Shown: one piece after another, positions 1 to 33,942 of the stretch
Layout of the letters: every line of letters starts with the position of its first letter
Numbering within the stretch: the stretch's first letter is position 1
Origin: an uncultured bacterium
Lineage (GTDB): Bacteria > Bacteroidota > Bacteroidia > Chitinophagales > CAIOSU01
DNA: 33,942 nucleotides
Reading direction: 5' to 3'
Assembly: GCA_903861055.1 (NCBI GenBank)
Contig: CAIOSU010000302.1
Span: forward strand, 1-33,942
The notes under the pieces: model-generated
Databases searched by the model: none
What the model saw: the letters and a program-made list of their open reading frames with translations, nothing else
What the model was told of the DNA's origin: nothing
Made by a program: the position numbers and the translations under genes

Positions 1-1
1 C

Positions 2-3000
2 ATTGGTTGTGGCAACCCAACGGGTAGTATTGTAGCAACAGGTTCAGGTGGCTTGCCGGGTTATTTCTATAACATCAACGGAGGACCGTTAAATGGTACC
101 GGTATATTCAATGGTTTAACAGCAGGTTTCTATACCGTTAGAGCGTACGACCAAGGTGGTTGTTTTGCCCTTGATACGGTAACTATCGGTCCTGTACCGG
201 CTATACCACTTACTTTGGTGGTTGACAGCGTAACCTGTTTTGGCGGTAACACGGGTAGGATAACTGCCACAGTAAATGGTGGTACTGCTGGGTATACTTT
301 CAATATTAATAGTGGTGCATACGGTGCTGCCAACGTATTCAACAACTTAACGGCTGGCAGTTACACCATTGGTGTGCGAGATGGAGGTGGTTGTACTGCT
401 ACTGCCGTGGGCATAGTGCGCGCACCAGCCCAACTTACCGCCACTGCCACCGTGGACAGTGTGGACTGTAGCGGCAATGCGGATGGATTTATCGTATTTA
501 CGGCAAGTGGCGGCGTGGCTCCTTATGAATATTCATTAGGTTCAGGCTACCAATCATCCAACATATTTACTGGGCTAGCGGCTGGGGCATTCCCCAATGC
601 TGCGGTACGCGATAGCAAAGGATGTACTTTTAGCATTCCAGTTACGGTAGCGCAGCCAGCTGCGCTGGGCTTAACTGCCGTGCAAGACAGTGTAAACTGC
701 TTTGGTGGTAACACGGGCAGCATTACCGCTACCGCTACTGGCGGCTCAGGTGGCTACCAATATAGCATCAATGGCGGTGCATTTGTATCTTCAGGCATCT
801 TTACGGGTCTTACGGCGGGCACCTACACTATTGATGCGCGCGATTTCAACTTCTGTACCCGCACATTGACCATTAATGTATTGACCCCAACCGATTTAAC
901 CTTATCGTTGGTTGCTGGTAGCGCCGCCTGTGCAGGTGCGGGCGGTGGCCAAATAACCGCAACTGCTGGTGGTGGTTCGCCAGGCTATCAGTATCAATTG
1001 AATGCTGGTGCTTTTGGTCCATCAAATGTATTTACCAACTTATCACCAAATACTTATAATGTAACAGTGCGCGACCAAAACGGTTGTACCGAAACGGCAA
1101 CCATTGCAGTAACAACACCAACTGCTCTAACTGCTACTGCGGTGCAAGACAGTGTTAGTTGCGGTGGTGGTACAAATGGATCGTTAGTAGTTACCGCTAG
1201 TGGTGGTACTCCTAACTATCAGTATAGCATTGATGGCACTAACTTCCAAGTGAGTAATATATTCACCGGATTATCGGCTGGGCCTTATGTGGCAACTGTT
1301 CGTGATGCCAATGCTTGTACCCAAACGGTGAATATAACGGTACTTCAGCCTGTCGCTCTAACTATTGCCACCGTGCAGGATAGTGCCTCTTGTTTTGGGG
1401 CCAGCGATGGGGTCATTACCGTAACAGCGGGTGGCGGCTCGCCAACTTACGAGTATAGTTTGGATGGAACAACCTTCCAACCATCGAACATATTTAATGG
1501 ACGAGCAGCAGGGCCATACACCATTACCATACGCGATGCCCAGTTTTGCCAAATAACGGGTAATATAAGTGTATTGCAACCCACAGTATTGGGGGTTAGT
1601 GCTACTAAAGTAGACGTGAGCTGTAACAGCACCAACGATGGTAGTATTACAGTTACCGCCACAGGGGGTTCTTTGCCTTATAGTTATAATTTGAATGGTG
1701 GCACGCCACAATCGAGCAACTTGTTTAGCAACGTTAGTGCGGCTACCTATACCGTAAATGTGGTTGATGGCAATGGGTGCACACAATCAACAACCATTAC
1801 GGTAGGTTCTACTTCGGGCATTACGATAAGTTTGGTTGCAGATAGCCTATCGTGTAACGGTGCTGCCGATGGGGTAATTACCGTAACCGCTAGCAGTGCA
1901 GCGGGTGGCTTAGAGTATAGTACCAATGGTACCAACTTCCAAGTATCGAATGTATTTAGCTCGCTCAACGCGGGCAATTATACTGTTACGGTTAGGGATG
2001 CCAACCTTTGTGTGGCTTCGGCTAACGTAATTGTCGGTCAGCCTGCGGCTATCACCGCTTCTGCTGTGCAAGACAGCGTAAACTGCAACGGTGGCACTGA
2101 TGGTGTTATTACTGTAACTGCTAGCGGCGGATCGCCAAGCTTTACTTATAGCCTTAATGCCGGCTCCCCGCAAGCGTCAAATGTATTTAACACACTTGGT
2201 GCCGCTAGTTATACTATTGACGTAACCGACCAAAACAGCTGTCAAGCCCAAGTATTGATAGATGTATTGCAGCCAGCGGTGCTTACTGTATCGGCTGCTG
2301 CCACGGCTTCTAGTTGTGCCGGTGGCGGCACTGGTGGTATTGTGGTTACAGCTGGTGGAGGCTCACTTGCTTATGCATATAGTATTGATGGAGTTAACTT
2401 CCAGGCATCGAACACCTTTACCAACTTGGCTTCGGCAACTTATACGGTTACGCTAAGAGATGGCAATAACTGTACCGCAACTACTACCGTAAACGTTGGC
2501 CAGCCAACGGCACTAACTTTAACCTTGGTGCAGGATAGTGTAAGTTGCAACGGCCTAAGCGATGGTACTATTACCGCAACCGCAGGTGGTGGGAATGGGG
2601 TTTATGAGTATAGCTTAAATGGAACCAACTTCCAAGTATCAAACCTATTTACGGCATTGGCAGCTGGGCCATATACTGTAACCCTACGCGATGGAAACGG
2701 CTGTACCCAAACGGCTAGCACCAGCGTATTGCAACCTGCCGTGCTTACTGTAAGCACGGTGGTTATCGATATTAGCTGCAACAGCACCAACGATGGGCAA
2801 ATTACCGCAACTGGTGCAGGTGGCAGTGCCCCTTATCAGTATAGTTTCAATAGTGGTGCCTTCCAAGTGTCGGGCACGTTTGCCAACCTTACGGCCAACA
2901 GCTATACCATTGATGTAAACGATGCCAATGGTTGTGCGGCAAATACAAACGTAACCGTACAAGCGGCAGCACCGGTAACCGTAACCCTAACCCAAGACAG

Positions 3001-4375
3001 TGTAAACTGTAACGCTGGCACCGACGGACAAGTGATTGCGGTAGGTGCAGGCGGAAGCGGTGCCTTGCAATACAGTATTGATGGGGTAAACTATCAAGCT
3101 TTAGGAACCTTCACTGGTCTTACTGCTGCAAACTATACCGTTTCAGTGCGCGACATTGCGGGTTGTAATACTACTGGAAACATAACCGTACTGCAGCCTA
3201 CTGCCCTTAGTGTAACCGCCGTGCAAGACAGCGCCAATTGTTTTGGTGTTGCCGATGGGTTTATTACCGCCACGGGCGCCGGTGGTAGCCCTGGCTATCA
3301 ATATAGCCGCGATGGGGTAACATTTGTACCAACCAACGTACTCAACAACCTTGCCGCTGGGCCATATACCATTACCGTTCGCGATAGAAACAACTGTACC
3401 GCAACGGCCAATGCTACCGTATTGCAGCCAATTGGTATCACTACCAATGTAACGGGTACTAATGTTGATTGTAATGGTGGTACCAATGGTAGCGCAACCG
3501 TTGCTGCGGCTGGTGGTTCGCCGGGCTTTACCTATGCTTGGAACAGCGGTGGTGGCACAGCCACTACCTCGCCAAACCGTGGCGCAGGTTGGGCAGTGGT
3601 AACAGTTACCGATTCACGTACTTGCCAAAGAAGAGATAGTGTGCTTATTACACAGCCAAACGCCATCGTTATTACCGAAACCATTGTGCCCATTACTTGT
3701 GGCAGCGGCAATACAGGCTCCATTAGCCTTGCCGTAACTGGCGGCACTGGTACTTATGGGTTTTTATGGAATACTACGGCTATTGGTCCAACCCTTACTG
3801 GATTGGGTCAAGGCAACTACTCGGTTGTGGTAACGGATTTGAATAGCTGTACCGTTAGCGGCAGCTATGTAATCAACCCTCCTGGAAGTGTGGCGGTAAA
3901 TGCCATCGCCACCAATGTACAGTGTTTCGATACACCTACTGGCTCGGTAAACGCCGTGGTGACTGGCGCTACGGGTTCAGTTACTTACTCATGGAATACT
4001 ACTCCTGCGCAAAATGGTGCAACGGCTAGCAACTTGAGGCCTGGGCAGTATATTGTAACTGTTACCGATGCAGCAGGTTGTACCGCTTTGGATACGGCCA
4101 TAGTAGCCAACGTGCCATTGCTGACAGCATCTGCTGTAGCAGTTAACCCTAGGTGCTACGACACCCCTGATGGAAGTGTAGTGGTAACAGCAGCAGGCGG
4201 CACAGGCAACCTTTCTTACGCATGGAGCCATAGCAGTACGCTTAACTCTGGCAATGCAATAGGATTAATACAAGGTGGATACGCAGTAACCGTTACCGAT
4301 GCCAACAACTGTAGCGTAACGCTGTCAGAAACCCTGACCAGTCCTTCTCAGCTATTCATTTCGTTGGCAGCAAGT
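2..4375 (+). repeat. Array of about 19 tandem ~228-nt (~76-aa) SprB-type coding repeats
   Basis: The Cys...GG..Y.YS...F..SN.F..L.AG.YT..V.D..GC module recurs when the translation is read. The copies are diverged at nucleotide level and are not identical repeats. Confidence 0.85.
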
Positions 4376-4882
4376 GCCGATTCCGTTAAGTTTGGAGAGA
4401 GTGTGCAGCTAACGGCAACCCCAGGCAGTGGCGTTATCGGAACACCTGTTTACGAATGGTCGCCGAATGATAACTTGGATTGTATTGATTGTGCCGACCC
4501 TATGGCTGGCCCGTTAGTAGAATCTTCGTATATCTACACTGTGCGCATAGCCGATGATAATGGTTGCGAAGCCGTGGCTAGGGTAACCGTAGTAGTTGAC
4601 TTGTACGACCGTGTGCTTTGGGTACCAAACGTGTTTACACCGAACGGCGATGGGTTTAACGACGAGTTTAACGTATATGGCTATGGTTTCGAAACCATGC
4701 TATTCCAAGTATTTGACCGATGGGGCGAGAAAATGTTTGAAACCACCGACCCTAAAGTGGGCTGGGATGGTACGTTTAAAGGGGTAGCTATGCCTCCAGG
4801 CGTGTATGTTTTCTTGGTGAAAGCCTTGTACATTGACGGCCAAGAAGGATTCAAAAAAGGTAGCGTAACGATTCTTAAATAA
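2..4882 (+). CDS. Giant SprB-repeat cell-surface adhesin (5' end outside the window) with a T9SS type-B (gliding-motility-associated, CHU_C-type) C-terminal sorting domain
   Basis: Frame 2 is open from base 2, and the first residues (IGCGNPTGSIVATGSGGLPGY) already fit the repeat, so the TTG at 53 in the ORF track is not the real start. There are about 19 tandem ~76-aa modules of the pattern DSVxCxGxxxGxITxTAxGGxxxYxYSxxGxxFQxSNxFxxLxAGxYTVTVRDxNGC. The C-terminus VLWVPNVFTPNGDGFNDEF...WDGTFKG...PGVYVF (about 4601-4879) is the type-B sorting domain. Stop TAA at 4880-4882. Confidence 0.9.
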   Translation: MGCGNPTGSIVATGSGGLPGYFYNINGGPLNGTGIFNGLTAGFYTVRAYDQGGCFALDTVTIGPVPAIPLTLVVDSVTCFGGNTGRITATVNGGTAGYTFNINSGAYGAANVFNNLTAGSYTIGVRDGGGCTATAVGIVRAPAQLTATATVDSVDCSGNADGFIVFTASGGVAPYEYSLGSGYQSSNIFTGLAAGAFPNAAVRDSKGCTFSIPVTVAQPAALGLTAVQDSVNCFGGNTGSITATATGGSGGYQYSINGGAFVSSGIFTGLTAGTYTIDARDFNFCTRTLTINVLTPTDLTLSLVAGSAACAGAGGGQITATAGGGSPGYQYQLNAGAFGPSNVFTNLSPNTYNVTVRDQNGCTETATIAVTTPTALTATAVQDSVSCGGGTNGSLVVTASGGTPNYQYSIDGTNFQVSNIFTGLSAGPYVATVRDANACTQTVNITVLQPVALTIATVQDSASCFGASDGVITVTAGGGSPTYEYSLDGTTFQPSNIFNGRAAGPYTITIRDAQFCQITGNISVLQPTVLGVSATKVDVSCNSTNDGSITVTATGGSLPYSYNLNGGTPQSSNLFSNVSAATYTVNVVDGNGCTQSTTITVGSTSGITISLVADSLSCNGAADGVITVTASSAAGGLEYSTNGTNFQVSNVFSSLNAGNYTVTVRDANLCVASANVIVGQPAAITASAVQDSVNCNGGTDGVITVTASGGSPSFTYSLNAGSPQASNVFNTLGAASYTIDVTDQNSCQAQVLIDVLQPAVLTVSAAATASSCAGGGTGGIVVTAGGGSLAYAYSIDGVNFQASNTFTNLASATYTVTLRDGNNCTATTTVNVGQPTALTLTLVQDSVSCNGLSDGTITATAGGGNGVYEYSLNGTNFQVSNLFTALAAGPYTVTLRDGNGCTQTASTSVLQPAVLTVSTVVIDISCNSTNDGQITATGAGGSAPYQYSFNSGAFQVSGTFANLTANSYTIDVNDANGCAANTNVTVQAAAPVTVTLTQDSVNCNAGTDGQVIAVGAGGSGALQYSIDGVNYQALGTFTGLTAANYTVSVRDIAGCNTTGNITVLQPTALSVTAVQDSANCFGVADGFITATGAGGSPGYQYSRDGVTFVPTNVLNNLAAGPYTITVRDRNNCTATANATVLQPIGITTNVTGTNVDCNGGTNGSATVAAAGGSPGFTYAWNSGGGTATTSPNRGAGWAVVTVTDSRTCQRRDSVLITQPNAIVITETIVPITCGSGNTGSISLAVTGGTGTYGFLWNTTAIGPTLTGLGQGNYSVVVTDLNSCTVSGSYVINPPGSVAVNAIATNVQCFDTPTGSVNAVVTGATGSVTYSWNTTPAQNGATASNLRPGQYIVTVTDAAGCTALDTAIVANVPLLTASAVAVNPRCYDTPDGSVVVTAAGGTGNLSYAWSHSSTLNSGNAIGLIQGGYAVTVTDANNCSVTLSETLTSPSQLFISLAASADSVKFGESVQLTATPGSGVIGTPVYEWSPNDNLDCIDCADPMAGPLVESSYIYTVRIADDNGCEAVARVTVVVDLYDRVLWVPNVFTPNGDGFNDEFNVYGYGFETMLFQVFDRWGEKMFETTDPKVGWDGTFKGVAMPPGVYVFLVKALYIDGQEGFKKGSVTILK

Positions 4883-4911
4883 TAAACACTAACCAACTAT
4901 TATTGATTTTG

Positions 4912-4946
4912 CAGGGCTGCCCAAAAGGTGGCCCTGTAGTTTTTTA
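4912..4946 (+). terminator. Rho-independent terminator after the adhesin gene
   Basis: cagggctgcc / ggtggccctg forms a 10-bp stem (two G-U pairs) with loop caaaa, followed by tagtttttt. Confidence 0.7.
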
Positions 4947-5207
4947 AGGGGCAAGGGGTTCGGGTATTGCTATATATTACATTCCGCTGGGACTATGCAA
5001 CTCCGCAGGAGTTTAATGTCTGAAGAAAACCCTAATCCAAAGCCAACTAGCTCCGTAGGAGAGCGCAATGTTCTTATACAACTCGCTTCAATGTCCAATT
5101 GGTATTATATCAATTTGTGCCAGCGGTAAGTCGCGGGTTATCCTTGCATTTTTAGTCGCATTTTGCACTTGTTGGTATTAACCCCCGTTAGGCCGAGCAG
5201 AAATTCT

Positions 5208-5215
5208 TAGCTTTG
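5208..5215 (+). promoter_or_regulatory. Candidate Bacteroidota -7 promoter box (TAGCTTTG) for the PLP-enzyme gene
   Basis: Matches TAnnTTTG 18 nt upstream of the ATG at 5233. I found no well-spaced -33 TTG. Confidence 0.3.
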
Positions 5216-5232
5216 TTTCGAAATCAGATGCT

Positions 5233-6372
5233 ATGAAATTCGGAACGAAAGCAATACACGCCGGGCTAGAACCCGACCCAGCTACAGGAGCCATTATGAC
5301 TCCCATTTACCAAACATCAACCTACGTGCAAGCCGCACCGGGCGACCATAAAGGATATGAGTACAGCCGCACCCAAAACCCTACCCGCCATGCCTTGGAG
5401 CAGAACTTGGCAGCATTGGAAAATGGTAACTATGGGCTGTGTTTTGGTAGCGGCATGGCCGCTATCGATACCTTGCTTAAAATGTTGCTGCCTGGCGATG
5501 AGGTAATCTCTACCAACGACTTGTATGGCGGCAGCTATCGCTTGTTTACCAAGGTTTTTGCACAATATGGCATTAAGTTCCACTTTGTGGCCATGAGCGA
5601 CTTGGCGAACATTGAGGCGAAAGTAAACGACAAAACCCGCCTACTTTGGGTAGAAACGCCTACCAACCCAATGATGAACATCATTGATATTGCAGGCGCT
5701 GCTGCCATTGCCAAGAGGCATAACATACTGCTGGCTGTTGACAATACCTTTGCCACCCCATACCTACAAACCCCACTTGACCTGGGTGCCGATATAGTGA
5801 TGCACTCCGTAACCAAATACCTTGGCGGCCATAGCGACGTGGTAATGGGTGCCTTAGTGGTAAAAGATGAGGCGTTGGCCCAAAAGCTTTACTTTTTGCA
5901 AAATAGCTGCGGTGCCGTGCCTGGCCCGCAGGATAGTTTCCTAGTGCTACGTGGCATTAAAACCCTGCACGTACGCATACAGCGCCACTGCGAAAATGGT
6001 CGCAAAGTAGCAGAATACCTAAAAACCAACCCTAAAGTAGATAAGGTTTACTGGCCTGGTTTCCCGGAGCACCCGAACCACGATGTAGCTAAAAAGCAAA
6101 TGCGCGACTTTGGCGGTATGGTATCGTTTACGCTGAAAACCAACACTATAGCTGCTGCCAATGAAGTGCTTACCCGCACCCACTTGTTCTCGTTGGCGGA
6201 GAGTTTGGGCGGAGTTGAGTCGCTAATAGGCCACCCGGCCACCATGACACACGCCAGCATACCCAAAGAGGAGCGCGAAAAAACCGGTGTGGTCGATTCG
6301 CTCATCCGCTTGAGTGTGGGTATTGAAGACGTAGAAGACTTAATTGCCGACTTGGAGAAAGCGTTGAGCTAG
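5233..6372 (+). CDS. Cys/Met-metabolism PLP-dependent enzyme (cystathionine gamma-synthase / beta-lyase / gamma-lyase family)
   Basis: 379 aa. The N-terminus TKAIHAG...PIYQTSTY and the PLP-lysine motif SVTKYLGGHSD are typical of the trans-sulfuration family. The exact specificity cannot be decided by eye. Confidence 0.9.
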   Translation: MKFGTKAIHAGLEPDPATGAIMTPIYQTSTYVQAAPGDHKGYEYSRTQNPTRHALEQNLAALENGNYGLCFGSGMAAIDTLLKMLLPGDEVISTNDLYGGSYRLFTKVFAQYGIKFHFVAMSDLANIEAKVNDKTRLLWVETPTNPMMNIIDIAGAAAIAKRHNILLAVDNTFATPYLQTPLDLGADIVMHSVTKYLGGHSDVVMGALVVKDEALAQKLYFLQNSCGAVPGPQDSFLVLRGIKTLHVRIQRHCENGRKVAEYLKTNPKVDKVYWPGFPEHPNHDVAKKQMRDFGGMVSFTLKTNTIAAANEVLTRTHLFSLAESLGGVESLIGHPATMTHASIPKEEREKTGVVDSLIRLSVGIEDVEDLIADLEKALS

Positions 6373-6402
6373 TGTGTTGATTAGATAATTTGAAAATTTG
6401 GA

Positions 6403-6437
6403 AATGGGATGGGCCGAGGGGTACATCCCATTTTTTT
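6403..6437 (+). terminator. Rho-independent terminator, probably bidirectional, between convergent genes
   Basis: aatgggatg / catcccatt forms a 9-bp stem with a 12-nt loop, followed by tttttt. It overlaps the stop of the minus-strand ORF at 6436. Confidence 0.6.
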
Positions 6438-6762
6438 AAGACTGCCAATTGAAGGTAAACAGGAGTATAATTACATCAAGCAGCAAGCCAAAAACCGCTA
6501 TGCCCAATTCTTCTTCATTTTTATGCCTAAACAACAGCCTAAGCGAAGCAACTAGGCTCAATAGTATCAATATTGCCAGCGCTATTATTGCGTAAACAAC
6601 GATTATCAAATCTTGAAAAGGGAATTGATTAACTAGGTTCGGAAACAACCAGATATAGCCGAGCGCAACTAACAACTGCAATACTCCCAACGCTAAAAGC
6701 ATGAGGCCCAGCCACTTGTTTTGTAATATCCTTCGGATGTATGTGGTTTGCCTTTCGCCCAT
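6436..6762 (-). CDS. Small integral membrane protein, function unknown
   Basis: 108 aa with an ATG start and three to four hydrophobic helices. It lies 38 nt downstream of the GT2 gene on the same strand. Confidence 0.55.
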   Translation of the reverse strand: MGERQTTYIRRILQNKWLGLMLLALGVLQLLVALGYIWLFPNLVNQFPFQDLIIVVYAIIALAILILLSLVASLRLLFRHKNEEELGIAVFGLLLDVIILLFTFNWQS

Positions 6763-6800
6763 TTCAATTTAACTAATAACCAGTAACCAGTATACTATTA

Positions 6801-8768
6801 TCAGCACGTCCCCAAGCACTTATAATTTTGCCAAACCAGTTTTAGATCTTTATAAACCGTGTAGTCTTTCGCGTAGAGTAAATTCAGGCGGCGGCGGGTG
6901 GCATCGTCCAGTTTTAGGCTATTGGCTTTATCGGCCGGGCTAATGATGCCCTGCTTAATGCTAGGCAACCAGTATTGGCCCTTGCCACCATTTATGGGTG
7001 CATAGCCCACCCAAGTGCGCCTGCCAAACAACACCAACCACCAATTGCGGATAAACCTGCCCGAGTCGGCAATAAGGAACGCCGTAACGGGGTAGGTAAT
7101 CAAGGTAAACAAGCACACCGCAAGGTCGAGCATACGCTTGTTGCGGCGGTTCATGGGGGTCGATATGGCCAAGTTCACATCGATGGCGTATAAGTCGCCA
7201 GCCGAATTTTTGGAGTTGCTACCAATAATGCTCGGGGTGTTCTCGGGCAAAATCTTATAGTTCAGTTCCGGCCCCATCAACAGCATGTGGTCGATAATGG
7301 ATTTGATAGTAATATCGGCACTACAGAATATCACTTCCTCAATTTCGTAAAGCTTCCGTATGGCCTGTAGCTGGTTTACATCACCCAAGTAGTGCTCTTC
7401 ACTGCTATCTTGAGGCAAGGTGCTGATGAAGCCGATGTAGCGATTATCCACGCCCGCTTGACTTAGCAACGACAACGCCCTATCGGCTTCGGCCTTGCTG
7501 CCCACAATAACAATGCGCGGGGTTTCTTGCTCCACAAACGTAAGTTTTCGGCCCGAAATGGCGCCCCAAGCATAGCGCAGCGCTACCAACGCAAACGAGG
7601 CATAAATGCCCCCGGCCAATATCATACCCCTACTAAAGCGGTACTCTTCGTTCAGGAATGCATAAAACGCCGCTATCAAAAGCGTGCCCACAAACACACC
7701 GCGCACGGTGCGGTAGGTGCGCAGCGGCCTGTCGTAACCGCCACTAAAGTATATAGCCACTAGCCATAGCGCAATGTATAGCGGCACTATTAGTTGCATA
7801 TACTCAGGCGGGTAGTACGATAGCGAGCCCTTAATCTCTTCGCTCCATAGCTCTTTAATAACGTACATGCCGCCAAACAGCAGCCCTGCATCCAGCAGTG
7901 GCAAAGTAAGCACTTTGGCCACCGAGCTGAAGAGGGCAAACAGTGCCCGTAGATATATGGCCATGTTTATTACCAAGGCATACAGCCTAGCCTGACTGCC
8001 GCTAAAGTGCTTTTCGGCAAAGATGGCCATGGCCTGGTAAAAAATGCGCACATAGTTGAGGCTGCCCTTTTTGGTGCTCTCGCCTTTGTAATGGATGATG
8101 CGCGCCTCAGGGAAATAGTAGTTTTTGTAGCCGCCTAATACTACGCGGTAGCTGAGGTCAATATCCTCGCCGTACATAAAAAAGGTCTCGTCGAGCCAAC
8201 CGATTTTATCCAGCGTTTCGCGGCGCATAAACATAAACGCCCCGGCCAGCACCTCAATCTCGTGGGTTTGGTCATCGTCCAAATAGCCCAAATGGTAGCG
8301 GCCAAAAGTTTTGCTGCGCGGGAAAAGATTCGATAATCCGAAAATCTTATAAAACGACACCGCCGGCGTTGGCAGCGAGCGTTTGCTTTCGGGCAAAAAG
8401 TGACCCTTGCCATCTACCATTTTCACGCCCAGCGCACCCGCATCGGGGTGGGCATCCATAAAAGCCAGGCACTGCTTAAAGGTCTCTTCTTCCACCACCG
8501 TATCAGGGTTCAGCAGCAGCACATACTCGCCTTTGCTTATCTCAATGCCCTGGTTGTTGGCCTTGCTAAAGCCCGTATTCTCTTTGTTGGCAATCAGTAT
8601 TACTTCCGGAAATTTTTCGCGCACCAGCTCCACACTGTTGTCGCTGCTATTATTATCCACCACAATTACCTCGGCATCAATACCCTGCACGGCCTTGCGC
8701 ACGCTATACAGCGCCTGCTCAAGAAAGTACTTTACGTTGTAATTAACGATAATAACGGATAGGCGCAT
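6801..8768 (-). CDS. Glycosyltransferase family 2 protein fused to a polytopic membrane region and a degenerate sugar-transferase-like C-terminus
   Basis: 655 aa. The N-terminus has VIIVNYN, VVDNNSSD, NTGFSKANNQG and LLLNPDT, the GT2 (GT-A) hallmarks. The middle is hydrophobic. The C-terminus is described in the findings. Confidence 0.85.
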   Translation of the reverse strand: MRLSVIIVNYNVKYFLEQALYSVRKAVQGIDAEVIVVDNNSSDNSVELVREKFPEVILIANKENTGFSKANNQGIEISKGEYVLLLNPDTVVEEETFKQCLAFMDAHPDAGALGVKMVDGKGHFLPESKRSLPTPAVSFYKIFGLSNLFPRSKTFGRYHLGYLDDDQTHEIEVLAGAFMFMRRETLDKIGWLDETFFMYGEDIDLSYRVVLGGYKNYYFPEARIIHYKGESTKKGSLNYVRIFYQAMAIFAEKHFSGSQARLYALVINMAIYLRALFALFSSVAKVLTLPLLDAGLLFGGMYVIKELWSEEIKGSLSYYPPEYMQLIVPLYIALWLVAIYFSGGYDRPLRTYRTVRGVFVGTLLIAAFYAFLNEEYRFSRGMILAGGIYASFALVALRYAWGAISGRKLTFVEQETPRIVIVGSKAEADRALSLLSQAGVDNRYIGFISTLPQDSSEEHYLGDVNQLQAIRKLYEIEEVIFCSADITIKSIIDHMLLMGPELNYKILPENTPSIIGSNSKNSAGDLYAIDVNLAISTPMNRRNKRMLDLAVCLFTLITYPVTAFLIADSGRFIRNWWLVLFGRRTWVGYAPINGGKGQYWLPSIKQGIISPADKANSLKLDDATRRRLNLLYAKDYTVYKDLKLVWQNYKCLGTC

Positions 8769-9377
8769 AGTGTGCGGGCTAGCAGTGGGTTTGAAGGGAT
8801 AAAGTTAACGATTTTTGAGCAGTGGTTATTGCAGCCACCGTTCCGGTGCGGATAGCAAATCCGCGGCCCATTTATTAGGTAAATATAAATGGGCAAGGTG
8901 CATCGGGTATTGTTGGCTAGAACCTCTGGTTCTCCGCTTAAGGCATTTGCCCTTACGTTGGCCACCGAATGCATGAGCCATTGCAGCAACTAATTATTAC
9001 TAATTTACGACGGGGTTTTATTTCTGCAAAATATAAACTCCATTTATTTTATTGCAAAAATGCAAGGGGTTGATTGTGAGGGGAATATTTTTCAAGGGGG
9101 ATGCTTATTGCAAATCGAATGAATGAGCGAGCAGGATGCTCGCAATTAGCTAATCCTTGCTGGAGGCGCAGACTAGTTTTATTCAAAACAGAGCCACCCC
9201 ACTTTAAGGTTTTCACAATTGGTAATTGAAGCAGGCGTTAGTTTTTATTCAACTCACGGCGCTTTGAGCACGCATAACAACAAAGAATATCTTTCTAAGT
9301 TTTTCAACTTACGTTTTAATACACTAATTTTCTTGCTGTATTAAGGGGTAAATTTTGCCAATTTCAAAATTAATTTA

Positions 9378-10628
9378 ATGAGATTTATTACATTTTTACT
9401 GATAGCAATTTGTTTTTTGTTGACAAACTCATTGTTAGGTCAAGGAAACGTGGGGGTAGGTACTACCAACCCTAACCCTTCGGCTATATTAGATTTAACT
9501 TCAAGTGATAAAGGGATATTAATACCTCGGCTAACTTCCGCAGAAAGAAACGCCGTAGTTGCTCCTGCTCAAGGACTTTTGGTGTTTGATATATCGGATA
9601 CTACTTTTTGGTATTTCGATGGCATTGTTTGGGTGCAGGCTATTGGCCCGGCAGGTCCTCAAGGTCCTACAGGTCCAGCTGGGGCTAATGGGGCAACAGG
9701 GCCAACTGGCCCTCAAGGCATTGCAGGTGTGACCGGAAGTGCAGGTGCTACAGGATCGACAGGTGCCACTGGATCAACGGGCGCAACAGGTGCGGCAGGT
9801 ACTCCTGGTTTGAATGGTGCCACAGGCGCAACGGGAGCTCCGGGTGCGGTAGGCGCAACAGGTGCAACTGGCGCCACTGGATTAGCGGGTGCCACAGGTG
9901 CAACCGGCGCAACTGGTGCAGCAGGTACTCCTGGTTTGAATGGTGCCACAGGAGCAACGGGAGCTCCGGGTACGGTTGGCGCTACAGGCACTACTGGTGC
10001 AACTGGACTAGCCGGTGCAACAGGTGCCGCAGGTGCAACAGGTCCAGCAGGCGCTACGGGTGCTACTGGCTTAACAGGTGCTACGGGGGCAGCAGGCGCT
10101 ACTGGCCTAACAGGTGCAACAGGACCAGCAGGTTCGGCAGGAACTGGTGGAGCGATATATCTTACTTGGGTAGGCGGTAGTCTATCACCGAATAGTGGTT
10201 CTCTTACTCGTTATTTTACTTGTGCCGACCCTGCCAATAATGCCTCTAACTGGGCAGGTGTGAGCATCATGACTCCTGAAGACAATTCAACTGCTATTGG
10301 AACGACAATAGGGTCGGATAATGAGTGGTTTTGCCCAATGAATGGCACGGCAGTTAAATTATGGCTTTCTATTCAGTTAAATGGCAGCGCCTCTCCTAGC
10401 TCAACAACCTATACCTTCGATTTGTATGACGTAACCACTGCTAGTACTACCGGTTTGAGTATTACCATTACGCACACGGGCAATGGCAATCCAGTATTTT
10501 CCTCTGCCACTGGCTCTGCAGCGTTAATTGCAGGTCGTAGGTATACCATACGCAGTGTTCACAGCGCTGCCGAACTTAGTGGTGTATTATCTGATTGTAA
10601 GTTGGTAGTTGCGTTTACGCCAAATTAA
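9378..10628 (+). CDS. Secreted collagen-like triple-helix-repeat protein with a conserved N-terminal module and a globular C-terminal domain
   Basis: 416 aa. It has a signal peptide ([15 protein letters not shown]), then [17 protein letters not shown]...[24 protein letters not shown], then 56 uninterrupted G-X-Y triplets, then a non-repetitive tail of about 160 aa. Confidence 0.85.
9645..10148 (+). repeat. Collagen-like G-X-Y coding repeat (56 triplets), including a 126-nt tandem duplication at 9789-10040
   Basis: Counted directly from the translation: GPA GPQ GPT ... GSA GTG. The 14-triplet block [42 protein letters not shown] is repeated immediately with a few substitutions. Confidence 0.9.
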
Positions 10629-10990
10629 GTTTTTGCGCCGTAAAATCAGATTTAGCAACTGGTGTTGCTCTCCCAAGCGAGCTTTAGGCTTACCTTGCGT
10701 TTTAAGACGCATCACCACAAGCTATATGAACCTGATTTGGCTTGACGACCTTGATAGAAATGGACTTTACCTTAGTATGTAAAATCCTTTTCTTAATCAT
10801 CTAGATCCTGCTTCCAGTAACGGTTCTAACGCCACATAGTATGGGTGCTAACCAATATTTAAACTCACTACTTACCTGTTAGAAGGCCCTATTTCGTCAG
10901 GATGGATATGGTGTGGGATTTCGAGTCTCGTCCTCCATAAGGCGAAAGAAGGGTTTTGCATTTATTGAATCCATGCTTTGGGGCTTTGCC

Positions 10991-11028
10991 AAAAACAAAA
11001 AGCGGCAGCACAATCATGTGCCACCGCT
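10991..11028 (-). terminator. Rho-independent terminator for the minus-strand monooxygenase-like gene
   Basis: gcggcagcac / gtgccaccgc forms a stem (4+4 bp around a 2-nt internal mismatch) with loop aatcat. On the minus strand it is followed by tttttgttttt. There is also ttttg on the plus side. Confidence 0.6.
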
Positions 11029-11054
11029 TTTGAGTCTATTAAGCTGACGCCTAG

Positions 11055-12731
11055 TTATTCGCTAACCACTATTTTTTGTATGTTTTCGGCGCCATTGAGG
11101 GTGCTTCGTAAGATATATATGCCAGGTGCCAGCATATTAGTAGAAATACGCTGTGCATGGCTGCCTACAGGTTGTTGGCCATTAGTAAGGTTTATCACCT
11201 GCTCGCCTACAAGGTTATACAGGGCCGCTTCCAATTGGCCAGCTTGTTTAAGATCGTAGTAGATGGTAAACTCGCCATTGTTAGGGTTAGGGTAAACCTT
11301 CACAAAGGCATTCACGCCCTCGTTAATGTCGTTTACCGAGCTCACCAAGCTATCGCCTAAAATATATTGTATACCAAGAACCATCATCTCGTCGTCAGAG
11401 GTTAATCCCCATTCTACGGGGTTAGGCCCAGCAGTGTTCAAGAATCTGGCTTCGTGTATAAAACCGTTGCGCGGGTCAACATCAAGCAAAGAGTCATCGG
11501 GGTAATATTTAAACGTTACTTCTGGCCCCCATCGGTAAAAGCCCACTGGGTAGTTGCCTTCGTAGCTATAGTTACCGTCATAAACCATATCGCCTTTAGT
11601 GCCGTCGCTATTGCGCAAAAACACCTCATAACCTACGCCGTATTTGTGGGTGTGTGTGTATATATTCCATATTTTCCAGTTACGCACCTCGTTTGTGTCG
11701 CTGGCTATCGCAGTTATGGTATGCACCTGCCCATCTTGGGGTATTGATATAGTAAGGTCGGGTACGGTGCGCGTATACATGTAGTGTTCGGCAATGCCAG
11801 CTGCTTGGGTATCCACATTTAAGTACAAGTCGGTAGCTAGAATCGAATCTTGATTAGTGTTTTTGATATGCAGGTTCAAGTCAAATACTATGTTTTCGGG
11901 CCAGAAGTAGGCCGTACCTTGAGGCAGTTGGTAGGTTTTTAAACCAGGGCCAGTAGCTATAGGGTTGCGCACAAAAGCGTGCGAGTCGTCAGATGAGCCT
12001 TCGTTTAACCCCCTCAGTCCTTCTCTAAAGTTAACATCTGCACCAGATGAGTATGAATAAATTACAAAATGATGACTCGATTGAGGCATGTAACTCTCAA
12101 TTTTAGTTACTTCAGTACTCGAGCCAAAATCAGGTTTGTATTTAATAAAATACTCTGTTTCGGATGCGGGGCGAACAAAAATACGGCCTAGATATATTTG
12201 CACGCCTGTGCCCACCGCTGGAGGATTGCGTTGACCATAAGTATCATCAATGCCACCATCTCGGTAATAGGCGTTTATAAGCGAAGTATCAACCAATGTA
12301 TCGGCAAACTGTGCCCCGAACAAAATCCATTGTCTTACTAATTCAATCTCATTGTCTGGCAACTTAGCTGCACCATAAGGCATATCTAGGCCTTCATTAG
12401 GCTGTTTTAAATCTAGCGGATCGCTGATGCCATGGGCCATTTTGCGGAGCAAAAAGCTGCGTACTGGGTCGCCTGGCTTAACAAGTTTGTTGGCCGAGGA
12501 TAGTGCCGAAGGATTAACCGGATTGGCATTTACAATGGAATTGTAAAATGCTGTATCTGACAATGTAACATTGAAGGTTGCCGTTGAGCCATTATGACAA
12601 CCTGAGCCGCCACAGGTAGCTTGCAAAAGGTTGTGTACTTTTTGGAAGGTAGAGTTTTGACTAGAACCGGCTAAAGGAAACTGTAATAACACGGCTAGGA
12701 TTAGGCCGGTTAATACTGATAATGATTTCAT
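11055..12731 (-). CDS. Secreted PHM/DBH-like copper type II monooxygenase-fold protein with an N-terminal cytochrome-c-like (PSCyt-type) module and a T9SS type-A sorting domain
   Basis: 558 aa with a signal peptide. The N-terminal module is LLQATCGGSGCHNGS ... MPYGAAKLPDNEIELVRQWILFGA. The His/Met ladder is HH (220-221), H288, HTH (360-362) and MM (449-450), spaced like the PHM CuH/CuM ligands. The C-terminus VKVYPNPNNGEFTIYYDL...GIYILRS...KIVVSE is a type-A CTD. Confidence 0.6.
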   Translation of the reverse strand: MKSLSVLTGLILAVLLQFPLAGSSQNSTFQKVHNLLQATCGGSGCHNGSTATFNVTLSDTAFYNSIVNANPVNPSALSSANKLVKPGDPVRSFLLRKMAHGISDPLDLKQPNEGLDMPYGAAKLPDNEIELVRQWILFGAQFADTLVDTSLINAYYRDGGIDDTYGQRNPPAVGTGVQIYLGRIFVRPASETEYFIKYKPDFGSSTEVTKIESYMPQSSHHFVIYSYSSGADVNFREGLRGLNEGSSDDSHAFVRNPIATGPGLKTYQLPQGTAYFWPENIVFDLNLHIKNTNQDSILATDLYLNVDTQAAGIAEHYMYTRTVPDLTISIPQDGQVHTITAIASDTNEVRNWKIWNIYTHTHKYGVGYEVFLRNSDGTKGDMVYDGNYSYEGNYPVGFYRWGPEVTFKYYPDDSLLDVDPRNGFIHEARFLNTAGPNPVEWGLTSDDEMMVLGIQYILGDSLVSSVNDINEGVNAFVKVYPNPNNGEFTIYYDLKQAGQLEAALYNLVGEQVINLTNGQQPVGSHAQRISTNMLAPGIYILRSTLNGAENIQKIVVSE

Positions 12732-12825
12732 GGGAGTATAGTTTTGATAATGAGGAACTAGATTGGTTTATAGATTTCAATAGGTAATGGCGAATTTAGT
12801 CGTAAATTAACAAGCAATCAACAGA

Positions 12826-12870
12826 TTTTTATCACAAAAACCAAATATTGTTTGATACTTGTGATAAAAA
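12826..12870. repeat. Perfect 12-bp inverted repeat (tttttatcacaa N21 ttgtgataaaaa) in the divergent promoter region
   Basis: Read directly from the sequence. The arms are 12826-12837 and 12859-12870, between the divergent starts at 12731 (-) and 12916 (+). Confidence 0.6.
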
Positions 12871-12915
12871 AAGTGTTTTTTAGCGACAATTATTACTTTC
12901 TAAAAACTATAAACC

Positions 12916-13797
12916 ATGAATTATAATCTACTCCTTGTAGCGGCACTTATGCTACTTGTACCTCGTGTAAATGCCCAAGACACATTAGCAAATAGCGGGT
13001 TTGAAAGTTGGACCAACCAAGGCACTTACGAAGACCTTGCTGACTGGAACACGCTTAATCCGCTATCTAGTGCCCTAGGTGTAATCACGGCTACTAAAAC
13101 CACTGGTGCTGATGTGCATACTGGCTCATATGGATTGAAATTACAATCGAAATCAGTTTTGGGTACCATTCGCCCAGGAGTATTAACCACGGGAGTGATA
13201 AACGTAACCAACTCAACTATTGGTGGTGGCGTGCCTGTAAATTCACGACCAGTTTACCTAAGTGGTTGGTACAAGTATGCTCCTGTAGGTATTGATACTG
13301 CTTTGATTAGCGTTGTTTTTACTAAGTGGGATGCGGTAGGAGATTCGCAGATTATTATTGGTGTAGGTGGGTTTACCGAAACTGGCACAGTTTCAACTTA
13401 TACTCCGTTTTCAGTAGAGATTGATTACCGTTCAGCCGATGTGCCTGATACGGCTTTGATCATTATTACATCGGGTAGCAATTTAGCGCCACAGCTTAAT
13501 AGTGCTTTGATTGTTGATGATGTTGATTTCTCTTACACCGCTGTTGGTATTCTTAATCGGGTAGCAATAGAGCCGATAAGTTTTCATCCTAACCCTGCTC
13601 AAGGTTTTGTTACATTTACCAATTATAATGCCCAACAGCTTAATATACTTTCGTTGGAAGGTAAGCTTGTGTTTACTACAGAGTTGACTGCTGGCCAAAG
13701 TCGCGTTGATTTAAAAGGCTTTACCAAAGGCTTGTATATTTTAAATGCTGTTGACGCAAAGGGCAATGTCCGCTATGGTAAGTTGTTAGTGGAATGA
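12916..13797 (+). CDS. Secreted PCMD-like (putative carbohydrate-binding beta-sandwich) protein with a T9SS type-A sorting domain
   Basis: 293 aa with a signal peptide. NSGFESWTNQ...DWNTLNP...GSYGLKLQS...SRPVYLSGWYKYAP resembles the PCMD family. The C-terminus FHPNPAQGFVTF...GLYILNAVD...GKLLVE is a T9SS CTD. Confidence 0.6.
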   Translation: MNYNLLLVAALMLLVPRVNAQDTLANSGFESWTNQGTYEDLADWNTLNPLSSALGVITATKTTGADVHTGSYGLKLQSKSVLGTIRPGVLTTGVINVTNSTIGGGVPVNSRPVYLSGWYKYAPVGIDTALISVVFTKWDAVGDSQIIIGVGGFTETGTVSTYTPFSVEIDYRSADVPDTALIIITSGSNLAPQLNSALIVDDVDFSYTAVGILNRVAIEPISFHPNPAQGFVTFTNYNAQQLNILSLEGKLVFTTELTAGQSRVDLKGFTKGLYILNAVDAKGNVRYGKLLVE

Positions 13798-15122
13798 AGA
13801 TATTAGATATTATTCTAGTTTTGTTATTAGGGTATAATGTCGTTTTTGGCGCCAAACCCCTTGCTATTGATAGCCTTGCCCAAGGAAGTGCTATTTCCAT
13901 TGGAGGCCCGTTAAATGGCTGCAAAGATTCATTGGTATTGTTTTCCAACACATCAACAACTACTGCTGGTTGGGCTTGGCAATGGACTTTGGTAAAAGGC
14001 TCTGACACTGTCAGGCTTAGCACTACATCGCTGGCATATGCTTTTTATGCTGAGGGCAGCTATAAAGTGTTTCTGCATGGCGATAGTGCAACCTATTTTG
14101 GCGATGATAGCATCATCATTGATATAGCCAATTGTAGAAATGTATGGCCTGGCGATGCAAATATGGATGGCTTAGTAGATGTTGATGATGTGTTTATCCT
14201 TGGGTTTAATTGGGGTGATACAGGTCTGGTGCGTCCAAATGCCTCTGTTGTTTGGATTGAGCAGCCGGCGACAGATTGGGGCAGTTGGTTCAACGGCATC
14301 AACAACAAACATGCTGATACTGATGGTAATGGTGTAATTAATGTAGATGACACACTGGCAATAGCGGAGAATTTTGGCTATGCGGTAAACAAATATGGAG
14401 GGATTATGCACAATGCTCCATTGTTTTTACAGCCAGTAAACAGTAACTGGTATTGTGGAGATGTGGTCAATTATAATATTGTTCTTGGTATTTTAAACAA
14501 TGATGCCGATAACGTTTATGCTCTCTCATTCTACCTCGATTTAGATCCTATTATTTTTGATACTAGTGTTGCCCATATAGACTTAAGCAACTCATGGCTG
14601 GGCAATGCAGGAACCGATGTTTTTAGTTTTAGAAAAATTATTGACACTCGATTGTACATTGCCATTGTGAGCACTACAAGGCAAAATCTTATTGGAAATG
14701 GCCGCATTGGTGGGTTGCACTTGCAAACGATGGCCTCATTGCCACCGGGTTTATCACAAGATTACTATTTAGCTGTGCCGAGCGGCATTAAAGGAAAAAT
14801 GGCCAACGGAACTGAACATACTTTCAGCTCACAGATTTCCGAAATATACATAAAAGATACGCTCACTGGCACCAATAATCGAACGCAAGTGGGTTCTGTA
14901 AAGCTGTATCCTAACCCAGTTGGCGAGGTATTGAATATTAGTTTTCCGGTTGAAAAGCAATGGCAAATATTGTTAACCGATATGGCAGGAAACAAGATAA
15001 TGAACGAAATGGCTAAGTTCCGCGATTATTCCCTCAACCTTAAGAATTTGAGCAGTGGGCTTTATTTGTTGCACCTGAATAATGAGGAGAGTGCTATTGT
15101 AAAAAAAGTAATGGTGGAGTAA
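13794..15122 (+). CDS. Secreted Ig/PKD-like + dockerin-like + cohesin-like protein with a T9SS type-A sorting domain
   Basis: 442 aa. Its ATG overlaps the upstream stop (ATGA at 13794-13797). It has two EF-hand-type loops, DANMDGLVDVDD and DTDGNGVINVDD (about 14145-14381). The C-terminus VKLYPNPVGEVLNISF...GLYLLHL...KKVMVE is a T9SS CTD. Confidence 0.6.
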   Translation: MKILDIILVLLLGYNVVFGAKPLAIDSLAQGSAISIGGPLNGCKDSLVLFSNTSTTTAGWAWQWTLVKGSDTVRLSTTSLAYAFYAEGSYKVFLHGDSATYFGDDSIIIDIANCRNVWPGDANMDGLVDVDDVFILGFNWGDTGLVRPNASVVWIEQPATDWGSWFNGINNKHADTDGNGVINVDDTLAIAENFGYAVNKYGGIMHNAPLFLQPVNSNWYCGDVVNYNIVLGILNNDADNVYALSFYLDLDPIIFDTSVAHIDLSNSWLGNAGTDVFSFRKIIDTRLYIAIVSTTRQNLIGNGRIGGLHLQTMASLPPGLSQDYYLAVPSGIKGKMANGTEHTFSSQISEIYIKDTLTGTNNRTQVGSVKLYPNPVGEVLNISFPVEKQWQILLTDMAGNKIMNEMAKFRDYSLNLKNLSSGLYLLHLNNEESAIVKKVMVE

Positions 15123-15127
15123 TTTCC

Positions 15128-15859
15128 TTACCCCTCCAGCACCAACCGAAACCCCATGTTGGATGTACGGTGGTGCCTGCTGTTAATATTACGGGCCTGA
15201 TTGTAGCAACGTTCAGAAGCGCTTTTCCAAGAGCCACCGCGCACAACCCTATAAAAGGCTTTCTTTGTGTTCAATGGATTGGCAGCAGGGCTACGCTTGT
15301 AGTAGCTACCGGCAAACCAATCGCTGCAAAGCTCCCACACGTTGCCTGCCATATCGTATATGCCCAGTTCGTTGGGCTTAAGTTCGCCTATTGGGTGGGT
15401 AATGCCTCCAGCATTGCTCACGTTCCAGGCCACGTCATCGAGCTTGTTGCTGCCAGGGTAGGTAAACCCTTTACTTTTGTTGCCGCCTATAGCGGCATAT
15501 TCCCATTCGGCTTCGGTAGGTAGCCGGTATTTTTTGCCGGTTAGGGCATTCAATTTAGCTATAAAAGTGTTAATGTCGGCAGGTGTGGCTTGCTCTACTG
15601 GGCATTTGCCGCAGGTATTAAAGGTGGCAGGGTTGGTGCCCATTACGGCCACCCATTGGTCTTGGGTTATTTCGTATTTGCCAATATAAAAGCTGCGGAG
15701 CGTAACAGCGTGAACCGGTATTTCCTTTTTGGTGCCCTCTGACGTGCCCATCTGAAAAGTTCCACCCTCAACAAAAACCATCTCGGGCTCGGCAATTTGA
15801 GCCAATAGTTGTGTTTGGATCAAAAAAATCGTCAACCAGAAGTATAAACGTACTAACAT
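15128..15859 (-). CDS. Secreted FGE-sulfatase (SUMF1/EgtB/PvdO) fold protein, probably not a true formylglycine-generating enzyme
   Basis: 243 aa with a signal peptide. MVFVEGGTFQMGT, YRLPTEAEWEYAA, GNVWELCSDW and VVRGGSW...NMGFRLV are the family hallmarks. Only one Cys sits in the segment that holds the catalytic Cys pair in FGE. Confidence 0.8.
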   Translation of the reverse strand: MLVRLYFWLTIFLIQTQLLAQIAEPEMVFVEGGTFQMGTSEGTKKEIPVHAVTLRSFYIGKYEITQDQWVAVMGTNPATFNTCGKCPVEQATPADINTFIAKLNALTGKKYRLPTEAEWEYAAIGGNKSKGFTYPGSNKLDDVAWNVSNAGGITHPIGELKPNELGIYDMAGNVWELCSDWFAGSYYKRSPAANPLNTKKAFYRVVRGGSWKSASERCYNQARNINSRHHRTSNMGFRLVLEG

Positions 15860-15995
15860 GCTTTTCCTATGAATTACTTAAAAGGCCAAAATACCCATTA
15901 TTCAACAAAAAAGGCGCACCAAGTTGCGGTTGTTTGCCATAAGGTTGACATCTTCTGAAACTAAGTGTACTTTCATAGCAATCAACGGCTCTATT

Positions 15996-16454
15996 ATGCA
16001 TCCTTTACTTCGCAATCTGTTGGCCGCAGTGGCGGGTTTGCTCGTTGGTAGTATTGTCAACGGGGTTATTGTAGACCTTAGCGGAACAGTATTACCACCT
16101 CCAGCCGGTGTCGACCCCAACAACCTAGAAAGCATCAAGGCCAATATACACCTGTATGGGCCGGTTCATTTTATGTTTCCGTTTTTGGCACATGCGCTGG
16201 GTACCTTGGTAGGGGCGTTTTTGGCAGCAAAAATTGCGGAGGCAAACAAAATGATACCAGCCCTAATTATTGGGGTGATGTTTTTGGCTGGTGGTATATA
16301 CATGGTAACATTAATACCCGCCCCTACATGGTTCATAGCCCTCGATTTGATAGTTGCCTATATACCTATGGCGTATTTGGGTGGCAAATTGGGTGGGGGT
16401 AAGAACGCCGCCGATTCTTACCCAAATACAAATGACCAGTTGCTAGACAACTAA
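15996..16454 (+). CDS. Integral membrane protein, function unknown
   Basis: The track ORF starts at 15924 with a non-ATG codon. The first ATG (15996, MHPLLRNLLAAVAGLL) begins directly at the first hydrophobic helix. There are about four helices. Confidence 0.55.
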   Translation: MHPLLRNLLAAVAGLLVGSIVNGVIVDLSGTVLPPPAGVDPNNLESIKANIHLYGPVHFMFPFLAHALGTLVGAFLAAKIAEANKMIPALIIGVMFLAGGIYMVTLIPAPTWFIALDLIVAYIPMAYLGGKLGGGKNAADSYPNTNDQLLDN

Positions 16455-16465
16455 AATCTTTACTT

Positions 16466-16894
16466 ATGACACGGTTAAGTTTATTCAGTTTGCTAATGGT
16501 TTTGAGTTTATTTGCCGTGGCACAGCCGTTGGCTGAGCAACAAGTAACTGATTTGGTAACAGAACTTACCCAAGCCATGATTGATGCAGATAAGGCGGAG
16601 CTTGACAACCTCACTTCGGATAACCTTAGCTATGGCCACTCAAGCGGAAGGGTAGAGGAGAAGCATTCTTTCGTGGAGAATATTGTGAATGGCAAGTCTG
16701 ATTTTGTGACCATTGACCTTGCGGAGCAAACCGTAACCATATCGGCCAACGTAGCTTTAGTGCGGCATATTTTTTCGGCCACCACCAATGATAGCGGCAA
16801 TGCCGGTTCGGTGAAATTGAAGGTGCTTTTGGTGTGGCAACAAGAAAAAGGCCATTGGAAGTTATTGGCCCGACAGGCGGTAAAAATACCTTGA
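16466..16894 (+). CDS. Exported NTF2-like (SnoaL/DUF4440-type) protein
   Basis: 142 aa with a signal peptide, then a pattern typical of DUF4440/NTF2-like proteins (LSYGHSSG...K.LLVWQ...G.WKLLARQAV). It lies 11 nt after the upstream gene. Confidence 0.6.
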   Translation: MTRLSLFSLLMVLSLFAVAQPLAEQQVTDLVTELTQAMIDADKAELDNLTSDNLSYGHSSGRVEEKHSFVENIVNGKSDFVTIDLAEQTVTISANVALVRHIFSATTNDSGNAGSVKLKVLLVWQQEKGHWKLLARQAVKIP

Positions 16895-16922
16895 AGCAAG
16901 AAATAACCCTTTAATAACTGCA

Positions 16923-16953
16923 AAAGCATGGCATAGTGGCTATGCTTTTTTAA
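16923..16953 (+). terminator. Rho-independent terminator
   Basis: aaagcatggc / gctatgcttt forms a 10-bp stem (one G-U pair) with loop atagtg, followed by tttaattt. Confidence 0.65.
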
Positions 16954-16964
16954 TTTAGTGAACC

Positions 16965-17729
16965 ATGATGACATCTTTCAGCCTAAAAGGCAAAATAGCA
17001 TTGGTTACGGGTTGTAACAAAGGTATTGGCAAGGCCATGGCCATCGGTTTGGCCGAAGCGGGTGCCGATATTATTGGAGTATCGGCCACTATGCCCACAT
17101 CGGGCAGCGATGTGGAGCAGCAAGTAACAGCTTTGGGTAGGAAGTATTTTGCCTATGCCGCCGATTTATCTAACCGCGAGGCTTTGTATGCCTTCATTAA
17201 AAAGGTAAATGAAGCGCACCCGATAATCGATATTCTCATTAATAATGCTGGCACCATACTGCGCAAACCTGCTGCCGAGCACCCCGATGAGTATTGGGAC
17301 CAGGTATTGGCCCTAAACCTTGATACACCCTTTATCCTAGCCCGTGAGTTTGGTAAGCAGATGATTGAGCGTGGTTCAGGTAAAATCATTTTCACGTGCT
17401 CGTTGCTTACCTTCCAAGGGGGCATTACGGTGCCGGGCTATGCGGCCAGCAAGGGTGCTTTGGGTAGCTTGGTAAAAGCATTGGCCAATGAGTGGGCGGC
17501 TAAGGGCGTAAACGTAAACGGGATTGCACCGGGCTACATTGCCACCGACAATACAGAAGCCCTGCGCAACGACAAGGAACGCAGTGCCTCCATCTTATCG
17601 CGCATACCGGCTGGTCGTTGGGGTAACCCAGATGACTTTAAAGGTGCGACCGTATTTTTGGCTTCCAGTGCTGCCGATTATGTACACGGCACCATACTTA
17701 CGGTTGACGGCGGCTGGATGGGTAGATAG
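16965..17729 (+). CDS. kduD: 2-dehydro-3-deoxy-D-gluconate 5-dehydrogenase (SDR family)
   Basis: 254 aa. It has LKGKIALVTGCNKGIGKA (TGxxxGxG), the catalytic YAASKGA (YxxxK), a KduD-like overall pattern, and kduI as its neighbour. Confidence 0.85.
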   Translation: MMTSFSLKGKIALVTGCNKGIGKAMAIGLAEAGADIIGVSATMPTSGSDVEQQVTALGRKYFAYAADLSNREALYAFIKKVNEAHPIIDILINNAGTILRKPAAEHPDEYWDQVLALNLDTPFILAREFGKQMIERGSGKIIFTCSLLTFQGGITVPGYAASKGALGSLVKALANEWAAKGVNVNGIAPGYIATDNTEALRNDKERSASILSRIPAGRWGNPDDFKGATVFLASSAADYVHGTILTVDGGWMGR

Positions 17730-17794
17730 TTGAAATTGAAAAGAATTGGATTTTCATAGAGATTATTGATTAAAATATAAAAAACAAAACGCCA

Positions 17795-18625
17795 ATGGAT
17801 ATTAAGTTTAGTTCAAGTCCGGCAGAAGTGAAAGGAATGGATACCGCAGCATTGCGCAACCATTTTTTGATTGGTGCCTTAATGAAGCAGGATGAAGTAA
17901 CGCTTACCTATACCCATTATGATAGGTTGATTGTGGGCGGCATAGCGGCTACCCACAAAACCACACCCTTGACTGTGGAGGCCGAACTACGTGCTGATTA
18001 CTTTCTGGAGCGCAGGGAGTTGGGCATCATCAACGTAGGAGGAAAAGGCATTGTAACTGCCGATGGCGTGAGTTATGAGCTGAATAAACTGGATGCCTTG
18101 TATCTGGGCAAAGGCACCAAGGAGGTAACTTTTAAGGCTGCTGATGGCAGTGCGCCTGCTTACTTTTATCTGATGTCGGCACCGGCGCACCACACGCACC
18201 CCAATCGCAAAATGACCAAAGAAGAAGCATCGCCGGTAAACCTTGGCGATGTGGCCACGGCCAACAAGCGCACCATATACAAGTACATACACTTAGAGGG
18301 TATACAAAGCTGCCAATTGGTGATGGGCCTAACTACCTTGGAAGATGGCAGTGTTTGGAACTCCGTGCCACCGCACACCCATACGCGCCGCACAGAGGTG
18401 TATTTCTATTTCGATGTACCTTCTGACCACCGTGTGTTCCATTTTATGGGCCAACCCACGGAAACCAGGCATCTGGTAATAGCCAACCATGAAGCGGCTA
18501 TTTCGCCACCATGGTCGGTGCACTTTGGTTCGGGCACGGCCAATTATGGCTTTATATGGGCTATGGCTGGCGAAAACCTCGTTTTCAGTGATATGGACCC
18601 TGCGCCTGTGGCTAGCTTGCTGTAG
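17795..18625 (+). CDS. kduI: 5-dehydro-4-deoxy-D-glucuronate isomerase (4-deoxy-L-threo-5-hexosulose-uronate ketol-isomerase)
   Basis: 276 aa. It has a cupin metal-site region PPHTHTRRTEVYFYF and an N-terminus typical of KduI (SP.EVK.MDT..LR..FLI). Confidence 0.9.
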   Translation: MDIKFSSSPAEVKGMDTAALRNHFLIGALMKQDEVTLTYTHYDRLIVGGIAATHKTTPLTVEAELRADYFLERRELGIINVGGKGIVTADGVSYELNKLDALYLGKGTKEVTFKAADGSAPAYFYLMSAPAHHTHPNRKMTKEEASPVNLGDVATANKRTIYKYIHLEGIQSCQLVMGLTTLEDGSVWNSVPPHTHTRRTEVYFYFDVPSDHRVFHFMGQPTETRHLVIANHEAAISPPWSVHFGSGTANYGFIWAMAGENLVFSDMDPAPVASLL

Positions 18626-18629
18626 CGAT

Positions 18630-19679
18630 TTACCTTTGCACTCGGCCGCTGCCGTCACCCTTTAGCAAATCGTTTACTTCGGCCAGGGTAGCATGGTTAA
18701 AGTCGCCGGGAATGGTGTGTTTCAGCGCTGCCGCAGCTACACCAAACTCTGCCGCTTGTGCCATCGGCATACCCGTTACCAGGCCATAAATCAATCCGCC
18801 AGCAAAGGCATCGCCGCTGCCAACCCGGTCCACAATGCGTACTTCGTATTTTTTGGTGTGGTAAAATTCGTTACCATCATACACCAAGGCACTCCAACCA
18901 TTATCAGAGGCACTATGGCTTTCGCGAAGGCTTGATGCGATTATTTTAAACCCAAACTTGGCCTTCATCTGCTCACAAACTGCCTTATAGCCCTCCAAAT
19001 CCAGCTCGCCTTTGGTAACATCGGTACCTGCTGCTTTAAAGCCTAAGCTATTGTCTGCATCTTCCTCATTACCGATACAAACATCTACATACTGGCAAAG
19101 GCGGGTCATCACTTCACGTGCTTTATCCTTGCTCCATAATTTTTTGCGGTAGTTTAGGTCGATGCTGGTAGTAATGCCTTTAGCCTTGGCTGCCTTAAGG
19201 GCGGCTTCGGTGAGTGCTGCCCCTTTATCGCTTAGGGCTGGGGTAATACCCGTAGTATGAAACCAAGTGGCTCCTTCAAAAATCGCATCAAAATCAAATT
19301 CGCTCACCTCAGCTTCAGCAATAGAAGCCCCGGCCCTATCGTAAATTACTTGCGAAGCCCGCATAGAGGCACCCGTTTCCAGAAAGTAAATACCCAAGCG
19401 TTGGCCCCCACGGGCTATAAACTGCGTATCCACGCCAAAGCGCCTTAAATGGTTGATGGCCGCTTGCCCCAAGGGGTTATTGGGTACGCGGGTTACAAAA
19501 GCACCGTTCAACCCATAGTTGCTCAACGATGCGGCCACATTGGCTTCGCCGCCGCCGTAGGTTACGTCAAAGCTATCCGTTTGCACAAACCTATCGAACC
19601 CAGGGGTAGAAAGTCGCATCATTATTTCGCCGAGGGTAACTACTTTATGGGGCATATTAATGGTTTTTATTAGTTTCAT
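18630..19679 (-). CDS. kdgK: 2-dehydro-3-deoxygluconokinase (PfkB family sugar kinase)
   Basis: It has VVTLGEIMMRLS at the N-terminus and the PfkB signature DRVGSGDAFAGGLIYG. The start is either ATG 19679 or, more like homologs, ATG 19655 (MPHKVVTLGE). Confidence 0.88.
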   Translation of the reverse strand: MKLIKTINMPHKVVTLGEIMMRLSTPGFDRFVQTDSFDVTYGGGEANVAASLSNYGLNGAFVTRVPNNPLGQAAINHLRRFGVDTQFIARGGQRLGIYFLETGASMRASQVIYDRAGASIAEAEVSEFDFDAIFEGATWFHTTGITPALSDKGAALTEAALKAAKAKGITTSIDLNYRKKLWSKDKAREVMTRLCQYVDVCIGNEEDADNSLGFKAAGTDVTKGELDLEGYKAVCEQMKAKFGFKIIASSLRESHSASDNGWSALVYDGNEFYHTKKYEVRIVDRVGSGDAFAGGLIYGLVTGMPMAQAAEFGVAAAALKHTIPGDFNHATLAEVNDLLKGDGSGRVQR

Positions 19680-19745
19680 GCATTCGCTTTACAAAAGAAA
19701 GGATTTACCCTCATTATTAATAGCCCCATAGCGAACGAGCCCTTT

Positions 19746-20414
19746 ATGGAAAACAAGGCATTTATTACTGACTTAATTGTGCAACAAGGCATTTTGCCCC
19801 TATACTTTTATAAGGATACTACCGTGAGCATTGAAGTGCTGCGGGCATTGTACGCCGCGGGCATCCGCACGGTGGAGTATACCAACCGTGGCGAGGATGC
19901 CTTAAGAAACTTTGTGGCCATGCGCCAAGTGTGCGACACCGAGCTAAAAGGCATGCACTTGGGCATTGGCACCATCAAAAATGCCGATGCCGCACAAGCG
20001 TTTATTGATGCCGGTGCCGATTATTTGATTAGCCCGGGTTTGGTGGAGGAAGTGGCTGCGGTGGCCGACAAGTACAACATGCTTTGGGTGCCCGGCTGCA
20101 TGACCCCAACCGAAATTATCAGTGCCGAAAACTTGGGGGCTAAATTGATCAAGCTTTTCCCGGGCAACCTATTAGGACCAGAGTTTTTATCGGGCATTAA
20201 AGCTATTTTCCCTGGGTTGTTGTTTATGCCCACAGGTGGCGTTGAGCTTGAGAAAGAGAACATTGGGCAATGGTTTAAGGCGGGTGTATGTGCCGTGGGC
20301 ATGGGCAGCAAGCTTATTACCAATAAATTGCTCGAAACCCGAGATTACCAACAAATAACCGCCAATACCAAGGCAGCCATTGAAATAGTACAATCCGTTA
20401 AACAGACACTATGA
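19746..20414 (+). CDS. eda: Bifunctional 2-dehydro-3-deoxy-phosphogluconate / 4-hydroxy-2-oxoglutarate aldolase
   Basis: 222 aa. EYTNRG, GIGTI, ISPG and the Schiff-base region LIKLFPG are KDPG-aldolase hallmarks. Confidence 0.88.
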   Translation: MENKAFITDLIVQQGILPLYFYKDTTVSIEVLRALYAAGIRTVEYTNRGEDALRNFVAMRQVCDTELKGMHLGIGTIKNADAAQAFIDAGADYLISPGLVEEVAAVADKYNMLWVPGCMTPTEIISAENLGAKLIKLFPGNLLGPEFLSGIKAIFPGLLFMPTGGVELEKENIGQWFKAGVCAVGMGSKLITNKLLETRDYQQITANTKAAIEIVQSVKQTL

Positions 20415-21712
20415 ACGCAACGAAACCTACCTACTACCGTTGGGTAATATGTGCCTTGATATTTTTTGCCACTACCATCAACTACGTTGACCGCAGTGTT
20501 ATCAGCTTCCTCAAGTCGACGTTTACCGAAGAGCTGGGTTGGACCGATGCCGACTATGCCAACATTGAAATAGCCTTTAAGGTATTTTATGCCATTGGTT
20601 TGCTTGGCGCTGGCCGAATAGTGGACAAATTGGGCACACGGCACGGTTATGCGCTTTTTGTGTTTTTATGGAGCTTGGCGGGCACGGCCACGGCATTTGT
20701 GAGCACGTTGTTTGGTTTTCAGGTCATGCGGGGCGCACTGGGCCTTACCGAAGCAGGTAACTTCCCTGCCGCCATCAAAAGCGTGGCGGAGTGGTTCCCG
20801 AAGCGCGAGCGGGCATTGGCTACTGGTATCTTTAACTCGGGTGCCAATATTGGGGCCATTATTACGCCACTTACCATACCGTTTATCATCATTACTTGGG
20901 GCTGGCACTATGCCTTTGTATTGTCGGGTGCGTTGGGTTTTGTATGGCTGGTGCTATGGCTGGTGTTTTACCAATTGCCGCGCAATAGCAAGTATGTCAG
21001 CACTGCCGAGTTGGCCATTATTGAAAGCGACCAAGACGAGGAACCCGAAACCGACACCTCGCCAAAACTTACTTGGTTTCAGTTGCTCCAATTTAAGCAA
21101 ACCTGGGCTTTTGCTATCGGTAAGCTGCTCACCGACCCTATTTGGTGGTTCTACCTATTTTGGTTGCCCGATTTCTTTGAAAGCACCTACCAAATGAAAA
21201 TTACCGCTACCAGTTGGCCTGTAGCTGCGGTGTATATTATATCCACTTTTGGAAGTATTATGGGTGGGTGGTTGCCACTCTACCTGATACAGCAAAAAGG
21301 CTGGACCGTGCCGAAGGCGCGCCGCATCAGTATGCTCATTTATGCCCTTTGTGTCTCGCCTATCGTTTTTGCTTTGATACTCGGCTCCATCAATATGTGG
21401 TTGGCCGTGGCGGTTATTGGCTTAGCGGCTGCCGGCCATCAGGCTTGGAGCGCCAACATCTTCACCACCGTGAGCGATATGTTCCCTAAGAACTCCACCG
21501 CATCGGTGGTGGGCATTGGGGGCACGTTTGGCGCTATCGGTGGTATCTTGCTGAGCCAGTTTGTACAAAAAACGTTGTTCACCCACTTTAGGAGCATCGG
21601 CCAAATAGAAACCGCCTACTACATTATGTTTGCCATCTGCGCCGGTGCCTACCTCAGTGCCTGGGTAATCATGCAGCTATTGGTGCGCAATGCGGGTAAG
21701 GTGAAAGCGTAG
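20411..21712 (+). CDS. exuT: MFS transporter, hexuronate/anionic-sugar (ACS/ExuT-like) type
   Basis: 433 aa with about 12 helices and MFS motif A (GAGRIVDKLGTRHG). Its ATG overlaps the eda stop (ATGA at 20411-20414). The substrate is inferred from context only. Confidence 0.75.
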   Translation: MNATKPTYYRWVICALIFFATTINYVDRSVISFLKSTFTEELGWTDADYANIEIAFKVFYAIGLLGAGRIVDKLGTRHGYALFVFLWSLAGTATAFVSTLFGFQVMRGALGLTEAGNFPAAIKSVAEWFPKRERALATGIFNSGANIGAIITPLTIPFIIITWGWHYAFVLSGALGFVWLVLWLVFYQLPRNSKYVSTAELAIIESDQDEEPETDTSPKLTWFQLLQFKQTWAFAIGKLLTDPIWWFYLFWLPDFFESTYQMKITATSWPVAAVYIISTFGSIMGGWLPLYLIQQKGWTVPKARRISMLIYALCVSPIVFALILGSINMWLAVAVIGLAAAGHQAWSANIFTTVSDMFPKNSTASVVGIGGTFGAIGGILLSQFVQKTLFTHFRSIGQIETAYYIMFAICAGAYLSAWVIMQLLVRNAGKVKA

Positions 21713-21749
21713 TTGATTGGTTATTAGTTGATTGGTTATAGGTTATTGG
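21711..21749. repeat. Short tandem direct repeat: agttgattggttatt, agttgattggttata, then a partial ggttattgg
   Basis: Read directly from the sequence. It begins inside the exuT stop codon. Confidence 0.7.
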
Positions 21750-21873
21750 GGTAGAAGCGGAATTGTTATGTTGGGGTTGTGTGCCGGTGCAATGTGCTAG
21801 GCTAGCCTAAGGTAAGAAATGAATGAGTGCGCCATAAGCCTAGAGGCTTAAGGCAGCACGAGTATATGTTACT

Positions 21874-22773
21874 TCACTTCTTGCTTCTTCTTTCGCCCTT
21901 CTTGTCTATTGGTTTTTCTACTTGCGGCAAACCGTTTAACGCGTCTTTGGCATTTAGTGCCGTTACCACCTTCTTGCCGGTTTTGGCCTCTAGTTCTTGC
22001 CTTGCCACCTTGGCTACATTTCCGCCTTGGGCAGCCACTTTCTTGCTTTCTTCAAAATCCTTCGGGCTTACTGCAACCGATATGTCTTTCGTAGATGCTT
22101 CTGCTAGCATATTCAAAATTAACTCGGTGTTAGTCATGTTGTCACGCAGGTTTTCCTTCTTTAAGCCCTTCAATACCTTATACTCTTTGGTGGTTTTGTC
22201 GCTCCATGCTTTGGTAATAATATCGGTAAGGGTGGCAAATTGAATACCCTCTTGTAGCCCTCGCTTTTTCCATTCGTCTGTCAGCTCTTTTCTAACCTCG
22301 ATGCTTTTAATCCGCTGGTTGATCCAGTTTTCGGAGTAGCCCAGTTGCAGGTATTGCTCTAAGGCCCTATCGATGCTTAGTTCGGGGTCTTGCAGTTCGT
22401 CTAACCTTTCGGAAGCTACACGAGCCAGCCAAAGTTTAAATGGCTCGGCCTTAGGAGAAGGTATGGATTGAATGAGGCGGAAAAGTTGCTCGGTATCGGC
22501 CACATCGGTTTTGTAGTATTTACCATCTGCCGATTGCATTTTCAGTTGACTACAATTTGTAGTCAACTGGCTACCTTCTCCTTTTAGCCTTGTTTTTAGT
22601 ACACTCCAATATTTTCTTGGATTGGGGCTATCTGTAAGCACCGCCACCACATCCACAATAGATATGTACCATTTTTCTTGCTCCGCATCCCAAAGGGTTC
22701 GCACTTGCTTTTCTTCGAACAACTTTATGGCGGTTATTTCCTTATTCACGATATGCTGTTTGTATAATTTCAA
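21874..22773 (-). CDS. Bro-N domain protein (prophage-antirepressor-like) with a DinD-like C-terminal half
   Basis: 299 aa. VRTLWDAEQEKWYISIVDVVAVLTDSPNPRKYW and IQSIPSPKAEPFKLWLA are the Bro-N-type core. KGLKKENLRDNMTNTELILNMLAE resembles E. coli DinD (KGLKKNQKILDHMGSTELAANLF). The start is not an ATG: it is TTG at 22773 or GTG at 22749. Confidence 0.8.
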   Translation of the reverse strand: MKLYKQHIVNKEITAIKLFEEKQVRTLWDAEQEKWYISIVDVVAVLTDSPNPRKYWSVLKTRLKGEGSQLTTNCSQLKMQSADGKYYKTDVADTEQLFRLIQSIPSPKAEPFKLWLARVASERLDELQDPELSIDRALEQYLQLGYSENWINQRIKSIEVRKELTDEWKKRGLQEGIQFATLTDIITKAWSDKTTKEYKVLKGLKKENLRDNMTNTELILNMLAEASTKDISVAVSPKDFEESKKVAAQGGNVAKVARQELEAKTGKKVVTALNAKDALNGLPQVEKPIDKKGERRSKK

Positions 22774-22938
22774 TGATAAGGATTATTCTTCAATTATGCC
22801 TGCCTAAGTGCAATATTTTAGTTCTCAATCTTGGTAAATATAATTTCCAGGGTGCCTCCTTATGGCTTCTCCATTACAATCGCTGCATTCTCTGTGCTAC
22901 CTAAAGCAGTCTCGCTTAAGGCGTGCCCATCCCTACCT

Positions 22939-23295
22939 CTATTTCCTCATTTGCTCCTTTACCCTGAACTCCACAATGCGCTTAATCAAATCAAATGGAA
23001 TAGGCTGTTTGAGGGGGAATTGCACTGAGCCTTTGCCTTGCTTAAATCTAGCTAGTTCTTCGGCAAAAGCTTCGTGCCCAGTGGGCGTGGCATAAAACCC
23101 GATGTGGTTTTTGAATGCCGCAAAAAACACCAATTGCCCATGGAGGTAATAGCCTGGCATGCCATAACTGATTCTTTCCTCGGCATTTGGAGCGACCTGT
23201 TTAATGGTTGACCGCACTTGCATCAGCAATATTTGTACCTCTTGCGGAAAGTTGGCAATGTACGCATCAACGGTAGTGGGTTTTGCGGCGGTCAT
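22939..23295 (-). CDS. DUF1801 (YdhG-like) domain protein
   Basis: 118 aa. TVDAYIANFP...ISYGMPGYYLHGQLVFFAAFKNHIGFY is the typical family pattern. It starts 11 nt after the recR stop. Confidence 0.75.
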   Translation of the reverse strand: MTAAKPTTVDAYIANFPQEVQILLMQVRSTIKQVAPNAEERISYGMPGYYLHGQLVFFAAFKNHIGFYATPTGHEAFAEELARFKQGKGSVQFPLKQPIPFDLIKRIVEFRVKEQMRK

Positions 23296-23306
23296 GGTGC
23301 TGCACT

Positions 23307-23927
23307 TTATCTATTAATCATGTAGCTCTCGTAAGGCAAGCGGTTGGCTATAGAACGGGCTAAGGTTAGTTCGTCAGCATATTCTAGCTCGCCGCCAAAT
23401 GCTATTCCACGGGCTATGGTAGTTACGCGCACCCCGTGCGGCTGCAATTGGCGCTGTATGTAAAATATAGTGGTATCGCCTTCAATAGTGGGGCTTAGGG
23501 CCATTATTACCTCGCGTACTTTATCAGTTTGCACTCGCTCAACAAGGCTATCCACTTTTATATCTTCCGGTCCAATGCCATCTACGGGTGAAATAACGTT
23601 ACCCAGCACATGGTACATGCCATGAAATTGATTAGTGTTTTCTACCGCAATTACATCCCTTAGGTTTTCTACCACGCACACCAAAGTGGCATCGCGTTGC
23701 GGGTTGCTGCAAATAGTACACATGGGTGCATCGCTTACGTTGTGGCACTTTTGGCAATAATGGATATTCTGGCGCATCCGTATTACCGCTTCGCCTAGCT
23801 TGTCGGCCTTATCGGGCGTTTGGTTTAGCAGGTGCAATACCAGCCTGAGAGCCGTTTTTTGCCCTATGCCCGGTAGTTTGCTAAACTCGCCTACCGCATC
23901 TTCTATCAGTTTGCTCGGAAATTTCAT
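23307..23927 (-). CDS. recR: Recombination mediator protein RecR
   Basis: The HhH motif is KLPGIGQKTALRL, the zinc finger is CQKCHNVSDAPMCTIC, and the Toprim segment is VCVVENLRDVIAVE. The internal ATG at 23927 gives the expected ~206 aa. I judged the 38-aa N-terminal extension in the track (to 24041) spurious. Confidence 0.92.
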   Translation of the reverse strand: MKFPSKLIEDAVGEFSKLPGIGQKTALRLVLHLLNQTPDKADKLGEAVIRMRQNIHYCQKCHNVSDAPMCTICSNPQRDATLVCVVENLRDVIAVENTNQFHGMYHVLGNVISPVDGIGPEDIKVDSLVERVQTDKVREVIMALSPTIEGDTTIFYIQRQLQPHGVRVTTIARGIAFGGELEYADELTLARSIANRLPYESYMINR

Positions 23928-24122
23928 CTTTTGGTCCACGGGCCACAGTCCACAGTCCACGGAATAGTTGGGCTGAAGACTGGCTTTTTGGAATGGTAAA
24001 GTTAACGAAAAATTGGGGAGTGGGTGGATGGCATATGGCAACTATTGTGGGGTGAAATATACCATACCGGTGGCCAATACTCATCTGCTAAGCGTATCTT
24101 TATGCCACTATAATCATGAGCC

Positions 24123-24530
24123 ATGGAACACTATACCGCCCAAGTTATGTGGGCACAGATTGACGGAAACATGCACCTTCGCCACTCGGCGTATGCCGAT
24201 TTTGCCACGCAGGCCCGGATGTTTGAGCTGGAGAAACTGGGTATTACTTCGGATGATTTTTTGCTTGAGAAAATGGGCCCGATACTGTTTAGGGAAGAAA
24301 CCATTTATCTGCGCGAAGTAAAACCCAACGAAACCATTACCGTAAAGGTGGCCATAACCAAATACCTGCCAGATGCCAGCCGCTGGACCATACGCCACGA
24401 GCTGTTTAGGGGTGATGGCGTGAAAGCCGCCGAGGTAATTATAGATGGAGCATGGATGAGCACTGAAACCCGAAAACTGGCAGTGCCACCGGCATCAATA
24501 GCCGATAAATTTTTGCAGTTGCCGCAGTAG
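24123..24530 (+). CDS. Acyl-CoA thioesterase, hotdog fold (4HBT/YbgC-like)
   Basis: 135 aa. VMWAQIDGNMHLRHSAY is the typical N-terminal catalytic region of the family. Confidence 0.75.
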   Translation: MEHYTAQVMWAQIDGNMHLRHSAYADFATQARMFELEKLGITSDDFLLEKMGPILFREETIYLREVKPNETITVKVAITKYLPDASRWTIRHELFRGDGVKAAEVIIDGAWMSTETRKLAVPPASIADKFLQLPQ

Positions 24531-24624
24531 CCATAAATATTGGAAGTTTTAACAATTGTTTGCAGATATGCTGGAATTATTAGCCCAACTTCCATGTTAT
24601 GACATTGTTTCCTGAAAGTTGTTT

Positions 24625-24654
24625 TTGAAAGGCCTGACGGAAACCGTATCTTTG
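24625..24654 (+). promoter_or_regulatory. Candidate Bacteroidota sigma-A promoter for purF (-33 TTG, -7 TATCTTTG)
   Basis: TTG at 24625-24627 is followed after a 19-nt spacer by TATCTTTG at 24647-24654, which matches TAnnTTTG. The ATG is at 24678. Confidence 0.45.
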
Positions 24655-24677
24655 TCATTCAATTTTTCCACCGGTAC

Positions 24678-26579
24678 ATGAGCGAGAGTATTAAGCATGA
24701 GTGCGGCATTGCCGTTATTCGACTACTAAAGCCACTAGAATTTTACCAAGAGAAATATGGTACGGCCCTGTATGGCCTCAATAAGCTGTACCTGTTGATG
24801 GAGAAACAGCACAACCGCGGCCAAGATGGCGTGGGCGTGGCTACCATTAAGCTCGACCCGGTGCCCGGAAACCGCTACATAAGCCGCCAGCGCAGCAACA
24901 GTAGCCAACCCATAAAAGATGTTTTTAAGGAAATTTTCGAGCCATTTATCCAGCTTGAAAAAACAGAGCCTGCCAAAATGCGCGATGCCAATTGGCTGAA
25001 GCACAACATGAAATACATTGGCGAGGTTATGATGGGCCACCTTCGCTACGGCACGCACGGTAAGAATAGCATTGAGGCTTGCCACCCGTTCCTTCGCCAA
25101 AACAACTGGATGACCCGCAACCTGGTGTTGGCAGGCAACTTTAACATGACCAATGTTGATGAGTTGTTTGAGCAGTTGATGGAACTAGGCCAGCACCCTA
25201 AGGAAATGACCGATACGGTAATTGTGTTGGAAAAAATCGGTCATTTTCTGGATATGGAGATACAACGCTTGTTTGACTTGTTTAAGTCGCAAGGGTATAG
25301 TAACAACGATATAACCCACATGATTGCCGATGAGCTGGACCTGCACAAAATACTGAGCCGCTCAATGAAAGATTTGGATGGCGGGTATGTAATGACCGGT
25401 ATGATTGGTCATGGCGATGCGTTTGTAATTCGCGACCCGAACGGCATTCGCCCAGCCTATTGGTACCAAGATGATGAGGTAGTGGTAGTAGCCAGCGAAC
25501 GACCTGCCATACAAACCACCTTCAATGTACCCGAAGAGAAGATATTGGAAATAGCGCCCGGCCATGCCGTTATCATTAAAAAGAACGGGCAAATAAGCCA
25601 TTTAGAGTGTGCACCCCCAAAACCGAAACGCTCTTGTAGTTTCGAGCGGATCTATTTTTCAAGGGGCAACGACAAGGATATTTACCAAGAGCGCAAAAAA
25701 TTGGGGCATTTGCTTACCCCTACCGTGTTGAATGCAGTAAACCACGACTTGGAGAATACCATTTTCTCGTATATACCCAACACTGCCGAAACCGCCTACT
25801 ATGGCTTGGTCGATGGTATTTTGGACCATTTGAAGACTTACCGTAAAGACGAGATAAAGCGCCTAGGTGCAAATATTACCGAAGAACAGCTAGACCACAT
25901 TTTCAATATGTCGCCACGCTTGGAAAAGTTGGCCGTAAAAGATATTAAGCTGCGCACATTTATTACCGACGATTCATCTAGAAACGAGCTGGTATCGCAC
26001 GTGTATGATGTTACTTATGGCTTAATAAGGAAAGGTGTTGATACTATTGTTGCGCTGGACGACTCGATTGTGAGAGGTACTACCTTGCAACAAAGCATAC
26101 TCAGCATTTTCGATAGATTGGGACCCAAGAAAATCATCATCGTATCGTCGGCGCCGCAAATACGCTACCCCGATTGTTATGGTATCGATATGTCGCGTAT
26201 GCAAGAGTTTGTGGCCTTTCGTGCCGCTATTGCGTTGCTACAAGATACCGGCCAAGGGCACATCATTAAAGATACGTTTGAAAAGTGCCGAGCTGCCAAC
26301 CTGTTGCCGCTTCACGAAGTACGCAACGAAGTGAAGGCCATCTATGCGCCATTTACCCCTGAGCAAATCAGTGCCAAAGCCGCAGAGTTGCTGAAACCAA
26401 AGCATATTTTCAGTGATGTACAGATTATTTTCCAGACCATTGAAAACCTGCACGTGGCTACTCCCGAGCACTTGGGTGACTGGTACTTTAGCGGCGACTA
26501 CCCAACCCCGGGCGGCAACCGTGTGGTAAACCAATCGTTTATGAACTACTACGAAGGAAAAGACAAACGCGCTTATTAA
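24678..26579 (+). CDS. purF: Amidophosphoribosyltransferase, long Bacteroidota-type (class II Ntn glutamine amidotransferase + PRTase)
   Basis: 633 aa. The nucleophile Cys lies in MSESIKHECGIAVI, and the PRPP-binding loop is IVALDDSIVRGTT. Confidence 0.85.
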   Translation: MSESIKHECGIAVIRLLKPLEFYQEKYGTALYGLNKLYLLMEKQHNRGQDGVGVATIKLDPVPGNRYISRQRSNSSQPIKDVFKEIFEPFIQLEKTEPAKMRDANWLKHNMKYIGEVMMGHLRYGTHGKNSIEACHPFLRQNNWMTRNLVLAGNFNMTNVDELFEQLMELGQHPKEMTDTVIVLEKIGHFLDMEIQRLFDLFKSQGYSNNDITHMIADELDLHKILSRSMKDLDGGYVMTGMIGHGDAFVIRDPNGIRPAYWYQDDEVVVVASERPAIQTTFNVPEEKILEIAPGHAVIIKKNGQISHLECAPPKPKRSCSFERIYFSRGNDKDIYQERKKLGHLLTPTVLNAVNHDLENTIFSYIPNTAETAYYGLVDGILDHLKTYRKDEIKRLGANITEEQLDHIFNMSPRLEKLAVKDIKLRTFITDDSSRNELVSHVYDVTYGLIRKGVDTIVALDDSIVRGTTLQQSILSIFDRLGPKKIIIVSSAPQIRYPDCYGIDMSRMQEFVAFRAAIALLQDTGQGHIIKDTFEKCRAANLLPLHEVRNEVKAIYAPFTPEQISAKAAELLKPKHIFSDVQIIFQTIENLHVATPEHLGDWYFSGDYPTPGGNRVVNQSFMNYYEGKDKRAY

Positions 26580-26610
26580 TAGCACCGAGTATTTTCACCT
26601 AATTATTCAG

Positions 26611-26646
26611 CGGCCGTGCCTATCTCAGGTGCGGCCGTTTTGTTTT
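26611..26646 (+). terminator. Rho-independent terminator after purF
   Basis: cggccgtgcc / ggtgcggccg forms a 10-bp stem (two G-U pairs) with loop tatctca, followed by ttttgtttt. Confidence 0.7.
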
Positions 26647-26746
26647 GTAGCCCACGGTGTGGCTTGTGCAGTTGCATTGGCAATGCAGCAATACTGCTTG
26701 TATTGCGTTTAAAGTAATTGGGTGTCATCTACAAAACGGCCTGCTT

Positions 26747-26771
26747 ATAGTTTTTCTCTATCGGCACATAG
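26747..26771 (+). promoter_or_regulatory. Candidate OxyR-type operator upstream of katG (ATAG-N7-CTAT-N6-ATAG)
   Basis: ATAG at 26747-50, CTAT at 26758-61 and ATAG at 26768-71. This resembles three quarters of the ATAG-N7-CTAT-N7-ATAG-N7-CTAT consensus. It lies about 80-100 nt upstream of the ATG at 26847. Confidence 0.25.
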
Positions 26772-26819
26772 AAACAATCAATTTGATTTATGTATAGCTT
26801 ATTGTGTACTTTACATTAA

Positions 26820-29156
<2,337 letters not shown>

Positions 29157-29175
29157 TGGCTACTTAGATGAACGG

Positions 29176-29212
29176 GAGCCGGCTGCGCAAGTAGCCGGCT
29201 CTTTTTGTTTTT
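29176..29212 (+). terminator. Rho-independent terminator after katG
   Basis: gagccggct / agccggctc forms a perfect 9-bp stem with an 8-nt loop, followed by tttttgttttt. Confidence 0.8.
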
Positions 29213-29600
29213 GGCAGAAGTATTGTAAGCGCCATATTCAGGCTCAGCAAGCCCACCCCTTACTCTGTCAGCACCTTGCCGTTGGCGGCGTTGGGCGTGC
29301 TATACACACCATGCTCCAGCGTGCTTTAGAACATTCTGGCGGTTCGGTTACAGTATAGCTCCTATTAATTGACCGCTCAAAGGGCCTTTTTCAAAGGCTT
29401 TTCATTGGATTATCCAATTCAGCATGTAAGTATATATGCTTATTGTTTGAATGTGGTTCGATTAATAACTTTACTGGTGATTTTAAAAAATAAATAATCT
29501 AATAATTAGTAGGTTTTAAGTTTTGTAAGGTGGGGTCTATAACCCAAATCGAAACATTGTACGGCTTCTGTTTTTATTAACAATCAATATTTTTTTAGCA

Positions 29601-30026
29601 ATGAAGAATCTTAGTTTAGTTTTTTTAGCTACAGTTTTTTTAGCAGGGGTGCTTCTTTCGGGATGCAAAAAAGACGACAAAAGCTTAATTGAAGGAACCT
29701 GGTTCCGAGTAAAGTTGGAGGAACGCACCGGTAATAATCAATGGCAAGTGAATTCGCAAAGCTGTAAGTTGGATGATGTAGAGGTTTATGAGAAAGGAGG
29801 AGGTTGGACATTTTATGCAGGCCCCAACCAGTGTAGCCCTGGAACAGGTGTAATAGCTGGTACATGGGAGCTTCGTGCTTCGGATACCAAAGTTGTTTTT
29901 ACTTATGATAATGCCGTGGGAGAGTATGAATCGACGGTAGAGGTACTTACTGAAGAAAGTCTTGTTTTAACTAATAGTGCTGGCGATTTAAGCAATACGC
30001 AATACAGATCTACTTACACTAAATAA
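29601..30026 (+). CDS. Lipocalin-like lipoprotein
   Basis: 141 aa. It has a signal peptide with lipobox LLSGC, and the EGTWFRV and AGTWELR motifs typical of the bacterial lipocalin-like domain. Confidence 0.65.
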   Translation: MKNLSLVFLATVFLAGVLLSGCKKDDKSLIEGTWFRVKLEERTGNNQWQVNSQSCKLDDVEVYEKGGGWTFYAGPNQCSPGTGVIAGTWELRASDTKVVFTYDNAVGEYESTVEVLTEESLVLTNSAGDLSNTQYRSTYTK

Positions 30027-30084
30027 CTTAAAAGCCGCCAAGCCGAAAACGGAATTTAAAGAGTAGGCAACCAACAACTAACCA

Positions 30085-30951
30085 ATGAAAAATTCTTCTG
30101 AAATCGTTAAAGCAAAGATGCCGTCAATCAACATAAACAATGTTGTTTTAGTGCTCATGTTGATTTGCTCCATGTTTTTGCTTCCAAGTTGCGATAAGTG
30201 CAAAGATGTAGATTGCAATAATGGTACTTGCAATGACGGCACTTGCGATTGTGATTATGGCTACTATGGCTCCTCTTGTCAATTAGGTAGCTCTTCTTCT
30301 GGAGGAAGCACCTCAAGCGGTAGCGGTTCGGGCAGTACTAGTTCTTCATCTGGCGGTGCTAACACTTGCACAACAAATGTTGCGGGTTGCGATCCAAGTC
30401 AATACTCTTGCGATGCAAGCGCTAGTTGTTATACTACCTATACTGCTTGTGCCAATTCAGGTACCTGTGCCTCATCAGGTGGCAGCGGCAGCGGCAGCAC
30501 AAGCTCTAGCTCTTCTACAGGTGGCTTTACTACTGCCTGTGCTACAAATGTTGCCGGTTGCGACCCAAGCCAATACTCATGCGATGCAAGCGCTAGTTGT
30601 TATGCTACTTATGCTGATTGTGTCAATTCTGGCACCTGTGCCTCATCGGGTGGTAGCAGCAGTAGCAGCACTAGCTCTAGCTCTTCTTCTGGCGGTTCAG
30701 CTGGGCAGGTTACGTTTTATACCACTCAAGATTTCAGTTGCGGTAATATTACCGTTAGCGTTAATGGCGGCAATGCGGTAATTGCCCAATTTTACACAAG
30801 CGGAGTGTCGGGCTGCGGCGCTAATGGTTGCGCAACTTTTACGCTTAATCCGGGACAGTATTCTTTCTCTGCTTCTTGCCCTTCACGCACTTGGGGACCA
30901 GGATCATTTACGGTTACCTCTGGTGGATGCCTGCTATACGAACTACAATAA
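30085..30951 (+). CDS. Cys-rich exported (probably lipo-)protein with an EGF-signature module, Ser/Gly linkers, two 57-aa six-Cys repeats and a C-terminal beta-rich domain
   Basis: 288 aa (277 aa if the start is ATG 30118) with 25 Cys. It has a lipobox-like LLPSC. CKDVDCNNGTCNDGTCDCDYGYYGSSC has the C-x-C-x2-G-Y-x4-C EGF-type spacing. The low-complexity S/G runs keep the frame open. Confidence 0.7.
   Translation: MKNSSEIVKAKMPSININNVVLVLMLICSMFLLPSCDKCKDVDCNNGTCNDGTCDCDYGYYGSSCQLGSSSSGGSTSSGSGSGSTSSSSGGANTCTTNVAGCDPSQYSCDASASCYTTYTACANSGTCASSGGSGSGSTSSSSSTGGFTTACATNVAGCDPSQYSCDASASCYATYADCVNSGTCASSGGSSSSSTSSSSSSGGSAGQVTFYTTQDFSCGNITVSVNGGNAVIAQFYTSGVSGCGANGCATFTLNPGQYSFSASCPSRTWGPGSFTVTSGGCLLYELQ
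30367..30708 (+). repeat. 171-nt (57-aa) tandem coding duplication (C[TA]TNVAGCDPSQYSCDASASCY.TY..C.NSGTCASSGG + S-rich linker)
   Basis: The copies start at 30367 and 30538. By eye the nucleotide identity is high over the Cys-module part. Confidence 0.8.
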
Positions 30952-30962
30952 ATCATTGAAGT

Positions 30963-32009
30963 TTGGATGAATCTATAAAAAACCGACCAGGCGTAACTGT
31001 TTCCGTTTGGTCGGTTTTAGCCGATGTATTGGCAATTGCAGGAGGATACTTTTTGTACACTCTTGCGCCTTATTTTAATCAACTGCTTTCAGAAAGGGTT
31101 GTTGATTTCCTTCCTTTGCTTGCTGGAAGTCTTTTTATCGGGTCAATAACAGTATGTATTTTTGAAATTTCATGCAAAAATGCATACATATCGGTAAGTT
31201 CTAAGGCCCTTTCCTATTTTTTTGAAAAACTACGGGGATTGTTCGCTAAGGAGCCATCTCTGGCAAACGTCCTTTCTAAAGACAATACTAACAAACACGC
31301 GTTCTTCATTTTATTGGTTAAGATTTTTTATGTTCCAATGATGCTCCAGTTCATGGTAAGCAACTTCTGGTTTCTGTATAACTATGTCTTACACATGAAC
31401 TATAGTTTGCCAGAGAACTTTATCTCGGTTTTTAATATCACTATTTATCCTTTTTTGATAGGGGCGTGCTTTTTTGTGGATACGGTGTTTTTCTTTTTTG
31501 GCTACTTAATCTACTCTGAGGCGTTAGGCAATACCATTAGATCCGTTGAAACAACTTTTTTAGGATGGGCGGTTGCATTACTCTGTTATCCTCCATTTAA
31601 TTACATTACCGCTAATTTTATTCCTGCGCTGTACCACGACCAACCTGACACGGGCAATCCTCTTCTTACCTTTACTTTGCGCATTACCATGTTTGCTTTG
31701 TTGCTTGTATACACGCTAGCCACCTTAAACTTAGGGTGGAAAAGCTCTAATTTAACCAACAGGGGCATTGTTTCTCACGGTGTATATGCCATTGTAAGGC
31801 ATCCGGCCTATATTGCTAAAAACTTGTTCTGGTGGCTTTCGCTGTTGCCTATTGTTGCAAACAAGCCTGAAGCACTTTTGTATATGGCCGCATGGTCGTT
31901 TCTGTATTTTTTAAGAGCCATTACCGAAGAAAGACATTTACGGCAAGACCCAGATTATGCTGCCTATTGCGGAAAGGTAAAGTATCGTTTTATCCCTAAA
32001 ATATATTAA
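30963..32009 (+). CDS. Polytopic membrane protein with a C-terminal ICMT/PEMT-type (isoprenylcysteine carboxyl / phospholipid) methyltransferase domain
   Basis: 348 aa. GVYAIVRHPAYIAKNLFWW ... ITEERHLRQDPDYAAYCGKVKYRFIP matches the RHPxY...EE..L....Y..Y...V...IP hallmark. The N-terminal ~190 aa is an extra multi-helix region. The only nearby in-frame start is TTG at 30963, so the start is uncertain. Confidence 0.7.
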   Translation: MDESIKNRPGVTVSVWSVLADVLAIAGGYFLYTLAPYFNQLLSERVVDFLPLLAGSLFIGSITVCIFEISCKNAYISVSSKALSYFFEKLRGLFAKEPSLANVLSKDNTNKHAFFILLVKIFYVPMMLQFMVSNFWFLYNYVLHMNYSLPENFISVFNITIYPFLIGACFFVDTVFFFFGYLIYSEALGNTIRSVETTFLGWAVALLCYPPFNYITANFIPALYHDQPDTGNPLLTFTLRITMFALLLVYTLATLNLGWKSSNLTNRGIVSHGVYAIVRHPAYIAKNLFWWLSLLPIVANKPEALLYMAAWSFLYFLRAITEERHLRQDPDYAAYCGKVKYRFIPKIY

Positions 32010-32015
32010 CAACGT

Positions 32016-32687
32016 ATGAGCTCGTCACAGTTTAAACTATTGCTCCTTTTACAAATTGTAACCTTGTTCCTGGTAGGTATGTTGTTTTTCAAACCGTCGG
32101 CAGTTTCCAATGTCGGAAAACCATTAAGCGGAATTCCGGTGAAGGGCATTGCTGGTAAAAATGTTGGAAAGGTAGCGTTTGGAGATAACTATGTTTTTGG
32201 TAGCCCTGAAGCCAAAAATGAGCTAGTTGTTTTTAGCAGATACAACTGCGGTTTCTGCCGCGACTTCTATAACGAGACTTTTGATAGCTTGAAAGTAAAA
32301 TATGTACTAACGGGCAAGTTGAAGATTGTTTTTATGGATAATGTAAACCCAACTGACCAGCAGGGCATGCTCATGGCGCAGGTTGCAGAGATTGGAAAGC
32401 AACTGGATTTATATGAGGCCATACAAACTCAATTGTACAAAGGCAATCAGCCAGAAGATTCTTTGGAAGTAATTGAAAGAGCGCTTTCGGTTGGAATGAA
32501 CGAACAACAATTAAAAGACCTACTCGGTAAAACTGAAACAACGGAAAGCGTTCTAAAAGATAACCTAGAAGTAGATCGCTTGCAGCTTACTGGTACGCCG
32601 TCATTTGTAATTAATGGCAATATAATTGTTGGGTTTAAAGGATATCAAGAGTTTATAACTCAAATGGAGCAGTTTATGGTTCAATAA
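32016..32687 (+). CDS. Membrane-anchored DsbA-like thiol:disulfide oxidoreductase (thioredoxin fold)
   Basis: 223 aa with an N-terminal anchor LLLLLQIVTLFLVGMLFF, the CxxC motif FSRYNCGFC, and a cis-Pro loop LTGTPSFVING. It lies 6 nt after the upstream gene. Confidence 0.75.
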   Translation: MSSSQFKLLLLLQIVTLFLVGMLFFKPSAVSNVGKPLSGIPVKGIAGKNVGKVAFGDNYVFGSPEAKNELVVFSRYNCGFCRDFYNETFDSLKVKYVLTGKLKIVFMDNVNPTDQQGMLMAQVAEIGKQLDLYEAIQTQLYKGNQPEDSLEVIERALSVGMNEQQLKDLLGKTETTESVLKDNLEVDRLQLTGTPSFVINGNIIVGFKGYQEFITQMEQFMVQ

Positions 32688-33195
32688 CTTCTAACTCCCT
32701 TCCCACATCTGCCGCAAGCACAATAACCCCGCACGGTAGCTTAATGGGGAGAATGCTCTTGGTGGGGTTGGCCTATTTGAAATCATTGACGACCATATGA
32801 CAGTTTTCTGTTGTTTGATGCCTGCAAAAAATGGTTGAAAAAAGGGATGTTAGCGATGGACGGACTCGTGAATCTTGCAGAAAAGGATCAATTCTGGTAC
32901 TCGGGTCGGGTAATGTTGTTTGTTGGTTAATTTAAGCTATTTAATTACGTTGGTAATGAAACTAGAACATGTTAATGAAAGGAGACCTTCAAGAACGGTT
33001 CTGTGAGAATACAGGGGTGAGATTCGTTTGTATGAACCGATTATGGGCAAGCTTAACAGAAAACATTCAGGAAACGTCCTGACAAGGCAAGTAATAGTTC
33101 TTCTTAACGGTTTTTTAATTAAACGACCAACAAGAGACAAAAGTGGAGGATAGCGATCATTCAAAAAAAATGAAACTTTTAAAACATAAAGTCAA

Positions 33196-33942
33196 TATGA
33201 AAAATAAGTTAATAAAAATCATTTTTATTGCAATACTTTCAATATTCGGCTGGAGCAATTCTTTAAAATCTCAAACGCTTGCTACGGGTGCTGGATTTTC
33301 ATTATATGTATGCGATAATGGGACAGTAAATTCTTGGGGTAGAGAATTTGAAGGTCAGTTGGGACGGCCATTTACCGATTATTGGAATCCTTATCCAAAT
33401 TCGATACCGGGTCTGTCAAATGTGTCGGCTGTTGCTGCAGGTTTAAACCATTCTTTAGCGCTTAAAGGGGATGGCACCGTATGGACTTGGGGAAAAGAAG
33501 ACGCCTGTTTTTTAACAAATAATGTAAAGCCAGGCCCTGTAGAGCCAGAACAGGCAATCGGATTAAGCAATATCATTGCAATTGCTGCGGGTGAAACACA
33601 CTCTCTGGCTTTAAAAAGTGATGGAACCGTTTGGGCTGCTGGACGGAACACTTTTGGTCAGCTCGGAAACGGAACCTTTGTCTCTAGTAATACTGCCGAG
33701 CAGGTAAATGGTCTAACGAATATAGTAAAAATTGATGCCGGACATGATCATAATATTGCATTAAAAAACGATGGAACGGTTTGGACTTGGGGCTGGAATG
33801 GGTTCGGTGGTCTGGGAAACGGCACTACCGCAAACCTCAATACTCCCATTCAAGTTATAGGACTTCAAAATGTGGTAGATATATCTGCTTCAAAGAAATG
33901 CTCTTATGCATTAAAAAACGATGGCACTGTATGGGAATGGGG
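33196..33942 (+). CDS. Secreted RCC1-repeat (beta-propeller) protein, 3' end outside the window, with an apparent +1 frame disruption near 33883-33907
   Basis: It is absent from the ORF track because it has no stop in the window. The ATG at 33196 gives a signal peptide (MKNKLIKIIFIAILSIFGW). RCC1 blades then recur: HSLALKGDGTVWTWG, HSLALKSDGTVWAAGRNTFGQLGNG, HNIALKNDGTVWTWGWNGFGGLGNG. The last blade (SYALKNDGTVWEWG) is only read in the +1 frame. Confidence 0.75.

Follow-up and report, generated by a model that had tools for sequence, protein, structure and literature searches.

A secreted protein from an uncultured freshwater Bacteroidota bacterium with a predicted PHM/DBH-type copper core, a cytochrome-c-like domain and a type IX sorting domain

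Peptidylglycine alpha-hydroxylating monooxygenase (PHM), DBH and TBM are the textbook non-coupled binuclear copper enzymes, and in animals the PHM/DBH-type core makes noradrenaline and amidated hormones. The route by which electrons arrive at CuH and then cross to CuM in these enzymes is still debated, and PHM-type sites can also reduce O2 uncoupled from hydroxylation. In PHM, the residues R240, N316 and Y318 hold the peptide carboxylate and backbone. DBH carries a DOMON domain ahead of its copper core, a domain type that in some other proteins binds haem b. The PHM/PNGase F superfold is also represented in Bacteroidota by PNGase F. PHM, DBH and TBM themselves are, to our knowledge, known almost only from eukaryotes. 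A full-text literature search turned up no account of PHM/DBH-like enzymes in bacteria, nor of their fusion to a cytochrome, and the large bacterial family reported here, which combines a PHM/DBH core with a cytochrome-like domain, is apparently undescribed as far as we could find.

One member of this family is encoded in a stretch of 33,942 nt from an uncultured freshwater Bacteroidota bacterium (the window, meaning the whole stretch of DNA analysed). According to the list of open reading frames, the gene at 11055-12731 lies on the minus strand, starts with ATG and encodes 558 aa, and the plus-strand translation of the same interval contains many stops. The preliminary description of the locus, which did not give the strand, had read the product as a two-copper monooxygenase with a cytochrome-like module, a reading that the sequence and model comparisons below support. 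Of the outcomes that would have counted against it, neither the lack of a significant HMM or structural match nor a lack of conservation of the listed His/Met residues was observed. The product is most likely a three-module secreted protein, predicted to consist of a cytochrome-c-like domain, a two-copper oxygenase core and a C-terminal sorting domain (CTD) of the type IX secretion system (T9SS).

11055..12731, minus strand: whole gene, encoding the 558-aa secreted cytochrome-c-like/PHM-fold putative copper protein with a T9SS CTD (ORF list, homologs)
11055-11057, minus strand: its stop codon (ORF list)
11802..12296, minus strand: PHM-like N-subdomain (CuH domain), aa ~146-310 (Foldseek, hhalign; approximate boundaries from the secondary structure of the model)
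11337..11801, minus strand: PHM-like C-subdomain (CuM domain), aa ~311-465 (PF03712 in 17/46 relatives, Foldseek, hhalign)
12069..12074, minus strand: H220-H221, equivalent of PHM CuH ligands H107/H108 (243/243 each; column-matched to the HH of the PHM family by hhalign)
11868..11870, minus strand: H288, equivalent of PHM CuH ligand H172 (242/243; aligned to the His of LQVHY)
11646..11654, minus strand: H360-T361-H362, equivalent of PHM CuM ligands H242/H244 (242/243 each; aligned to PHM HTH)
11385..11390, minus strand: E448-M449, equivalent of PHM E313-M314, with Met as the putative CuM thioether ligand (E 243/243, M 242/243; TSDDEM aligned to PHM TSSDEM)

When the AlphaFold2 model of the whole protein (pLDDT 86.9, pTM 0.77) was compared with the PDB by Foldseek, ranks 1-31 were all PHM or DBH (E 1.7e-13 to 2.8e-8), with 304-345 aligned columns that span both subdomains; the TM-score on the target was mostly 0.55-0.65 (maximum 0.65) and lower for the longer DBH chains. 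Profile-profile comparison by hhalign of the family core with an alignment of the PHM family gave a probability of 86% and an E-value of 4.9e-6 over 255 columns, in which the HH, H, HxH and M ligands were all column-matched. This match became convincing only once the PHM family profile replaced a single PHM sequence, against which the local alignment was right but the probability was just 3%. On these comparisons the core, aa ~146-465, is predicted to adopt the PHM/DBH two-domain fold of two tandem beta-sandwich subdomains, as the preliminary description had proposed.

The preliminary description had looked to PF01082, PF03712 and PSCyt1 for matches, and none of the three was found in the 558-aa protein, for which hmmscan against Pfam and NCBIfam returned just the CTD and weak cytochrome-type matches, without a copper-monooxygenase domain. 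Cu2_monoox_C (PF03712) had no match in the protein itself at E<=10 in the Pfam scan but was found in 17 of 46 relatives (best E 1.5e-7), and is also precomputed for the relatives P0083, P0086, P0090, P0098 and P0111. Cu2_monooxygen (PF01082) was detected by Pfam neither in the protein nor in the relatives (0/46), and the equivalence of the N-subdomain to PHM is drawn from structure (Foldseek) and profile-profile alignment only. Family profiles run against PDB sequences did not find PHM, and reached DBH only at an E-value of about 1 (1.1). GFP fusion proteins, which appeared in a phmmer search of PDB sequences (E 0.007-1), were weak matches and were dismissed as chance.

Conservation across the family singles out the same residues. 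The protein has 313 homologs, and the family, clustered at 50% identity, numbers at least 950 clusters (the representatives found at E<=1e-3), with 280 loci in GTDB species genomes; the conservation counts given here refer to 243 full-length members, and the HMM counts to 46 relatives (Pfam) or 44 N-domains. The six putative copper ligands (H220, H221, H288, H360, H362 and M449) are kept in 242-243 of the 243 members. Only 11 columns are at least 99% conserved in these sequences, six of them the proposed ligands, and within the 324-residue core the ligands account for six of nine such columns, a pattern that, as judged from the alignment, is far beyond chance. Sub-range translation placed HH at 220-221, H288, HTH at 360-362 and EM at 448-449, exactly where the preliminary description had them, and the spacings that it gave, 67, 72 and 87 aa, hold as well. 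The segment that it had likened to the CuM motif, IYTHTHKYGVGY (aa 357-368), contains the two histidines that hhalign aligns to PHM HTH. It had left the thioether ligand as M449 or M450; M449 is conserved (242/243), whereas position 450 is Met in just 185/243.

Placed beside PHM (the catalytic core of rat PAM, PDB 1PHM/1SDW/3MLL; PF01082 plus PF03712), the protein shares the two-subdomain beta-sandwich fold, column-matched CuH His3 and CuM His2Met sets with similar spacings, and the conserved Glu ahead of the Met ligand (TSxDEM). However, identity to PHM is just 14-18% in the Foldseek alignments, the spacer from HxH to Met is 17 residues longer, and the PHM disulfide cysteines are all missing, the whole protein having two Cys in total. 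PHM R240, N316 and Y318 correspond to Y358, V451 and G453, of which the first position is variable within the family. Because these carboxylate- and peptide-binding residues are absent, the substrate would not be a glycine-extended peptide and would differ from that of PHM, and the chemistry of PHM is not directly transferable to the 558-aa protein. Moreover, unlike PHM, the protein is bacterial and predicted to be extracellular, lacks an ascorbate/cytochrome b561 context, and carries a cytochrome-c-like domain and a T9SS CTD on the same chain as the core. DBH, tyramine beta-monooxygenase and MOXD1 (PDB 4ZEL) have the same catalytic fold and ligands (Foldseek ranks 23 and 25), and DBH resembles the protein further in having an extra domain N-terminal to the copper core. 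In the 558-aa protein, however, this module is a helical domain like that of c-type cytochromes, with CXnCH, instead of the DOMON beta-sandwich, and the DBH dimerisation domain is absent.

12297..12659, minus strand: N-terminal cytochrome-c-like domain, aa 25-145 (TIGR03806, Cytochrome_CBB3 and PSCyt1 matches)
12594..12614, minus strand: CGGSGCH (CX4CH), putative haem c attachment site, aa 40-46 (C40 239/243, C45 239/243, H46 238/243)
12378..12383, minus strand: M117-P118, putative distal (sixth) haem ligand (Met in 212/243; lost together with CXnCH)

Both the CGGSGCH motif and the Met-Pro pair, found by sub-range translation at aa 40-46 and 117-118 as the preliminary description had it, belong to this N-terminal domain, and the only two cysteines of the protein are those of the motif. 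The spacing of the motif varies among the 243 members (CX4CH in 131, CX2CH in 70 and CX3CH in 33), and both CX3CH and CX4CH have precedent in haem attachment (PMC11492766, PMC10454114), CX4CH being an established variant of the haem c motif (PMC11492766). In alignments M117 falls in the region of the axial Met of cytochrome c6; some members have Cys in its place and a few others a nearby His, a pattern typical of real haem sites. Five members have lost both the haem motif and the distal Met, and all five retain the copper ligands.

Family-wide searches point in the same direction. The best-matching model is TIGR03806, built on the SO2930/HNE_0200 dihaem cytochromes c, which hits 39 of the 44 N-domains (best E 6.2e-9, far under the cut-off) in a region corresponding to the second haem domain (profile positions ~211-311), and the N-domain of the 558-aa protein at E 1.4e-4, again far under the family cut-off (21 bits vs 313). 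Among Pfam models, Cytochrome_CBB3 matches 23/44, PSCyt1 (PF07635) 19/44 and Cytochrom_C 13/44. The family matches are all to c-type cytochromes and all under curated cut-offs, and the N-domain shares with TIGR03806, PSCyt1 and Cytochrome_CBB3-type monohaem domains the layout CXnCH ... MP ... L..E..V..WI..GA. It differs from the TIGR03806 proteins in being a single domain, in having CX4CH for CXXCH and in its fusion to a putative copper enzyme. The earlier assignment to the PSCyt type holds as far as c-type cytochrome signals are concerned, but PSCyt1 is one of several weak matches and not the best: it has no match in the 558-aa protein, and its matches to relatives are sub-threshold (best E 2.7e-4). 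Against PDB sequences, the N-domain profile gave weak matches to FoxE (the best, E 0.009) and cytochrome c6. Foldseek of the isolated N-domain model (pLDDT 91.8) gave nothing significant, with cytochrome matches only at E 6-9. Sequence evidence supports the N-domain as cytochrome-c-like.

12660..12731, minus strand: Sec-type signal peptide, aa 1-24, MKSLSVLTGLILAVLLQFPLAGSS (read from sequence; putative cleavage site)
11058..11297, minus strand: type-A T9SS CTD, aa 479-558 (PF18962, TIGR04183 and PDB CTD matches)

The ends of the protein suggest how it may leave the cell. A hydrophobic N-terminus is visible in the 558-aa sequence, and the C-terminus matches PF18962 (E 1.9e-11, 44.5 bits against a cut-off of 27) and TIGR04183 (E 1.4e-9, 37.8 bits against a cut-off of 23), both well in line with the type-A CTD already recognised in the preliminary description. 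By these domain matches the protein is a predicted type-A T9SS cargo. Four further proteins with a CTD are encoded in the same window.

Divergently across a short intergenic region lies a gene whose product is also predicted to be exported by the T9SS.

12732..12915, no strand: 184-bp divergent intergenic region between the 558-aa protein gene and its neighbour (ORF list)
12916..13797, plus strand: conserved neighbour, a 293-aa PCMD-domain (PF13201) protein with a T9SS CTD (Pfam; orthologs beside homologs)

Orthologs of this PCMD protein (35-40% identity) adjoin homologs of the 558-aa protein: the gene is adjacent (<=414 bp) in 33 of 79 genome loci, in varied orientations, and among the 29 loci that most resemble the query it is adjacent in 26. 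This adjacency, in 33/79 related loci, and the common occurrence of tandem paralogs are new here. All-vs-all clustering of flanking ORFs in the 79 loci revealed no other conserved neighbour beyond the PCMD partner and the paralogs (other clusters occur in at most nine loci), nor another conserved redox partner. The gene at 13794-15122, co-transcribed with the PCMD partner, is not conserved elsewhere, and a literature search on the PCMD domain yielded nothing useful.

The comparisons show the fold, the equivalence of the ligands and their conservation, signals of cytochrome type in the sequence, the CTD and the gene linkage. On this basis we consider it probable that the protein is a three-module extracellular redox enzyme in which a haem domain feeds CuH and then CuM, a substrate is hydroxylated, and export is by the T9SS. 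The Sec signal peptide would direct the protein to the periplasm, where C40/C45 would probably take up haem covalently, H46 and M117 serving as its proximal and distal ligands, and the two mononuclear sites would be loaded with copper. Once folded, the protein would be routed by the type-A CTD through the T9SS and end up on the cell surface or in the medium. There, by analogy with PHM/DBH, the haem c domain may accept single electrons from an outside donor and pass them to CuH (H220, H221, H288), from which they may be relayed across the interdomain cleft to CuM (H360, H362, M449), the site at which O2 would be activated and the substrate hydroxylated at a C-H bond. The fused cytochrome could in this way stand in for the ascorbate/cytochrome b561 supply of the animal enzymes. 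The filling of the sites with copper and haem, the way in which electrons flow, the chemistry itself and its substrate are inferred, as is monooxygenase activity, and the protein most likely acts as an extracellular haem-to-CuH-to-CuM monooxygenase. In concept only, the arrangement resembles the cytochrome domain of cellobiose dehydrogenase, an extracellular haem domain that gives single electrons to a copper oxygenase, the LPMO. The folds and copper sites are unrelated, however (histidine brace vs His3 plus His2Met), and haem and copper would be on one chain in the 558-aa protein; the analogy is functional only.

Several other readings of the same data have to be weighed. The core could be a copper monooxygenase whose N-domain is haem-free: a degenerate cytochrome fold, with C40 and C45 joined in a disulfide or binding a metal, that serves as a structural or docking module, small reductants acting directly at CuH. 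The CX4CH motif in place of CXXCH, the sub-threshold cytochrome HMM matches and the insignificant Foldseek result would all fit, and the copper core can work without a haem motif because the few motif-less members retain the copper sites. Nevertheless, we regard this as unlikely, since C, C and H are kept in 238-239 of 243 members and the distal Met-Pro in 212, 70 relatives have the canonical CXXCH, motif and Met are lost jointly, the Cys that replaces Met is a known haem ligand, and CX4CH itself is an established haem c motif (PMC11492766). Two points do weigh on the haem-fed three-module explanation: haem attachment at CX4CH by the maturation system of Bacteroidota is hypothetical, and the analysis identified no extracellular electron donor. 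It is rather improbable that the protein is instead an oxidase or electron sink, with the haem domain, for instance, drawing on Fe(II), humics or phenolics while the copper sites reduce O2 to H2O2 or water, in a role of extracellular metal/organic oxidation or ROS generation. FoxE, which heads the PDB sequence matches to the N-domain profile, is a cytochrome that oxidises Fe(II), no recognisable substrate-binding residues of PHM are retained, the protein is predicted to be extracellular, and uncoupled O2 reduction is within the capacity of PHM-type sites. The FoxE match is marginal, however, the strictly kept His2Met CuM site and its adjacent Glu are the signature of hydroxylating enzymes, and the tandem paralog arrays and linked binding-type protein hint at diverse organic substrates.

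The remaining two readings concern the core itself. PHM entries are the top structural matches, and the TSxDEM and HTH motifs are common to PHM, which might suggest a true bacterial ortholog acting on glycine-extended peptides; but the low identity, the substituted peptide-binding residues and the missing disulfide cysteines described above, together with the absence of a peptidyl-alpha-hydroxyglycine lyase partner in the neighbourhoods examined, make this very improbable. We find it scarcely credible that the double jelly-roll is free of copper chemistry and serves, like that of PNGase F, for hydrolysis or as a scaffold for binding. A PNGase (9vla) does appear at Foldseek rank 32, and the linked partner has a 'putative carbohydrate metabolism domain', but this only PNGase match is poor (TM 0.23, rmsd 24 Å, E 1.2e-7 vs 1.7e-13 for PHM), and a non-metal scaffold leaves unexplained why six of the 11 most conserved columns are the PHM copper ligands.

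If the haem-fed monooxygenase reading is right, this large bacterial family, in which the six ligands of PHM recur, would bring its own electron donor, a c-type haem domain on the same chain that can be followed by spectroscopy, and would be a tractable natural system. It would also make up a class of secreted oxidative enzymes, so far unexplored, in uncultured Bacteroidota of freshwater and soil, and the 558-aa protein is a candidate for export of a haem protein through the T9SS. The conserved PCMD partner and the arrays of tandem paralogs hint that the range of substrates is diversified and worth screening. The PCMD protein, a surface-displayed beta-sandwich by prediction, probably binds or presents substrate, maybe a glycan or other polymer. 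One may go further and picture the two neighbours as a self-contained extracellular oxidative system, in which a surface-anchored binding protein presents a polymer (glycan, humic, aromatic) and the haem-fed PHM-type copper monooxygenase hydroxylates or cleaves it, a proposal that we hold to be speculative and rather doubtful. Were it true, it would amount to an LPMO-like capability on an unrelated fold in uncultured freshwater and soil Bacteroidota, and to the first natural cytochrome c-to-CuH-to-CuM electron wire.

As for expression, no promoter for the 558-aa protein gene can be assigned in the 184-bp intergenic region because the sigma-70 scan there was at background level. The gene looks monocistronic, and a terminator-like element lies downstream.

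10998..11031, minus strand: terminator-like hairpin with a 15-bp stem and a T-run, 24 nt past the stop codon (consensus scan only)

The copper protein is encoded on the minus strand from an ATG start, and its span is interrupted by stops when read on the plus strand. A preliminary description had presented it as a T9SS-exported PHM/DBH-like copper monooxygenase with a CX4CH cytochrome-c-like N-domain, and translation placed all the motifs at the residues claimed:

11055-12731, minus: copper-protein ORF, ATG start, 558 aa
aa 40-46: CGGSGCH
aa 117-118: MP
aa 220-221: HH
aa 288: single His (H288)
aa 360-362: HTH
aa 448-449: EM
10998-11031, minus: strong terminator-like hairpin, 15-bp stem then T-run, 24 nt past the copper-protein stop
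12916-13797, plus: partner, 293 aa, PCMD domain (PF13201, Pfam) and its own T9SS CTD, divergent from the copper-protein gene

The hairpin is likely an intrinsic terminator between two convergent genes, and a 184-bp spacer separates the copper-protein gene from its divergently transcribed upstream neighbor; thus, the gene looks monocistronic. An identical match (100% over the gene) is found in contig CAMDKI010000003.1 (locus L007), from a freshwater Bacteroidota MAG labeled "Chitinophaga pinensis MsE-30jul19-192". The protein has a typical N-terminal Sec signal peptide, and the proposed type-A T9SS CTD is borne out by PF18962 (44.5 bits) and TIGR04183 (37.8 bits), both above curated cut-offs. 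This sorting domain is the only feature of the protein, scanned alone, that exceeds such cut-offs, with no Pfam copper-monooxygenase match among them. Weak matches of the whole protein are to the TIGR03806 dihaem cytochrome c (E 0.0011) and to the fatty-acid cis/trans isomerase haem region. A phmmer search of PDB sequences returned only GFP fusions, which were dismissed as chance matches.

The case for a copper core comes from structure prediction, profile alignment, and conservation. AlphaFold2, run on an alignment of 46 sequences, gave a confident model (pLDDT 86.9, pTM 0.77), and when this predicted model was compared with the PDB by Foldseek, ranks 1-31 were all PHM or DBH (E 1.7e-13 to 2.8e-8), with 304-345 columns aligned, both subdomains covered, and a TM on target mostly of 0.55-0.65, lower for longer DBH chains. 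Matches below rank 31 were much weaker; PNGase F, which has the superfold in common, yet matched poorly (rank 32, TM 0.23), was rejected. Among the 46 relatives, the expected Pfam families were recovered in part, since PF03712 (Cu2_monoox_C) matches 17 (best E 1.5e-7) and PF01082 none. The rat PHM catalytic core was taken in its PDB version (residues 45-356), and a profile of 24 aligned PHM relatives was used for hhalign, by which the family core matched PHM with a probability of 86% (E 4.9e-6, 255 columns), pairing the putative ligands as follows.

Putative copper ligands of the window protein and their PHM counterparts (hhalign)
H220, H221: PHM H107, H108; CuH
H288: PHM H172; CuH
H360, H362: PHM H242, H244; CuM
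M449: PHM M314; CuM

The proposed ligands also withstood comparison across an alignment of 243 full-length members, in which H220 and H221 are invariant (243/243) and H288, H360, H362, and M449 are each kept in 242. Across the entire protein, conservation of at least 99% is confined to 11 columns; nine of these belong to the core, including all six putative copper ligands, an outcome whose random-placement probability is, as a rough figure, of order (9/324)^6, or ~5e-10. The remaining highly conserved columns are E448 (equivalent to PHM E313), N291, P270, W135, and S92. The fold, profile, and ligand-conservation checks gave no outcome against the copper-monooxygenase interpretation, and the biochemistry is a prediction.

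The resemblance does not extend to the peptide-binding site of PHM. Its R240, N316, and Y318, which bind the peptide carboxylate and backbone, are replaced by Y358, V451, and G453, the first position being variable across the family, and the PHM disulfide cysteines are missing, the only two cysteines of the window protein lying within CGGSGCH. Because of these absences, a peptide-amidating enzyme is very unlikely, and the protein is, as judged from its sequence, a distinct subfamily of the PHM/DBH fold.

The N-domain is very probably a monohaem c-type cytochrome with a putative haem site, a reading based on cytochrome-family matches and, most informatively, on comparison of its motifs. When 44 N-domains were scanned alone, all cytochrome scores fell below curated cut-offs, with TIGR03806 (its second haem domain) found in 39 (best E 6.2e-9; window N-domain E 1.4e-4), Cytochrome_CBB3 in 23, Cytochrom_C in 13, and the CTI haem region in 10. 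The previously suggested PSCyt1 layout has sub-cut-off matches in 19 of the 44, but TIGR03806 and Cytochrome_CBB3 are commoner. All Pfam families matched by more than a few N-domains are c-type cytochrome or haem-binding; the NCBIfam scan also matched 19 members to an unrelated lipoprotein family, LIC11213. A profile search of PDB sequences gave marginal matches to FoxE (E 0.009) and many cytochromes c6, in whose alignments C..CH falls on the haem motif and MP on the axial-Met segment. The isolated N-domain was modeled confidently (pLDDT 91.8), and Foldseek found no significant neighbor for this model. Across the family, C40, C45, and H46 are retained in 238-239 of 243 members. The CX4CH spacing noted for the window protein is shared by 131 members, and others have canonical CX2CH (70), CX3CH (33), CX5CH (2), or CX6CH (1). 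Haem c attachment at CX3CH and at CX4CH is already established (PMC11492766; for cytochrome c3, PMC10454114). The distal Met-Pro is retained in 209/243 and the Met alone in 212/243; in some members the Met is swapped for Cys, and in a few others there is a nearby His. Cys is a known haem ligand. Five full-length members (P0122, P0145, P0151, P0160, and P0242) lack the motif and also the Met-Pro while keeping all six copper ligands, and these natural "cytochrome-dead" variants could be used as controls.

In a protein database clustered at 90%, the family comprises 313 homologs, each of them either unnamed or annotated as "T9SS type A sorting domain-containing protein". A core-profile search against 50%-identity clusters matched 950 representatives at E<=1e-3 (236 at E<=1e-30), and a scan of GTDB species genomes found 280 loci. 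The best 80 hits of that scan (79 distinct loci) are Bacteroidota MAGs throughout, assigned to Flavobacteriales, Chitinophagales, Sphingobacteriales, and "Bacteroidia", from lakes, soils, bogs, and groundwater. Among 150 representatives listed, the core begins at about residue 135-155 in nearly all full-length members; therefore, the N-terminal module is a constant part of the architecture, and longer members gain their length from Ig-like, PKD, or SprB spacers ahead of the CTD. Tandem duplication is frequent, with arrays of 2-4 paralogs (L048, L057, L021, and L060), the largest having four copies (L048, 1955-9560). A second contig of the window's own MAG (L060) carries two further copies, and several MAGs have at least three spread over contigs (e.g. 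L025, L076, and L084 in RH-23may17-764).

Partner orthologs (35-40% identity) adjoin homologs of the copper protein in four independent contexts. Of the 79 genome loci, 33 have a strong partner match no more than 414 bp from the copper-protein gene, either divergent upstream or co-directional downstream. Among the 29 loci that most resemble the query, 26 show this adjacency, flanking sequence being almost absent in two of the three exceptions. No other neighbor among the flanking ORFs recurs in more than nine of the 79 loci. In longer partners, SprB repeats or PKD/Ig spacers precede the CTD and no catalytic domain is present, which fits the likely role of a surface-displayed binding module.

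In PHM and DBH, electrons are delivered singly to CuH and passed on to CuM, where O2 is activated and C-H bonds are hydroxylated. By analogy, the copper protein would transfer electrons from CuH to CuM and hydroxylate a C-H bond at CuM, with the fused cytochrome as the proposed electron entry point in place of ascorbate and the PCMD partner probably supplying substrate recognition. Established family knowledge suggests that Sec export and periplasmic cofactor loading would precede T9SS translocation and CTD removal. A full-text literature search yielded no publication describing a bacterial PHM/DBH-type enzyme or a cytochrome fusion. The fold and metal sites are of an already known kind; new are the cytochrome c fusion, the T9SS export, and the missing peptide-binding residues, as well as linkage to a PCMD partner and a distribution restricted to uncultured Bacteroidota.

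Other genes in the window are as follows:

53-4882, plus: 1609-aa protein, 14 SprB repeats and a type-B (CHU_C) T9SS signal domain
9378-10628, plus: secreted protein with long Gly-X-Y collagen-like triple-helix repeats (PF01391, E 1.5e-25), convergent with the copper-protein gene
13794-15122, plus: 442-aa T9SS-CTD protein, its start overlapping the stop of the PCMD gene
15128-15859, minus: 243-aa FGE-sulfatase-domain protein (PF03781, E 1.2e-46)
16965-21712: KduD-like SDR, KduI, PfkB sugar kinase, KDPG aldolase, and MFS transporter
21874-22773, minus: Bro-N domain protein, adjoining recR
26820-29156, plus: 778-aa two-domain haem peroxidase (PF00141 twice), a KatG-type catalase-peroxidase

The 1609-aa product is a gliding-motility-type surface adhesin, and its presence confirms T9SS use by the host. 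The 442-aa protein has two Asp-rich dockerin/EF-hand-like repeats, DANMDGLVDVDD and DTDGNGVINVDD, and its gene was not found beside homologs at other loci. Some members of the FGE-sulfatase family are copper-dependent oxidases; at other loci, no link of this gene to the copper-protein gene was seen. The 16965-21712 cluster is a hexuronate/unsaturated-uronate catabolic set, and the Bro-N domain is often associated with phages or mobile elements.

Follow-up and report, generated by a model that had tools for sequence, protein, structure and literature searches.

A conserved gene pair for a cysteine-rich lipoprotein and an ICMT-superfamily membrane methyltransferase in Bacteroidota

The locus at positions 29601–32687 of the window (the whole stretch of DNA analyzed, 33,942 nt from an uncultured Bacteroidota bacterium) raises the question of whether a disulfide-rich exported protein, a polytopic membrane methyltransferase and a DsbA-like oxidoreductase encoded side by side form a dedicated processing pathway, as the initial annotation proposed. 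The four ORFs all lie on the + strand and their coordinates reproduce the intergenic gaps of 58, 11 and 6 nt reported there. The left edge of the unit is most probably the strong intrinsic terminator (29174–29212, + strand) said to separate it from katG: immediately 3′ of katG (26820–29156) we found a 13-bp stem with 8 GC pairs at 29174–29203, enclosing a loop of 4 nt and followed by a T run, and then 390 nt of non-coding DNA up to ORF1. No comparable + strand terminator was found among the four ORFs, and ORF2 and ORF3 are probably co-transcribed. The arrangement recurs in relatives, and the juxtaposition of the genes is therefore not due to chance.

ORF2 (30085–30951, + strand, 288 aa), the core partner of the methyltransferase, encodes a modular lipoprotein with 25 Cys residues, at positions 28, 36, 39–65 (six), 95–128 (six), 152–185 (six), 219, 244, 249, 265 and 282. 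Its lipobox LLPSC (aa 32–36; 30178–30192, + strand) recurs as a pattern in all orthologues, and Cys36 is followed by an acidic stretch, DKCKD. Surface-export signal motifs of Bacteroidota consist of acidic residues after the lipidated Cys, which DKCKD resembles, suggesting that ORF2 may be exposed at the surface. The six-Cys module at aa 39–65 (30199–30279, + strand) is EGF-like, as judged from an EGF_Teneurin match below the cut-off (E 0.007, 16.8 bits against 24.3) and from the EGF-type string CDCDYGYYGSSC at aa 54–65; the orthologue at locus L090 likewise gives a weak EGF_TEN match. The corresponding signature, C.C..G[FYW]..C, occurs in 5 of the 1050 ORFs of the loci, each time in the gene directly upstream of the methyltransferase. 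A tandem duplication of 171 nt (30373–30687, + strand; 1.8 copies, 88% matches) gave rise to the two six-Cys repeats and their Ser/Gly linkers. Residue positions and repeat structure thus agree with the earlier description of this protein as a 25-Cys lipoprotein with an EGF-type segment and two six-Cys repeats.

The C-terminal part of ORF2 (aa 205–288; 30697–30948, + strand), which contains 5 Cys, is modeled as a seven-strand β-sandwich of the prealbumin or carboxypeptidase-regulatory-like type (AF2, pLDDT 93.9), and Foldseek matches it to small accessory β-sandwiches (6hif_Y, rhamnogalacturonan lyase, carboxypeptidase D/N/M, DUF3823, CBM20). The domain is present in 632 cluster representatives. 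It is also found in many lipoproteins with no linkage to the methyltransferase and is thus no specific tag for recognition. The methyltransferase-linked versions carry an extra Cys in a CGxxGC motif, which gives an odd Cys count (5 or 3), and a conserved Cys 7–8 residues before the C-terminus. A codon comparison with the L002 orthologue (72 identical, 132 synonymous, 67 non-synonymous) and the fact that this frame is the sole stop-free one across three genomes indicate that ORF2 is truly coding and under purifying selection.

ORF3 (30963–32009, + strand, 348 aa, TTG start) encodes a polytopic methyltransferase of the ICMT superfamily, recognized by HMM, PDB and Foldseek matches. Its Pfam matches, confined to residues 238–336, exceed the gathering scores of ICMT (28.0 against 24), DUF1295 (26.7 against 20.4) and PEMT PF04191 (25.4 against 25), which substantiates the ICMT/PEMT hallmark noticed earlier and places the protein inside this superfamily. 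The cofactor-binding module (aa 238–348; 31674–32006, + strand) comprises SNLTNRGI, RHPAY (aa 279–283), TEERHL (aa 321–326) and a C-terminal Y..YC.KV.YRFIP. ICMT/Ste14 proteins (PF04140; 4A2N, 5V7P) are likewise polytopic, have a cofactor module in their C-terminal ~110 residues and share the pattern G.Y..RHP.Y ... EE..L ... Y..Y...V....P. In sequence, ORF3 aligns to residues 115–187 of Ma-ICMT 4a2n (E 2e-8), RHPAY and EE..L included, and also to 8xku_G, while its AF2 model (pLDDT 85.8) has 8xku_G, ICMT 5v7p and the sterol reductase 4quv as best Foldseek matches. Yet, the NCBIfam equivalog score of 43 is far from the cut-off of 160, and the family is a distinct ~340-aa branch whose membership holds at the superfamily level. 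Unlike in ICMT, the first ~230 residues, noted earlier as about 190 extra hydrophobic residues, have no Pfam or NCBIfam match. This family-specific membrane region (aa 1–232; 30963–31658, + strand) has motifs of its own (KxxxxPxM, FGY, N..SV, GW, CYPP), and in an alignment of 29 bacterial and archaeal sequences K120, P125, M127, N134, FGY179–181, N190, SV194–195, GW201–202 and CYPP208–211 are invariant. In further contrast to ICMT, the gene is paired with one for an exported lipoprotein, and the remark that no neighboring protein ends in a CaaX box can be extended, as neither a CaaX substrate nor a prenyltransferase or CaaX protease was found in any neighborhood.

Based on the K/R-rich loops (68–113 and 260–348) and on the way helices are arranged in its AF2 model, ORF3 is predicted to cross the membrane eight times with both termini inside, as eukaryotic ICMT does. 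The positive-inside rule and the homology to ICMT suggest that the SAM site is cytoplasmic. Across the family, conserved residues occupy the membrane core and the cytoplasmic loops, not the outer loops. The SAM-type motifs are invariant, as are only two Cys residues, C208, which lies within a membrane helix, and C336, which belongs to the tail on the cytoplasmic side; the family alignment contains neither a CxxC motif nor a conserved outer-loop Cys pair. The best structural and second-best sequence match is AtTAM46 (At5g59500; 8XKU chain G, chloroplast Ycf2-FtsHi import motor), which has the same KV+..FIP.VY ending. AtTAM46 is an ICMT-like membrane protein whose substrate is not known and which is bound to a machine handling translocated proteins (PMC13533914). 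It differs in being a eukaryotic plastid protein with no known Cys-rich partner, and the alignment is limited to the C-terminal module (profile positions 241–342), with a global TM-score of ~0.3.

ORF4 (32016–32687, + strand, 223 aa) was described as an anchored CGFC thioredoxin-fold protein with a DsbA-type cis-Pro loop, and profile matches to Thioredoxin_4 (E 3e-19) and DSBA (E 1e-8) bear this out. It has an N-terminal membrane anchor, a canonical CxxC (CGFC, aa 78–81; 32247–32258) and a cis-Pro loop, GTPSF (aa 193–197; 32592–32606); its sequence matches in the PDB are an actinobacterial DsbA, Wolbachia DsbA1 and B. subtilis BdbD. Encoded near its likely substrate, ORF4 is plausibly the disulfide catalyst for the 25-Cys lipoprotein. 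Yet, it is a clade-restricted accessory gene: a DsbA gene directly follows the methyltransferase (L001–L003, L082–L085, L092–L096) only in the clade of the window, with methyltransferase identity of at least 49%, and in two scattered cases. In L077 the two genes are convergent, and in the archaeal locus L015 a DsbA-like gene lies between the methyltransferase and a giant Cys-rich gene.

As for the initial view of a four-gene cassette, a unit does recur in relatives, but its composition is not fixed and only the lipoprotein-methyltransferase pair is general. In 13 of 14 Bacteroidota loci the gene directly upstream of the methyltransferase, in the same orientation, encodes a homologous or analogous Cys-rich lipoprotein, so that the expected co-occurrence in related genomes is there. 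The pair occurs in lineages with 70, 61 and 49% methyltransferase identity and is kept down to ~40%, while the flanking genes change. The isolate Polluticoccus soli possesses two paralogous pairs, 25 kb apart, and each paralogue groups with its matching partner. Pairwise identities of methyltransferase and lipoprotein domain correlate as well (Pearson 0.87), all of which indicates that the two genes co-diverge and were duplicated together. From lineage to lineage the Cys-rich modules are reshuffled, whereas the methyltransferase remains conserved. We found no characterized system with this combination, as had been supposed, and nothing in the literature on its function.

The methyltransferase family has 1637 homologues, with 532 loci in species-representative genomes of Bacteroidota, CPR bacteria and many DPANN archaea. 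It clusters in lineages of episymbionts or predators (DPANN, CPR, Omnitrophota, Bdellovibrionales MAGs). Its association with Cys-rich surface proteins spans two domains. DPANN loci contain genes for giant surface proteins (1300–2050 aa, 94–166 Cys), 9 of 10 of which lie less than 2 kb from the methyltransferase, although methyltransferase identity among these loci is only 45–69% and the other neighbors differ. Such proximity statistics are inflated because the archaeal loci share phylogeny. Like ORF2, the giants are exported and have Ser/Gly stalks, but they show no detectable homology to it, have no Pfam match and are anchored by a TM segment at the C-terminus, not by a lipid at the N-terminus. 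Their genes are mostly convergent with that of the methyltransferase, and thus not co-transcribed with it, whereas ORF2 is upstream on the same strand. Overall, Cys-rich genes make up 13% of those at position ±1 and ~2–3% beyond position 5, and 54 of 80 loci have none within three genes, so the methyltransferase does not need an adjacent partner. Among 150 neighbors at ±2, the Pfam families found at least three times are uracil-DNA glycosylase (4), DsbA/Thioredoxin_4 (4), type III restriction helicase (3) and short ICMT/PEMT paralogues (3); the remainder are mostly housekeeping genes. No recurrent lipid-synthesis, prenyl-transfer or glycosylation genes were seen beside the methyltransferase, only scattered GT2 and epimerase genes.

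What, then, would the pair do? We tentatively favor, at somewhat less than even confidence, the view that the region is a conserved module serving a disulfide-rich surface protein, with the methyltransferase acting on a lipid, a lipid-linked or a small membrane acceptor connected with the display of such proteins. ORF2 would leave the cytoplasm through Sec, receive its lipid at Cys36 and be presented at the cell surface as an EGF-like module, two six-Cys modules and a β-sandwich spaced by Ser/Gly linkers; in the clade of the window, up to 11 disulfides may be introduced by the co-encoded membrane-anchored ORF4. ORF3 would be a SAM-dependent methyltransferase of an eight-TM branch of the ICMT superfamily. 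Since both its termini and its cofactor site are predicted to be cytoplasmic, the acceptor is most likely not the folded lipoprotein but a molecule embedded in the membrane and methylated at the inner face. This could be the head group of a lipid, a carrier or intermediate linked to an isoprenoid, or a small compound that is hydrophobic or bears a thiol; the Cys-rich protein may require or bind the methylated product, or the product may protect against it. PEMT and MddA illustrate that enzymes with the superfamily fold methylate, at the membrane, the head groups of lipids or small thiol compounds, MddA being a member of the ICMT family. MddA acts on small thiols (PMC11445057), and in cinnamycin immunity lipid methylation by the producer is coupled to a secreted, cross-linked Cys-rich peptide (PMC5408092). 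Neither MddA nor the cinnamycin methyltransferase is an orthologue of the present family. Such a pair suggests an unstudied step in the making of Cys-rich surface proteins.

The dedicated pathway of the initial annotation therefore survives as a conserved functional unit with a plausible disulfide catalyst, while processing of the Cys-rich protein by the methyltransferase is topologically awkward. We regard as unlikely that ORF3 methylates the lipoprotein itself, on a carboxylate or thiol, before or during export, with DsbA folding it afterwards. The 11-nt gap between ORF2 and ORF3, the co-divergence and joint duplication of the pair, the odd Cys count from CGxxGC that could leave one thiol free, the Cys near the C-terminus and the place of TAM46 in a protein-translocation motor (PMC13533914) would suit it. 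Yet, a cytoplasmic SAM site makes direct methylation of a folded, extracytoplasmic protein improbable, the outer loops are not conserved, CaaX boxes and their enzymes are absent nearby, and Bacteroidota lipoproteins and archaeal giants have no common cytoplasm-exposed feature. A special case of the lipid substrate, in which the surface proteins bind prey or host lipid and the methyltransferase modifies that of the producer for self-protection, has a parallel in PE methylation in cinnamycin producers (PMC5408092) and fits the episymbiotic and predatory hosts, the joint duplication and the shuffled Cys-rich modules beside a constant enzyme; we consider it quite improbable, as the idea that these proteins bind lipid is purely conjectural, neither a toxin nor a lytic domain was detected in ORF2 or the giants, and PADLOC gave no match.

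We give just as little credence to the view that these are co-located or co-regulated envelope genes with no mechanistic link, the methyltransferase having a housekeeping role in membrane lipids. The 54 loci with no Cys-rich neighbor and the archaeal and CPR loci, most of which seat it among genes such as UDG, NDK, RadA and eIF2 alpha, speak for this, but the pair persists over about 40–95% methyltransferase identity, co-diverges, was duplicated as a unit and has an independently enriched counterpart in archaea. Least probable is that ORF3 replaces DsbB or VKOR as re-oxidant of DsbA, or makes or methylates a quinone for it. Its gene, 6 nt upstream of ORF4, takes the place of bdbC or VKOR in the bdbDC (Bacillus) and DsbA-VKOR (actinobacteria, cyanobacteria) operons, where a DsbA/BdbD-type oxidase also adjoins a polytopic membrane protein; the DsbA-like gene of L015 and the recurrence of Thioredoxin_4 among the neighbors point the same way. 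DsbB and VKOR, however, have two periplasmic Cys pairs, whereas ORF3 has none and carries invariant SAM-type motifs, and in most of the family no DsbA gene lies beside that of the methyltransferase. To our knowledge, the DPANN and CPR hosts of the family also generally lack quinone synthesis.

ORF1 (29601–30026, + strand, 141 aa) encodes a lipocalin-like lipoprotein with a lipobox LLSGC at aa 18–22 and a weak match to Lipocalin_8 (E 0.13). In L082–L084 the orthologous position is occupied by a Lipocalin_4 (PF13648) protein. Among the 80 genome loci its only homologue was found in L001, and ORF1 is thus, like the DsbA gene, accessory to the core pair and confined to the nearest relatives.

We found that the 348-aa polytopic methyltransferase encoded by ORF3 (30963-32009, +) belongs to a distinct ICMT-like family that is widespread and has a conserved partner not noticed before. 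In the window, its gene follows those of a 141-aa lipocalin-like candidate lipoprotein (ORF1, 29601-30026, +) and a 288-aa Cys-rich candidate lipoprotein (ORF2, 30085-30951, +) and precedes that of a 223-aa DsbA-type oxidoreductase (ORF4, 32016-32687, +). Coordinates and spacers (58, 11 and 6 nt) of these four same-strand ORFs are as given in the initial annotation, and the strong terminator that it had placed after katG (26820-29156) was recovered as a terminator-like hairpin at 29174-29203 (13 bp, eight GC pairs, T run). No hairpin of comparable strength was found on the plus strand between the four ORFs, and upstream of the unit, positions 29200-30100 contained no match to the Bacteroidota promoter type (TTTG ... 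TAnnTTTG).

Residues 238-336 of ORF3 pass the Pfam gathering scores of ICMT (PF04140; 28.0 versus 24), DUF1295 (PF06966; 26.7 versus 20.4) and PEMT (PF04191; 25.4 versus 25), scores that do not separate the three families; the first ~230 residues gave no Pfam match. The RHPAY (aa 279-283) and TEERHL (aa 321-326) motifs correspond to RHPxY and EE..L, which align to residues 115-187 of 4a2n and are invariant in 29 family members. With the AF2 model (pLDDT 85.8), the top Foldseek matches were TAM46 (8xku_G), ICMT (5v7p_A) and a sterol reductase (4quv_B), at probabilities of 0.98-1.0 and global TM-scores of just 0.27-0.37, so that the likeness in fold is limited to part of the protein. The sequence alignment to Ma-ICMT and to TAM46, the nearest solved relative and itself of unknown function, covers just the last ~100 residues. 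HMM, motif and fold evidence alike thus bear out the first reading of ORF3 as an ICMT/PEMT-type protein. Judged by its sequence, ORF3 is a member of the ICMT/PEMT/DUF1295 superfamily and not an ICMT orthologue, since its score against the protein-S-isoprenylcysteine O-methyltransferase equivalog (NCBIfam NF040696) is low (43.1 bits, cut-off 160), CaaX machinery is missing from the gene neighborhoods and its N-terminal half is unique. None of the window products has a CaaX C-terminus, in line with the caveat raised at the outset, and neither a prenyltransferase nor a CPBP protease occurs among 150 neighbors of methyltransferase genes. On these grounds, together with the equivalog score far below the cut-off, CaaX-type prenyl-Cys methylation was rejected.

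ORF3 has 1637 homologues at E <= 1e-3, mostly of 300-380 aa, the closer of which align end to end. Members of the family occur in Bacteroidota and CPR bacteria as well as in very many DPANN archaea, bacterial and archaeal members being 45-50% identical. Across 29 diverse members 47 positions are invariant, including, in the N-terminal part, K120, P125, M127, N134, FGY179-181, N190, SV194-195, GW201-202 and CYPP208-211, and further the motifs SNLTNRGI, RHPAY and TEERHL. The N-terminal region alone returned no matches as a protein-search query, probably due to a word-index limit. From the helix pattern and from two segments rich in K/R (68-113 and 260-348), ORF3 is modeled as an eight-pass N-in/C-in membrane protein whose cofactor module is predicted to be cytoplasmic. 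ICMT is likewise oriented N-in/C-in, with a cytoplasmic cofactor module.

As for ORF2, all the features first reported for it (25 Cys, LLPSC, an EGF-type segment and two six-Cys repeats) were located. One Cys lies in the putative signal peptide, one (Cys36) in LLPSC, six in a putative EGF-like module (aa 39-65, which includes CDCDYGYYGSSC), six in each of two blocks (aa 95-128 and 152-185) that arise from a 171-nt tandem duplication (30373-30687), and five in the C-terminal domain. The EGF-like module has a six-Cys pattern with C-x-C-x2-G-aromatic and scores 16.8 bits versus the EGF_Teneurin cut-off of 24.3; for the orthologue at locus L090 a weak EGF_TEN match is on record. Lipobox-like LLSGC (ORF1) and LLPSC (ORF2, with an atypical Pro at -2) follow hydrophobic N-terminal segments and are kept in all orthologues. 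Despite its mishandling by public gene callers, ORF2 is by its pattern of substitutions a real gene, because synonymous changes are in excess relative to the L002 orthologue (132 codons differ synonymously and 67 non-synonymously, while 72 are identical) and its frame is the sole open one in three genomes. The C-terminal domain (aa 205-288) was modeled by AF2 (pLDDT 93.9) as a seven-strand beta-sandwich-type fold resembling carboxypeptidase regulatory and carbohydrate-binding-like accessory domains. It is found in 632 cluster representatives, in one to six copies per protein and mostly in proteins with a lipobox-like N-terminus. We rejected it as a methyltransferase-specific recognition domain: it is widespread, and three multi-repeat lipoproteins carrying it adjoin PAS/GerE (LuxR-type) regulators and not the methyltransferase, so the domain is not itself the link to the enzyme.

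The HMM search proposed for the products, which places ORF3 above the ICMT/PEMT gathering scores, matched ORF4 to Thioredoxin_4 (70 bits) and DSBA (35.6 bits). ORF4 carries CGFC at aa 78-81, a GTPSF cis-Pro loop at aa 193-197 and an N-terminal hydrophobic anchor, in agreement with its initial description as an anchored CGFC thioredoxin-fold protein with a DsbA-type cis-Pro loop; its best matches among solved structures (PDB sequences) are DsbA proteins and B. subtilis BdbD. Its sequence features assign it to the DsbA-type thiol:disulfide oxidoreductases. Most simply, ORF4 would be the folding catalyst of ORF2, oxidizing its Cys residues to form up to 11 disulfides; this is the least speculative mechanistic step, given a candidate membrane-anchored CxxC oxidase, encoded 6 nt past the methyltransferase gene in a putative operon with a protein that needs at most 11 disulfides.

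A scan with one genome per species gave 532 loci of the methyltransferase, and ORFs were called and neighbors compared in the best 80 of them, which come chiefly from DPANN archaea, the others being from Chitinophagales, Flavobacteriales, CPR bacteria and a small number of further bacterial MAGs. In 13 of 14 Bacteroidota loci the same-strand gene directly upstream encodes a lipoprotein with 10-25 Cys, the exception (L047) having a metallopeptidase-like gene; co-occurrence of the Cys-rich and methyltransferase genes, the subject of the neighborhood check first suggested, therefore holds in these 13 loci and in further lineages. At another locus (L079), the supposedly Cys-rich upstream gene encodes a YgjP-like metallopeptidase which is not exported, and it was discarded as a false positive. 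The Bacteroidota partner lipoproteins have a lipobox followed by acidic residues, at least one small disulfide-rich module (EGF-like, of the CxNTCxYAxDGxCDDGG type, or of the six-Cys type of the window) and long Ser/Gly linkers, and usually end in the C-terminal domain of ORF2. Among lineages fetched via protein identity, those with a 70% identical methyltransferase (L082-85) show the order Lipocalin_4, Cys-rich, methyltransferase, DsbA, and those at 61% and 49% (L092-96) the order Cys-rich, methyltransferase, Thioredoxin_4. The cultured isolate Polluticoccus soli, assembly GCA_029269745.1, has two paralogous methyltransferase genes separated by 25 kb; each follows a lipoprotein gene of its own (EGF-like module, poly-Ser linker, beta-domain), and neither is accompanied by DsbA; each paralogue pair groups with the corresponding Flavipsychrobacter pair. 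Identities of the methyltransferases and of the lipoprotein domains are correlated (Pearson 0.87). The recurrence, the paired duplication in Polluticoccus and the co-divergence argue from sequence that the pair is inherited and duplicated as a unit. In turn, DsbA beside the methyltransferase is an addition in the clade of the window, besides a convergent copy in L077 and a single archaeal instance (L015), and the lipocalin-like ORF1 is confined to the nearest relatives. Of the compact four-gene cassette initially proposed, it is thus the lipoprotein-methyltransferase pair that recurs, whereas ORF4 and ORF1 are of narrower distribution.

At three loci, short canonical ICMT/PEMT-type genes lie directly beside the ~340-aa family member (L026 3509-4174, L046 9065-9523 and L048 2402-2866); their products are of 150-220 aa with RHPMY/RHPLY and EE motifs. 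At L032 the neighbor is a SAM synthetase gene.

In DPANN loci the methyltransferase gene is located amid housekeeping genes, e.g., those for uracil-DNA glycosylase, endonuclease dU, PHP-domain nuclease, NDK, RadA and eIF2-alpha. Ten of these loci also carry a homologous family of giant Cys-rich proteins (1300-2050 aa, 94-166 Cys) which start with a signal peptide or TM segment, contain repeats rich in C..W and a Ser/Gly stalk, and are anchored by a C-terminal TM. Genes for the giants occupy positions +1 to +4 and mostly converge with the methyltransferase gene; in nine of ten cases they are less than 2 kb from it, out of ~8 kb of flank on either side. The methyltransferases of these loci are 45-69% identical among themselves and the genes on their other side vary. 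Taking all loci together, genes counted as Cys-rich (10 or more Cys and a Cys content of 3.5% or more) account for 13% of genes at +/-1, 7% at +/-2 and ~2-3% farther out, which we read as a consistent trend and not a calibrated probability because phylogenetic relatedness makes the loci non-independent. No Pfam model matches the giants, and homology between them and ORF2 was not detectable; a homologous module common to both was rejected, the EGF signature being absent from the giants. Both types of proteins are alike in being exported, disulfide-rich and set on Ser/Gly stalks, and the association of the methyltransferase with Cys-rich surface proteins across domains is solid. Apart from this, genes for removal of uracil or deaminated bases (uracil-DNA glycosylase, endonuclease dU and a ~410-aa PHP-domain protein) repeatedly flank the DPANN methyltransferase gene (L005, L019, L021-L024, L028, L050, L052 and L063), an arrangement resembling local synteny that is conserved but has no obvious functional link.

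Since the SAM-type motifs are invariant, we argue for ORF3 as an active methyltransferase. Its action on the folded, exported lipoprotein is disfavored by the predicted cytoplasmic position of the cofactor site; given this position, and as the lipid-anchored bacterial proteins and the TM-anchored giants have no cytoplasm-exposed feature in common, a membrane-embedded acceptor is favored. Candidates for this acceptor are lipid head groups, isoprenoid-linked intermediates and small hydrophobic or thiol compounds, and its methylated form would be functionally tied to the Cys-rich surface proteins, a reading which we prefer with a confidence falling slightly short of even. Precedents are lipid methylation conferring immunity to the lipid-binding peptide cinnamycin (PMC5408092) and, for a small-thiol acceptor, MddA-type S-methylation (PMC11445057). 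A version of the lipid model in which methylation serves self-protection seems to us quite improbable. Direct modification of the Cys-rich protein by the methyltransferase, placed before or during export, is unlikely. That the two are mechanistically unconnected is again rather improbable, as the pair is duplicated together and co-diverges. A role of ORF3 as a DsbB-like re-oxidant, acting next to the candidate oxidase ORF4, is very improbable: DsbB and VKOR are quinone-binding proteins of 4-5 TM in which two extracytoplasmic Cys pairs, including a CxxC, are conserved, and ORF3 was rejected as an analogue of these because it lacks the conserved outer pairs, its only invariant Cys being C208 and C336, neither in an outer loop nor in a CxxC.

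A broader proposal would make the ~340-aa ICMT-like family a biogenesis factor dedicated, across domains, to disulfide-rich surface adhesins, acting via an undescribed methylation either of the exported protein in translocation or of a lipid or carrier used for anchoring, display or self-tolerance. We regard this as doubtful, albeit with a real chance of being correct; if true, one and the same enzyme would be required by the giants of episymbiotic archaea and by the small EGF-like lipoproteins found in Chitinophagales. What is understood of ICMT-type enzymes concerns almost exclusively the final step of CaaX processing in eukaryotes, and to our knowledge no substrates are known for the many prokaryotic homologues. 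In our literature search, no paper connected Cys-rich surface proteins, DsbA or DPANN giants to ICMT-like proteins. A large and sharply conserved ICMT-like branch of prokaryotes now has a reproducible genomic partner, exported disulfide-rich surface proteins, which provides a handle on what bacterial and archaeal ICMT-like proteins do and on how the DPANN giants and their small bacterial counterparts are made and displayed. The pair is genetically testable, since it is present in the cultured Polluticoccus soli.

The association may be invisible in protein databases because gene callers can overlook the Cys-rich partner genes or cut them short. On the window, the public (JGI) annotation contains only a 48-aa C-terminal fragment of ORF2 (P0121), and an Ala/Leu-rich 141-aa ORF in another frame (30356-30781) overlaps the Ser/Gly-coding repeats and may mislead gene callers. 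A protein search with the C-terminal domain of ORF2 returned only this fragment, probably due to a word-index limit, and not the near-identical orthologue from L001, a MAG contig labeled Chitinophaga pinensis. Cys-rich poly-Ser lipoproteins of the ORF2 type are probably under-represented in protein databases.

Two further possibilities concerning the unit were rejected. PADLOC gave no matches for any of the four proteins as a defense system. In the 58-nt spacer between ORF1 and ORF2 (30033-30069, +), the cis-regulatory RNA DUF805b of Rfam matched over the full model length below threshold (24.9 bits, gathering score 35.6, E 6e-4); the spacer is kept in L001 and not in L082-84, where the match does not recur, and thus it is probably due to chance.

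Outside the unit, the window carries ordinary metabolism and repair genes (encoding KduI, PfkB kinase, KDPG aldolase, an MFS transporter, RecR, a thioesterase and a glutamine amidotransferase-domain protein), followed by katG, and downstream a gene for a secreted RCC1-repeat protein. From 22627 to the ORF4 stop codon at 32687 it is collinear with L001 at ~94% DNA identity. Collinearity ends exactly at this stop, with window positions 32688-33942 lying beyond, so a strain-level rearrangement borders the unit; ORF4 is followed by 480 non-coding nt and then by the RCC1-repeat (WD40_RLD) gene, which runs off the end. Between the sugar-acid utilization genes and recR (21877-22773, -) lies a gene for a 299-aa protein with the BRO-N domain, which is usually phage- or mobile-element-associated. 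KatG has an N-terminal extension with a signal-peptide-like segment and a Pro/Ser/Thr-rich stretch, after which the Pfam peroxidase match begins at residue 131; this extension suggests that KatG may be exported. Finally, small PAS/GerE (LuxR-type) or response-regulator/GerE genes are repeatedly located near genes of beta-sandwich lipoproteins (L086 128-793; L087 1226-1987 and 5741-6505; L088 115-873; L091 6523-7209), as well as near one of the two Polluticoccus methyltransferase pairs, and may represent dedicated regulators of this lipoprotein family.
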